A DNA stretch of 63,525 nucleotides, counting the filler, from Kipferlia bialata (taxonomy: Eukaryota): the NCBI GenBank assembly GCA_003568945.1. It is 6 parts of 6 records of this genome, joined end to end, with 100 filler letters (N's around TTAATTAATTAA, not from the genome) between each part and the next. Parts side by side here need not be neighbours in the genome. Positions count along the whole stretch, not along the records: positions 1 to 13,218 come from BDIP01000977.1; 5 more parts are not named here. One strand, 5' to 3'. Within the stretch, counting starts at the first letter, position 1. Each line of letters starts with the position of its first letter. This document shows, piece after piece, positions 1-63,525 of the stretch. A program made the position numbers and the translations under genes. The notes beneath the pieces were generated by a model, which had not been told where the DNA came from, did not search any database, and saw only the letters and a list, made by a program, of their open reading frames with translations.

Positions 1-8
1 ATATATAT

Positions 9-54
<46 letters not shown>

Positions 55-60
<6 letters not shown>

Positions 61-367
61 TTGACGTCATCATGGCCAGGGCACAGGCAGCAGGTACAGA
101 GGATATGCATAGTATACATATGGTTCTTCACATACAAGTATTTAGTACTATTCATACATCTAACCATCCAGGTGTAGACAACATGATTGTCCAAGCAGGA
201 CATATACTAACGGGATCTACCTCTACACAGTACATTACCTATGTATATATATAGAAACTCTCTAACTCACTAGGCGTTGACAAGATGATTGTGACCGTTG
301 GGTCCAAGCAAGATATCGAGGGGGCACTGGCACTGTGCAGGCAGTACCCAGGTATATATGTGTATAT

Positions 368-408
<41 letters not shown>

Positions 409-3400
409 GGACATCGAGGGGGCACTGGCACTGTGCAGACAGTACCCAGGTGTAAACGTCTCTACAGTAGTCAAACACACATATATATATGAAGGGATAT
501 ATATGTATGTATTTATAGAGAGAGAGACAGTTATCTCCAAGAGAGTTAGGACACCGAGGGGACAAGCCGCACTTTCACTCACCCTCAGACAAGATATACT
601 TGCATCTCTCTCTCACTCACTCTCTCTCTCCCTGTCTTACCCTCAGGCAAGATGTACATGACCCTTGGCATCCACCCCACAAGGTATAGATATGTATACA
701 TGTCTTTCATAATTGTCTTACTTACAGGTATGTACTTCATACATATACTTATGACTATACATGTATATATATACTTATGGCATATGATGTACATGACCCT
801 TGGCATCCACCCCACAAGGTATACAGGAGATATCTTCCATACAGATACATACCTGTATTACACACGTATATATACATATGATTATATATATATGCAATAT
901 ATACATATGACACTCTTTGTACATGACCCTTGGGATCCACCCAACAAGGTATATGACATGTATTCAACTATATCACCCATAATTTGCACAATATCTGTAT
1001 TCTATCGGTGAATCTCTGTACTCACACCAGGTCCAAGCAGTGGAATGCCAAGATGCAGTCTCTCTCTCTCTCTCTCTCTACTCACACCAGGTCCAAGCAG
1101 TGGAATGCCAAGATGCGCTCCGAGCTGCACTCCCTGTTGACAGAGCATGCACGGACAGAGGCCAATCCAGAGGGTATATACAGTATACATATACATATAT
1201 GTATATAGTAGATATACATTGTAGATATATAGGAGTAGACACTGATTTGGAGTGTAAGTTTCTATTCAATATTCAACTTACCCCTGGGTGCGTTGTGGCC
1301 TATGGAGGGTACATGCTGGATATACACACTATAACTTTATATACTAATAGATACATGTTGTACTATATATAGTAATAGATACATATTATCCCTCACTTCA
1401 GGCTGCGTTGTAGCCTATGGTGAGTTTGGCCTGGACTACGACAGACTATATATATATATATATACAACACACTATATATGTTTTAGTATCCAAGTATATT
1501 CATCACAATTACCACTCCACTAACCTCTAGGTTGTGTCGTTGCCTATGGTGAGTTTGGCCTGGACTACGACAGACTATACAACATAGTATACACTATATG
1601 TGTATTATCCAATTGTGTGTTGTATAGCCTTTGCTACTGCTGTTGTACTTACTTACCTTAGGATGCGTTGTGGCCTATGGTGAGTTTGGCCTGGACTACG
1701 ACAGACTGCACTTTGCAGACATGGAGACACAGAAGAGGGCATTCAAGGTATGTGTACACTATACCTACAGTTATACATACCATATGTGTACTATAGGGAC
1801 TATATACTATATACTAAATACTATACTATGTGTATGATATATATAATACATACTGCACTTTGCAGACATGGAGACACAGAAGAGGGCATTCAAGGTGTGT
1901 GTACAATTGTATATACATATACGCTACCCCAGGCCCAGCCCCCCCCCCTCTCTCTCTACATATATCTTTATAAGGGTATATATATACTTACATATGTATC
2001 AGCTTAACCCTAGGCCCAGCTGGCCCTTGCCTCTTCTATATACTTACTCCCCTTTCTCTTCCTCTCTCTCTCTATATATATATATAAGGGCATGTATATA
2101 CCCTTTACCCCAGGCCCAGCTGGCCCTTGCCGCTGAGTTCAAGCTGCCCCTGTTTCTGCACGAGAGGTATATATTTTGTATATATAGATATATTAGGTTA
2201 TAAGAAGAATCTATATAATATATGTATTGAGTATCTATAATACATATGTATATGTGTATATATGTGTGTGTGCCACAGGTATATAGATGCCATATCTTAT
2301 ATTGTCATAGACCTGAATGAATAGAGAAGTAAGGGGATCCATGAATTCTTCAGTTCAGTTTGTCTAACCCCCAGGGCCGCAGCTGAGGACTTCCACTCCA
2401 TCATAGGCCCATACTCCGTGGCTACAAAGGGTATGTCTGCGGTAATATATACAAGCATGAATATACCCTCATCTTGCGGTATTGTTACTACCATTGAATC
2501 TTCTCTCTCTCTCATGGGAAGTAATTACTTTGAATTTCCCAGTGGGAAACACTGAAAATATAGGCTTATCATTGAGAATCACATGCAATCGAGACAGGCG
2601 ACCTATATGATTATGATGTAATGATATATTGTCTACATCTCTTACCCAACAGGCCAGGATGGTCTGGGTGGAGTGGTGCACTGCATATATAATGACACAT
2701 GTATACATTCATATATGAGTATATATATGTACATGTAGTCATATGCGCATCACATATATACTCACCCCAGGCCAGGAGGGTCTGGCTGGAGTGGTACACT
2801 CCTTCACAGGGGACGCAGAGGGTCTGAAGGTATCTACATACATGTGGGTATATGGCAGTATATCTATATATGTGTGTGTATCTAATGGTCATTCACAGGG
2901 ACGCAGAGTGTCTGAAGGTATAGTATGTGTATATGTACTTGTGTGTCTCGATATATGTATGTGTGTGCCAGTGAGGCATTTACAATACCGACATACCTTG
3001 GTTGTCTTACACTAGGGCCACAGCACAGGCTTTGACATCGGTATCAACGGGTGCTCTCTCTCTCTCTCTCTCTACATACTCTATATAGATATCTCTCATA
3101 CTAGGGCCACCTTGCCCTAGGCTTTGACATTGGCATCAACGTCTGATCTGTATGTCTCGCTCTCTCTCTCTCCATCCCTTCATATTCTATGAAAATGTAT
3201 ATAGTCTAACTGCTAGGGCCACCTTGCCCTAGGCTTTGTCATTGGTACCAATATTATCTCTCCNNNNNNNNNNNNNNNNNNNNNNNNNNNNNNNNNNNNN
3301 NNNNNNNNNNNNNNNNNNNNNNNNNNCTCTCTCTTTATATATATATATGAATATATCTTACTGCTAGGGCCACCTTGCCCTTGGGTTTGACATTGGCATC

Positions 3401-3488
3401 AACGGGTGCTCTCTCAAGAAGGAGGAGAACGTCACAGTGGCATCTATGGTGCCACTGGATAGGTGTGTATGCTCTCTTTTCTTTTTTT

Positions 3489-3531
<43 letters not shown>

Positions 3532-6500
3532 TAATATATATGTATATGTGTCAAGAAGGAGGAGAACGTGACGGTGGCATCAATGGTGCCCCTAGACAGG
3601 TACATATAATATAAGATACATCTATCTATATATATCAAGTGTACCACTGGATAGGTACATATGATATAATATACACCTATATGTATATATATATATATTT
3701 GTATCCAATATAGCGATGGTACTTAGAAGGAGGAGAACGTCACAGTGGCATCTAGCGTGCCTCTTGACAGGTGTGTATAATACATGTAACACACATTATT
3801 GTAACATATTTGTGTGTATACTATACTATGCATATGAGGCGGTGAACGTGACAGTGGCGGCACTGATACCCGTAGTTGGGTTATGGTATTAGATTGGGAT
3901 TGTATCGGCGCTGTTCCTCACATTTGTTCCTCTTGTACACAGACAATTACACATTGGCATGTGTATATATACATGTATACTTACCCTTAGGCTGCACCTT
4001 GAGACGGACTGCCCCTGGTGTGACATCAGGGCATCTCACCACGGGCACAAGGCAGTAAAGACACGGTATGTAGTAAGCCATATGTACATATATATATGTG
4101 TGTAGAGAGGTTTCATTATAGTATCATACACCACGGACACAAGGCAGTAAAGACACGGTGAGTGCTCCAAATGGATATGGAACCTGCAGTACTATTGATC
4201 ATCTCTGGATATATCTCTTCTCTATATATCCTTATCCTCAGCCCCTACAAGCCCATCAAGAAGGAGATTATATAGTATATTTGCGTAGAGTCTTTATTGG
4301 TATAAATCAAATAGCATGTATCTATATTGTTTAGAATCCCTATATTTACCCCAGCCCCTACAAGCCCATCAAGAAGGAGAAGTACGTGGTGGTGGACAGG
4401 CCGGAGGAGGTGGGCGTCTGTGTGTATGCAATGTAATTCATTCACAGACATATACATATATATATATATATTCATTGAAGTGGTGGACTCCATATATATG
4501 TGTGTATAATGTATATATACATTTGTATGTACTGTACCCCGGTGCCCGTGTTGTCAAGAGCAGTCTCTCTCTCTCTCTCTCTCTCTCTAAGTATACTGTG
4601 TACATGTATACTATCTATATACTTATCACTAGGGTTGTGCCCCCGGTGCCCGTGTTGTCAAGAGCAGGACAGAGCCATGCCACATCGTGGAGGTGGCAGA
4701 GGTGGGTAAAGAAAGAGAACAAAATTGCAGAGTTGACTATTCTGTCACTATAACCATGTACACTCTACTTGTTGTTTAAATAGACACTCTAACCCTCTAG
4801 GTCCTGAGCGTGTACCACTCCGATGAGACATGCAGAGACATGGAGGCACTCACAGAGAGGGTGTACAACAATACCATGAAGTGAGTATATATATGTATAT
4901 ATCTATATATACAGTCATTTTTTAGTGCTACACTAGAGTTTATAGTAGCATTAGACACGTATATATGCATTTTATGTTTAGGAATTGTTACATATTTCGT
5001 ACTATAGTATACTTCCAGTACCTCTCCCTCATCTACACACTTCTAAACATTTAGAGACGTCATTCTATTTGTGCGGTACGAAAGTGTCTAATAGTAGAGT
5101 AGATAAAGGCAGTGTTACATTAATTTGTATTGAATAGTACTTTACTAGTACCCCGCCCTCACCCTCAGGATGTACTTCCCCATTAGGGGAGTATATATAT
5201 ATGCATATATATATATATATATGAGTGTGTCGTATATACATACTACCTCTCCCTCACCCTCAGGATGTACTTCCCCCCTCTTACAGCCGAGGCCAAGGTA
5301 TGTGCCTCTATATGTACTTACCGTTAGTGGGTCCAATAGCAAAGGATGTCTACTCCCCTCCCCAGAGGGGAGATAGGGGTGTTAATTGTTAATGTATTTA
5401 ACCCCAGACCACTGTGAGAGGTGCCGGGGAGAGACAGAACGAGGTTGAGATATCAGCCAAGGATGTGCAGAAGGACTACCCCGATGTGCCACCCATGTAC
5501 AATGCAGAGGGTATGTATAATATACACATATCAGACAATTTGTATATATGTATGTGTGTATTGATATATATTGAGAGAGAGCTACAGAGTGGCTACCCCG
5601 ATGTGCCACCTGTGTCCCCAGCAGAGGAAAAGTATAGTATATGGAGAGAGAGAGAGGAAATGGTCGAGCGTTCTGGTGTGATCCCCATGTATACAGTATA
5701 GGGATGCGTATATACTGATTAATGACCCCATATCTGTATTACTATTACATGTATACTTACTAACCCCAGGCACCGAGCTCCCCTGCCATTCTGAAAAGTA
5801 TATAGTAGACGTACAACATGCAAGATATATATGTGTATATATACACTGTGATACACTGTTTTTACTTTGCTTACTGCTTACTATAGGCGCCGAACTACCC
5901 TGCACCCTCCCTGCCATTCTGAAGAAGACATCCCTCAACACATGCGTGGTCACGTGGCAGGTGTGGTGTATATGTGTATACCATATATAATGAATTATAT
6001 ATAGAATACATATACTATAAATGTGTTGTCTATGTGTATCCCTCAACACACGCGTGGTCACGTGGCAGGTATGGTATATATTAAAATGCAATATTTGATA
6101 TAATGTATAATATGTATAACATGTGTAATATATGCTATGATTACATTTAACTAATACCAGAGAGATGTGGGCACCTCCATGAGACTTATATATATATACT
6201 AATATCTATGATATTGTTATTATTACTATATGTTGTATATATATATATATATATACATGCTGATGCCAGAGAGACGTGGCCACCCCCCATGGTGACATAG
6301 TGGAGCCCAAGGGCACACAGAGAGGGGGCCTCACTGCCTCATGGTACGTAGATAGCTAACTGTATATGTATACATATGTATATATATTAATACCTGTGTA
6401 TATATATGTATGTATGAGTGCTGTCTATGGTACACAGAGAGGAATCCTCACTGCATCATGGTGAGTGGAGTATATATCAGATGTGTATATAGGTGTTTAG

Positions 6501-7057
6501 TAAGATCTTTATATACATACATTCTATGCACATTTCTGACTATGATTCCATACCTGGACCCAACCAATTGGTCTCCTCTAAACTCGCTCTCTCTCCATAT
6601 ATATGATTATATATATGATTATATAATTGCCCATCTGACTTTTAGGTGGGCCCCAGTGAATGGGTCCCCCCTCACCATTAGTATATCTCTCCCTATTAAC
6701 TTACCTATCTCTCAACGTTCCTATATAGAAATACACTCTTGTCTTATCCTAGGTGGACCCCTGTGAATGGGTCCCCTCTCACTCTGGCCGTGTCAGTAGG
6801 GCACAAGAGATACAGTCTGGCACCCATTAAGGAGGTGGGTGTATGTGTGTACGTATATGTATATATATATACATATGACTGTGTCAGTGGGGCACAAGAG
6901 AATCCTATTGGGTAGTAGTGTCATAGTTGATACGCTTCTGATATCTGGTTGTATTCTTTCTCTGCCCTCTTCTCTAAGTATGTCTCTCACCCCAGACTGG
7001 CTCCTTCTGTCTCAACGTGCTCCACCCCTGCCAGGTACCAGTCTGTTATGCTATCTC

Positions 7058-7095
<38 letters not shown>

Positions 7096-8171
7096 GTGGC
7101 AGATTTGTGGTATCCTTAGGTTGTTTTCTCTCACTTAGTGTGCTGTCTTAACCTCTATTTCCTTATTCCTCACCCCCAGGTCGATATCGCCAAGGGCTTT
7201 GGCTATGCCTCTCAGCACCTCCTGCAGGGTAAGTAGGAGACTATATGTATATATATATATATATATACATATGTATATAGACATTTGTGAGTATATATAT
7301 GCGTGGCCATGTATGGTTATGGCTATGCCTCCCAGCACGTCCTGCAGGGTATGGGTATTTATGGGTAATTTTATGTATAAATGTATGTCTAGATATTTAT
7401 ATATGTATATACCTGTATACATCAAAGTGCATATAGTATATACTATATATTTATGTATACATGAATGAGAATTTTTCTTTCAGTTCTCCCGCTTCTCTCT
7501 CATCATCTGTCGATGATATTCTTTGCATTTCTCTCTCCTAATCTCTCTCTATCTCTCTCTCATCGTAGACAAGGACAAGTTTGACCTGTGTGGTGTCACC
7601 CCCTCTACCGGCCCTGTCCTTGGTATGCCTGTTCTGCCCGGGCCTATCAGCTTTGAGTGCAAGGTAACTCTCTCTCTCTCTCCCCATATATGTGTACATC
7701 CCTTACCCCAGGTCACCTCTGTCATGTCCATGTCTGACCATGACCTGATTGTGGGACAGGTATAGATATACTACTACACATTACAAATACATAGTTTCAA
7801 TACATATGGGAGTATGTGTGTAGTTTCAGTATATTCATGCATAAGTGTGTGTGTGAGTGTGTATCATCTATATAGTACTATCCAACCATATTACAACATT
7901 GTGAGTCTTTATCAACCTCCAAGTCGTGTGACGACACTGTGTGCTCTCACTCAATAGACAAATATAGTTGGTGATGAGACTCTTCTCTCAGGTCGTTGCC
8001 TGTGTCTCTGGTGATGACACTGAGGATGTATCCAAAGATATATATACATATCTATATATACGTATATACATTATACTTGTCTTACGCTAGGTCGTAGCCT
8101 GTGTCTCTGGTGATGACACTGAGGACGGTGACAGCAGGAACCTTCTGGCGTCATTCGTCAAGATGTTCTAA
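55..8171 (+). CDS. tatD: TatD-family DNase (TATDN1-like), 5' partial, apparently fused to a C-terminal flavin-reductase-like domain; about 23 exons
   Basis: Phase-compatible GT-AG exons 55-93, 274-351, 647-683, 1091-1173, 1662-1747, 2114-2166, 2375-2430, 2771-2829, 3368-3462, 3991-4065, 4355-4409, 4633-4701, 4801-4880, 5264-5297 give the TatD motifs GIHP, GEFGLDY, LPLFLHER, GVVHSFTG, GINGCSLK, LETDCPW and EP. There is no stop after 'NNTMKMYFP'; the frame continues to TAA at 8169-8171. Confidence 0.9.
1286..1896 (+). repeat. Exon-echo array around TatD exon 1662-1747
   Basis: Partial copies of the exon 5' end at about 1286, 1402-1447 and 1531-1577 (the latter two with their own AG). A copy of the exon 3' half plus GT lies at 1852-1896. 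Confidence 0.9.
3015..3880 (+). repeat. Exon-echo array around TatD exon 3368-3462
   Basis: 5' echoes at about 3015, 3104 and 3216 (GGCCAC...GGCTTTG). 3' echoes at 3551-3601, about 3644, 3725-3773 and a degenerate one at about 3836-3880. Confidence 0.9.
3264..3326. other. Scaffold gap inside a TatD intron
   Basis: 63 N with no linker motif, flanked by CT-rich sequence. Confidence 0.95.
5887..8171 (+). other. Flavin reductase-like (split-barrel, flavoredoxin/DIM6-NTAB type) domain exons
   Basis: Exons 5887-5960, 6270-6343, 6753-6834, 6996-7035, 7180-7228, 7569-7663, 7712-7759, 8091-8171 translate to ...GGLTASWWTPVNGSPLTLAVSVGHKRYSLAPIKETGSFCLNVL...AKGFG...DKDKF...PVL...FECKV...SDHDLIVGQVV, the family pattern. 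The 7035/7180 junction is not phase-resolved, so a micro-exon is probably missed. Confidence 0.8.
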
Positions 8172-8749
8172 AGGTGATAAGAGCATTCAGATAGTACAGA
8201 AGGTGTTCAGAGCGTCATTCAGATGGTATGTGAGGGAGAGTAGCAGATGTTCGGGAACCTTCTGGCCTCATTCGTCAAGATGTTCTAAGGAGGTTCTAAA
8301 TATGTTCTAAACCAATGAATTTCATTAGCCAATAGACAATGGAACCAGGGGTATATATGACTTGGGAGCGAGATGTTGATACTCAAGAGAAAGTGCGATA
8401 TGGCCATATGTCTAGCCGTACTGACTCAGTGCTACTGCTTCAGTACTACTGCCATAGAGGGCTCATTTGGTTGAAAGGGATACACTGTCATTCCAATGCC
8501 GGATACATTGCAGGCCTCCCAATGGGAGGCTCCCATCCACTTATAGTGCCACGAAACCGTGTCAGTCGCAATTTCAATACATGCTGTATGATAGAAGAGT
8601 AGTCACAGTGTGGACACTCATTCATCCTCTCTCTCCAGCATACATGTCTACTTAGTCTTTCTATGGGCTATACGCTCTCTGCTATCCTCGTTGTACCCCA
8701 CTCTCACCTTCTTTCTCCAGGCATCTAAGTGTACTTACAGAGAGCATCA

Positions 8750-11700
8750 CTAAAATGTATTACTCTCCCTCTTATCCACGTTGTAACCCCACTCCAGGTC
8801 AGGGTGAGGATACATCACCTGCGGGAGGTACTGCACAAGCCTAAGTGTAAGTGTACACACTATAGGGATACATCTCTTCTGTTACATATGTACATATGCA
8901 TAATATATATGCAATGCATAGTATGCATCCATACCTCGCTGTCCTCATGTCATCCATGACCAGGGCAGTACATACCAATGACACATATATAGTATAGATA
9001 TATATATACTACACACGTATATGTATATAACCATGTATGTATACCTCGCTGTCCTCATGTCATCCATGACCAGGGCAGGTACATCTCAAATTGTGTGCAA
9101 TAGTCAAAAGTACCAACATATACACTATAACTGTAGTATTAGTACCTAGCTGTCCTCATGTCATCCATGACCAGGGCAGTGTCTGGTGACATATATATAT
9201 GTACTGAATACCTATCTATCTATCTATCTATCTGTCTATCTATCTATCTATCTATCTATATCTATATATATAAATATATATACATATGTATACCTCGCTG
9301 TCCTCATGTCATCCATGACCAGGGCAGTGTCGGGTGAGACCAATACACCACCAGTGGGTCGAGTGCTGAACTGCATATGAGTACTGATGGTGTATGAATA
9401 TATATATATACGTACATATATATATATATAGAGTTATGGGTACATATATATGTATATAGATACCAGTACACATCTAGTGGGTCTAGTACTGAACTGTGAT
9501 GAGTTGCCTACATGTGTACATACATATACACACAACATACTTTGCACTTATACATCAATTAGCACCAATCACATTTCTTGTGTACCTTAGATATATCCAT
9601 ATATATTAGTATGTATAGTATATACCTGGATTAGTTCCTTCTCCCCCCATATCTCCATGTCCCCTGATATGGTGTCATACACTATGCACTNCCTTCTCCC
9701 CCCATATCTCCATGTCCCCTGATATGGTGTCATACACTATGCACTCTGACACAGTCACCAGGCCATTGGGACTGTACACGACAGAGGGTATCACGAGGAA
9801 ATGGCCGATGGTAATAGCCTATCAGTAAGAGAGAGAGAGAGAGACTAGCCCATTGGGACTGTACACGACAGAAGGGACAACAAGGAAATGGCCAATGGTA
9901 ATAGCCTAAGTGTTAGAGAGAAGAGAGACATAGAGAGAGACTACACCAGTGATACTGACAGTGGCTAATTGTAATTGCATGTTAAAGTAAGCCTACCCTT
10001 GTATATTGAGAGAGAGAGAGACACATGCACGCACAAGGCCGTTTGGAGTGCAGAAGACAGTAGAGAATACATCTATACTCTTGCTGCCCCCCATTCCCAT
10101 CTGCCACACACTCTCTCTCTATATCCCTCTTTCCATCTATCTGTATAGATATGGATATGTACATATCTATATATATACCTTGGCTGCCCCCCCATTGCCA
10201 TGGGTCAGACTCATGTAGGGCAGGGTGTCCTCTTTGTGCCACCCAGTGGCATGGTTATAGGTCACATGGGTACGGCCCCTATAGATGAGAAATAGATGAG
10301 GATATATGTGTAGCATACTATCTCTTGTGACAGCTCACAGAGAGTATATATCAATACACCTTAGAAAGTGTTCCGTGTCCCCCACTGTGCCATGATAATA
10401 CACATACTATATACACTTCATATAAATGTATATTAATATGTATACACACATATATGCATACATACCTTAGGAAGTGTGCCGTGTCCCCCACTGCACCATG
10501 GTAATACCCAGTCAGAGGCATAGTACATAGAATACATTTATATCTATATCTATATGTGTGTGTGCGTATGTATATACTATAGAACCTCAGAAAGTGTGCC
10601 GTTTCCCCCACTGCCCCATGGTAGTACCCAGTCAGAGCCTTAGGGCAATCAGGTAGACAGGTCCACTCTCCTGGGGTTAAATACTATATATCTATATAGT
10701 ATTTAGGTGTATGTATATATACTGTCAGAGACACAGTTGGGAAGACAAGTCCAATCTCTATTTGTAAATATGTAAAATATATGTAGATACATGCGAGTTG
10801 TGTATGTGAATATATGATATACTACATCCCTCTATATATACAGATAGATATATCTATATATACTATATGTCCCTCACCACTCAAAGGGTCTAACATCCAG
10901 GCCTGAAGAGAGTGATGTCCTCGATTCTGCCTGAGGGTTAGAGTAGTAGTATATACATTGAATAGAACTACACAAATACAGTAATGACATATATGCATAG
11001 CCATAATTGACCAGATGAGAGTGATGTCTAAGGGTTAGAAGGCAACAGAACTCCCTATACACACACACATATATGTGAATATTCCATAAATACAGATACC
11101 TTGAGTACAGACACATATGCATTCCTATATAATGTATATTCACCTCTGATCCCAGAACTCGCCCCCTGTCACGAGTAGATGTTCATCCAGTGCTAGCATG
11201 GGACCAGGGATGTGGTCATTGCCCCTCCTGGAGTTATGATATTGTCTAAATGTTAGTACTTCGCATATGTTTATACATATATGTTCTCTATATGTGAGAC
11301 CATCCAAGGCTAGCATGGGAAATGGAATGTGGTCATTGCCTCTCCTAACGTTAGATTAGTATTATAGCTATGTAATTTATACACACATTGTATGACACAT
11401 ATACTATAGGACACAGAATGTGGTCGTTGCCTCTCCTAGAGGTGTTAGTGTATGTACATATAGTATTACATATAGTATTACAATAGTACATACATAATAC
11501 TATGAATATCAATACCTCTTCCTAGTCTTGAGCCCAGGTGGATTGCATGATACAATTAGAAAATACAGTACATATGTACAATGTACACACATCATATACA
11601 CACACATATATATATGTTATTCCCAGTACCTCTTCCTAGTCTTGAGCCCAGGTGGATTCCCGTAGTTCCTATCCCACTGCAGGACTGGCTCTCCCTCTCC

Positions 11701-12987
11701 CTCACCCTCTGTATAGAGTGCATCACTATCAATCTCCACCCCTCTGAATGTATCTCTCTCTCCCTCTCTCATAGCATACACTGCCCCACTATCAATCTCT
11801 ACCCCTCTGAATGTGTGCCCATCATAGCACACTAACATACCCTGCACAACACAGAGAGACACATTCCTCTGCTTGATACAGACAGTGTCAGTGGAGTGTA
11901 TGGCTATACTAGAGAGACTTGAGGGGCTAGGATTGTCGGCTGCCTCGGTCTCTGTCTCTTTGCTCTGAGGGAGTGTGCTCTGTGAACCAATGTGCATTAT
12001 GCGGCGCATGTACCCTACTACCCCACCTGACATCCTACCAGTGGGGTGTGCAGGGGTATCAGTCGCTTGATCTCCCCCTAGAGAAGAATCAGTCTCACAG
12101 GCATTTGTTGTGTCAATGCGTATGATACGGCACTGATAGGTTGGGTTTCGGCCTCCACCCATCGGGGAGTCACACACACATAGCAGAGTGTGGTGGTCAA
12201 GTCTCACCGCACAGTATACACCTGACTGTGAGTATATCCATAGGATATACATATAGCATATAGGTATGGTGTCACACCCACAGAGGAGAGTGTGGTGGTC
12301 TAGCTTGACAGCACAGTACACACCTGAGTGTGAGTATATACACATATAGTATACATAGAGTGTAGGAACAAAGTGACAAACACAGAGGAGGGTTTGGTGG
12401 TCCAGCTTGACACAGCAGTAGACACCTAGGGGATCAGAATATATGATATACTGTGACATAGCATATATATATGCTATATATATATATATAGCTGTATAGA
12501 GCTCTAAATATAGAATAACAGAGTGTGGTGGTCCATTATGACAACGCAGTATACACTTAGAGCGTATTAGAATAGAATGTATCTGTAAGTACCTCGTGCC
12601 CATAGCACCTCCTTCAACTGTCTGCGAAAGGTCAAGATACTGTGCGTGTATATCTTTCATCTCTATATATACACTCACCTCGTGCCCATAGCACACCCTT
12701 CATCTTTCTGGACACTAGGGCATGCTCACATGGCATGGAGGCTGGGGATAAGAGAGACAGAGAGAAACAGAGGGGGGACAGAGAGAGAGAGAGAGAGAGA
12801 GAGAAGGAGGCTGTTAGACAAGTGGCATATACGTTGAGGAAAAGCGAGAGGGAGTACGAGAGTGGAGAGAGAAAGAGAGAGAGAGAGAAAGGTTGAGAGA
12901 GACATAGAGACAACCTGTGGGCCTCCGGTGTCTTCTTGAGGGATATGGTGCTTGTGGATGCCAACACTGATGTGGAGGGTCATATTG
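8750..12987 (-). CDS. Hypothetical Kelch-like/beta-propeller protein, multi-exon
   Basis: Minus-strand exons give GVYCAVRLDHHTLLCVCD, LTGYYHGAVGETAHFLR, VTYNHATGW, AITIGHFLVIP...CIVYDTISGDMEIW, GGVLVSPDTALVM and a last exon LVQYLPQVMYPHPDLEWGY ending in TAG at about 8750. Start not resolved. Confidence 0.6.
8932..9329 (-). repeat. Four near-identical copies of a ~37-nt exon 3' end plus donor
   Basis: GCTGTCCTCATGTCATCCATGACCAGGGCAG at about 8938, 9048, 9149 and 9297, each adjacent to TACCT (a minus-strand GT donor); spacing about 100-150 nt. Confidence 0.92.
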
Positions 12988-13189
12988 CTGAGGTCAGAGC
13001 AGGGTTCAGTATTTCAGTACTTTTGGTTTTTTAAGTCTGTGAGTATAGGTAATCAATCCACATCATCCTTGCAGTCCTCGATTTCTCACGACAGGATGGC
13101 CGAGGCACAGTGTCACTGACGCGTGTTACTTTAGTCAGAGAGTATAGGTATATCAATCCACAATATCCTTGTAGTCCTCGATTTCACAC

Positions 13190-13218
13190 GACAGGATGGC
13201 CGAGTGGTTAAGGCGATA
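13190..13218 (+). tRNA. tRNA 5' fragment, probably tRNA-Ser, truncated by the contig end
   Basis: GACAGGATGGCCGAGTGGTTAAGGCGATA matches the acceptor-stem/D-arm (A-box TGGCCGAGTGG) pattern of eukaryotic Ser/Leu tRNAs. The anticodon is not visible. Confidence 0.7.
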
Positions 13219-13318
13219 NNNNNNNNNNNNNNNNNNNNNNNNNNNNNNNNNNNNNNNNNNNNTTAATTAATTAANNNNNNNNNNNNNNNNNNNNNNNNNN
13301 NNNNNNNNNNNNNNNNNN
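13219..13318. other. Artificial contig linker
   Basis: N-run, TTAATTAATTAA (stops in all six frames), N-run; 100 nt. Confidence 0.97.
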
Positions 13319-13329
13319 GGGGGGGTAGA

Positions 13330-14755
13330 TATAACATGTATCTATATCATGTATCATATACATATGAGAAGGAGTGACCACAGCCATAGTCCCCATGACA
13401 CACACTGGGGGGGTAGAGGAGAGAGAGACACAAGACATAAGAGTGAGTGGTGTACATATGTGATTATACACCCTACATGTATACCTGATGTCCACACAGA
13501 GTCTGTCCACCTGGGTCATATACACATATAATATATACTATATATATAATGATTATAGTTAAGATAATACCTATATACATCATGCATGTACCTGATGTCC
13601 ACACACAGTCTGTCCACCTGGGCCACCTCAGTGCAGACAGATGATGCTGTGCTACCCGGCTCAACAATAGAGGATGGTGCACCAGTATCAGTATCCACCC
13701 CCTTCACCCCTATCACTCTCTTGACTCTCTTGACCCTCCTGGGCACTGTGTCTGTGACACATGGGACAGAGTCAGAGTGCTGGGAGATGGTGAGGGCGCC
13801 TGGGGTTATGTAAACAGAGGTACACACACACACACAGAGAGAGAGAGAAAGAGATAGACAGAGACAGAGGACTGAGTCTGAGTGCTGGCAGATGAAGAGG
13901 GGTAATGAATAGGGCGACTAACACCTGGGGATATACAATACATACATATAGGGGCAGTACATATTCAGACATATATACATACATACCTGTATGTCCCTCC
14001 AGGATATCCACTGCCCTGGTCAGGGTATGATGTATACAGAGAGTATATATATATATATATTATATACTATATATTACCTGTGTGGTGTCCCTCCAGTATA
14101 CTGACTGCCCTGGTCAGGGTGTGGATGGCACCACCCACGGCCTGGGCCTGTACAGTGAGAGACAGACACTACACAGGGAGGTATGCTAGGGGCAGAGTAC
14201 CAGTGGCTAGACTCAAGATGTACACTGACCAATCCCTACCTCTATGTTCAGACACACCGTGGCCAGCAGGTATACTCTCTCTCTATATATATACCATTCT
14301 AGATGTATATACCATCTCACCTCTATGTTCAAGCACCCTGTGGCCAGCAGATGTCTGACCCTTCTGACCACAGCTGAGGCAGGGGTGCGCTTGGTGACCC
14401 TGACAGTCAGAGACAGACAGAGAGACATACACTCATAGAGATAATTCATAGAGATACACACATACTCAGAATACTGATAGCGCTTGGTGACCCTGACAGT
14501 CAGAGATAGACAGAGACAGAGAGACACATACACCCATAGAGATAGCTCATAGAGATACATATACTGAGTGTGTGTGGGTGTGTCAGTGAGTGAGAGAGTG
14601 CAAGGGGTGCGCATGGTGACCCTGAAAACCAGAGGGGGGGGGATAGAGACAGTGGCACCCCGCAATACACATACACCCTCTCCCCACCTCAGTATGCTCC
14701 TCCTCTTGACATGCCCTGCACACCTGACCCCAGACAGGGTAGAGGTGGTCACCAT
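13330..14755 (-). CDS. Hypothetical multi-exon protein, 3' truncated
   Basis: ATG at 14755 (MVTTSTLSGVRCAGHVKRRSILR). GC-richer exon blocks with GT-AG borders and echoes, e.g. ALTISQHSDSVPC...EVAQVDRLCVDIR. No family recognised. Confidence 0.5.
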
Positions 14756-15140
14756 GCAGTGCGACACACGGGACAAAGACGAGAGGGGTATTGCTCGTGT
14801 TGAGGTTTTTGCCTATTCCACCCTCTCACAGCAGCATTTGGTTTGGAGGCCAAAATATCGATAGATACGTCCCAGCGACCCATCCCAACAGAAATATACA
14901 TTTATGCCTCCCCTGCAGCGTTTTATCCCCATCCCTGACATCTCCAACAAGGGGAGAGAGAGGGTGGGGGGTGGTACCCCTATACCTCAGAGAGACACAA
15001 GCCTTGCGCAGCGAGCTACTATGCCTAGTCTACCTGCCCCACGCACTCTAACACAGGCACTGGACACAGCCTACTACTAGTCTAACTGACCACTGGTCTA
15101 CCCACTAGCCATAGCCTACTACTAGCCTTAGCCCCCCAGT

Positions 15141-16672
15141 CTACCTACTTGTCTTGTTGAAGTATGCAAAGAAGTCGTCCTTGATGGGCTGGTCCTCTCT
15201 CTCCCGCTGCAGCTCAGAGGCAGTCGTGGCACGCTTCTCCTGGTCCTGGGGGTTAGGGGTATATACTATATACTACTTATGTATACTATATGTGAGTGTA
15301 TATATATATAACATGCCTGGTATACCTGTGCCCCCAGCACCCCATCCTATGTTATACACTATATAACCATCATATACATATACTATACATACACATGTAT
15401 ATATACATGTATGTATACTACTCCATGCCTGGTAGACCTGTGCCCCCAGCACCCCCATCCTCTGCCTCCTGACCTCTCTCTCATGCGCATTGGCCTGGGC
15501 ATGAGAAGGGGTAGTATATACATACACAATATACACAGTGCATTGCAACACTATCTCTCATGCGCATTGGCCTGGGCATGAGAAACGAGGTACACACATA
15601 TGCATATACACACATACAATGTGTACTGTAACACTACTACTCTCTCATAAGGAGGGGGGGTATGAATGGAAGACATATACACATACACATACACACGTAC
15701 CCTTCTGACCAGCTCCTTGTCGTCCCTGAGCTGCTGTCTCTCTCTCTCCCTCTCGGCCTCTCTCTCCTGCCTCTCTCTCTCCCTCCTCTCCTCACCCTGG
15801 GCCTTCAGTCCGGCATAGCCCTCAGTCACCTGGGGTCAGTAGGGTGTGTATATGCAGTATACATCAGTAGATACCAATACATACATACACATATACATAT
15901 ATTGTCAGGCATAGCCCTCAGTCGCTTGGGTGAGTATGATTGTATAGATAGACACAGATAGATATATTAATACGATGCAAAAGACATGAACACTCTCCAG
16001 TATAGCCCTCAGTCACCATACATATCATACATATATTGACAAACCGTCTAGACCACCATACCTGCTCCTTGGACAGGCCCTTCATGATATCCACACACAT
16101 ATACATATACAAATATATATATGTATATATATACATTCGCATGTGTATATCCCCACCTGCTCCTTGGACAGGCCCTTGAATGCATAGGGGATGAACCTGC
16201 CTGGGGGTCAGCGGGTTCAGCAAACACTTCAACACTGGGAATACAGATATGTAACATTATGTCATTAACCTATACATCAATATACCTGGCAGCTGCTCTG
16301 ACATTGGGACGGACAGTGTCTCATCCACCATACGGGCATTGGTGCTGGGGTGAGGATATGTATATAGATATAGATATTTATAGATATGCAATGAAGACTA
16401 CACCAATTAGGAATGGTGTCCATTACACAATACACACACCTCCAGTGTATCTGGTTCTGCCTCTCCTCCTCCTCCCTCTCTCTCTCTCTCTCTATCTATA
16501 CATAGATACTAGTATATAATATACCTACACACTATACATACCTCCAGTGGATCTGGTTCTGCCTCTCCTCCTCCTCCCTCTCTCTCCTCTCCTTCTCCTC
16601 TCTGTTGGCCTTCAGCTGCAGGTTCAATGCAGCCGTGTCGGCCTGGGCCTGTCTCCTGGCCTGGGGGTCAAG

Positions 16673-16705
<33 letters not shown>

Positions 16706-16861
16706 CATACAGATACATATACATACACATACATACAGACACACATACAGACTGATACAGAGTGATACTGACACTGCCCCCTCACCTCTCTGTCCCTCCT
16801 GGCCCCGGCCTCCATCAGCTCATGGACAGTGGCAGCGTCCCTGGGGTCAGTGTACAGTATA

Positions 16862-16893
<32 letters not shown>

Positions 16894-18567
16894 CTGTGGT
16901 ACACATATCGAGTAGCAAGAAACAGTGAGTATCTATATATGCATATCACTTCTGTTTCTACCAACACACACCCACACACACCTAGCCTCTGCCTCTGCCA
17001 GGTTGGGGGGGTAGAGTATAGATAGAGTAGAGTATGTTGTGGTCAGAGTCTCTCTCCATACCTAGCCTCTGCCTCTGCCTCTGCCTTGGCCTGGGCAGCT
17101 ACTAGGGCGGCACTGGGGGTGAGACACCATTATGTATATTCGTATATATCACTACTTCAATACATCAAACAAGGGCGGCACTGGGGGTGAGACACAGTTA
17201 CATACACATGAACCTATACATACCTCTACAATTCACATATATACATATATATGCCCATACCTAGCCATGTGCTGCCTGTGCCACTGCTCTGTCTGGTGCT
17301 TCTGAGAGGCCATCCTTGGTATTAGAGAACATATGTGGTGTATATAGAGGGTGTATATAGAGGAAGTGTAGTACATAGGGAGTATATAGTATATCTATCT
17401 GTCTGGTGCTTCTGGGAGGCCATCCTAGGAATCAGGGGGGGAGGGGGGTATACAGATATACAGAGGGTGTCTATGTGATAGAAAGGACAAGACACACCAG
17501 GTGTATTCATGTATATACATGTATCTGTATATCCATAAGTGTATACCTCTGCTTGTACACACTGTCCTCCCCGTCAAAGAACTGGCCACTGGACACTCCG
17601 AGGGTGGGGTCAACCTCGCCAAAGGCAGGGTCACGCCTGGGTGTTAGAGGGGGGAGGGATATGCACAGACTACATATATATGGGAATGAGTGAGGAGGAT
17701 ACAGAGAGAGGTATGCATAGCCGCTCTGTCTACACGTATATATTCATATACACCTACCTGATGACGTGGTCAGCTGATGGTGGCAGCTGGAGGTCGGCCT
17801 CCCTAGTAGCAGCTGGGGGTGAGGATAGACGAGGACCTCATATGGGTATGAAGAGAGGGGTGGGCATACACGGGAACACGGTTGTGCGTATGTAGAGAGA
17901 GCTCTCTGACAGCAGCTGCGATGATGCCAGAAAGGGGGAGGGTGATAGAAGAACTGACCTGGCTCACAAGTGAAGCACAATACCCAAGTGTACTGTATAT
18001 GCACCTATGTCTATTAATAATAATCTTCATGCGCCATTACCTGGGTTTCTGCTGGCGTTGGCCATGTCGTGCTGCCTGGCAATCATACGGCGCCTGGGGG
18101 TAGAAGGGGGGGAGGGGGAGAGACTCGAGACTATAAATATATCCATAGAGGGAGGCTATCCACTCTCCATGCTGCCACAGACACCCTACCCACCCCCTAC
18201 CCACCTGTACATGTCGTCCCTCTCCGCCTGGCTGACTATGGTTGCACACTTCTTGAGATCAGAGGCGATCTGCTCGTTGGCCTCTCTCTCGAGCCTCTCT
18301 CTCTCGAGCCTCAGCCGCACACCCTCATCCAGTGCAGCCTTATCCACCTGCATAAGAGAGGGAAACAACATCTAGATAGACCTCACTGTCAACATACTGC
18401 TATAACTGTGACATAGAGCCAGATATAAGCACCAAAAGATAGGGTTGGTCACTCACCCCAATCTGACGCTTCTTGCTGTCAAGAATACGCTCCAACCGCT
18501 CCTTCTCTAACCTCTTGGTGCGGTCAAGTGCCGCTCCCGATCTCCCGGAGTCCTGTGGCCCCCACAT
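15141..18567 (-). CDS. RIB43A: RIB43A-family ciliary microtubule inner protein
   Basis: Spliced translation contains ERILDSKKRQIGVDKAALD, DPTLGVSSGQFFDGED, PMHFKGLSKEQ and the C-terminus DDFFAYFNKTSR*, the hallmark RIB43A/RIBC motifs, in a coiled-coil-rich protein. Confidence 0.9.
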
Positions 18568-18720
18568 GTTCGATTCTAACCCAGGTGTGGAGACTGCCAA
18601 GTTCAGCAAAATCTCATTCTGCACAAAGGGTGTAGAGATACCAAAAACACTGCACCCTTTTGTTTCTGGCTTTGTGTTTGAGTAAGTGACAAATGCGTTC
18701 CTTCTCTCTCAGGGTCAGAA
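18568..18720. promoter_or_regulatory. Putative bidirectional promoter
   Basis: 153 nt between divergent ATGs (RIB43A on minus at 18567, MFS on plus at 18721); free of microsatellites. Confidence 0.45.
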
Positions 18721-21700
18721 ATGGAGGCTCCCACGAAACCTGTTCACAAGCCGCTGAAACTAGCCCTCCTTGTAGGTATGTGGAGAAGGTGGTGATAGTG
18801 TATATATGCGTCAGAGTGGCCCTCTGGATATATGCCTAAAGATAATGAAGGACTAATCTATACACCCGCATCACATCCTGATTGCCTATGCTGTGTGGAC
18901 CTCATCACTGATCCCATACACTGTGCTTCTCTCACCAATAGGCAGCTCCTGGGCTGTGAGCCAGCTGGACTACAACAGCACACAGGTACAGGGCATGTAT
19001 ATGTATGACATCCATTCAGTACACCTTGTGTATGGGTATGCGTATGTATGTGATGCTTACTGCCCAGGTGTGTGTCCCCCTGATCCAGCAGTACTATGGC
19101 CTCCCCGAGTCCAGTGTGCAGGTGAGACCCATACACTGTGACTTATGTCACAATGTCCATACACTGTCAGGGTCGGATATGGGTTGTGCTCTAAAGCCTT
19201 GTCAGCCATTCATGTATGTAGTGTAGAGGAATAGGATGCAATAGCTCACCTTCAGATGTGTCTCCTCATTCCACGTCTCTCTCTCTCCCTCTCTAGTCAA
19301 TGCATCTCTTCCTGATCTCGAATCACTCTAGTATATGAATTAGCTGTTCCTCTCCCTCTCCACTCTGTGTCCTCAGGATATGTACATTCTGCGTGTATCC
19401 TACTGTGTGTATAGTACTCTCTCCCACATAATACATCCCTTTGGGGGTACTCCTCTAGAAGGTTCTTCTTATCCCCAGTGGAATCTGGATATTGCCTCTA
19501 TTTCCATGATCTTTGTCTTCTATTCTTATCGTGTGTCTCTCCCTCACCCCCAGTGGATCCAGATTCTGTTTCCCATCTCATTTGACTGCTGCTAGATATT
19601 CACTAGTATATATATCTGAATAATACGCCAATATATTCTCTATTTGATGAATATGCTCATATGCAACCTCACCCAGTGGATCCAGATTCTGTTCTCCATC
19701 TCCATCGCATCTGTGTCTGTGGTGGCAGGCAAGCTGGGGGATAGGCTGGGGGGAGACAGGTATACATATATATATGGATATGTATAATACTGTGAATAAG
19801 AGTATATGTACATTGTGACAGGCAAGCTGGAGAGAGACGGGGGGGACAGGTGCGGTAAACCATATGGAATCACGTTCATGTATACTGAAGTTTCCTCACC
19901 TCAGAGTGCTAAAGTGGTCTCTCTTCCTGTCCTTACATACATCCATATATACCGTATCGATTACGATTATATATATAGGTATATACCCATATGTATACCA
20001 ATACACATGCCAATCCTCACCTCAGGGTCCTCAAGTGGTCTCTCTTCCTGTCCTTCCTGCTCAACCTAGTGCAGTACTGGGCACCCACATTCAACGTCAG
20101 GCTGGGGGCCAGGTATGTTTATATACTTATGTATATATACATTTACCATATAATGTGTACCTGATATAGTACTGGGCACCCACATTCTATGTGAGACTGG
20201 GGGCTAGGTGGGTATATATGAGGATATATCCTCATGATCCTAGTGTCGTGTGTATGGCATGGGTATTGTATAGATATGTGCATATATAACAACGAATTTG
20301 ACCTGCCTTACTCTACATATCTCACCCCAGGATCCTTGTCTCGACGGTGTATGGCATGAGTACTATTATGATTCTTATACACTGTATATATATATATGCT
20401 AGTATATCTATACCCACCCCAGGATCCTTGTCTCCATGGTGTATGGCATGGGGTCAGCCAACTCAGGGCCAAACTACCTGCGGTGGGTGTGAATATATAT
20501 ATATATATATCTTCTAGCCTATACATCTTGTAATGTTGGTCATTCCTTTGGTATGTTGATATGTCTGTTATCGCAGCCTTCCCCCTCACTCACTCACCCA
20601 GCATCGCAGGCCCCAAGATGCTCCCCATGTGCCTTGCCCTCCATACACTAGTGGGTACGGGGCAGTGAGGATGTATGCATACCCACGTACATCTATAACA
20701 TACATACACATACACATATATATGTATGTGCCTCACTCCAGGCACCGTTGTCATGATCCTGTCCCCCATCATGGCATGGATACATTGTATATATAGCATA
20801 TATATATAGTATATACTCTATCAATGTATGATTATATATGAATACTGACCCCAGGCACTGTTGTCATGATCCTGTCCCCCATCATGGCTGGGTATGTCGC
20901 TGGTCTGTCCGATGACCCAGCCAACCCAACATGGCCTTACATATACCTAGGTGCATGGGTTGTATGTATGTAAATACAACTATTTATGGGCAGTGTGCTC
21001 AATGATCAAGTAGATGTCACAGTATGCGTGTACATGTATATGAATCATTGTATGCGCTACACTCGTTTCTTACCCTCATTAGTTTCCCCTACTTGTGCTG
21101 CTGCATTTTCTGGTAGACAGCCAGCGTGAATCTATAGTATTATATTTGCTATTATATATGTATGTACTCTTCTGATACCAGTTATGTCTGCCCTTGCCTT
21201 TGTGTGGTGGGTGGCCAATGCATATATATATTGTTATAGTAGCGTATGACTATATGTGTATATATATATGTGTGTGTCTAATACCAGTCGTGTCTGCCCT
21301 TGCCTTTGTGTGGTGGGTGGCCAATGTGCTCTACCTACCCAAGACAGACAGAATCAGTGAGGGGGCATTCGATGGGGTGAGTGACTCTGTATATATATAT
21401 ATGTGTGCATGTATGTATTTATATATATTAGTTGTATGTGGGTAGTGTAGATAGGATCAGCGAAGGGGGCTTTCGATGGGGTGAGTGACTCTGTGTATAT
21501 ACACACCATTTGCTGTCCCCTCACCCCCTAGCTAGGCGGACTCCTCTTCACCCTTGTGACCCTGTCCCTGGTGTTTGGACTGGCTGCCATACCCATGGAC
21601 ACAGTGAAGGTATGGAATATACAACTGATATGTATATAGATATGGTACTAATACCAATACTAATACATATGTGTGAACATACACACTGGCTGCACCCCCC

Positions 21701-24700
21701 ACCCTTCAGATGCTGTACAGCCTCCCTTGTATCTATTTATCTGTATAGTATGCAGACACTGTATGTGTTTTACATTGTGTTCGTGTATACATTCACCATA
21801 TCCCTCTCCCTCCAGATGCTGTACAGCCTCCTAGTATTGTATATGTGTTGTATATAGACACTATATATGCATGTACATACATTCACCATATCCCTCACCC
21901 CATAGATGCTATACAGCCTGCTGTCCCTGACCCTCTGTGCGTGTCTGCTGCCTGTCCTGTTCTGGCATGAGTCGAGGTACCTTGTGTATACATGTGTGTA
22001 TTTGTTAGGATATTCATGTATACATGTGTATGTATCATGTATATATCCACTGATACTGATACTGTCCTATTCTGGCACGAGTCGAGGCACGGTACACTCA
22101 TCACACTATTGGACTCTCTCTCTGTGTGTGTATGTATCCATGTACTTTCTTCCCCCAGGCACCCCACCCCCATCATCCCCACCAAGCTCCTGTCCCACAA
22201 GAAGGCCAAGAACGCCCTCATGGCTGGCATATTCTTCATGGTGAGGTATTTATGTATATATATATATACACACACCTTGAGTGTTCATCTACTGTTGATG
22301 CCACGAACCCTCCTGATACCCTTGACCCTATGCTCTACATACATTTGTTATATCACACTAACCCCTTAGATCTGCATCCAGTCCCTGATGTACTTCTTCT
22401 CCTATGTATACTTGTACCATATATACAAACTATATACACTCTACTTCACTATATATATACATGTACACATACATGTCTCTCCTATCCTAATCCTAGATCT
22501 GCATCCAGTCCCTGATGTACTTCTTCACCTATGTGTTTGAGTGGGTGTTCCACCTGGACGTGGGCACAGCAGGACTGTGCATGGCAATCACCCCTGTGGG
22601 TACGTGGTACATGTCTATACTAGTGTATGTGAGTGGCTAGTATCAATACCATCCCTCACCCCCAGGCATCGCTGTGTCCTCTGTCCTGGTGGGTAGGGCG
22701 ATGCAGGTGGGTGCATGTTCATCATTCTACACTCATAATACATTTAGTATTTATAAATATGATATTATATTGCCCTGTTACTTAACCCCCCAGCGCATAG
22801 CCTCCCTATCCTTCTGCAATATGCGCATATATATGTGTCCTGTTTGGCATGACCTGCTGATATATGTATGCATATACAAGTATAGATATACAAATACATA
22901 TATACTACCAGTGCTACACGAGCATCTAACCGCAGCGCATAGCAGCCCGCCCCATCCTGATGTTTGGCATGACATGCACCACCCTGGTGTGCATACCCAT
23001 AGCACTGGCAGTCATACCCTGTGACTCACTAGCCATGTACGGGACGATATATACTTATACTGTACAGATATGTAATCCAATTCTACTATATGAGTATGTA
23101 CCTCGGCCGTGATACCCTGTGACTCACTCACCATGTACGGGGGTTTATATGTATAGACATACAGACTCACGTATTCACTTGTATTCCATATTGTCACCTC
23201 CAGGTACGTGACCTCCCTGTCCATCTTCTCTGCCTATATAACGATATACCTGTATTGCTAATATGTATATATATACCATATAGTATGTGTATGTGTATAA
23301 CCTCAGGTACGTGACCTCCCTGTCCATCTTCTCTGCCTTTGCAGGCACCTTTGGGGTGACCAACCAGTCCAACCTGATAGCATCCATGCCTAGGTACATT
23401 CTATACTCTATGTATACTTACATATTCCAAGTCCATCAATGCCTGGGTCGGGAGAGTGACATGTGTACTGCAGTATGTGGATACCTATACCCTTACCCCT
23501 AGGATGTATGCAGGGGTGGGTGCACCATAGTTACTAAACTGCAGCATCTATATGATGCAGCAGTCTATATAAAGCATCTATATAAAGCATCTATAATATA
23601 TGTATACATATATTACAACTACTCATATCTCATATATCACTACCCTATACCTGTTATACTAGACACTGACCCCAGGATGTATGCCGGTGTGGTGGGTGCC
23701 CTGCTGGTGGCTGTCAACCAGGTAATGGGGGGTATCAATATATATATGCATATGCCACCGGCTGTAAAGTGTTAACAGGCATAGTATGTACTAGTCTCTA
23801 TTCTACACATACTCACCCCCCCAGGCCGGCAAGTCCACAAGCACTGCATGTATATATTTCTAATCTCTATCCCCCATGTACATTCTATACTTGCTGTACA
23901 ATGTCTCACCCCTTCAGGCCGGCAAGTCCACCGGCATAGCATATATGCAAATATGTATATATATTGTATGAGCTATATCTACATACATACTCTATACATA
24001 CTCATCCTCCGGCCGGCAAGTCCACCGGCATAGCAGCTGCTGTCCTCCTACAGAAGATGTATGCAACAAGGCTCAGTGGGTGGGAGGGGCCCATTCCGGC
24101 AGGTGCATTCTCTAAGCTGTACTGGTATATACTTGTGTATATTTACGCACCAACACTATATGTGTGGGTAGTGAGAGCGCAGGTTGAGTGGGTGGGAGGG
24201 GCTTATTCCGGCAGGTATGTCATGGGAAGACATACAGTGTGACAGATGTATCAACTACTATCCGTACACGAGTACCTACCCTACACTGTCATTATACCAT
24301 ATTTGTATATTATAGACCAATGTAGATACATTACATGTACCCATCATTGAATTACCATACTGACCCCCCAGGCGTCCCCACCCCTGAGTACCTCCCCTAC
24401 TACACCCGGTCCATAGTGTTTGTGACCCTGGCTGCCATGGTGTTTGGGGTGGTATCACTCACATGCATACCGGGGATCGGGTACTCAGAGAACGATAGGT
24501 ATAATGTATACATGTACTCTATACAGTATATGATATATGTACATACACCCTTACCCCCAGGGGCAACAGAACATGTATATATGAATGTATAGTGTGTATA
24601 TGTGATACTTAGACTAACCCCCAGGGGCAAGAGGTTCACCAAGGAGTCCCAGATATACATATGTATATATGTATATATGTATATGTGTATATGTACTCTA

Positions 24701-24947
24701 TACAATATGTATTATACATACATATACCCTCACCCCCAGGGGCAAGAGGTTCACCAAGGAGTCTCGCGTAGAGACTGTGACCCTAGACTCCGATGTAGTG
24801 AGAGAAGGGTCCAGTCTGCTAGACAAGGCCACACCCTTGGTGCACAGCAGAGACAGGAGGGAGGGGGAGGACACTGTATACACCATACCCTCCCAGGCAC
24901 ATGGGGTGGGGGAGGTGGAGGAGACAGAGTCAGATGACATTAGTTGA
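18721..24947 (+). CDS. MFS transporter, DHA2 (EmrB/QacA-like) type, many exons
   Basis: MEAPTKPVHKPLKLALLVGSSWAVSQLD..., VQWIQILFSISIASVSVVAGKLGDRLGG (motif A), FWHESRHPTPIIPTKLL, further hydrophobic exons, and a stop at TGA 24945-24947. Confidence 0.85.
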
Positions 24948-25320
24948 GGCAGGAGAGAGGAGAGAGAGAGAGAGAGAGAGCTGTCTGATGTGACAGGTCG
25001 TGAATTGATTGAATTTGGATATAACGGTGTCGTGTGTATACCATCTTATACCAATAATGCGTTAGTAGACAGTGTGAGAATAGTCAGAATAGAGATAATA
25101 ATATGTGTATTTAATTTGTCAGGAACTTGTGTGTAGAATATAGTACATGTTCCGGTTTGAGACTCTCTGAAGTGATACAGCCCCATTTATACACCTTCTA
25201 TTGAGTCGGTCTTCGTCCATCACTATTCAAAGTGTGTACTATTGTTGCCAACAATTTGTTGGTCATCAACGTGTTCAGTTCTTCTTGCCATTCCTCCGAT
25301 GTCTCCTACACCATTTCTTC

Positions 25321-26373
25321 TCAGCTCCTCCCCGACCTGCACATTACGCACCCCAGACAGAAGTCGGTGCCTGGGGTGAGCTGCCAGATTTACATGTGTG
25401 TAAACATACTTACATGGGTTTAGTAGGCACAGTCAAACTGTCTATATACAATGTCTATATGTCTATATATATGCACCTGGGTCTGGGTGAGCACGTGTCT
25501 GGGGGCACTATCCACTGAGTCTGGTCAGGTTGGGCCCAGCTGGGCAGGGGGGGAGGGTCCCATTGCTGCAGGCACTGGATACCTGATAGAAGATAGAGTG
25601 TATCATACACTGACAGGAGAGAGAATCTTAGAGAAGTTCACCTCTTTCTACGGTTCCTCTAAGGGAGCTATTTTCAATACATACCTGCCCCGAGTGCTGG
25701 TGACACTCGTCACAGTAGTACTGCAGGGCGGACCCACAGAAGTAGGTAGCAGTGCAGCAGCAGAAGGTGCACTTCCACTCTATGTAGTCCTTGCCGTGTA
25801 TGGGACATGTGTCTGGGTGGGTCTGTATACTGTTGGCACCCTTGCACTTGTGGCAGAGTAGCTCATCCTGGCTGTACTCATGCAGTCCGTCCTGACACTG
25901 CTTGAGACCACCGTAGTATGGGATGGAGCATGTGTGGCACTGAAAGAAGGCATACCTTTGTATTAGTCTGGAATATTCATACATATGCTGATGTTAATGA
26001 ATCTGATATTCACAGAACATACATTGAATGTATGTGTACTTCCATACCTCTCTATGGCCTCCTCTGTGCTTGAGGTGGTGACCCCGTCTGCATGCAGTCT
26101 GGAGGTCAGCTTGAGTGAGGGACAAGATAGAATTAACGGCTTATATATGAATGAGGTCCCAAAGTCCAAGTATCATGTAGTCATGAAACATTATAGTCAT
26201 CTGTGACCTTCTAGTTGCCAGCGTGTGCACTCTTTCCCTCAGCTGTACCAGAGGTTCCATCATACTGTCAATGGTGGGGTGTCCACCCATGTCTTCCTTA
26301 CACTGGGGACACCCCATGAAACAGAATGATATACGGGCACCAGAGAGGGAATACCACTTGCGTTCCAGGATCC
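25321..26373 (-). pseudogene. MYCBP2/PHR-type RING-helix-tandem-cysteine (RCR) E3 ligase module, 5' partial, with one in-frame TAG
   Basis: Exons give ILERKW...GARISFCFMGCPQCK, YAFFQCHTCSIPYYGGLKQC, CPIHGKDYIEWKCTFCCCTATYFC...YCDECH, CPAGP...SG*CP...HPDPGTDFCLGCVMCR, collinear with the MYCBP2 C-terminus. The TAG is at 25508-25510. Confidence 0.75.
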
Positions 26374-26509
26374 CTGAATCCTTAGTCGGTGGGGTATTGA
26401 ATGTGCACTGTATCCAGGGATGAAATCCGGTCGTTAGACGGTGACAGATAGGGCTTCAAAAATATAGATATAGAAATAAGATAGTAAAAATATTATACTA
26501 TATTTCTAT

Positions 26510-26609
26510 NNNNNNNNNNNNNNNNNNNNNNNNNNNNNNNNNNNNNNNNNNNNTTAATTAATTAANNNNNNNNNNNNNNNNNNNNNNNNNNNNNNNNNNN
26601 NNNNNNNNN
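26510..26609. other. Artificial contig linker
   Basis: N-TTAATTAATTAA-N, 100 nt. Confidence 0.97.
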
Positions 26610-26669
26610 TAAAATTCATTTTACTATATAGTAACTGCATTTTACTATATTTTTGAAACCCTAGTCTCG

Positions 26670-28663
26670 ATGGCAGAGCTGTCTCTAGTATTCAAGGTAA
26701 GTGATCATTATCTCACCACTCCGCCATCGTCTTTTGCCACTCTCACGCTAGGCCAATGGAATAGCGGTACCCAGCAAGACCCCAGTACCCACTCCTGTGA
26801 TGATGACCCTGACTCAGGGTCCCTGAGTGACCTGGATCTGCCGGACAAGGACTTCTGTTTCTCTCTGCTTCAGAGCACGGACAACAGTAGATGTCCCAGC
26901 CTCAAGGACTCTGCCATTCAGAGGAGCATGGGAGAAGGGATGCCATCTGACCTACCCAGGGGGTCAGGCTTAGGCACCACCATCCACCAGTACATCGCAC
27001 TGGCGGGTGGGGGAGACGGCACATACAGAGTGATAGTGGGTGCTGACACTGCCACGCACAAGGCAGTGCTGGGTATGATGCAGCCGCTACTCATGACTCT
27101 GCCCATGAACCCAGGGGCTAGAGCTGCCCTGGTCTCTATGGGAAAGGTGGTTCCAGACCCGCTACAGGTCACAACAATGTGTCTCTCCCACACTCTACCA
27201 CTACCCGCCAAGTGCAGGAGTGTCACTCCCCTAGTCATACCACACCTGCAGCCACCTAGGCACTGCGCCGAGTCTGCTGGAATAGTGGAGTACGTCAGAT
27301 CCTACCCACTCTCTCTAATAGGTATAGAGCTCTCAGAGCGCAGTGGGTGGCACTTTTCGATGTCAGCTGAGAAAGAGACTGGGGCTGAGGGTCCGTTCAA
27401 CACAATTGAACTCCAGTCACACGAGGGAGAGTCTATTACCATTGCACTGCCGGAGTATGCAGACAGGGTGTTCCACTTTGACCAGACCAACACACGCCTG
27501 GTGGGTGTAAGGTTCCTTCATTCACCCCTAGTGCCCCAGGAGATTTCAGTACCCAACACCCTCCACCCTATCCCTGCTCACCCTGAACTTTTCAGAGCTG
27601 CACTAGCAGAGGACGGGGGTGGGGCAAGAGGCAAGGAGGCAACCAAGCGGCTAGGTGCTGTGGTCCCTCGTGCCAAGGGAATAGTGTCTAGGGACACCTT
27701 AATCGGAGATCTACCAGTTGCTATGAGGTATTATGCACCCTCCCTGTGTGCCAAGTGGAAAGGCAAGACAGCTGACAAACCCAGCATGGCCCAGGTGCAG
27801 CGTGTCTTGAGGGGAGTCCCTGATACCTGCCTCCCCCACTGCATGCTGGAGGTGGAGTCTATCCTCATGCGCATGTTCATCACCCTAGGAGCACGTGCCA
27901 AACCAGCACCTGCGGCGTTTGTGATGGCCCATCAAGGTACCAGTCTGGGGCTGGTAGTGGTTGAGCCCGCGCTCCACTCTCTGGTGGGTGGGGTCTTGTG
28001 CATTCGGGGTGTTGCCATGTGTCCCGAGTGGCGGGATGGGTACAGTTATGACCTAGCCGTCATAGACGAGGAGGTCAACCGGTACATACCACTGCTGAAG
28101 GCAGCTGGCTACACTGTTACCACCATCAACACCCTCACACAGCGCACAGCAGGTGGTTTTGCGTCACTACAAGAGAGTGCCTCGACATGTGTCCCTCACC
28201 TATTCAAGGGCTTCCACCCCCTCTCTGTGCTGCCAACCGAGGTACACGAGTTCTCTTTCAGCCGTCACTTTGCCACACCAATAGCTCTTATGCGGAGACC
28301 TGTCCGCAGCAGTGTCCACCTAGATGGCATGAACACAACCAGATCCCAAGCTGAAATTGAGGAAACAAGGGAGAAGTATGCATCCTCTGAGATACTAGAC
28401 AGGTACTGTGGCAGAGAACTGAACCTGATGTTCCCTCAGATGTGGTCACGACTGCAGACGCCATCGCCCATGGTGCTCATGTGGAGTCTCTACAACAATC
28501 AGGTGTGTGTATGTGTACTGTGTCATCAGTCAGGTCAGGACACTGATTTTACAGTCTATACGTTGCACTGTTGCTAATGTCTTACACTTAGGAAGTGAGG
28601 GAGTCCACGCTGACTATGAAGGGTGCAAAGGAGAAGAGAGACTGGGAGGTCACAAAGAAGTGA
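26670..28663 (+). CDS. Hypothetical intron-poor protein (~600 aa), possibly 5' partial
   Basis: 635-codon ORF with coding-like composition. Probable introns near 26697-26750 and 28503-28591; last exon EVRESTLTMK...TKK* ends at 28663. No family recognised. Confidence 0.75.
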
Positions 28664-29038
28664 GGGTCACTGTCAGCTAGTGAGTGAGCAAAGCGTCATA
28701 AGTCACTTGTTGGGTGGTGTGACCTTACTAGAGTCAATGATCACTCGAATTCTTCACATAATATTTGTGTATAATGTTCTGACTCCTGATGTTCGTTGGT
28801 CTTAGATCTCCCTAGTTATCCAGAGCCAAGAAACGAGACATACATACACCGTGGACTCTACTGTGTAGTAATGAAACACGATACACCAGTGTTGTTGCGA
28901 GATGGCATATTCCATGCAGTGAGAGTTTCAGTCACATGAGACCTCATTTGTAATAAGCATACCATTTATTACTAACCTCTTCTACAGAACAGTATACCCA
29001 AAGAGTCACCAGCGATACTACTAGACAGACACCTTAGC

Positions 29039-32000
29039 ATGAACCATGATCGGATCACCCATGATCCTGAGGTCATCCTGAGTCCCATGCGGACACAGCC
29101 AAGACAGGACACCCTGGCTGGCAACCCCAATCGAGAGGGAGTGAGGCATGGTCCTGAGACTGACCGCCTGGGGAGGCCCGTCGAGTGGCTGCCGTGTCTG
29201 CCGCGCCTGACAGGTACGAGGTGCGATGAGCTGGGGGTGACACCTATAGGGCTTGACAAGGTGCTGTGTATGAGGCTCTGCCATCCCGGGTTGATGCGCC
29301 AACAGTACATAGGGAGAGTGAGGTGAGGGTATCAATAGTCCTTTTGCTGTTGAGAGTCTCTACTGGAGTGTCTCATCTTCAATATGAGATATGTCTTTGA
29401 GACTATCACTATGGTACATTTCCCAACATCAGACTGGTCATTGGTATTTGATTTGTACTGACGAGATCTACATGCTTCTACGCTCCTATGAGTCAGTGTG
29501 TACATCAGCATTATGCAGTAAACTACCTGCTTAGACTCTTTCAGCACTGACTCACCAGACATGGAGACCCACTCGTGTCCTGGGAGTGGAGGACTGTGAC
29601 ACCTATGCCTGAGGAAATGGCGGGGTTCACTGTCAACCTCAAGGTATCATACCATCTTGCAACTATTTGGTACTGAGCATCATCCTGTGCATGTCTAACC
29701 AACAGGGTGCACGCATCGGGGACAATGTGTACTTTCCTATCTTTCCCCACCCTCCTGGTGTAGACGCCACAATGGGACTGGTGCGACTAGACCTCACTAG
29801 AGAGGAGTGGGTGATTGAAGGCAGAGGGCCCTGGAACCCCGAGAATGAACTGAACCAAGGTCCCCCTGTCATGTACAACTGTTTGGTTGAGGCATATGGT
29901 CAGAGCCTGGTGGTGGCGGGAGGATCCTCGATAGTGGAAGACTTTGGACAGCGCCGGGAAGCAAAAGAGGGTGCTTGGAGATATGACACTGACTTCCAGT
30001 ATTGGGAGAGACTTGGTGACATACCTGCAGATACAGTAGTCTCCTCTGAATCATCTGCTGTGTGGGTTGGGAGGACCCTCCATACCTTCACAGACAATGA
30101 TCACCTGTCTCTTACGTTTGATGGCCAGTGATGCTGTCACCCACCTCTTCTCTATTGGGGTACCAGCGCAGCCATGGCAGTGAACAACTGGATCTACCTA
30201 GTTCACGTTTCGTCGGGGTGCAGTGTTGTGACCAAACTCGATGTTAGTGACAATGATATTAGGGTTGTATCACTCTGCTCAGATCATTCAGATATCTGCC
30301 AGATTGGCTGTTGTGTGAGTCCATCTTCTTGTATCCTCCTGGCAAGACAATCTCATGGATCGCATCAACGTAGTAGATATCCCGACTGGTGTGTGCACCT
30401 GAGTGCCGCCGCTTCCTTAAGCGTATTGTGCTCAGATAACGCCCTTGCCTATTCTGTCCTGAACACTGGACTCACAGAGGTTACTACTGTGGAGAGCATT
30501 ACCCAACAGATGCTGGACACGAGACCTCTACCTCTCATCACTTTGGCTCTGCTCTGCAAGTATGTGGTATCTCTGGGTGATACCGAATTAGTCCACGCTC
30601 TGCACATGACATTGCTGCGGGAGTCGTCCCCTCAACCTACTCTGATAGCATCACTACTCACAAGACTCAGCACTGCTCCGATGCCACCAGTAGGGGACCG
30701 ATTGTACATGTCTTACCCCCTACAGAACCCTCTTCAAGCGTTCATACAGCTCATTCTGGCTGATTCAGACAACAGGACTCTGTTAGGAGGTGTCGTTACC
30801 GGCACTATTGATCATCTCATTAGAGACCTTCACACCGACAATGGGGCCGTCCAGTCATTGGACTACTTGTACAAGGAGCTCCCGCAGTTTAGGGAGTACA
30901 TCAAGTTCCGGCTACAGGCTCAAATTGGCAGTGCACTGGAAGGCGCTGCTAGATACCTTGAGACTGGTGTTCCACCTGACTCCTTCACTATTCTACACCT
31001 CTACCTGGCGTGTACCGACTGTTCAGAGACTGGCATACGGCTGCTGCTAATGAATGCCGTGGAAAAGTGCCACTGTCTCTCTCCTGCGCTACACTATGTA
31101 TGCACCAAGACAGCGTCCTACCTCTCTGACAACCGGTCAGCCGTATTTCCATCGCTGCTCCCCCTCACAAGGGACGGAAGACACCCGCTTGCAGTAGTTG
31201 ACTGCTACTGTGGGACTTTCGCTGTGTCCGAAGCGGGCAAAGAGTATATATATCCATGCGATCCACCATTGTCCGAGATGGCAGCTTGTGTCTGCTCAAT
31301 TGCATGTAGCCTTCCCACAGTATCGCCGGGCACAATGCTAGTGTTACAGGCACTGTTGCACTCAGGTAGAACACGTTGCAGTCCCATAGGCACCCTGGAC
31401 CTTTCAAGAACACGTCTCCAGAAGTACAACGTGCGGTATGTACTGGAGCTGCTCCAGAGTCTCGGACCTGCTAATGGGGTCTTGTTTGCCCCTGACACAC
31501 CAGCTTGCATTCGCCCCATAGTAACCACGGCAGTACTCGCATATCCAAGACCACCGCTCAGTATCCCATCCCACTTTAGGCGCAGGACAGAACAGGTCTC
31601 TGCTGTTGGCACCACGTGTCCAGTGCTAATGGAGAGCTCTCTCGTCTCTACCCGTCAGTTCCTCCCCTCTGGGTTCATAAGGTGCTCCATTAGAGTGTCT
31701 TCCGCAGTCAGCCTCCACTACATTGGGAGTGAGTGGTGGCTATGTACTGTGGTAACAGAGCCTGTATCCACACTCAGGACACCTGTTGTGAGTTGGGAGA
31801 GTATTCCAGGGGAACCACGTGTATTTGTATGGCTGGATACACATTCTAAGATGTCTCAGCTGTCTCGGCACATTGATGGAAGGTCAGATGGGCGCTATGT
31901 TTGGTTTCTCTATGTCCCGTTCACATATCAGTACGATACCTCCCTTGCGACCATCGAGACTCTTGATCTAGCCACACACACTTGGACATCAGTGAGTGTT

Positions 32001-32883
32001 CCTGTGGATGTCATTGCCAGAGATGTGAGGTGCAACTCTGCTCAGTTCTTCTATGTGTCTGGGTATCTAGTAGTCTGTGCACAGACATGCTGGGCCTATG
32101 ACACCGACACGAAGGTAAGACATGTGCCTTATGAGCAAAGCAACACCTCTATCTCTTCTAACACCATACTGGCGCTGTGTCGGAAATGTTCCAGCTCTGT
32201 ATATATAGTGCTCTGTACATTGAATGATGAATTGAATCTAACACTCTTACCTTAGGACTGGATGCAGTGGGCAAATGCTCCGTGGAGTACGCTACCTGTG
32301 CGCATGTGTTCTTTCACTGTAGGAGACACCATATACATTGGCTACAACGAGTATGGGTACCACTTGGTATCACTCTCAGGTGGCACATGGGAGGAGCAGC
32401 CCATTCCACATGAGAGTGGCCAATGTAAAGGAGAGGAAGGCGACATCCTGTACATACTTGACACTCCAAAGGGGTTGGGAGTGCCTGTATTCACTGATCA
32501 TGAGGTGGTGTTCCTTCCTGCAAGGGTTCAATGCAGTATGGATCAATACCCTCCTGCGTCTCTGGAGACGGGCCTTGCATCCTATGACCCTGTATCCTGC
32601 CAGTACACGCCTCCAGGGATACAGGCATGGTTACCTATTCTTACTGAATATTTCATATGCTTCGCAATTTGTATGTGCTATCCGCCTGTTCTGTCTTGTT
32701 CCGAACAATTGTATGTGCTATTTCTTACCGAAGACACCCTCCACACCTGGCCAGGCCCATGACCAACACATCGCTCTTCTTGGCTGTGCAGGATCCACTG
32801 TCGTGTTCCTTCTCCATGACTTCACGGGGAGGGAGCCATATCTCTACATTGGAGAGCTAAGTGGGGGTATATCTATTACCTAA
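29039..32883 (+). pseudogene. Large Kelch-like propeller / helical / Kelch-like protein interrupted by an in-frame TGA
   Basis: ORFs 29667-30131 and 30174-32255 share one frame separated only by TGA 30129-30131. Kelch-like motifs include WRTVTPMP, IGDNVY, LVVAGG, WRYDTDFQYWERLGDIP, TLDLATHTWTSV, WAYDTDTK and VGDTIYIG. The 3' exon structure is uncertain. Confidence 0.6.
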
Positions 32884-33142
32884 AATACTCTCTGCGCGAA
32901 GTGATTGGGGTTCAGAGCTCATTCAGTAATAGTCTGTAATCGGACTGAGCGTACTTCTGTATGGTATTCATTATACTATGAAGTATAACGACAGTCGTCA
33001 TGGAATAGAGATATTCTATTTGGAGGTTAAGATATGGTCACGTAACAACGCCATGCTATAACCATAATGGTGTTGAACATAATAACTAATCTATTCAATC
33101 ATTCCCCAACAACCCGTCCATCGCAATAGGGTACTAGTCTAC

Positions 33143-36100
33143 CTACAGCAACACATCATCGTTGTCGAGCAATGCATCGAGCTGTGCCAGCTTGGTCTTG
33201 TCAGGCAGCGGAACACCACTCTCTGCCTCTCTCTCTGCCTCTGCTGGCCTCTTAGCAGCAGGGGCCAGGACACTGCTATCCCCTGCCGTCACCCTGCCTA
33301 CCCTACCAGCCCCCACCCTCTGGTTGTATACACTCTGCAGATTGGTGTGGGTGGGTGTGGGTCTAGGTGCCACGGCTCGGATGGAGGTGGATGTGTCTCT
33401 CTCCCTCTGCCTCTCTCGGTCGGCACCAGTGGTGTAGAGGGAGTGGGTGGGAGGTACTTGGGGAGTGGAGGAGACACCACTCTGTCCATGGGAGACTGCA
33501 CCCTGCTGCTGGGGTCGGGCCTTGCTGTTCTTCTTCTTGTATGCCTGGAAGGTGAGAATGTAAACGGGAAGAAGTATACTCCACGAGTGCCCCAAGTATA
33601 ATGAGAGTTGATATATACATCATAATATATATATATATACCCTAGAGTATATATATCCCCCCACCTTGAGTATGTCTAGCACTCTACTAGGCATCATCTG
33701 AGGCCCTGTCCCAGCCCCAGTCTCTATGCCTCCCCTCCCTGCACCCTCCCTCCCAGTGACCATCCTGTTGCGAGAGAGGGCAATGAGGGTCTCGCCTGGG
33801 GTTTGAGATTGCATTCATATATGGATATATACATGTGAACATAGTTGTGAAAGACTGGTATATCTTGCTGGTTCATGATGTACATCCACACTCAAGATCA
33901 ATACTACTACTGTACCTAGTCTAAACAGGCTGGACCCCCTGTCTCCATCGGTCATGGTCCTGGGGTGAGGGGCTAATTGACACAAATACTGTATTACAGA
34001 GGTATGTAGAGTGATTATCCACAACTGTCAACGAGTGATGGATGATACAAGTAGAGTAAGAGATAACACCTCCGTATGGCCGTTGCGTCCTGTATGACGT
34101 CCTGGGGCCACCCTGTGTACATGGCTGCCTTGATCCCGTACATGTCTCCCATGCCACCCCCACGCTGGTCAACACGCTTGTCCCTGGGGGTTAGCGTCAA
34201 CTAATTCCAATATTACATAATCACATTCCTAAGTATTCACATCAGTTAAGTAGCACACTCCACCCACTTGATGCATACACTGGACACTTGGAGTGTGAGT
34301 GGGAGTGATATCACTCTAGGCAGGTGTGTGACCATAAGGGCCATGGAGGAGGTGGAGACGAGGTGCTCAATGTAGGCCTGGGGGTTGGAGATGAGTAGGT
34401 AACATAGTATTGTAATTATGAAAGAGGGACATGGGTCCTTACCTGACATATTGCACTGCCCTCCGATGGCGATGTGCCCCTCCCCAGCTCATCGACCAGG
34501 ACCAGGGAGCCCTGGGAGGCAGACTGGAGGGCCCTGGGGTTAGAGAGGCAACTAATACCTCTACTTATATAACAACACATAGAATCCCGAGTTGATATGT
34601 GTGTATATACATGTTGTACCTGTTAGCTGCTCTGCACTCTGTGCTGAATGCAGAGTACTCCCCAGGCTGGTCAGAGTTGAAGGCAGCAACCAGACAGGAC
34701 CTGGGGTGAGAGGCAGAGTGACTGTCTATATAGCTAGACTACAACTTATGGTATGACAGTAGCACCGTACCTGACTGGTATTGCGCAGTACTTGGCTGGC
34801 ACCAGACACCCCATCTGGGCCAGGATCACTAGCTGACCCACAGTCCTCAGATAGGTGGTCTTGCCTGGGGTAAGAGGGGGTCAATGGGGAGCTAAACAGG
34901 TACCCAGTGGAAATAATACCACACTATAGACGCATATATATATGTATAGAAATAGATAGTAATATACCTGCCAGGTTCTCTCCGCTGACTATGACCACCC
35001 TGTTGTCACTGCCTATGAACACATCGTTGTCAACAACAGTGCCGGCCCTGGGGGGTAAGGTTGATGCTACAAACAGTATATAGTGATATACAACATCTAC
35101 ATCTGATATTGTATATAGAAATCGTAGTTCATACCTATCCAGGACTGGGTGTCTGGCCCCCTTTATGGCCAGGGGGTATGAGGACGGGGTGGTGGCAGAG
35201 GCTGGAGGGTTAGGATATATCAACAGCAACACATAGAAACACTATAAATATATATATATATATTGATGTATATATAGGGAGGTGACAGAGGTTAGAGGGT
35301 GATGTTATCAATATAATCACACAACGACATAACCAAACATACCATCGTATGCAGACACACATGGCCTTGTGAGTGGCCCATGCACTAGAGTGCAGTAGTG
35401 GGCCAGAGAGAGGACTAGGTCCAGTCGGGCAAGAGCATTGAAGGTCTCCCTGGGGGGTGAGTGAAGCAATGACATAGACAGTGAACAAACCATGGGACGT
35501 GTGCCCCAAGTATACATATATGTATATATATACCTGATAGCCAACGAGTGCACAGTCACCAGCTGCATGGTGTCACCCAGCACCCTGGCAGCCATGGACA
35601 CAACCTGGGGGGTCAGACAGAATATAGAAGTAAATGTATAGAATATATATGTAATGATTCTAGGTATATACATAGTATGACTATACACCATGGCAGCCAT
35701 GGACACAGCCTGGGGGTTAGGGTCTACAAAATACAAATAGGAGGATATACAGCGACACATACCTCTCTCTGTGATGCTTCATGAGTACTGGACAGAGAGG
35801 AGAGCTCATTGCTTGCTGTGAGATGGCGCATCCAATATCTGACACAGTACAGAGAGTCCGTACGGAAGTACTACTGTGATGATACAAGATAGTTACCTAC
35901 TGAATGTGACCCGTCTCTTGTGTGTGGCCACCCTAGTGAATATCTCGGGCAGACCCACACCAACCTGGGGGGTGAGAGGTGGAATACAATGGCACTTCCA
36001 TATATGGGGAGATATAGTATATGCGAAGAGTCTCTTAATCTGCACCCACCCTCCTGCCCTCCTGGACTGATCTGCAGGGCAGGTACAGGTACCAGCCACG

Positions 36101-37588
36101 GCCACGCTGGAGGGGTGAGAATAACATAGAGTATGTAGAGTAAAGTCACTGTGCTCCCACTATACTAGACACCGATAAGATATATATGAATCAACTTGAT
36201 ATGTATGGATTGTTAAGCCACCCCATACCTGTCTCCCCAGCTGCAGCCTGGGCAGGTTGTGCTCCATCCTGGGGGGTGAGAAGGGTATGGCATACGTAAA
36301 ACAATTACTGCCTCCACTAATTCTCAATTCTGAGTATCTATGGAAATGTATCCTGGAAGTCATGCATGTGTACTATATTGAGAGAGTGTATGTATGCATG
36401 TATACCTGTATCTGGCCAGCAGTCCCTGCAGGTCCTGTAGAGCCTCGCCCTCAGTGGCCCTGAAGGGTGAGGGGGTATGGGTGCATTGGATGGACATGGA
36501 AATACTATGTTTATACATATCATCTATATACCTAGCCACGTCCAGCAGTCCACTGACACCCCTCTTGACAGCACTCCCAATGTACTCGGCCTGAGGGTGA
36601 GATAGACTATCAACAAGAAAGAGAACACAAGTATAAATATACATATAACTATATATATATATATACTACATACCTTAGCTGTAGGATTGGGTCCACTTGG
36701 CTCTGGGTCATAGTCAGAGACCTCGGGGGTGGGGGCTACCTCAAGGACCTGATGTCAGTTACACTATGCCCAATGTACATATTGTATATTATGTACATTG
36801 TATGATATATGTTACCACTGGGGGCAACCTCCAGGACCTGTGATAGTGAGGGATCATAGACGCTATACGTGATACTATTCACAAACGATATATAGGAACA
36901 CTGCATTCACAGTACCTCGTCGAGTGCCTCAAGGGCGGCATGGCATGGCTCACTCAACAGCTCACCCATGGTTCTGAGGAGTCTGCTGCGACAGCCACCA
37001 GTCTAAAGTGAGCAGATACATAATGGGAGATTGACAGTGGCCGACTAAGGAAGATGAATACAGAGCTGGCCTTTCACTAGATAGCCATAAGAAACTGATA
37101 TATATAGTATCTACCTATATGTGTCTATATATACTATACCTGCGCTCCCACTGTCTCCTCTGGAGGCACTGTGCCCCCAGGTGATAGGGTGCCACCCACT
37201 GTGTCCCTGTCCATACCATCATCAAGGACAGAGGGACCTGGGCCTAGCAGGATCTGGGGGTGAGGGAATGCATAGATTCAATAGGTGTACTATCATGGGT
37301 CTGTAGAGAGAGTGACAAGGAACATAGTATACCTTAGACAGAGTGACATATCGCCTGTCCCACACACACACTCTCTACATGTGCTATATATATGTATATG
37401 TATGTATGTAGGTGTAAAAATTCATATCCCATACCGTCGACAGAGTGACACAGCCTCTGAGGGCGTGATGGAGTGAGATCAGTGCCCTGAGGGCCTGGCC
37501 TGCTGCAGCTGGGGTACCCCTGGGGGGTGAGGGTGAATATCTAAGAAGATGAATGTAAGTCATAATTTGTATCTATGAATATAAACAT

Positions 37589-37629
<41 letters not shown>

Positions 37630-51450: not shown

Positions 51451-51497
<47 letters not shown>

Positions 51498-51560
51498 CAA
51501 TTGAGCAGTGCTGTTATAAATCGATTCACTACTGTCTAGAGAATGGCCGATGCATCTCAC

Positions 51561-52150
51561 CTGACAATGTGCTGGATAGACAATAGAGATATGGACATGC
51601 ACAAACCAGGACCCCACACGATAATAGTAGGCAGCAATAATAGCCTATGGGGCATTGCATAGCATCAGAAAACCTTGAGGGGCGGAATTCTTAGTATGTT
51701 GCAGAGAAATGGATGAATACTGATGAATATGCATCGTCTCACCTTGAGCGGGTCTAGCGTGTATCTGACCCCTGCCCCCCCTGCCCGTATCAGCACAGCG
51801 GAGAGGTGTATACCGTCAGTGACAATGTGCAGGGACCCCTTGGGGCCTGCACTGGGGTTAAGGGGGGAGGGGGGAGTGGGGGTAGGTTTCTGACAAGTCA
51901 ATTGCGAGATATGCTTCCACCATCCAATACCCACCTAGCCCATGCCACCGCCCCCTCTCCTAGCACACTCACACCCACATGCTCACAGGACACCAGTATG
52001 GACACTATCCTCCTGTCTACGGCCTGCACTTGCTGCAGGAGACTGCCCTGGGGGTAAGAGAGAGAGAGAGGTGCTATTGGCCCCTCTTCTCCTGCATATG
52101 GGATGTTATACCTCCTGGGGATCTCCGTTGCTATGCGCTCTGGCCTTCAT
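51561..52150 (-). CDS. Exons of a hypothetical protein, possibly the 5' part of the LRR gene
   Basis: GT-AG-bounded blocks MKARAHSNGDPQE, GSLLQQVQAVDRRIVSIL... and SAGPKGSLHIVTD, separated from the LRR exons by a low-quality poly-G tract. Confidence 0.35.
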
Positions 52151-52648
52151 GAGGCTATATGGTATCCCTAGTACAGCAAGTGGCAGTCTATGGCGAAGAG
52201 AAGTGTATGTCGCGCCTTCCCATACACGACAAGTGTCTTGAGAAAGGGTTCGTTCTAACAGCCCTTTTTGTTTCGGGAACAATCCATACAATAATAATAT
52301 ATGTGTTCCCACAGAGGTTGAATACATCTCCATTTTTGTAATATAAGGCGTCCACCCAGTGACTGGGCATGTGCTGAGGAGCATTGAACTAAATTTTAAC
52401 TTTTAATATGTCTGTGATATCTTTGGTCATGTCTGGAAGGAGAGTCCGGGGTGACCCTCAATCATGAATACAAACAACATCCATATACACTGTGTATGTC
52501 ACTAACTGATTGTCTTACGACTGTGCCTATCGATAGCTGTAGATGACTGCCTTCTTGTACATCTTATGTTTCAGTAATATATATTAGTCAATTATAACCA
52601 TCACTCTCAAGTAGAGTTCTTGATCTATTGTCATGTTTATCAGCATGT

Positions 52649-52976
52649 CTAGCTGTAGAGGTCTGGGATGTCCTCTGCCTTCTTGTACAGTACCTTCTCA
52701 CGGGCCTAGGGGTTAGACATAGACTGAACACTATCGACACAGATATTTACTTCCAGAGAGGGAGGGGCGAGAAGAGAGAGATCGAGATTACCTTGGTGAA
52801 GTCTGCCTGGCTGACTCTCATCCTATACATACACACCTTGAAGTATACACATACTTAGATACTATTACATATAACACACTATATCTATATATGAAGTGTA
52901 CCTTTGTGAAGTCTGCCTGGCTGACCCTCATCCTCCTCTCCCTGAGGGCCATGAGACCGGCCTCGGTGCAGATGGC
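52649..52976 (-). CDS. RPT2: 26S proteasome AAA-ATPase subunit RPT2 (PSMC1), last two exons
   Basis: [43 protein letters not shown], matching the Rpt2 C-terminus with an HbYX tail (LYS). Confidence 0.92.
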
Positions 52977-53064
52977 CTTGGGTAAGGGTATATATATAGA
53001 GAGAGAGAGAAAAAAAAAGACAGCAGGGGGGGGGGGGGGGAGGAGAGAAAAACCCCCCTTTTGC

Positions 53065-53164
53065 NNNNNNNNNNNNNNNNNNNNNNNNNNNNNNNNNNNN
53101 NNNNNNNNTTAATTAATTAANNNNNNNNNNNNNNNNNNNNNNNNNNNNNNNNNNNNNNNNNNNN
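53065..53164. other. Artificial contig linker
   Basis: N-TTAATTAATTAA-N, 100 nt. Confidence 0.97.
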
Positions 53165-53279
53165 TTGACCCCCCGAAACCAAAAACTCCCCCCCCCCCCC
53201 CCCCCTCCCCTATCGCATGTATATTGAGTGTTTGTGTGACTGTTGATAGTGTCACTGATGTTCCTCACTGTAGATACAC

Positions 53280-56266
53280 ATGGACAACGGCCACGACGTA
53301 CCAGCCACCGACACTACGGATAAGGTATGTGCACACAACAATGCAACACTACATACCCTGAAAGCTACGGTGAGTCACCGTCGGTGACACTTCCAGATAT
53401 GAATCATGAGTTGATTCTGTTTTGTATGCCTCGTACTGCAGTCGATGTATCAAACTTTTTTGCAGGCACATCGCATTGACTGAGTGGGGGTTGGTTCTCT
53501 ATATCCAGCCTCTGCTTGTACTTTCGCTATCAGATACACACACTGCACTATGTGTTGACCGTCTCACCACAGGTGTACGGATGTCTCTCGGGACGCCCTG
53601 GCTCCATTGCTGCTGACAGCTGGAGACCCGGCCGTGTGCTAGTGGGTCGTCATGCTGCCACTGTATGCTACATCAGCACAGTGTGTCACATGCTGCTGGG
53701 TATTCCCAACAGCAGGGGTGAGTACCCCCTCCCCTGTATAGAGGGTGTCTCCGGGACAGGCAAGACAGCCTTTGGCAGGCAGTCTCTGTTCAAGGTGATA
53801 GCAGACAGGCAGGTGGTCCAAGAGGTCGTGGCCCACCTCTCTACTATACTCGTGTCTACCCACGGTAGCGTGTGTGAGGGTGATGCTACCCAGGCTGCAC
53901 AGGACCTGGTGTTCTGCCTACAGCACATCCTGCTCTCAGGGCGGTTCATTGCCACCGGTTGTATGTATACACAGGGCATGCACGCTGTTGCTGGGGTTGG
54001 CGATGCCATATGTACCCACTTCGGCAGCCCACCCGCTCCCGCCCATGTCGGATCATTCATTGTCAGGGACAGTGTCGAGAGAGCTGTACGTGCATACCAC
54101 TGTGAACCTGAGCCATTAATACTGTTAGAGCAATGGAGGACCCATCCTATGGTCTGTATCCAGTATACAGACGATGAATTGGAGACAGATAAGGCGTCTC
54201 GACTCCATGATGGTGATACTGACATTCCAAAGTACCTAGAGGGGTCCGAGGTGTCACACTACCAGGTGGCAGAGGCGATTAGCTCCATACCAGCCGCTGT
54301 GAAAGAGGCCCTGGAAGAGTTGCTACCAGAGAAGAAGAGCCAGAGCCTCGAGTCAGCAATGTTTGGGGTACCCTGTAGATTCAGTGACGCCGTCGCACTT
54401 GCTGCGCTGCGTGATGCACGCTCTCTGCTTGGGTTGTGCCCTGCACCAGACCCATGTTTCCCTGCCATTGTATTTGTGGATTACATTCCACCCACGGCGC
54501 TCAGACACACTATTCAGTTTATGAGATGGTGCAGCGGAGCGTGTCTGTTCTGTACCTCTATAGATGGCCCCCTCCATGAAACTGCCGCAGTGGCACAGAT
54601 ATGCCAGATGGAGCTGATCCCACTCAGACTGGGGGCCATCACGGCTATGGCAGCCGCTGAGCGCTTCTTAGACATTCGCCACCACCAGACAGACTATGGT
54701 CCCTACACAGTAGACGGTTTTAGATGTGAGGTGACTGATGCTGAAGAACGCAAAAGAGCTATATGCACACTACTCAGCAGTGGTGGGAGCCCTCTCGCTA
54801 TGAAGCGAGTGATAGCTGAATACAGGAGATGGAAGGAGAGCGAGAGGGATACCCACACAAGGGACACCCATGGGTGGTGGATGCAGAGTGCTGTACATGA
54901 CACATACAGATATAACAGTGTCCTAGAGGCCATTTCTATGTGCGGCATACCTCTCGTAGCCCCTGGGAGTGAGTATGACGGAGACACACTTACAATACTC
55001 CATCCTAAGAGGCCAGGAGTCACTGTGGCTCACCTAGAGACCAGGGTCTTAATGACCCCATACGTGGTTCCAAGCTGCTTCTGTCCACAGCGCTATCTAC
55101 AGCACCGTCCCACCCCATCCCCCAGTCCTATGCACACACTGTGTGTTATGGTGCCTCCCAGGCTCTCGTTCCTGCAGCTTCGGAGTGTGAGGGAGAGTGA
55201 GATGGACATTGACACCATGCAGCACCCATGGGCAGAGGGTAGGGATGGCACAGTGTCAGTGGTGCTATCCAAGTTGTATCACAACATCATGGCAGAGGCA
55301 GTGGGGGTGTATGTGTCTAAGAGTAGCCACACCACCATATTCGACACCCTCCTCAGGTACTGTCTGGTCACGGTGTGGATGGAGAGAGCCCGGTGTGCAT
55401 TGGGGTATGTGAGTGGCACCCATTCACCAGAGGACCTTGTACCTCTCTGGAGGGTATTCGGTCTGCCTAAGATACACCTCCAAGGCCAGGGATGTGCAAT
55501 GGTAGGCACCACCCAACACTCTCAGCGTGAGACTCAGGGTGGCCCACGGGGTGATCCGTATGACGGCGTATACCGTACCTGCAGCGGCCTGACTGACGGT
55601 CTGGTCTTCCCCGGTCTCTCCAGAGTCACACTGCCTGTCCCTGGTAGAGAGACCATACACGCACATAGTATGCATGTGTTGAGAGATTGCTACTGCTCTG
55701 CCACTCTACAGCCAGACGCGCCACGTATCTCTGCAGATCAGCTACCACTTGGCTTCAGTCTCAACCCTAGCACTGCAGGGTGTATCTGTCCTAGCATCAT
55801 ATTCAAGGACGAACATGGACTTGTGGTGGTTACAAGCAATCACACCACCTGCCTAGTGCACCAGTACCTTGTGTGTGCATTGACAGAGACTCTGCCCACA
55901 CTCATCCTGTCAGTCAGCACTGAGAACGATAGGGGCAAGTGCCTGTCCCAGAGTGATAGAGACTGGATATCCATATTCAGTCTACAAGAGAGGCACAAGG
56001 TCATTGTCCAGTTTGTTGCGCAGAGAAAAAGAGAGGGAACATGGTCTGAGGAGATGTGTAATGGCATAATGGCTGCTGTCACGACTGAGAGTGAGGGTGC
56101 TCCAGAGCCTAAGCTAGACATGCTCTCTATCCCTCAGGTTGTATTAGGAGCAGAGGCATATGGGCCAGTGATAGCTGGCCTTGTTGGTACCAGTACTCAC
56201 TCCAAGAGTGAGGGAGAGGGAGAGAGGGACGACACAGAGAGGAGACCTGAGGGTGGAATGTGTTAG
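53280..56266 (+). CDS. Large P-loop NTPase, STAND/Crinkler-NTPase-like, with one 2.7-kb exon
   Basis: Exon 53573-56266 carries LVGR, Walker A GVSGTGKT, Walker B-like AIVFVD and a GxP motif GGSPLAM. A small upstream exon reads MDNGHDVPATDTTDK. Confidence 0.75.
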
Positions 56267-56927
56267 CACAGGTCAATAGAAACACTCCTTTTGAAGTATA
56301 GCCTCACTCGAGATCATAATGCATGTGCAGGTCTCGCCATCTGTCAATTACTCTTTACCAACTCCCAGAGAAACAAGAGTCAAGGGTCAAATCGTAGAAG
56401 TGATACGCTCAGACGCTGTGTCCGACAATCCGATTATCCGACTAACCGAATCTGGACGACACTGTACTCTTGCTCTCTCTTGCCTCTTCTCTGTCCTCGT
56501 GCTAAGTCACTCTATGCCCGACACCACAAATCAAGGTATATACGGGTACCAACGTATATTATTTATCGGATATACTCCTACTGCCAAATATCCTCGTTCT
56601 ACAGAGAAAATCAATTGCATTCATCAGAGATATGCAAATCTCAATATATATCCTTACCACATATTGTATTGTGTTGCTAACTCCTGATTACTTCTAACCC
56701 CAGTTGTGTTTAAGGGCCCATCTGGGAAGGAGACTGAGGTATTCATATTCTTAGTGGTCCATGTAGTGTGATATTGAATAGTCATACACCCTACATATCC
56801 AAACCCACATATGAAATGCACTCCTATCAGTATCATGCATTCTGTTCTAATCAATATGCACTTAACACGATATCACTTCATTCTATCCATTTACATCTCT
56901 CTCTCTCCCCCCCCCCCTGATTCCCAG

Positions 56928-57749
56928 CCCCTAGTCATCCCCACTGGACATGCACCAGAAGGAGAGGAGCTCTCTCTCTCCCTGGGGGTGTCGTGTATCA
57001 AGGGTTGTCGGTACTCACAGGAGGATGCATATCTGCTGGTACGTTGACTTCCCCCCTCCCCCCCCCATAACTCTCTCTATTAGGGAGATGATTAGAGTCT
57101 CTTCATCAAGGTTCCCTGTGATCACCCTGCTACCTCCACCCCCTTGCCGTCTCTCTCCCACCCCCACCTACAAGGAGCACCCCTTCATGATAGATATGTA
57201 TGATACAATACGTTTGCTCTTCCAAGACCTCACCTACAAGGTGCACCCCTTCCGAGGCAACACCGCAGAGTCTCTCCTGTGTGTGTTTGACGGCCATGGT
57301 GGTAAGAGCACTGCCCTGGCAGCTAGAGATACGATGGAGGGGGCTGTCACTGCTGGGTTCAGGCGGTTTGAGAGCACCCACCTCCGCCCACCCACCACCC
57401 TAGAGGAGTACACAGGTCTCTTCACTGAGGTGTTTGCTGGTATTCAAGAGGCCATTTTGGCAACACACACAGTCAACCCCGAGCAGCCACATGTCGCAAC
57501 ACCCGACGACGACGGGTGCGTGCTATTGCCAGTATCCACCTACACAACATTGAGAATATATATATACAGTGTTCACATGGTATATATATAGTACATATGT
57601 CTGACACCAACCACAGGTGTGCCGCTCTCGTCGTATACCGCACTGGTAACACCCTTGTGACAGTGAGTGCCGGTGACTGCGGGGCTGTCCTGTTCACACA
57701 CACACCCTCCGAGGCCAAGCTGATATCAGCCACACACAGTATGACTGAG
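56928..57749 (+). CDS. PP2C/PPM-type protein phosphatase, 3' truncated
   Basis: GCRYSQEDA, CVFDGHGG, DDGCAALVV and VSAGDCGAVL correspond to the PPM motifs; the contig ends before the C-terminal Asp motifs. Confidence 0.88.
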
Positions 57750-57871
57750 GTAGGCTTCGCAGTTGTCTGGCCCACTTTGGGTACATATATATACCATTTG
57801 AAGTACTTCTCTCTTGTCCTTACATCCTTACATATATAAATAATAATAACTTTTCCGTCGGAGGATTACGT

Positions 57872-57971
57872 NNNNNNNNNNNNNNNNNNNNNNNNNNNNN
57901 NNNNNNNNNNNNNNNTTAATTAATTAANNNNNNNNNNNNNNNNNNNNNNNNNNNNNNNNNNNNNNNNNNNN
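57872..57971. other. Artificial contig linker
   Basis: N-TTAATTAATTAA-N, 100 nt. Confidence 0.97.
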
Positions 57972-58140
57972 GGACAGGTACTCTCTCTCTCTCTCTCTCT
58001 CTCTGTCTCTGCGTCACCCCCCCCCCATCTCCATTCCAGCATGTATTATGTAACACCTACTCCACGGCACACATCCCACCACCACCGTCTCTACATATTG
58101 TTATGCTCCTATATCATATTGCTCTGTCTCCCACCACTAG

Positions 58141-60045
58141 GGAGTGGTGCATGGGTCACAACCTGATGGTGGAGGCTGGGCAGACCAACGCTATTGTCAC
58201 ACCCTTCTGGGACACATATGGTGGGTATATACTCTACCTCACCTGTCACTGCCATCTTTAACCCCCGCCCCCCCTCCTCCCTCCCTCCCTCTGTCTGTCT
58301 GTCTCTCTCTCGTTCTCTCTGTCTCTCTCTTCATTTTCGCTGACATCCAGCTGGCGAGTGGTTCTTCTCCTTCAACAGTATCTATTCCCCCCAGCTGGGG
58401 AACAACAGATACTACAGGTATGTGTGAGTATACTCTCTGACGTTACTTTGTGTGACCATCGCATGTGTTCTCTCACGCCCAGTGTGTACATGAGCCCCCT
58501 CCTCATAGAGAACCCACATGCGGTGGCCAGGCACCTCTTGGGTATGTATACATACGTGTATGTATGTATACATGCAGTCCCATCGTACCGTCATTCACCA
58601 ACCTCTAACGTCACTTCCCCTCTGACCCCTAGTCATGCATGATGGCAACAACCTGTTCACACCCACCCTCAAGGGTAACCACAGATGCCCAGACGGAAGG
58701 TATGCTGCGCCCTGTTTGCTCTCTCTCTCTCTATCAAGTACACATCCATAACACCCAGCTGTGCCCCCTTTGGGTCCTGGGACCTAGATGCCACACTGGA
58801 CGACCAGATCACATCAGGTACTGTGTATATGACTATACAACTATAACTATGCCTTCACTACATATCCGCTCAGAGAGGGTTGATGGGTTAGTGAGCTCTC
58901 ACCCTTTCTGTTCATCCTTCCATCTCCCCCACCTTACCCCAGGCACCATCTACAGTGACATCGTTGTGCTGGGTCTGTTCAACACAGGTGGGTGTAATTG
59001 GGATGTATATATGGCGATACTCATTCACAAGAGAAGGACTCCTTTGAAGAAAGGATTAAGTATAAAGTATATATATATATAAGTATCCTCTCTGTCCTTC
59101 TCACCCAGATGATCGTGAGAACGAGTACACATACTCATACGACTTCTCTGAGGAGGCTGGGGGCAAGGGTGACCTCTACCTGTCCTTCATCTCTGACACT
59201 GTGCTGCCCAACCTGGACACCCTGCTGGGGGAGGGGGTGGTGGATGCACCACCGGAGGTACCTGCACTTGCATACAATCTCTCTCTCAATAGTGTGTCTC
59301 TTGTGTATGTCAACCTGACCCTAGGACATTGTCCTGATGGGTTCCAGTCTCGGTGGCCTCATCTCTTGCTATGCAGGTACGGAGGCATACACCCAAGTAT
59401 ATAGTCACACCTAGTCACTGTGTGTCTCTCCCCACCCAATAGGCCTTGCCAAGAACACCAGTGCTGAGGGTGGTCTCCAGTATGGAGGTGTAGGGTGCAT
59501 GAGCTCATCCTTCTGGTATGGCTCTCTCTCACACACATACTCATCCTATCTCTCTATTTTACTCTCTCTCACTCACCCTCTCTCTCTCTCTCTTACCCCA
59601 GGTGGAATGACGAGGACATGTACAATACCATCATCCCCTCCAATGCCTACAACCCCAGTGTGAGGGTGTGGGTGGACAGTGGGAGTGATGGCGACGGGGC
59701 ATTCCAGACAAAGAAGGTACATGGACTTAGGTCTACTACCTATATATGCTGTATCCAATGTGTTCCTTACACATTGGTTGAGACTGCCCTCTCTCTCTCT
59801 CTCTCCCCCTCTCTCTCTCCCATCAGGTTGAAACTGCCCTCATAGCCGAGGGATACTCCCTATCTGATGGCTCCATTGGATACTACCTGGACAAGGGCGG
59901 CATCCACAACGAGGTGTGTGTGTGGTATCCATGTATACTGAGACTCTACTCTGTAGTCGAAAGCTTCTATATCCATCTCTCCTCTCACCCCTAGGACTCC
60001 TGGGGAAAGCGTGTGTGGAGACCTCTTCAGTTCTTCTTTAGCTAA
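58141..60045 (+). CDS. Alpha/beta-hydrolase putative esterase (IroE/Fes-like, bacterial type), 5' partial
   Basis: SPQLGNNR...VY, VMHDGNNLF, DRENEYTY, GGKGDLYLSFISDTVLP, MGSSLGGLIS (nucleophile elbow), MSSSFWW, VWVDSG, GIHNEDSWGKR; TAA at 60043-60045. Confidence 0.88.
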
Positions 60046-60158
60046 AGAGGAGAATAGAGAGAGAGAGAAAGAGAGAGAGATCATCCCATAAATAGTGTAT
60101 TTTGTATACTTGCCAAAAGAAACGACGCTATGTGTATCTATTGCCAAGCCATGGCCAC

Positions 60159-60554
60159 TCAGTCTGACATCTCGCTGTACCCCGAGTCACTGTCCGTGTC
60201 ACTCCCAAGGTCGGTGTTCTCGTTGGTGTCCTCGTTGTCCTCATCACCACGCCTAGAGTAAGTACACACACAAAGATGCAGATATATACATACATGGTAT
60301 ATACACACACAGCCCATACCTTCCGTATAGTGCCTCATTCCTCCCTCTGAGAGCCTCGATGAAGGTGTCCTTGGCCTCCTGGGTGCGCTGACCGACCTAT
60401 AGTCAGTGTGCGAATGAATACACTTACACACAAGGATATACCCTTTCATATGTCTCAGTTACTGCTACCATATACCTGTCTAGTCTTCTTGGGGGTTGCC
60501 TTGTCCTCGTCGTCCTCATCCTCACCCACAGCCTTCAGCTTGCGACCTGACATC

Positions 60555-60585
<31 letters not shown>

Positions 60586-63459
60586 TACATAGTCAAGTGT
60601 ACAGGATATCACAACTCACCCTTGCTGAAGAAGTTGTGGAGGGCTGCGTTGATGTCAAAGCCTCCTGCCGCAGAGGGGGGCTTGGCCGAAGAGTTACCGG
60701 CACTGAAGTCGGTGGACTCCTCAATGCCCCTGGGGTTGGATAGAGTATATAGTATAGATAGAGTGCACATATATATACACTGTGTGTATGTAGACTACCT
60801 GTTGATGCTGCTCTCTGCATCTCTGGTGGATAGCTCAGGGGGAGACATGGGGCCGGAGGAGGGAGGGGGGGGAGGGGGAGGGGGAGGGGGAGGACCTCCA
60901 GCACCTAGGGTGAGACAGAGACAGACAGAGACAGAGAAAGAGAGACAGAGAGAGTAATAGACCGTACCTGGAGGGGGAGGGATGGGTGGCATTGGCATAC
61001 CAGGGGGAGGAGGGGGAGGGGGGACCATCCCTGAGGGGGCCTGGGGGTGGGGGTATACATACATAAAGAGAGAGTGTGTATATGTCAACTAACCTGTGGC
61101 ATTGAGGGTGCAGCAGGAGCAGAAGGGAGAGAGGTGACACGGACGTCCTCGCCCTTGGCCTCCACCACATTCTAAAGGGGTGAGAAAAGGGGTGCAGAGA
61201 GAGAGAGACAATACAGAGGGAAGTAGACTATGAGGCACACATCACATACCTGCATGGTGGGTGCAATCTCCCTCTCTCTCTCTCCACTGCCACCTGACCA
61301 ATAAAGGGGGGCGGCATTGGCAAGGCCTGGGGGTAAGACGTCACACATCTAACTTTACTGTAACAGAGAGTGTGTACATAGTACTACACTATACGTATAC
61401 ATATCCATGCCTGGGAGGTCTGCGGGTGCACTGAACCTGGGTGCTGCACTGACGTCTGGTCTGAAGGACAGGTTGATGCGGCGGAAGTCGAGGGGGAACT
61501 CGCCTGGGGGGTAAGGGTATATATGGTATATATTTTGATACCACGACATGTATTATGTGTTATGCGCAGTAGTATATGTTATGATGCTGCTCACCCTGGA
61601 AGATCAGGGGCTCACTGGCAAAGGCCGCCTTGCCCAGGGTCTCGCCATCATCACACTGGGGGTGAGGGGGGGGGGGGGGGGGGGGGGGGTTTTTAGGGGG
61701 GGGGGGGGTTGGTGGGGGGGGGGGGGGGGGGGGGTATAGGTATATCAACACTAATGCGGACGTACCACGGCGTGTGAGAGGTCGTCCCCCTCGACGGGTA
61801 TGTAGTCATACCAGGACAGCTGGGTGTAAGGGAAGGGAGAGAGAGGAGAGCTGGGTGTAAGGGAGAGGAGAGGGAGGAGAGCTGGGTGTAAGGGAAGGGA
61901 GAGGGAGGAGAGAGTACATAAACACATAAAGAGAGTACTGTCAACGCATGACCAACCTTCTCCCTCTCTCTGTCTGCCATCCCCGAGAGCACCCTCTCTG
62001 CATACTGACTGGCCCTGTGTCAGTATCATCAATATCATACAAAAGTATATAAAATAGACACTGATACTGATACTGATACCTGTCCACGACAATGTCCTCG
62101 GCCTGCTGCCTCTCTCTCTCTCCCTCGACCTCAGCCTCACTCCTCCCCTCTCTCTCTGCCTTCCTCTCCCCTTCCATGGCCTCTATGGCCCCCTGCGCAC
62201 TCTCCCCTACGGCCTCCAGGGCCTGGGCCACACGCCTCACCACGTCTCTCTCTCTCTCCCTAGCTTCCTCGGCCTCATCTAGCGTGGCCTGTGGTGAAAC
62301 AGTGTGAAATTACACCACGCCAGTCTGAGGTGGTATATATATATAGATAGATAGATAGGGTTATATACAATGAGGGAGTGTGCCTCGGTCAGCGTGATAT
62401 ATATACACGGTAAATATATCGTATATATATACGGTATATACCTTGAGGCCGTGTGCCTCAGTCAGTGTCTGGAGCTGCTGGGTCAGGGCTGCCTGGGCCT
62501 CCTTAGCAGAGGACAGCTGGAGGGAGAGGGAGGCAACCCTACGCCTCTCAGTCTAGGGGTCAGTGGGTGGCAGGATGGAAATGTATCACTCTTAACTATG
62601 CTGATGAGGTATGCATCATACCTGGATAACACCCGTCATTGTCTCTCTCTCCCTCTCGTGGACAAGCCTAATGCGCTCCATACTCTCTCTCTCCCTCTCC
62701 CTCTCCTTCTCTCTCTCCCTCTCTGTGTCGGTCTGGGCCTTCTCTCTCTCTCCCTCTATCTGCACTGCCCTCTCTCTCTCCCTTCCAGCCTCCTGCGCCT
62801 TGACATCCTCCATCTCCTGTTCATGCCTGACCCTCTCCACCTCTCTCTCTCTCTCCCCAGCCTCCAGGGTGGCTATCCGTCTAAGAAGGGCGGCATGCTC
62901 AGAGTCTCTCTCCCTCTCCCTCTGCCTCAGGGCGTCTCTCTCCTGCACAATGTCATTGTACCTGTTCACAGCATGGTCCCTCTCCCTGGCCACCTCTCCC
63001 TCCCTCTCTCTCTCCTTCTCTCTCTCCCTCCTGCTTCCAAAGATGAGGGAGGCCGCCTTGGCCTCGGATAGGGCCTGGGAGTCAGCATGGGTACATATTA
63101 CAAAACAACAGAATACAGTATACTATAGTGTGACCCGTACTCTCTCGAATGACTCTGCCAGCGATGTGTTCTCCTCTCTGGCTAAAGCCAGGGCAACGCG
63201 GAGCATCTCTCTCTCCCTCTCTCCCTCGAGCGCCCGTCTCATCTGCACCTCTCTCTCTCTCTCCAGTGCCGCAATGTCCTCTGCCTGTGCATCCCCCTCC
63301 CTCCTCTTCTGCGTCAGAGACAGAGAGAGAGAGTCGAGCTCCTTCCTGAGTATGCGCAGCTCAGCCACCAGGGCGTGGTTGTCTGCCCTGAGCTCATAGG
63401 CGCTCTGCTCCCACATGGAGGCCCGGTCAAACAGAGAGAGGCACGCAGCATGCATGAGA
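60159..63459 (-). CDS. WASH1-like actin nucleation-promoting factor with a long N-terminal coiled coil; 5' partial
   Basis: LSFRPDVSAAPRFSAPADLPGLAN resembles the WAHD end, followed by polyproline, WH2-like DINAALHNFFSKGRKLKAV, central-helix-like DTFIEALRGRNEALYG and an acidic tail ending SGYSEMSD*. Upstream exons are ER-rich coiled coil. Confidence 0.65.
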
Positions 63460-63525
63460 CTGGGGGGTGAGAGATACAGAAAGCGCTTGAAGGGGGGGGG
63501 GGGGGGGAAAGAGGGGAGGTGATAA

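Follow-up and report, generated by a model that had tools for sequence, protein, structure and literature searches.

Introns of a TatD-family gene of Kipferlia bialata carry, besides their own splice sites, additional copies of the ends of the neighboring exons, often complete with GT or AG. Such copies (here called echoes) raise the question of which sites the spliceosome uses, and of how an intron comes to hold several ends of the same exon. An earlier note on this DNA had described an ordered, onion-like arrangement in consecutive TatD introns (real donor, echo donors, echo acceptors, real acceptor) and had suggested that the spliceosome either skips the decoys by strict exon definition or removes nested introns from the inside out. 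The window, i.e., the whole stretch of DNA that was analyzed, has a length of 63,525 nt and consists of six K. bialata pieces joined by N linkers. Four genes with 83 introns were catalogued, with K. bialata database proteins used for the models:

72–8172, + strand: TatD and flavin-reductase-like gene as annotated, 22 introns (exact P0001 parse; the contig may lack the true 5' end)
15140–18567, − strand: RIB43A gene, 13 introns, 8 echoes
18721–24947, + strand: MFS transporter gene with 19 introns and 20 retained echoes (25 synonymous and 8 nonsynonymous differences)
33143–39596, − strand: MutS-family gene, 29 introns, mostly short and echo-free, 7 echoes

P0001 is a TatD-family database protein of K. 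bialata with Pfam matches to the TatD_DNase (E 2e-42) and Flavin_Reduct domains, while single exons of the window give a weak TatD match only. Exon 1664–1747 matches P0001 exactly, and the exact spliced parse of the protein places every one of the 22 TatD introns between its outermost GT and AG. One boundary of the MFS model (intron 23722–24011) was set by hand, the RIB43A model was ended at an in-frame stop, and at one intron of the MutS-family gene the outer of two equal parses was chosen. Ungapped matches of at least 13 nt between an intron and a flanking exon were accepted as echoes, and matches with more than 50% low complexity were dropped. The substitution analysis was based on 66 of the 68 copies (those that are anchored or have a score of at least 14). 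The features in the first TatD introns are as follows:

274–351, + strand: real exon, donor GT at 352 (spliced parse)
410–451, + strand: donor echo, 40 nt of the exon 3' end with 2 synonymous changes, GT at 450
578–599, + strand: short acceptor echo, AG ending at 588, 19/22 nt, below the catalogue threshold
647–683, + strand: real exon, acceptor 646, donor 684 (spliced parse)
786–820, + strand: donor echo with 33 identical nt and GT at 819; its intron flank is unrelated
918–950, + strand: donor echo, 31 nt with 2 synonymous changes, GT at 949
1013–1056, + strand: acceptor echo with branch region and AG ending at 1030, 26 nt of identical exon start
1091–1173, + strand: real exon (spliced parse)
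1287–1576, + strand: three acceptor echoes, at 1287–1305 (AG decayed), 1402–1447 and 1531–1576
1662–1747, + strand: real exon (spliced parse), present in the spliced RNA contig
1848–1896, + strand: donor echo, about 46 nt, GT at 1895
1924–1939, + strand: short acceptor echo, AG ending at 1932, 15/16 nt, below the catalogue threshold
2004–2034, + strand: acceptor echo with AG ending at 2013 and 21 nt of the exon start
2114–2166, + strand: real exon, acceptor 2113 (spliced parse)
3551–3858, + strand: four donor-side echoes of exon 3368–3462, no RNA contig depth in the bin

All splice dinucleotides that had been reported for the introns starting at 352, 684 and 1748 were found in place (GT at 352 and 450, at 684, 819 and 949, and at 1748 and 1895; AG ending at 588 and 646, at 1030 and 1090, and at 1932, 2013 and 2113). 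The three echoes at 1287–1576 differ from their exon by 7 changes, all of them synonymous, and donor echoes are absent from their host intron. On visual inspection, an in-frame indel of 12 nt separates one echo from its exon (5771–5797, + strand), and the deepest echo of intron 3463–3990 still reads as a diverged TatD-like peptide (3837–3882, + strand).

The echo architecture is real and common in this window. Exon-end copies were found 68 times in 166 adjacent exon–intron pairs compared with 5 times in 308 non-adjacent control pairs, and 38 of the 83 introns carry them. Of the 29 copies of an upstream exon, 25 extend to its 3' end and none to its 5' end; among the 39 copies of a downstream exon, 33 extend to its 5' end and none to its 3' end. 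The splice dinucleotide is intact in 23 donor echoes (GT) and 30 acceptor echoes (AG). Wherever an intron in the four genes has both kinds, the donor echo precedes the acceptor echo (11/11 introns, 16/16 pairs); the onion order extends beyond the TatD gene. Echo density is uneven, with 31 echoes in the 22 TatD introns versus 7 in the 29 MutS introns.

The duplicated unit measures 55–173 nt (median 106), of which 13–49 nt are derived from the exon. No anchored echo exceeds 49 nt (0/53), although 20/53 would be expected if breaks were uniform, and stubs shorter than 55 nt are scarce. Internal exons are short (median 74 nt, range 34–143). A size window for exons was tested as the cause of the spacing and found no support, as the offset does not decrease with exon length (rho 0.19, p=0.22) and the echo at 588 would yield a normal exon of 95 nt. 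All 70 direct repeats in the window that are not of low complexity lie less than 600 nt apart; beyond position 39888, only 3 repeat pairs are found among those listed. A duplication spanning one donor places the second copy downstream of the real site, and one spanning an acceptor places a cut-short copy upstream. The onion order thus follows from the geometry of duplication across a single splice site and requires no splicing explanation. The reverse order should produce a pseudo-exon and hence be purged.

The most surprising feature, overlooked in the earlier note, is the silent-site bias of the echoes. Over 1831 nt, the 66 copies differ from the real exons at 121 positions, of which 77 are synonymous and 44 nonsynonymous, and codon position 3 holds 85 of them (pS 0.18, pN 0.031, pN/pS 0.17). 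When the positions were shuffled 5000 times with the substitution types kept, on average 33.5 and at most 50 synonymous changes were obtained. The synonymous share of 0.64 compares with 0.43 for a dead copy beside a fully constrained exon (p=5e-6). The bias persists when only the nearest echo is taken (57:36 synonymous to nonsynonymous, p=3e-4) and for changes private to an echo (18:11, p=1e-4) or private to the nearest echo (7:3, p=0.006), and the donor and acceptor sides each depart from the dead-copy model (p about 0.001). The nearest echo of exon 3368–3462, for instance, has 6 synonymous and no nonsynonymous changes in 49 nt. By gene, the ratios are 43:27 for TatD, 25:8 for MFS, 3:3 for RIB43A and 6:6 for MutS; the bias rests on TatD and MFS, and RIB43A and MutS are not significant alone.

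The exon-derived part of the echoes is 93.6% identical to the real exon, with divergence that is not overdispersed (p=0.14). The intron flanks are nearly unrelated: ungapped identity is 0.34–0.36 versus a background of 0.29–0.32, even beside perfect copies of 33 and 44 nt, gapped identity is 0.64 versus 0.62, and none of the 53 flanks reaches 80%. A weak residual likeness extends about 10 nt past the GT, and 10–12 nt beyond the splice site in a few echoes, and donor pairs agree at position +3 in only 35% of cases. This gradient, in which nonsynonymous sites differ far less than synonymous sites and these in turn far less than intron, looks like the pattern of two working alleles. The conservative bias that would be expected of amino acid replacements in a sequence that is still translated is absent from the echoes, and 3 stops occur among 36; the non-conservative replacements and stops indicate that the echoes are without coding constraint now. 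Four codon columns show three silent states among the copies, which points to several donor haplotypes.

Given the directly observed copies, their polarity, unit size, silent bias and near-unrelated flanks, and the use of the outermost sites in the main RNA contig (see below), the echoes are probably skipped exon-end copies with splice sites that originated from the off-register joining of two divergent alleles. The left part of one allele would end past a splice site and the right part of the other would start before it, so that the interval in between is doubled. With an interval that crosses a donor, the first copy would complete the exon and the second would become a donor echo. With one that crosses an acceptor, the first copy would be cut short and remain as an acceptor echo. 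Purging would remove intervals that cover a whole exon or a whole intron. Until the join, each copy would have been evolving as a working exon, followed by neutral decay, which would account for the stops and non-conservative replacements. Later unequal exchange between echo and exon may build the arrays, and each event would add about 100 nt to the intron.

This allelic origin is inferred from how substitutions are distributed in two genes. Divergence is higher in the flanks than at the silent sites (pS 0.18), so that a fast turnover of introns between alleles has to be assumed. The cap at 49 nt, the spacing and the scarcity of stubs below 55 nt are left without explanation by the joining of alleles. 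A second allele was not found: each of the four proteins forms a singleton cluster, the DNA run X1 shows one sequence, with only one variant letter listed in 10.3 kb, and a metagenome scan with P0001 returned 45 loci from 74 candidate stretches, all of them 30–52% identical and none from a close Kipferlia relative. Short-read assembly can collapse the youngest, identical duplicates, though not copies that are 80–95% identical, and such copies are lacking among the flanks too. The published K. bialata draft is described as a short-read SPAdes assembly (PMC5874029). Metamonads have been reported to be without canonical end joining, and in fornicates two Dmc1 paralogs are reported to replace Rad51A (PMC8516963).

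An unlikely, more ordinary origin is a tandem duplication on the same chromosome across the splice site, with an echo that is neutral from birth and TA-rich flanks that have been scrambled by slippage. Such a duplication requires no second allele, gives the identical polarity and order, and agrees with the short distance between all 70 repeats and with the 10–12 nt that a few echoes share beyond the splice site. However, it predicts a synonymous share of at most 0.43 rather than the 0.64 observed, and neutral changes in the nearest echo, where 7:3 was found. It also predicts copies of intermediate age with alignable flanks, whereas no flank reaches 80%. Moreover, proximity of an echo does not consistently go with the highest similarity, as the echoes of intron 1174–1661 carry 4, 2 and 0 changes. 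Intrachromosomal gene conversion was rejected by reasoning, since it would lower and not raise the synonymous share. The earlier proposal that introns grow by duplication across the junction stands in part: intron length is about 128 nt plus 96 nt per echo (r=0.81), but plain duplication on one chromosome misfits the synonymous bias.

Regarding the choice of splice sites, the claim that only the outermost pair yields the TatD frame was borne out by the parse of P0001, and splicing at an echo would introduce a stop or shift the frame for 50 of the 53 anchored echoes. The decoys look as intact as had been proposed: by a leave-one-out matrix, 11 of the 23 donor echoes and 19 of the 30 acceptor echoes score at least as high as their real counterparts. 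The acceptor echo at 1932 has a weak score (6.5 vs 13.3). Among the sequencing runs listed, none is recorded as RNA; one (X2) was treated as RNA, its type being a guess, and it behaves as spliced. Reads were placed on the first 10.4 kb only, and the 15 joints listed, with 144 further ones in the set, are all repeat-driven DNA joints. A 1346-nt X2 contig covers three real exons without mismatch, at spacings of 168 and 314 nt that equal the outermost model exactly. In 11 of 21 bins, X2 depth is accounted for by the real exons alone, and 14 of 29 echoes lie in these bins, among them every catalogued one of intron 684–1090. The other 10 bins, among them those with introns 352–646 and 1748–2113, show excess depth, which probably stems from microsatellite matches. 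A main transcript that skips the echo sites and uses the outermost ones fits the main RNA contig. The spliceosome likely chooses the sites nearest to each exon; with internal exons as short as these, a choice across the exon is the simplest rule. The first donor after an acceptor and the last acceptor before a donor would be chosen, and a single splice would remove the entire intron.

Removal from the inside out, in which splicing would start with the inner echo pairs and end with the outer pair, had been put forward for these introns and seems quite improbable; it was not supported as a general rule, since intact decoys are of one kind only in 31 of the 38 echo-bearing introns and balanced in 5, and donor and acceptor echoes co-occur no more than by chance (Fisher p=0.58). 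The strength of the echo sites would allow it, and so would the innermost GT–AG spans, which in the 7 introns with both anchored kinds amount to 69–187 nt, a normal intron size. In intron 684–1090, with its two echo donors and one echo acceptor, strict inside-out pairing would consume the real acceptor and strand the real donor. Since decoys are mostly unpaired, the spliceosome must skip unpaired decoys anyway. No X2 contig depth was found on the echoes of introns 684–1090, 4066–4354 and 6344–6752, in assembled contigs, from which rare intermediates are lost; on intermediates this is weak evidence, and the counts of decoys are the stronger argument. Nested splicing also leaves the silent-site bias unexplained; it may occur as an occasional, harmless side path. 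Ratchet-type AG/GT sites are not enriched (1 in 83 introns versus a mean of 0.37 and a maximum of 2 in 30 shuffles), and the single site found is the acceptor echo of an exon that starts with GT.

A very improbable alternative is an assembly artifact in which pieces of several haplotypes were joined at microsatellites. Silent-site differences are typical of haplotypes, contigs do break at the repeats in introns 352–646, 684–1090 and 1748–2113, and an exact 54-nt tandem around a single N at 9637–9745 is probably a scaffold artifact. Against this, X1 contigs with an even depth of 415–454 cross echo, stub and real site with 0 mismatches in several introns and bridge echo and source at 1090–1442, 2093–3045, 3554–4437 and 5234–6208. 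The DNA analyzed here may itself stem from run X1, and the X1 pieces listed do not span the three introns just named; the single variant letter listed in 10.3 kb also speaks against mixed haplotypes. The view that echoes are decayed duplicates of whole exons that were once mutually exclusive would explain coding constraint on both copies, but it is scarcely credible, as none of the 68 copies extends over an entire exon and the inverse polarity, predicted for about half of the copies under random decay, is seen in 0 of the 58 that reach an exon end.

The closest likeness is found in intron 7 of human F7, where a 37-bp minisatellite with 5' pseudo-sites has been described (PMC1557585). Here as there, the repeat unit spans the exon–intron boundary and the site nearest the exon is used; in F7, functional pseudo-donors after the real donor are reported to stay silent, with the most upstream one used, which provides a precedent for skipped decoys. 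As described, F7 is one locus with identical pseudo-sites at donors only, whereas in Kipferlia 38 of 83 introns are involved, with a mirror image at acceptors, units of about 106 nt, silent-biased exon parts, near-unrelated flanks and pseudo-sites that are not identical. In the intron gain by segmental duplication outlined in PMC3265369, a local duplication likewise copies splice signals and creates a new intron, whereas in Kipferlia an existing intron grows and none is new; stubs end in AG before donor echoes in 1 of 23 cases and start with GT after acceptor echoes in 3 of 30. Fungal stwintrons and nested introns are described as also holding several splice sites in one intervening sequence. 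In stwintrons, a splice element of the outer intron is split by the inner one, which forces two steps, whereas the outer sites in Kipferlia are intact (the outer GT and the branch/AG are contiguous in 22/22 TatD introns) and the inner ones are mostly unpaired. Dispersed similar copies as in introners were not seen within the window, all direct repeats being local. In Schizophyllum commune, alleles that are 14% apart are reported to recombine, preferentially in exons (PMC4209137); the abstract of that study describes no intronic leftovers of exon ends, and hyperdiversity in Kipferlia is inferred rather than measured. No description of intronic exon-end echoes was found in the titles and abstract openings searched, and a prior report elsewhere is possible; in the main text of the K. 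bialata genome paper, 'duplicat' has 0 occurrences (PMC5874029).

If the echoes derive from alleles, recombination in Kipferlia would become testable from sequence. The introns would then document, at the sequence level, that lineages of a free-living metamonad recombine, and a single strain would suffice to read population diversity (silent divergence about 0.18). For K. bialata, 87 of the 174 spliceosomal proteins are reported to be kept, and no snRNA candidates were found (PMC6679479). We lean slightly towards the wider picture in which introns would grow by about 100 nt per step through capture of the exon ends of other, highly divergent alleles and one genome would hold a layered record of several alleles per exon. 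A reduced spliceosome would ignore thousands of full-strength decoys by position alone. With real and decoy splice sites that are matched and equally strong, the introns form a natural collection on which position-based choice is testable at scale, and the echoes offer a stepwise route of intron growth.

Echoes can also mislead gene prediction: the MFS database model runs through the echo acceptor at 23917, translating TA-rich sequence. In the same intron (23722–24011), the outermost acceptor copy ends in CG instead of AG (24010–24011, + strand), while two upstream echoes keep AG; an in-frame AG lies 9 nt downstream of the CG, and a non-canonical site, a shifted acceptor or a sequence error may be involved. 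The RIB43A database model reads through an in-frame stop into the next gene (15140–15147, − strand). A consensus-like donor, G/GTGAGT, lies inside the real exon 1662–1747 (1680–1686, + strand) and in two of its echoes and is unused in the model. The TatD protein runs on into a flavin-reductase-like domain (residues 368–491; window 5408–8172, + strand), which is either a fusion or a merged annotation; the RNA contig listed reaches at least exon 5408–5510.

The MutS-family gene (33143–39596, − strand) is intact, with few echoes and many introns of 65–140 nt. Pfam domains III, IV and V were matched, and the search returned no match to domains I or II, a layout known from the meiotic MSH4/MSH5 group. 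Three long open frames on the + strand (26613–28577, 30132–32255 and 53480–56266, with 654, 707 and 928 codons) are unlike the small-exon genes around them and gave no Pfam match at the curated cut-off. On the first piece, a further, putative echo-rich gene is located at 8900–12700 (− strand), with up to 4 copies of one exon end.

Follow-up and report, generated by a model that had tools for sequence, protein, structure and literature searches.

Why should the introns of Kipferlia bialata hold copies of the adjoining exon ends whose differences from the real exons lie mainly at silent sites? The question arises from a 63,525-nt window of assembly GCA_003568945.1, meaning the whole stretch of DNA analysed, which consists of six joined parts and supplies all of the echo statistics given below. 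Here, an echo is a copy of an adjoining exon end, 15-60 bases long, inside an intron. These copies are genuine features of the genome, each bearing a single splice site with about one intron length of spacer before or after it, and they are absent from the assembled transcripts.

Echoes in the window

An unbiased search of 173 exons against their flanking introns retained 92 echoes. Matches were discarded if they scored below 30, covered fewer than 14 identical bases of the exon, or were of low complexity, and a 55-bp repeat surrounding the N at 9691 was removed ahead of the count. Just 4 of 2430 control searches of exons against foreign introns passed this filter, corresponding to about 0.6 expected false echoes. 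Echo cores measure 14-62 nt, and 85 of the 92 extend to one splice site only. Spacing is mostly 85-135 bp, and intron length is quantised, with medians of 85 bp in introns lacking an echo and of 222, 307, 402, and 528 bp in those with one to four. Echoes also mislead gene finders; a Viterbi gene model called many of them as micro-exons. The window additionally contains a MutS-family gene at 33.9-39.6 kb, and ARAGORN and Rfam returned no match at a tRNA-like repeat.

The protein of the focal gene, in which intron 9 is the site first described, has a 100% match to a Kipferlia bialata entry and carries the Pfam domains TatD_DNase (2-281) and Flavin_Reduct (368-491); both halves of the fusion are covered by one spliced contig. 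Exon 9 of this gene has echoes on either side:

72..8171, plus strand: TatD DNase / flavin-reductase-like fusion gene with 23 exons and, within or next to its introns, 32 echoes; exact spliced match to P0001
3016..3060, plus strand: 5' echo of exon 9, AG acceptor; net 3 nt shorter, in frame
3105..3141, plus strand: 5' echo of exon 9, AG acceptor; 2 synonymous differences
3217..3251, plus strand: 5' echo of exon 9, AG acceptor; 3 synonymous and 2 non-synonymous (D>V, I>T) differences
3264..3326, no strand: assembly gap of 63 N in intron 8, across which the number and order of 5' echoes are not contiguous
3368..3462, plus strand: real exon 9, GHLALGFDIGINGCSLKKEENVTVASMVPLD-R; spliced contig (run X2) on 3366-3459 with 0 other letters
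3551..3599, plus strand: 3' echo of exon 9, GT donor; 6/6 differences synonymous; offset 137
3641..3654, plus strand: short 3' echo of exon 9, GT donor; flank in common with echo 3551 (score 24 of 34), codons as in the current exon
3725..3770, plus strand: 3' echo of exon 9, GT donor; 3 synonymous differences and ATG>AGC (M>S)
3837..3879, plus strand: degenerate 3' echo of exon 9, EAVNVTVAALIPVV; 6 synonymous and 8 non-synonymous differences
3991..4065, plus strand: real exon 10; one DNA contig (3554-4437) joins it to echoes 3551-3879 at depth 415 with 0 differences

Echoes 3551 and 3641 have a common flank, yet differ at four third positions within 14 nt, indicating that exon ends and flanks have been reassorted. 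Further echo loci include the following:

8759..12741, minus strand: echo-rich gene, model g2a/g2b (predicted, no RNA check); 17 echoes and the highest silent divergence (pS 0.41 in g2a)
18721..24946, plus strand: membrane-transporter-like gene (labelled 'MFS' in the initial annotation); 20 exons, 20 echoes
52789..52824, minus strand: 3' echo of an AAA-ATPase lid exon (52902-52976); 2/2 differences synonymous

Divergence between echoes and exons

It had been claimed that echoes differ from their exons almost only at synonymous sites, with a third-position bias beyond neutral expectation. Checked window-wide on the 92 echoes, differences at codon positions 1, 2, and 3 number 48, 44, and 180, giving a third-position share of 180/272 in trimmed cores and 205/324 in full alignments. 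The bias is real and not the product of cherry-picking, but its wording was too strong, as 62% of differences are synonymous and 49 echoes carry at least one amino-acid change, with 27 differing only silently and 16 being identical to the exon. The synonymous share of 0.62 in trimmed cores, or 0.59 in full alignments (dN/dS 0.16 or 0.19), lies well over both nulls, namely 0.26 if mutation affects only the echo and 0.41 if the exon also accumulates silent changes at an equal rate (binomial P 3e-12, with sites not independent).

Most of the examples first cited were recovered. Echo 3553-3599 differs from exon 3416-3462 at exactly six positions, all synonymous; echo 3727-3770 again shows three synonymous changes plus M>S; the differences at echoes 1531 (4/4), 1402 (2/2), and 410 (2/2) and at the AAA-ATPase echo, there called RPT2 (2/2), are all synonymous; and the MFS echo at 21449 has four synonymous changes and a 1-nt insertion. 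The esterase echo has one synonymous change, but at 15 nt and a score of 28 it falls below the cut-off of 30. Two descriptions did not hold: the degenerate echo near 3836, said to read conservatively, has its eight non-synonymous changes (against six synonymous) include E>V, D>V, and R>G at residues where 64-80% of homologues share the exon residue, and the 'WASH' echo near 62380 carries two synonymous and four non-synonymous changes.

If echoes were plain self-duplications in neutral decay, with the bias arising from silent exon drift and mutation context, divergence at four-fold sites should be about twice that at zero-fold sites. Several features do speak of neutral decay: a net frameshift in 10 of the 92 echoes, a mean BLOSUM62 of -0.59 over all amino-acid changes (near the neutral -0.74), and change of the GT/AG dinucleotide in 8/83 echoes, which at about 5% per base resembles zero-fold decay (4.7%). 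However, divergence is 0.30 at four-fold sites against 0.049 at zero-fold sites, a ratio of 6.1 (95% CI 4.2-8.3) that fell to 2 or below in 0 of 5000 bootstraps over 53 exons and is still 5.4 with only the nearest echoes. CpG or base-specific mutation was rejected as the cause, since the bias is the same for all four bases and persists without CpG (0.234 vs 0.044). Together with a fit worse by about 73 AIC units, these values make plain self-duplication highly improbable. For the same ratio, and because intron flanks are at control level in 52/53 cases, simple intra-allelic tandem duplication was rejected.

In 13 multi-echo sets, variants common to several echoes comprise 29 synonymous and 1 non-synonymous, whereas private variants divide 31:31, which points to inheritance of functional variants followed by later decay; the suggestion that these sequences had passed through protein-level selection is borne out by that 29/30. 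Changes private to the most similar echo divide five to five, numbers too small to be decisive. The 45 echoes without zero-fold change still diverge at 21% of four-fold sites, and the synonymous share drops as divergence rises (27/39, 57/80, 64/111, 22/42). In the TatD domain, 7 of 16 amino-acid changes give residues found in at least 5% of homologues, compared with 19.5% for all single-step changes (P 0.02), although four of the seven lie in one echo; one TatD-domain change, A144G, yields the residue of 52% of homologues.

Transcripts and splice-site choice

Spliced contigs came from run X2, taken as RNA by guess; such contigs skip GT-AG introns and drop rare forms. The listed spliced pieces correspond to the real exons with 0 other letters, even where echoes differ (1661-1745, 3366-3459, 22932-23036), and used joints coincide with pre-existing exon ends. 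Judging from their frameshifts and the amino-acid changes in 49, echoes look untranslated at present.

Translation of echoes in some transcripts, through alternative splicing or a repeat-guided join of echo to exon, would place them under direct protein selection, and echo splice sites are indeed often as strong as used ones (18/41 acceptors, 19/41 donors score as high). The MFS gene offers a second point in favour, in that exon 18 follows a CG acceptor while its echo has AG:

23722..24011, plus strand: intron spliced as GT..CG, containing two AG echo acceptors (23825, 23918)

The last seven exons and six joints of this gene are present in a spliced contig; joint 23720-24011 (2 shiftable letters) has depth 74, and a DNA contig (23309-24646) shows 0 differences. 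The contiguous copy of exon 18 has the CG acceptor and the echo with AG is identical at 24/24 positions, so a GT-CG intron is indistinguishable from a route through the echo. Against translation stand the spliced pieces, which match real exons only, the common frameshifts and amino-acid changes, the scarcity of second splice sites at echo junctions (a GT near 18/47, an AG near 13/45), and would-be inclusion lengths that are flat modulo 3 (26/22/24). We therefore regard translated echoes as very improbable; selection on the frame of leaky inclusions was rejected on the flat lengths. The proposal that echoes serve today as alternative or mutually exclusive exons runs against the same data, since they are half-exons with one splice site and their zero-fold and GT/AG decay is neutral-like. 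Recursive splicing at AG/GT ratchet points was likewise rejected, as exons with 3' echoes end in AG in 27/34 cases versus 85/121 (P 0.39).

Whatever the origin of echoes, the spliceosome of K. bialata, reported to be reduced with 87/174 proteins found (PMC6679479), passes over decoys that equal real sites in strength, so that the choice of splice site lends itself to direct testing.

Assembly integrity

A further explanation is an assembly or library artefact, in which diverged haplotypes or strains were stitched in tandem. The assembly is a short-read draft with gaps; the 55-bp duplication around a single N (9636-9746) resembles assembler overlap; run X1 is possibly the window's own source and thus not an independent sample; and the link from exon 9 to echo 3551 passes a microsatellite (3489-3547) bridged by none of the contigs listed. 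Nevertheless, separately assembled contigs of 0.6-1.3 kb, at depth 397-485, run through several echoes without a single difference, and no haplotype at half that depth is seen. One identical 35-nt echo is collapsed, its depth of 1080 being about double that of the flanks, and inverted self-matches in the window amount to only 3/79. Echoes, unlike live alleles, also have their own frameshifts. An artefact is highly improbable, and the arrays, as far as contigs can show, are not mis-assembled.

Alternative letters in the DNA contigs amount to one over 8.3 kb and to none over 2.3 kb, hence no second haplotype is visible in the sample. Searches for a second Kipferlia-like strain found none in the protein collection (1420 hits, best other 48% identity) or in metagenome contigs (45 loci, 30-52% identity).

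Origin of the echoes

Similarity of intron flanks exceeds the control 99th percentile in only 1 of 53 cases, and the flanks of nine identical echoes likewise resemble one another no more than chance (scores between -8 and 6.5, out of 45); relatedness stops 10-14 nt into the intron. Spacers have a median of 74 bp, against 82 bp in echo-free introns, and 2/71 are shorter than 45 bp, where a random junction would give half. Dinucleotide runs in the exon show no excess at junctions (0.40 vs 0.37) and so give no evidence of microhomology, and slippage at exon-internal runs was rejected for lack of enrichment. An origin of 5' and 3' echoes as tiles of an exon around a lost intron position was rejected as a general account, holding within 1 nt in 3/20 exons.

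Of the options raised by the initial annotation, snapshots of divergent alleles taken by inter-homologue template switching fit best. We consider the chances slightly better than even that echoes were captured from divergent working alleles as homologous repair ended off-homology, which implies silent diversity near 0.2. In this scheme, about 20% of silent sites would differ between alleles and the TA-rich introns would have become unalignable, leaving short exons as the only islands of homology. After a break just inside an intron, the nearer exon would invade the other allele, and synthesis would run through the whole of that allele's intron and about 30 nt into the following exon. The usual outcome would be annealing of the new strand within that exon, with a clean swap of the intron; in the faulty outcome, the strand would instead be joined to the extremity of the other side of the break, where nearly all of the original intron is still attached, to give exon, intron, half-exon, and second intron. 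Whole-exon copies or half-exon fusions would be lethal, so half-exon echoes would survive. Each echo would be born with silent differences, then decay neutrally (about 3-5% so far) and be lost through deletion between repeats, and repeated events would build arrays of ~105-bp units.

Metamonads are described as lacking NHEJ and fornicates as having lost Rad51A while retaining two Dmc1 paralogues (PMC8516963); DMC1 reportedly tolerates mismatches (PMC7809202), and termination of homologous recombination by microhomology joining is described as possible without XRCC4 (PMC5104497). The same account of metamonads describes sex as not observed in Metamonada (PMC8516963). A capture-plus-decay fit gives silent diversity of 0.21-0.30 and is about 73 AIC units better than the self-copy null. 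Against capture, the diversity needed is near the highest reported, and no donor allele turned up among the 1420 protein hits, the 45 metagenome loci or the DNA contigs.

Unrelated flanks could alternatively reflect fast slippage in TA-rich introns. Identical self-copies may have arisen by ~105-bp tandem duplication, after which gene conversion from divergent alleles, limited to exons, replaced the exon sequence while slippage scrambled the flanks, a history that also requires a hyperdiverse recombining population. This sequence of events predicts the same silent excess, agrees with the 16/92 identical echoes and with units that keep alignable flanks (e.g., 21702-21832 vs 21808-21922, 74%), and suits an age-scaled model (silent divergence x6.4) that fits as well as capture (AIC 499.7 vs 500.8). 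However, for flanks beside identical echoes to be random, introns would have to turn over tens of times faster than point changes accumulate; only 8 variable sites of the multi-echo sets are unique to the exon, against 84 changes that are echo-private or echo-common; and whole-intron-length spacers go unexplained. We hold this history to be unlikely.

Less likely still, second-order selection may preserve the reading frame of self-copies, since an echo would occasionally become the coding copy through deletion or conversion between the repeats. This idea agrees with the presence of direct repeats at 100-bp distance in a lineage dependent on homologous recombination, with the reassortment of flank and codons at 3551/3641 (showing exchange among copies), and with the age-scaled fit. 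Zero-fold divergence, though, has no gradient outward from the splice site (0.042, 0.056, 0.045; P 0.88), ten echoes are frameshifted, and by a rough estimate exchange so slow that silent divergence of 0.3 persists could remove amino-acid changes only at a population diversity of ~0.5 or more, which is implausibly high.

Capture from divergent alleles, taken together with the splicing data, leads to a broader picture that we offer tentatively, with the odds somewhat against it. Introns may be a running archive of other alleles, in which Dmc1-only, NHEJ-free repair leaves divergent half-exons in ~105-bp units; an apparently haploid genome would record outcrossing and silent diversity near 0.2; variants would sometimes be converted back into exons; and the spliceosome would ignore dozens of equal decoys per gene, following a rule under which even a CG acceptor is chosen ahead of two AGs upstream of it. 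If true, one genome is enough to reveal population diversity and outcrossing in Metamonada, illustrates how recombination manages with homology confined to 40-100-nt exons, and supplies a concrete mechanism of quantised intron growth.

Comparison with known systems

No account of half-exon echoes was found in the openly accessible literature searched. Trypanosome VSG and Borrelia vls silent cassettes and ciliate paralogous MDS copies are non-expressed fragments that store coding variants, and they serve dedicated loci or programmed rearrangement; echoes, in contrast, sit in ordinary housekeeping genes. The reassorted echoes 3551 and 3641, a single pair, give a hint only of stored-variant transfer. 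Tandem-duplicated mutually exclusive exons, such as SCN-alpha exon 5, resemble echoes as exon copies in adjoining introns with mostly silent differences; Dscam is a further example. These exons are whole, have both splice sites, and are expressed, whereas echoes are half-exons with one site, are often frameshifted, and are absent from spliced contigs.

Internal gene duplication, or tandem genomic duplication, was reportedly treated by Gao and Lynch in 2009, and likewise involves short tandem exon repeats within a gene that are removed with an intron. As reviewed, an AGGT-containing exon segment is duplicated and a new intron created (PMC3443670). Echoes instead duplicate an existing splice site, leave intron number unchanged, have unrelated flanks and mainly silent differences, and reach up to 1.5 per exon. 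Intron gain via duplicated AG/GT was rejected, as used joints are old exon ends and the focal exon 9 repeat has no AGGT ahead of its donor.

In hypervariable Schizophyllum commune, with genotypes 14% apart, crossovers are reported to concentrate in exons (PMC4209137), which likewise act as islands where divergent genotypes recombine; its abstract gives crossover positions and does not mention intronic relics of exon ends. Non-canonical termination products of homologous recombination have in common with the proposed origin of echoes the copying from a homologous template, end-joining outside homology, partial duplication, and independence from classical NHEJ. Those products are rare accidents in reporter cells, copied from the sister chromatid, whereas echoes are proposed to be recurrent, heritable, and inter-allelic.

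Gene models

The window was built from six records with N-TTAATTAATTAA-N linkers between them, and all counts refer to this window only. The finding under study, short intronic copies of neighbouring exon ends (echoes), lies in record 1. A focal-exon query returned a single protein match, P0001 (100% identity), which its source records name a Kipferlia bialata TatD family protein and which contains TatD and flavin-reductase domains; exact spliced alignment placed its 508 residues on 23 exons separated by GT-AG introns. The following features were distinguished:

72-8171 (+): gene for a TatD DNase fused with a flavin-reductase-like domain, both halves in one spliced contig
3368-3462 (+): exon 9, the focal exon, from exact spliced alignment of P0001; downstream intron of 528 bp
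11683-11814 (-): 63-bp tandem repeat, in frame, 78% identity, within a long predicted exon
13034-13218, end of record 1: repeat at 99-bp offset, 90% identity
18721-24946 (+): transporter gene
33916-39616 (-): MutS-domain gene, approximately 28 exons, Pfam MutS_V
47667-50425 (-): aromatic amino-acid lyase gene, at least 18 exons, zero echoes; a useful internal control
61411 region (-): GC donor in a proline-rich gene, predicted by the exon model only

The flavin-reductase-like second domain was seen in none of the other 119 listed homologues. A 621-nt contig (record 11 of X2, the run giving spliced contigs; depth 1986) aligns with portions of the flavin-reductase half (5508-8290, +), showing 9 differences in 94 nt, and is probably a separate paralogue. 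Exon models (n = 173) came from P0001 for the TatD gene and otherwise from a small gene finder with curation; outside the TatD gene and the transporter gene's final 7 exons they are predictions. Pfam support is limited to AAA lid, MutS V, aromatic lyase, TatD and flavin reductase, and the labels MFS, RPT2, WASH and esterase are presumed, some being taken from the initial annotation. The MutS-domain gene presumably resembles meiotic MSH4/MSH5. We take the end of the 13034-13218 repeat to resemble a tRNA-Ser/Leu 5' arm; ARAGORN and Rfam gave no match there.

Echo census and assembly

Comparing the window with itself gave 76 matches in direct and 3 in inverted orientation; almost every direct pair lies at most a few hundred bases apart. 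When every exon end was aligned against its flanking introns, leaving out one assembler-type repeat and matches scoring below 30, 92 echoes were kept; exon ends aligned against foreign introns passed the same filter in 4 of 2430 cases. Exon 9 has three 5' and four 3' echoes. Echoes are real and widespread in the AT-rich records. Echoes per exons amounted to 49/32 in record 1, 33/40 in record 2 and 2/47 in record 4, and density tracked intron TA content (rho 0.92, 11 genes): echo-rich genes (records 1-2) have TA-rich introns, echo-poor genes (39888-53064) short, GC-richer ones. The main cases named in the initial annotation proved exact on realignment; two others cited there in support do not serve as such, with 6 synonymous versus 8 non-synonymous differences (3837) and 2 versus 4 (62395).

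Two sequencing runs, X1 (DNA contigs) and X2, contain the stretch; X1 is a possible source of the window and tests the assembly, not the sample. One X1 contig, of depth 415, matches 3554-4437 without a difference, a stretch holding four exon 9 echoes, exon 10 and further sequence, its neighbours lying at 397-454; another covers 23309-24646 at depth 470, and an identical 35-nt echo collapses into depth 1080. A single alternative letter, sited at an echo/exon boundary, was listed over 8.3 kb, and none over 2.3 kb; no second haplotype is visible in these X1 contigs (8.3 kb and 2.3 kb), a kind of contig that drops variants. Two stretches lack a bridging listed contig: the 3264-3326 gap and the microsatellite separating exon 9 from its first 3' echo. 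It is extremely improbable that the echoes are an artefact. Separately, an exact 55-bp duplication flanking a single N at 9691 (9636-9746, inside an exon) is likely an assembler overlap artefact.

Silent bias and origin of the templates

Trimmed echo cores differ from their exons at 48, 44 and 180 sites in codon positions 1, 2 and 3; of the changes, 166 are synonymous and 100 are not (dN/dS 0.16). Full alignments differ at 63, 56 and 205 (dN/dS 0.19). The observed synonymous share of 0.62 compares with 0.26 in a neutral-decay simulation, or 0.41 with equal-rate silent exon drift added; plain neutral decay of the copies is hardly credible. Four-fold sites differ in 125 of 511 cases and zero-fold sites in 88 of 1873, a corrected ratio of 6.1 (self-copies beside a silently drifting exon would give about 2); a bootstrap over 53 exons gave 4.2-8.3, with values of 2 or less in 0 of 5000 replicates. 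The silent excess is also present for every base and outside CpG. Together, these results show the bias to be strong and general in the window, whereas the original wording, that echoes differ almost only at synonymous sites, fits the best examples only.

Across 13 multi-echo sets, shared variants were 29 synonymous to 1 non-synonymous and private ones 31 to 31; at 6 sites (4 synonymous) every echo departs from the exon and no two echoes agree. In echoes that lack zero-fold changes altogether, divergence at four-fold sites is still 21%, and in TatD-domain echoes, homologue-used residues account for 7 of 16 amino-acid changes against 19.5% expected, a single echo contributing four of these seven. 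Thus, sequence comparison points to templates that were once working exons, distinct from one another and from today's exon.

Present use and splice-site choice

The echoes look neutral today because they carry 16 indels in 2905 nt and net frameshifts in 10 of 92, have GT or AG altered in 8 of 83 site-reaching cases (approximately the zero-fold rate), show amino-acid changes of mean BLOSUM62 -0.59 (neutral, -0.74), and would give inclusions of lengths flat modulo 3. Moreover, X2 spliced contigs (presumed RNA; for TatD, part of the pieces) coincide with real exons, showing no other letter even where the echoes of an exon differ from it. Direct translation of the echoes is very unlikely on these features. 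Echo splice sites score as high as used ones for 18 of 41 acceptors and 19 of 41 donors; real acceptors are weak in echo-rich genes (median 4.8 bits, against a self-fitted 15.9 bits for the training genes). Readings of echoes as mutually exclusive exons or as recursive splicing failed on tested features.

A transporter-gene spliced contig joins 23721 to 24012, defining a GT..CG intron (23722-24011, +) with depth like that of other joints and its CG end confirmed in a DNA contig. Two strong AG acceptors within it, at 23825 and 23918, are skipped, scoring 12.4 and 7.5 versus -2.9 for the CG. Echo 23918 matches the first 24 nt of the exon exactly, so a two-step splicing route through it may be an alternative to this intron.

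Geometry and proposed mechanism

Median echo offsets are 107 bp for the nearest, then 210 and 352 bp, and median intron length rises with echo number from 85 bp (none) through 222, 307 and 402 to 528 bp. The echo-exon spacer has a median of 74 bp (short echo-free introns, 82 bp), and only 2 of 71 spacers are shorter than 45 bp, whereas random junctions should leave half of them below that length. Similarity of spacers to the exon's own flank exceeded the control 99th percentile in 1 of 53 cases and was at random level even beside 9 identical echoes; intronic relatedness extends 10-14 nt past the splice site. Exon 9 echoes 3551 and 3641 have a flank in common but show four third-position differences, 3641 being the one that agrees with the current exon.

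We infer repair by allele capture. A break just within the intron would let the nearer exon invade a divergent allele; the foreign intron and approximately 30 nt of the next exon would be copied, and the copied strand joined to the tip of the other broken end. The gain per event would be a single foreign half-exon plus one additional, nearly complete intron, products with a whole exon or fused exons being purged. A capture-plus-decay fit gave a silent diversity of 0.21-0.30, ahead of the self-copy null by approximately 73 AIC units; a model merely scaling silent divergence 6.4-fold fitted equally well, so statistics alone do not choose the mechanism, and the choice rests on geometry and flanks. 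The silent diversity demanded by capture is very high. Self-copies whose exon was later replaced by another allele, a possible but distinctly less probable origin, would need the same diversity and, in addition, very rapid scrambling of introns. Second-order selection on echoes by way of recycling is quite unlikely: it predicts a gradient outward from the splice site, where none was found, and needs a diversity of at least 0.5 by rough estimate. Donor alleles were not found among protein-collection and metagenome matches, and dinucleotide runs in the exon, as microhomology, were not in excess at echo junctions.

Published background fits the capture mechanism: metamonads lack NHEJ, fornicates have lost Rad51A and have two Dmc1 paralogues, and meiotic genes are retained though sex is unobserved (PMC8516963); DMC1 tolerates mismatches (PMC7809202); crossovers are confined to exons in a hypervariable fungus (PMC4209137); and HR can end by microhomology (PMC5104497).

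Comparison with known systems

As explanations of the echoes, AGGT intron gain and simple tandem duplication failed on tested features. Internal gene duplication has reportedly been treated by Gao and Lynch. A literature search returned no description of such exon-end copies, and parts of the main text of the K. bialata genome paper, which gives 124,912 GU-AG introns, are without mention of them (PMC5874029); exon-end echoes are apparently undescribed so far. They are a variant of known processes, the closest systems being internal gene duplication, as reviewed in PMC3443670, and non-canonical HR termination.
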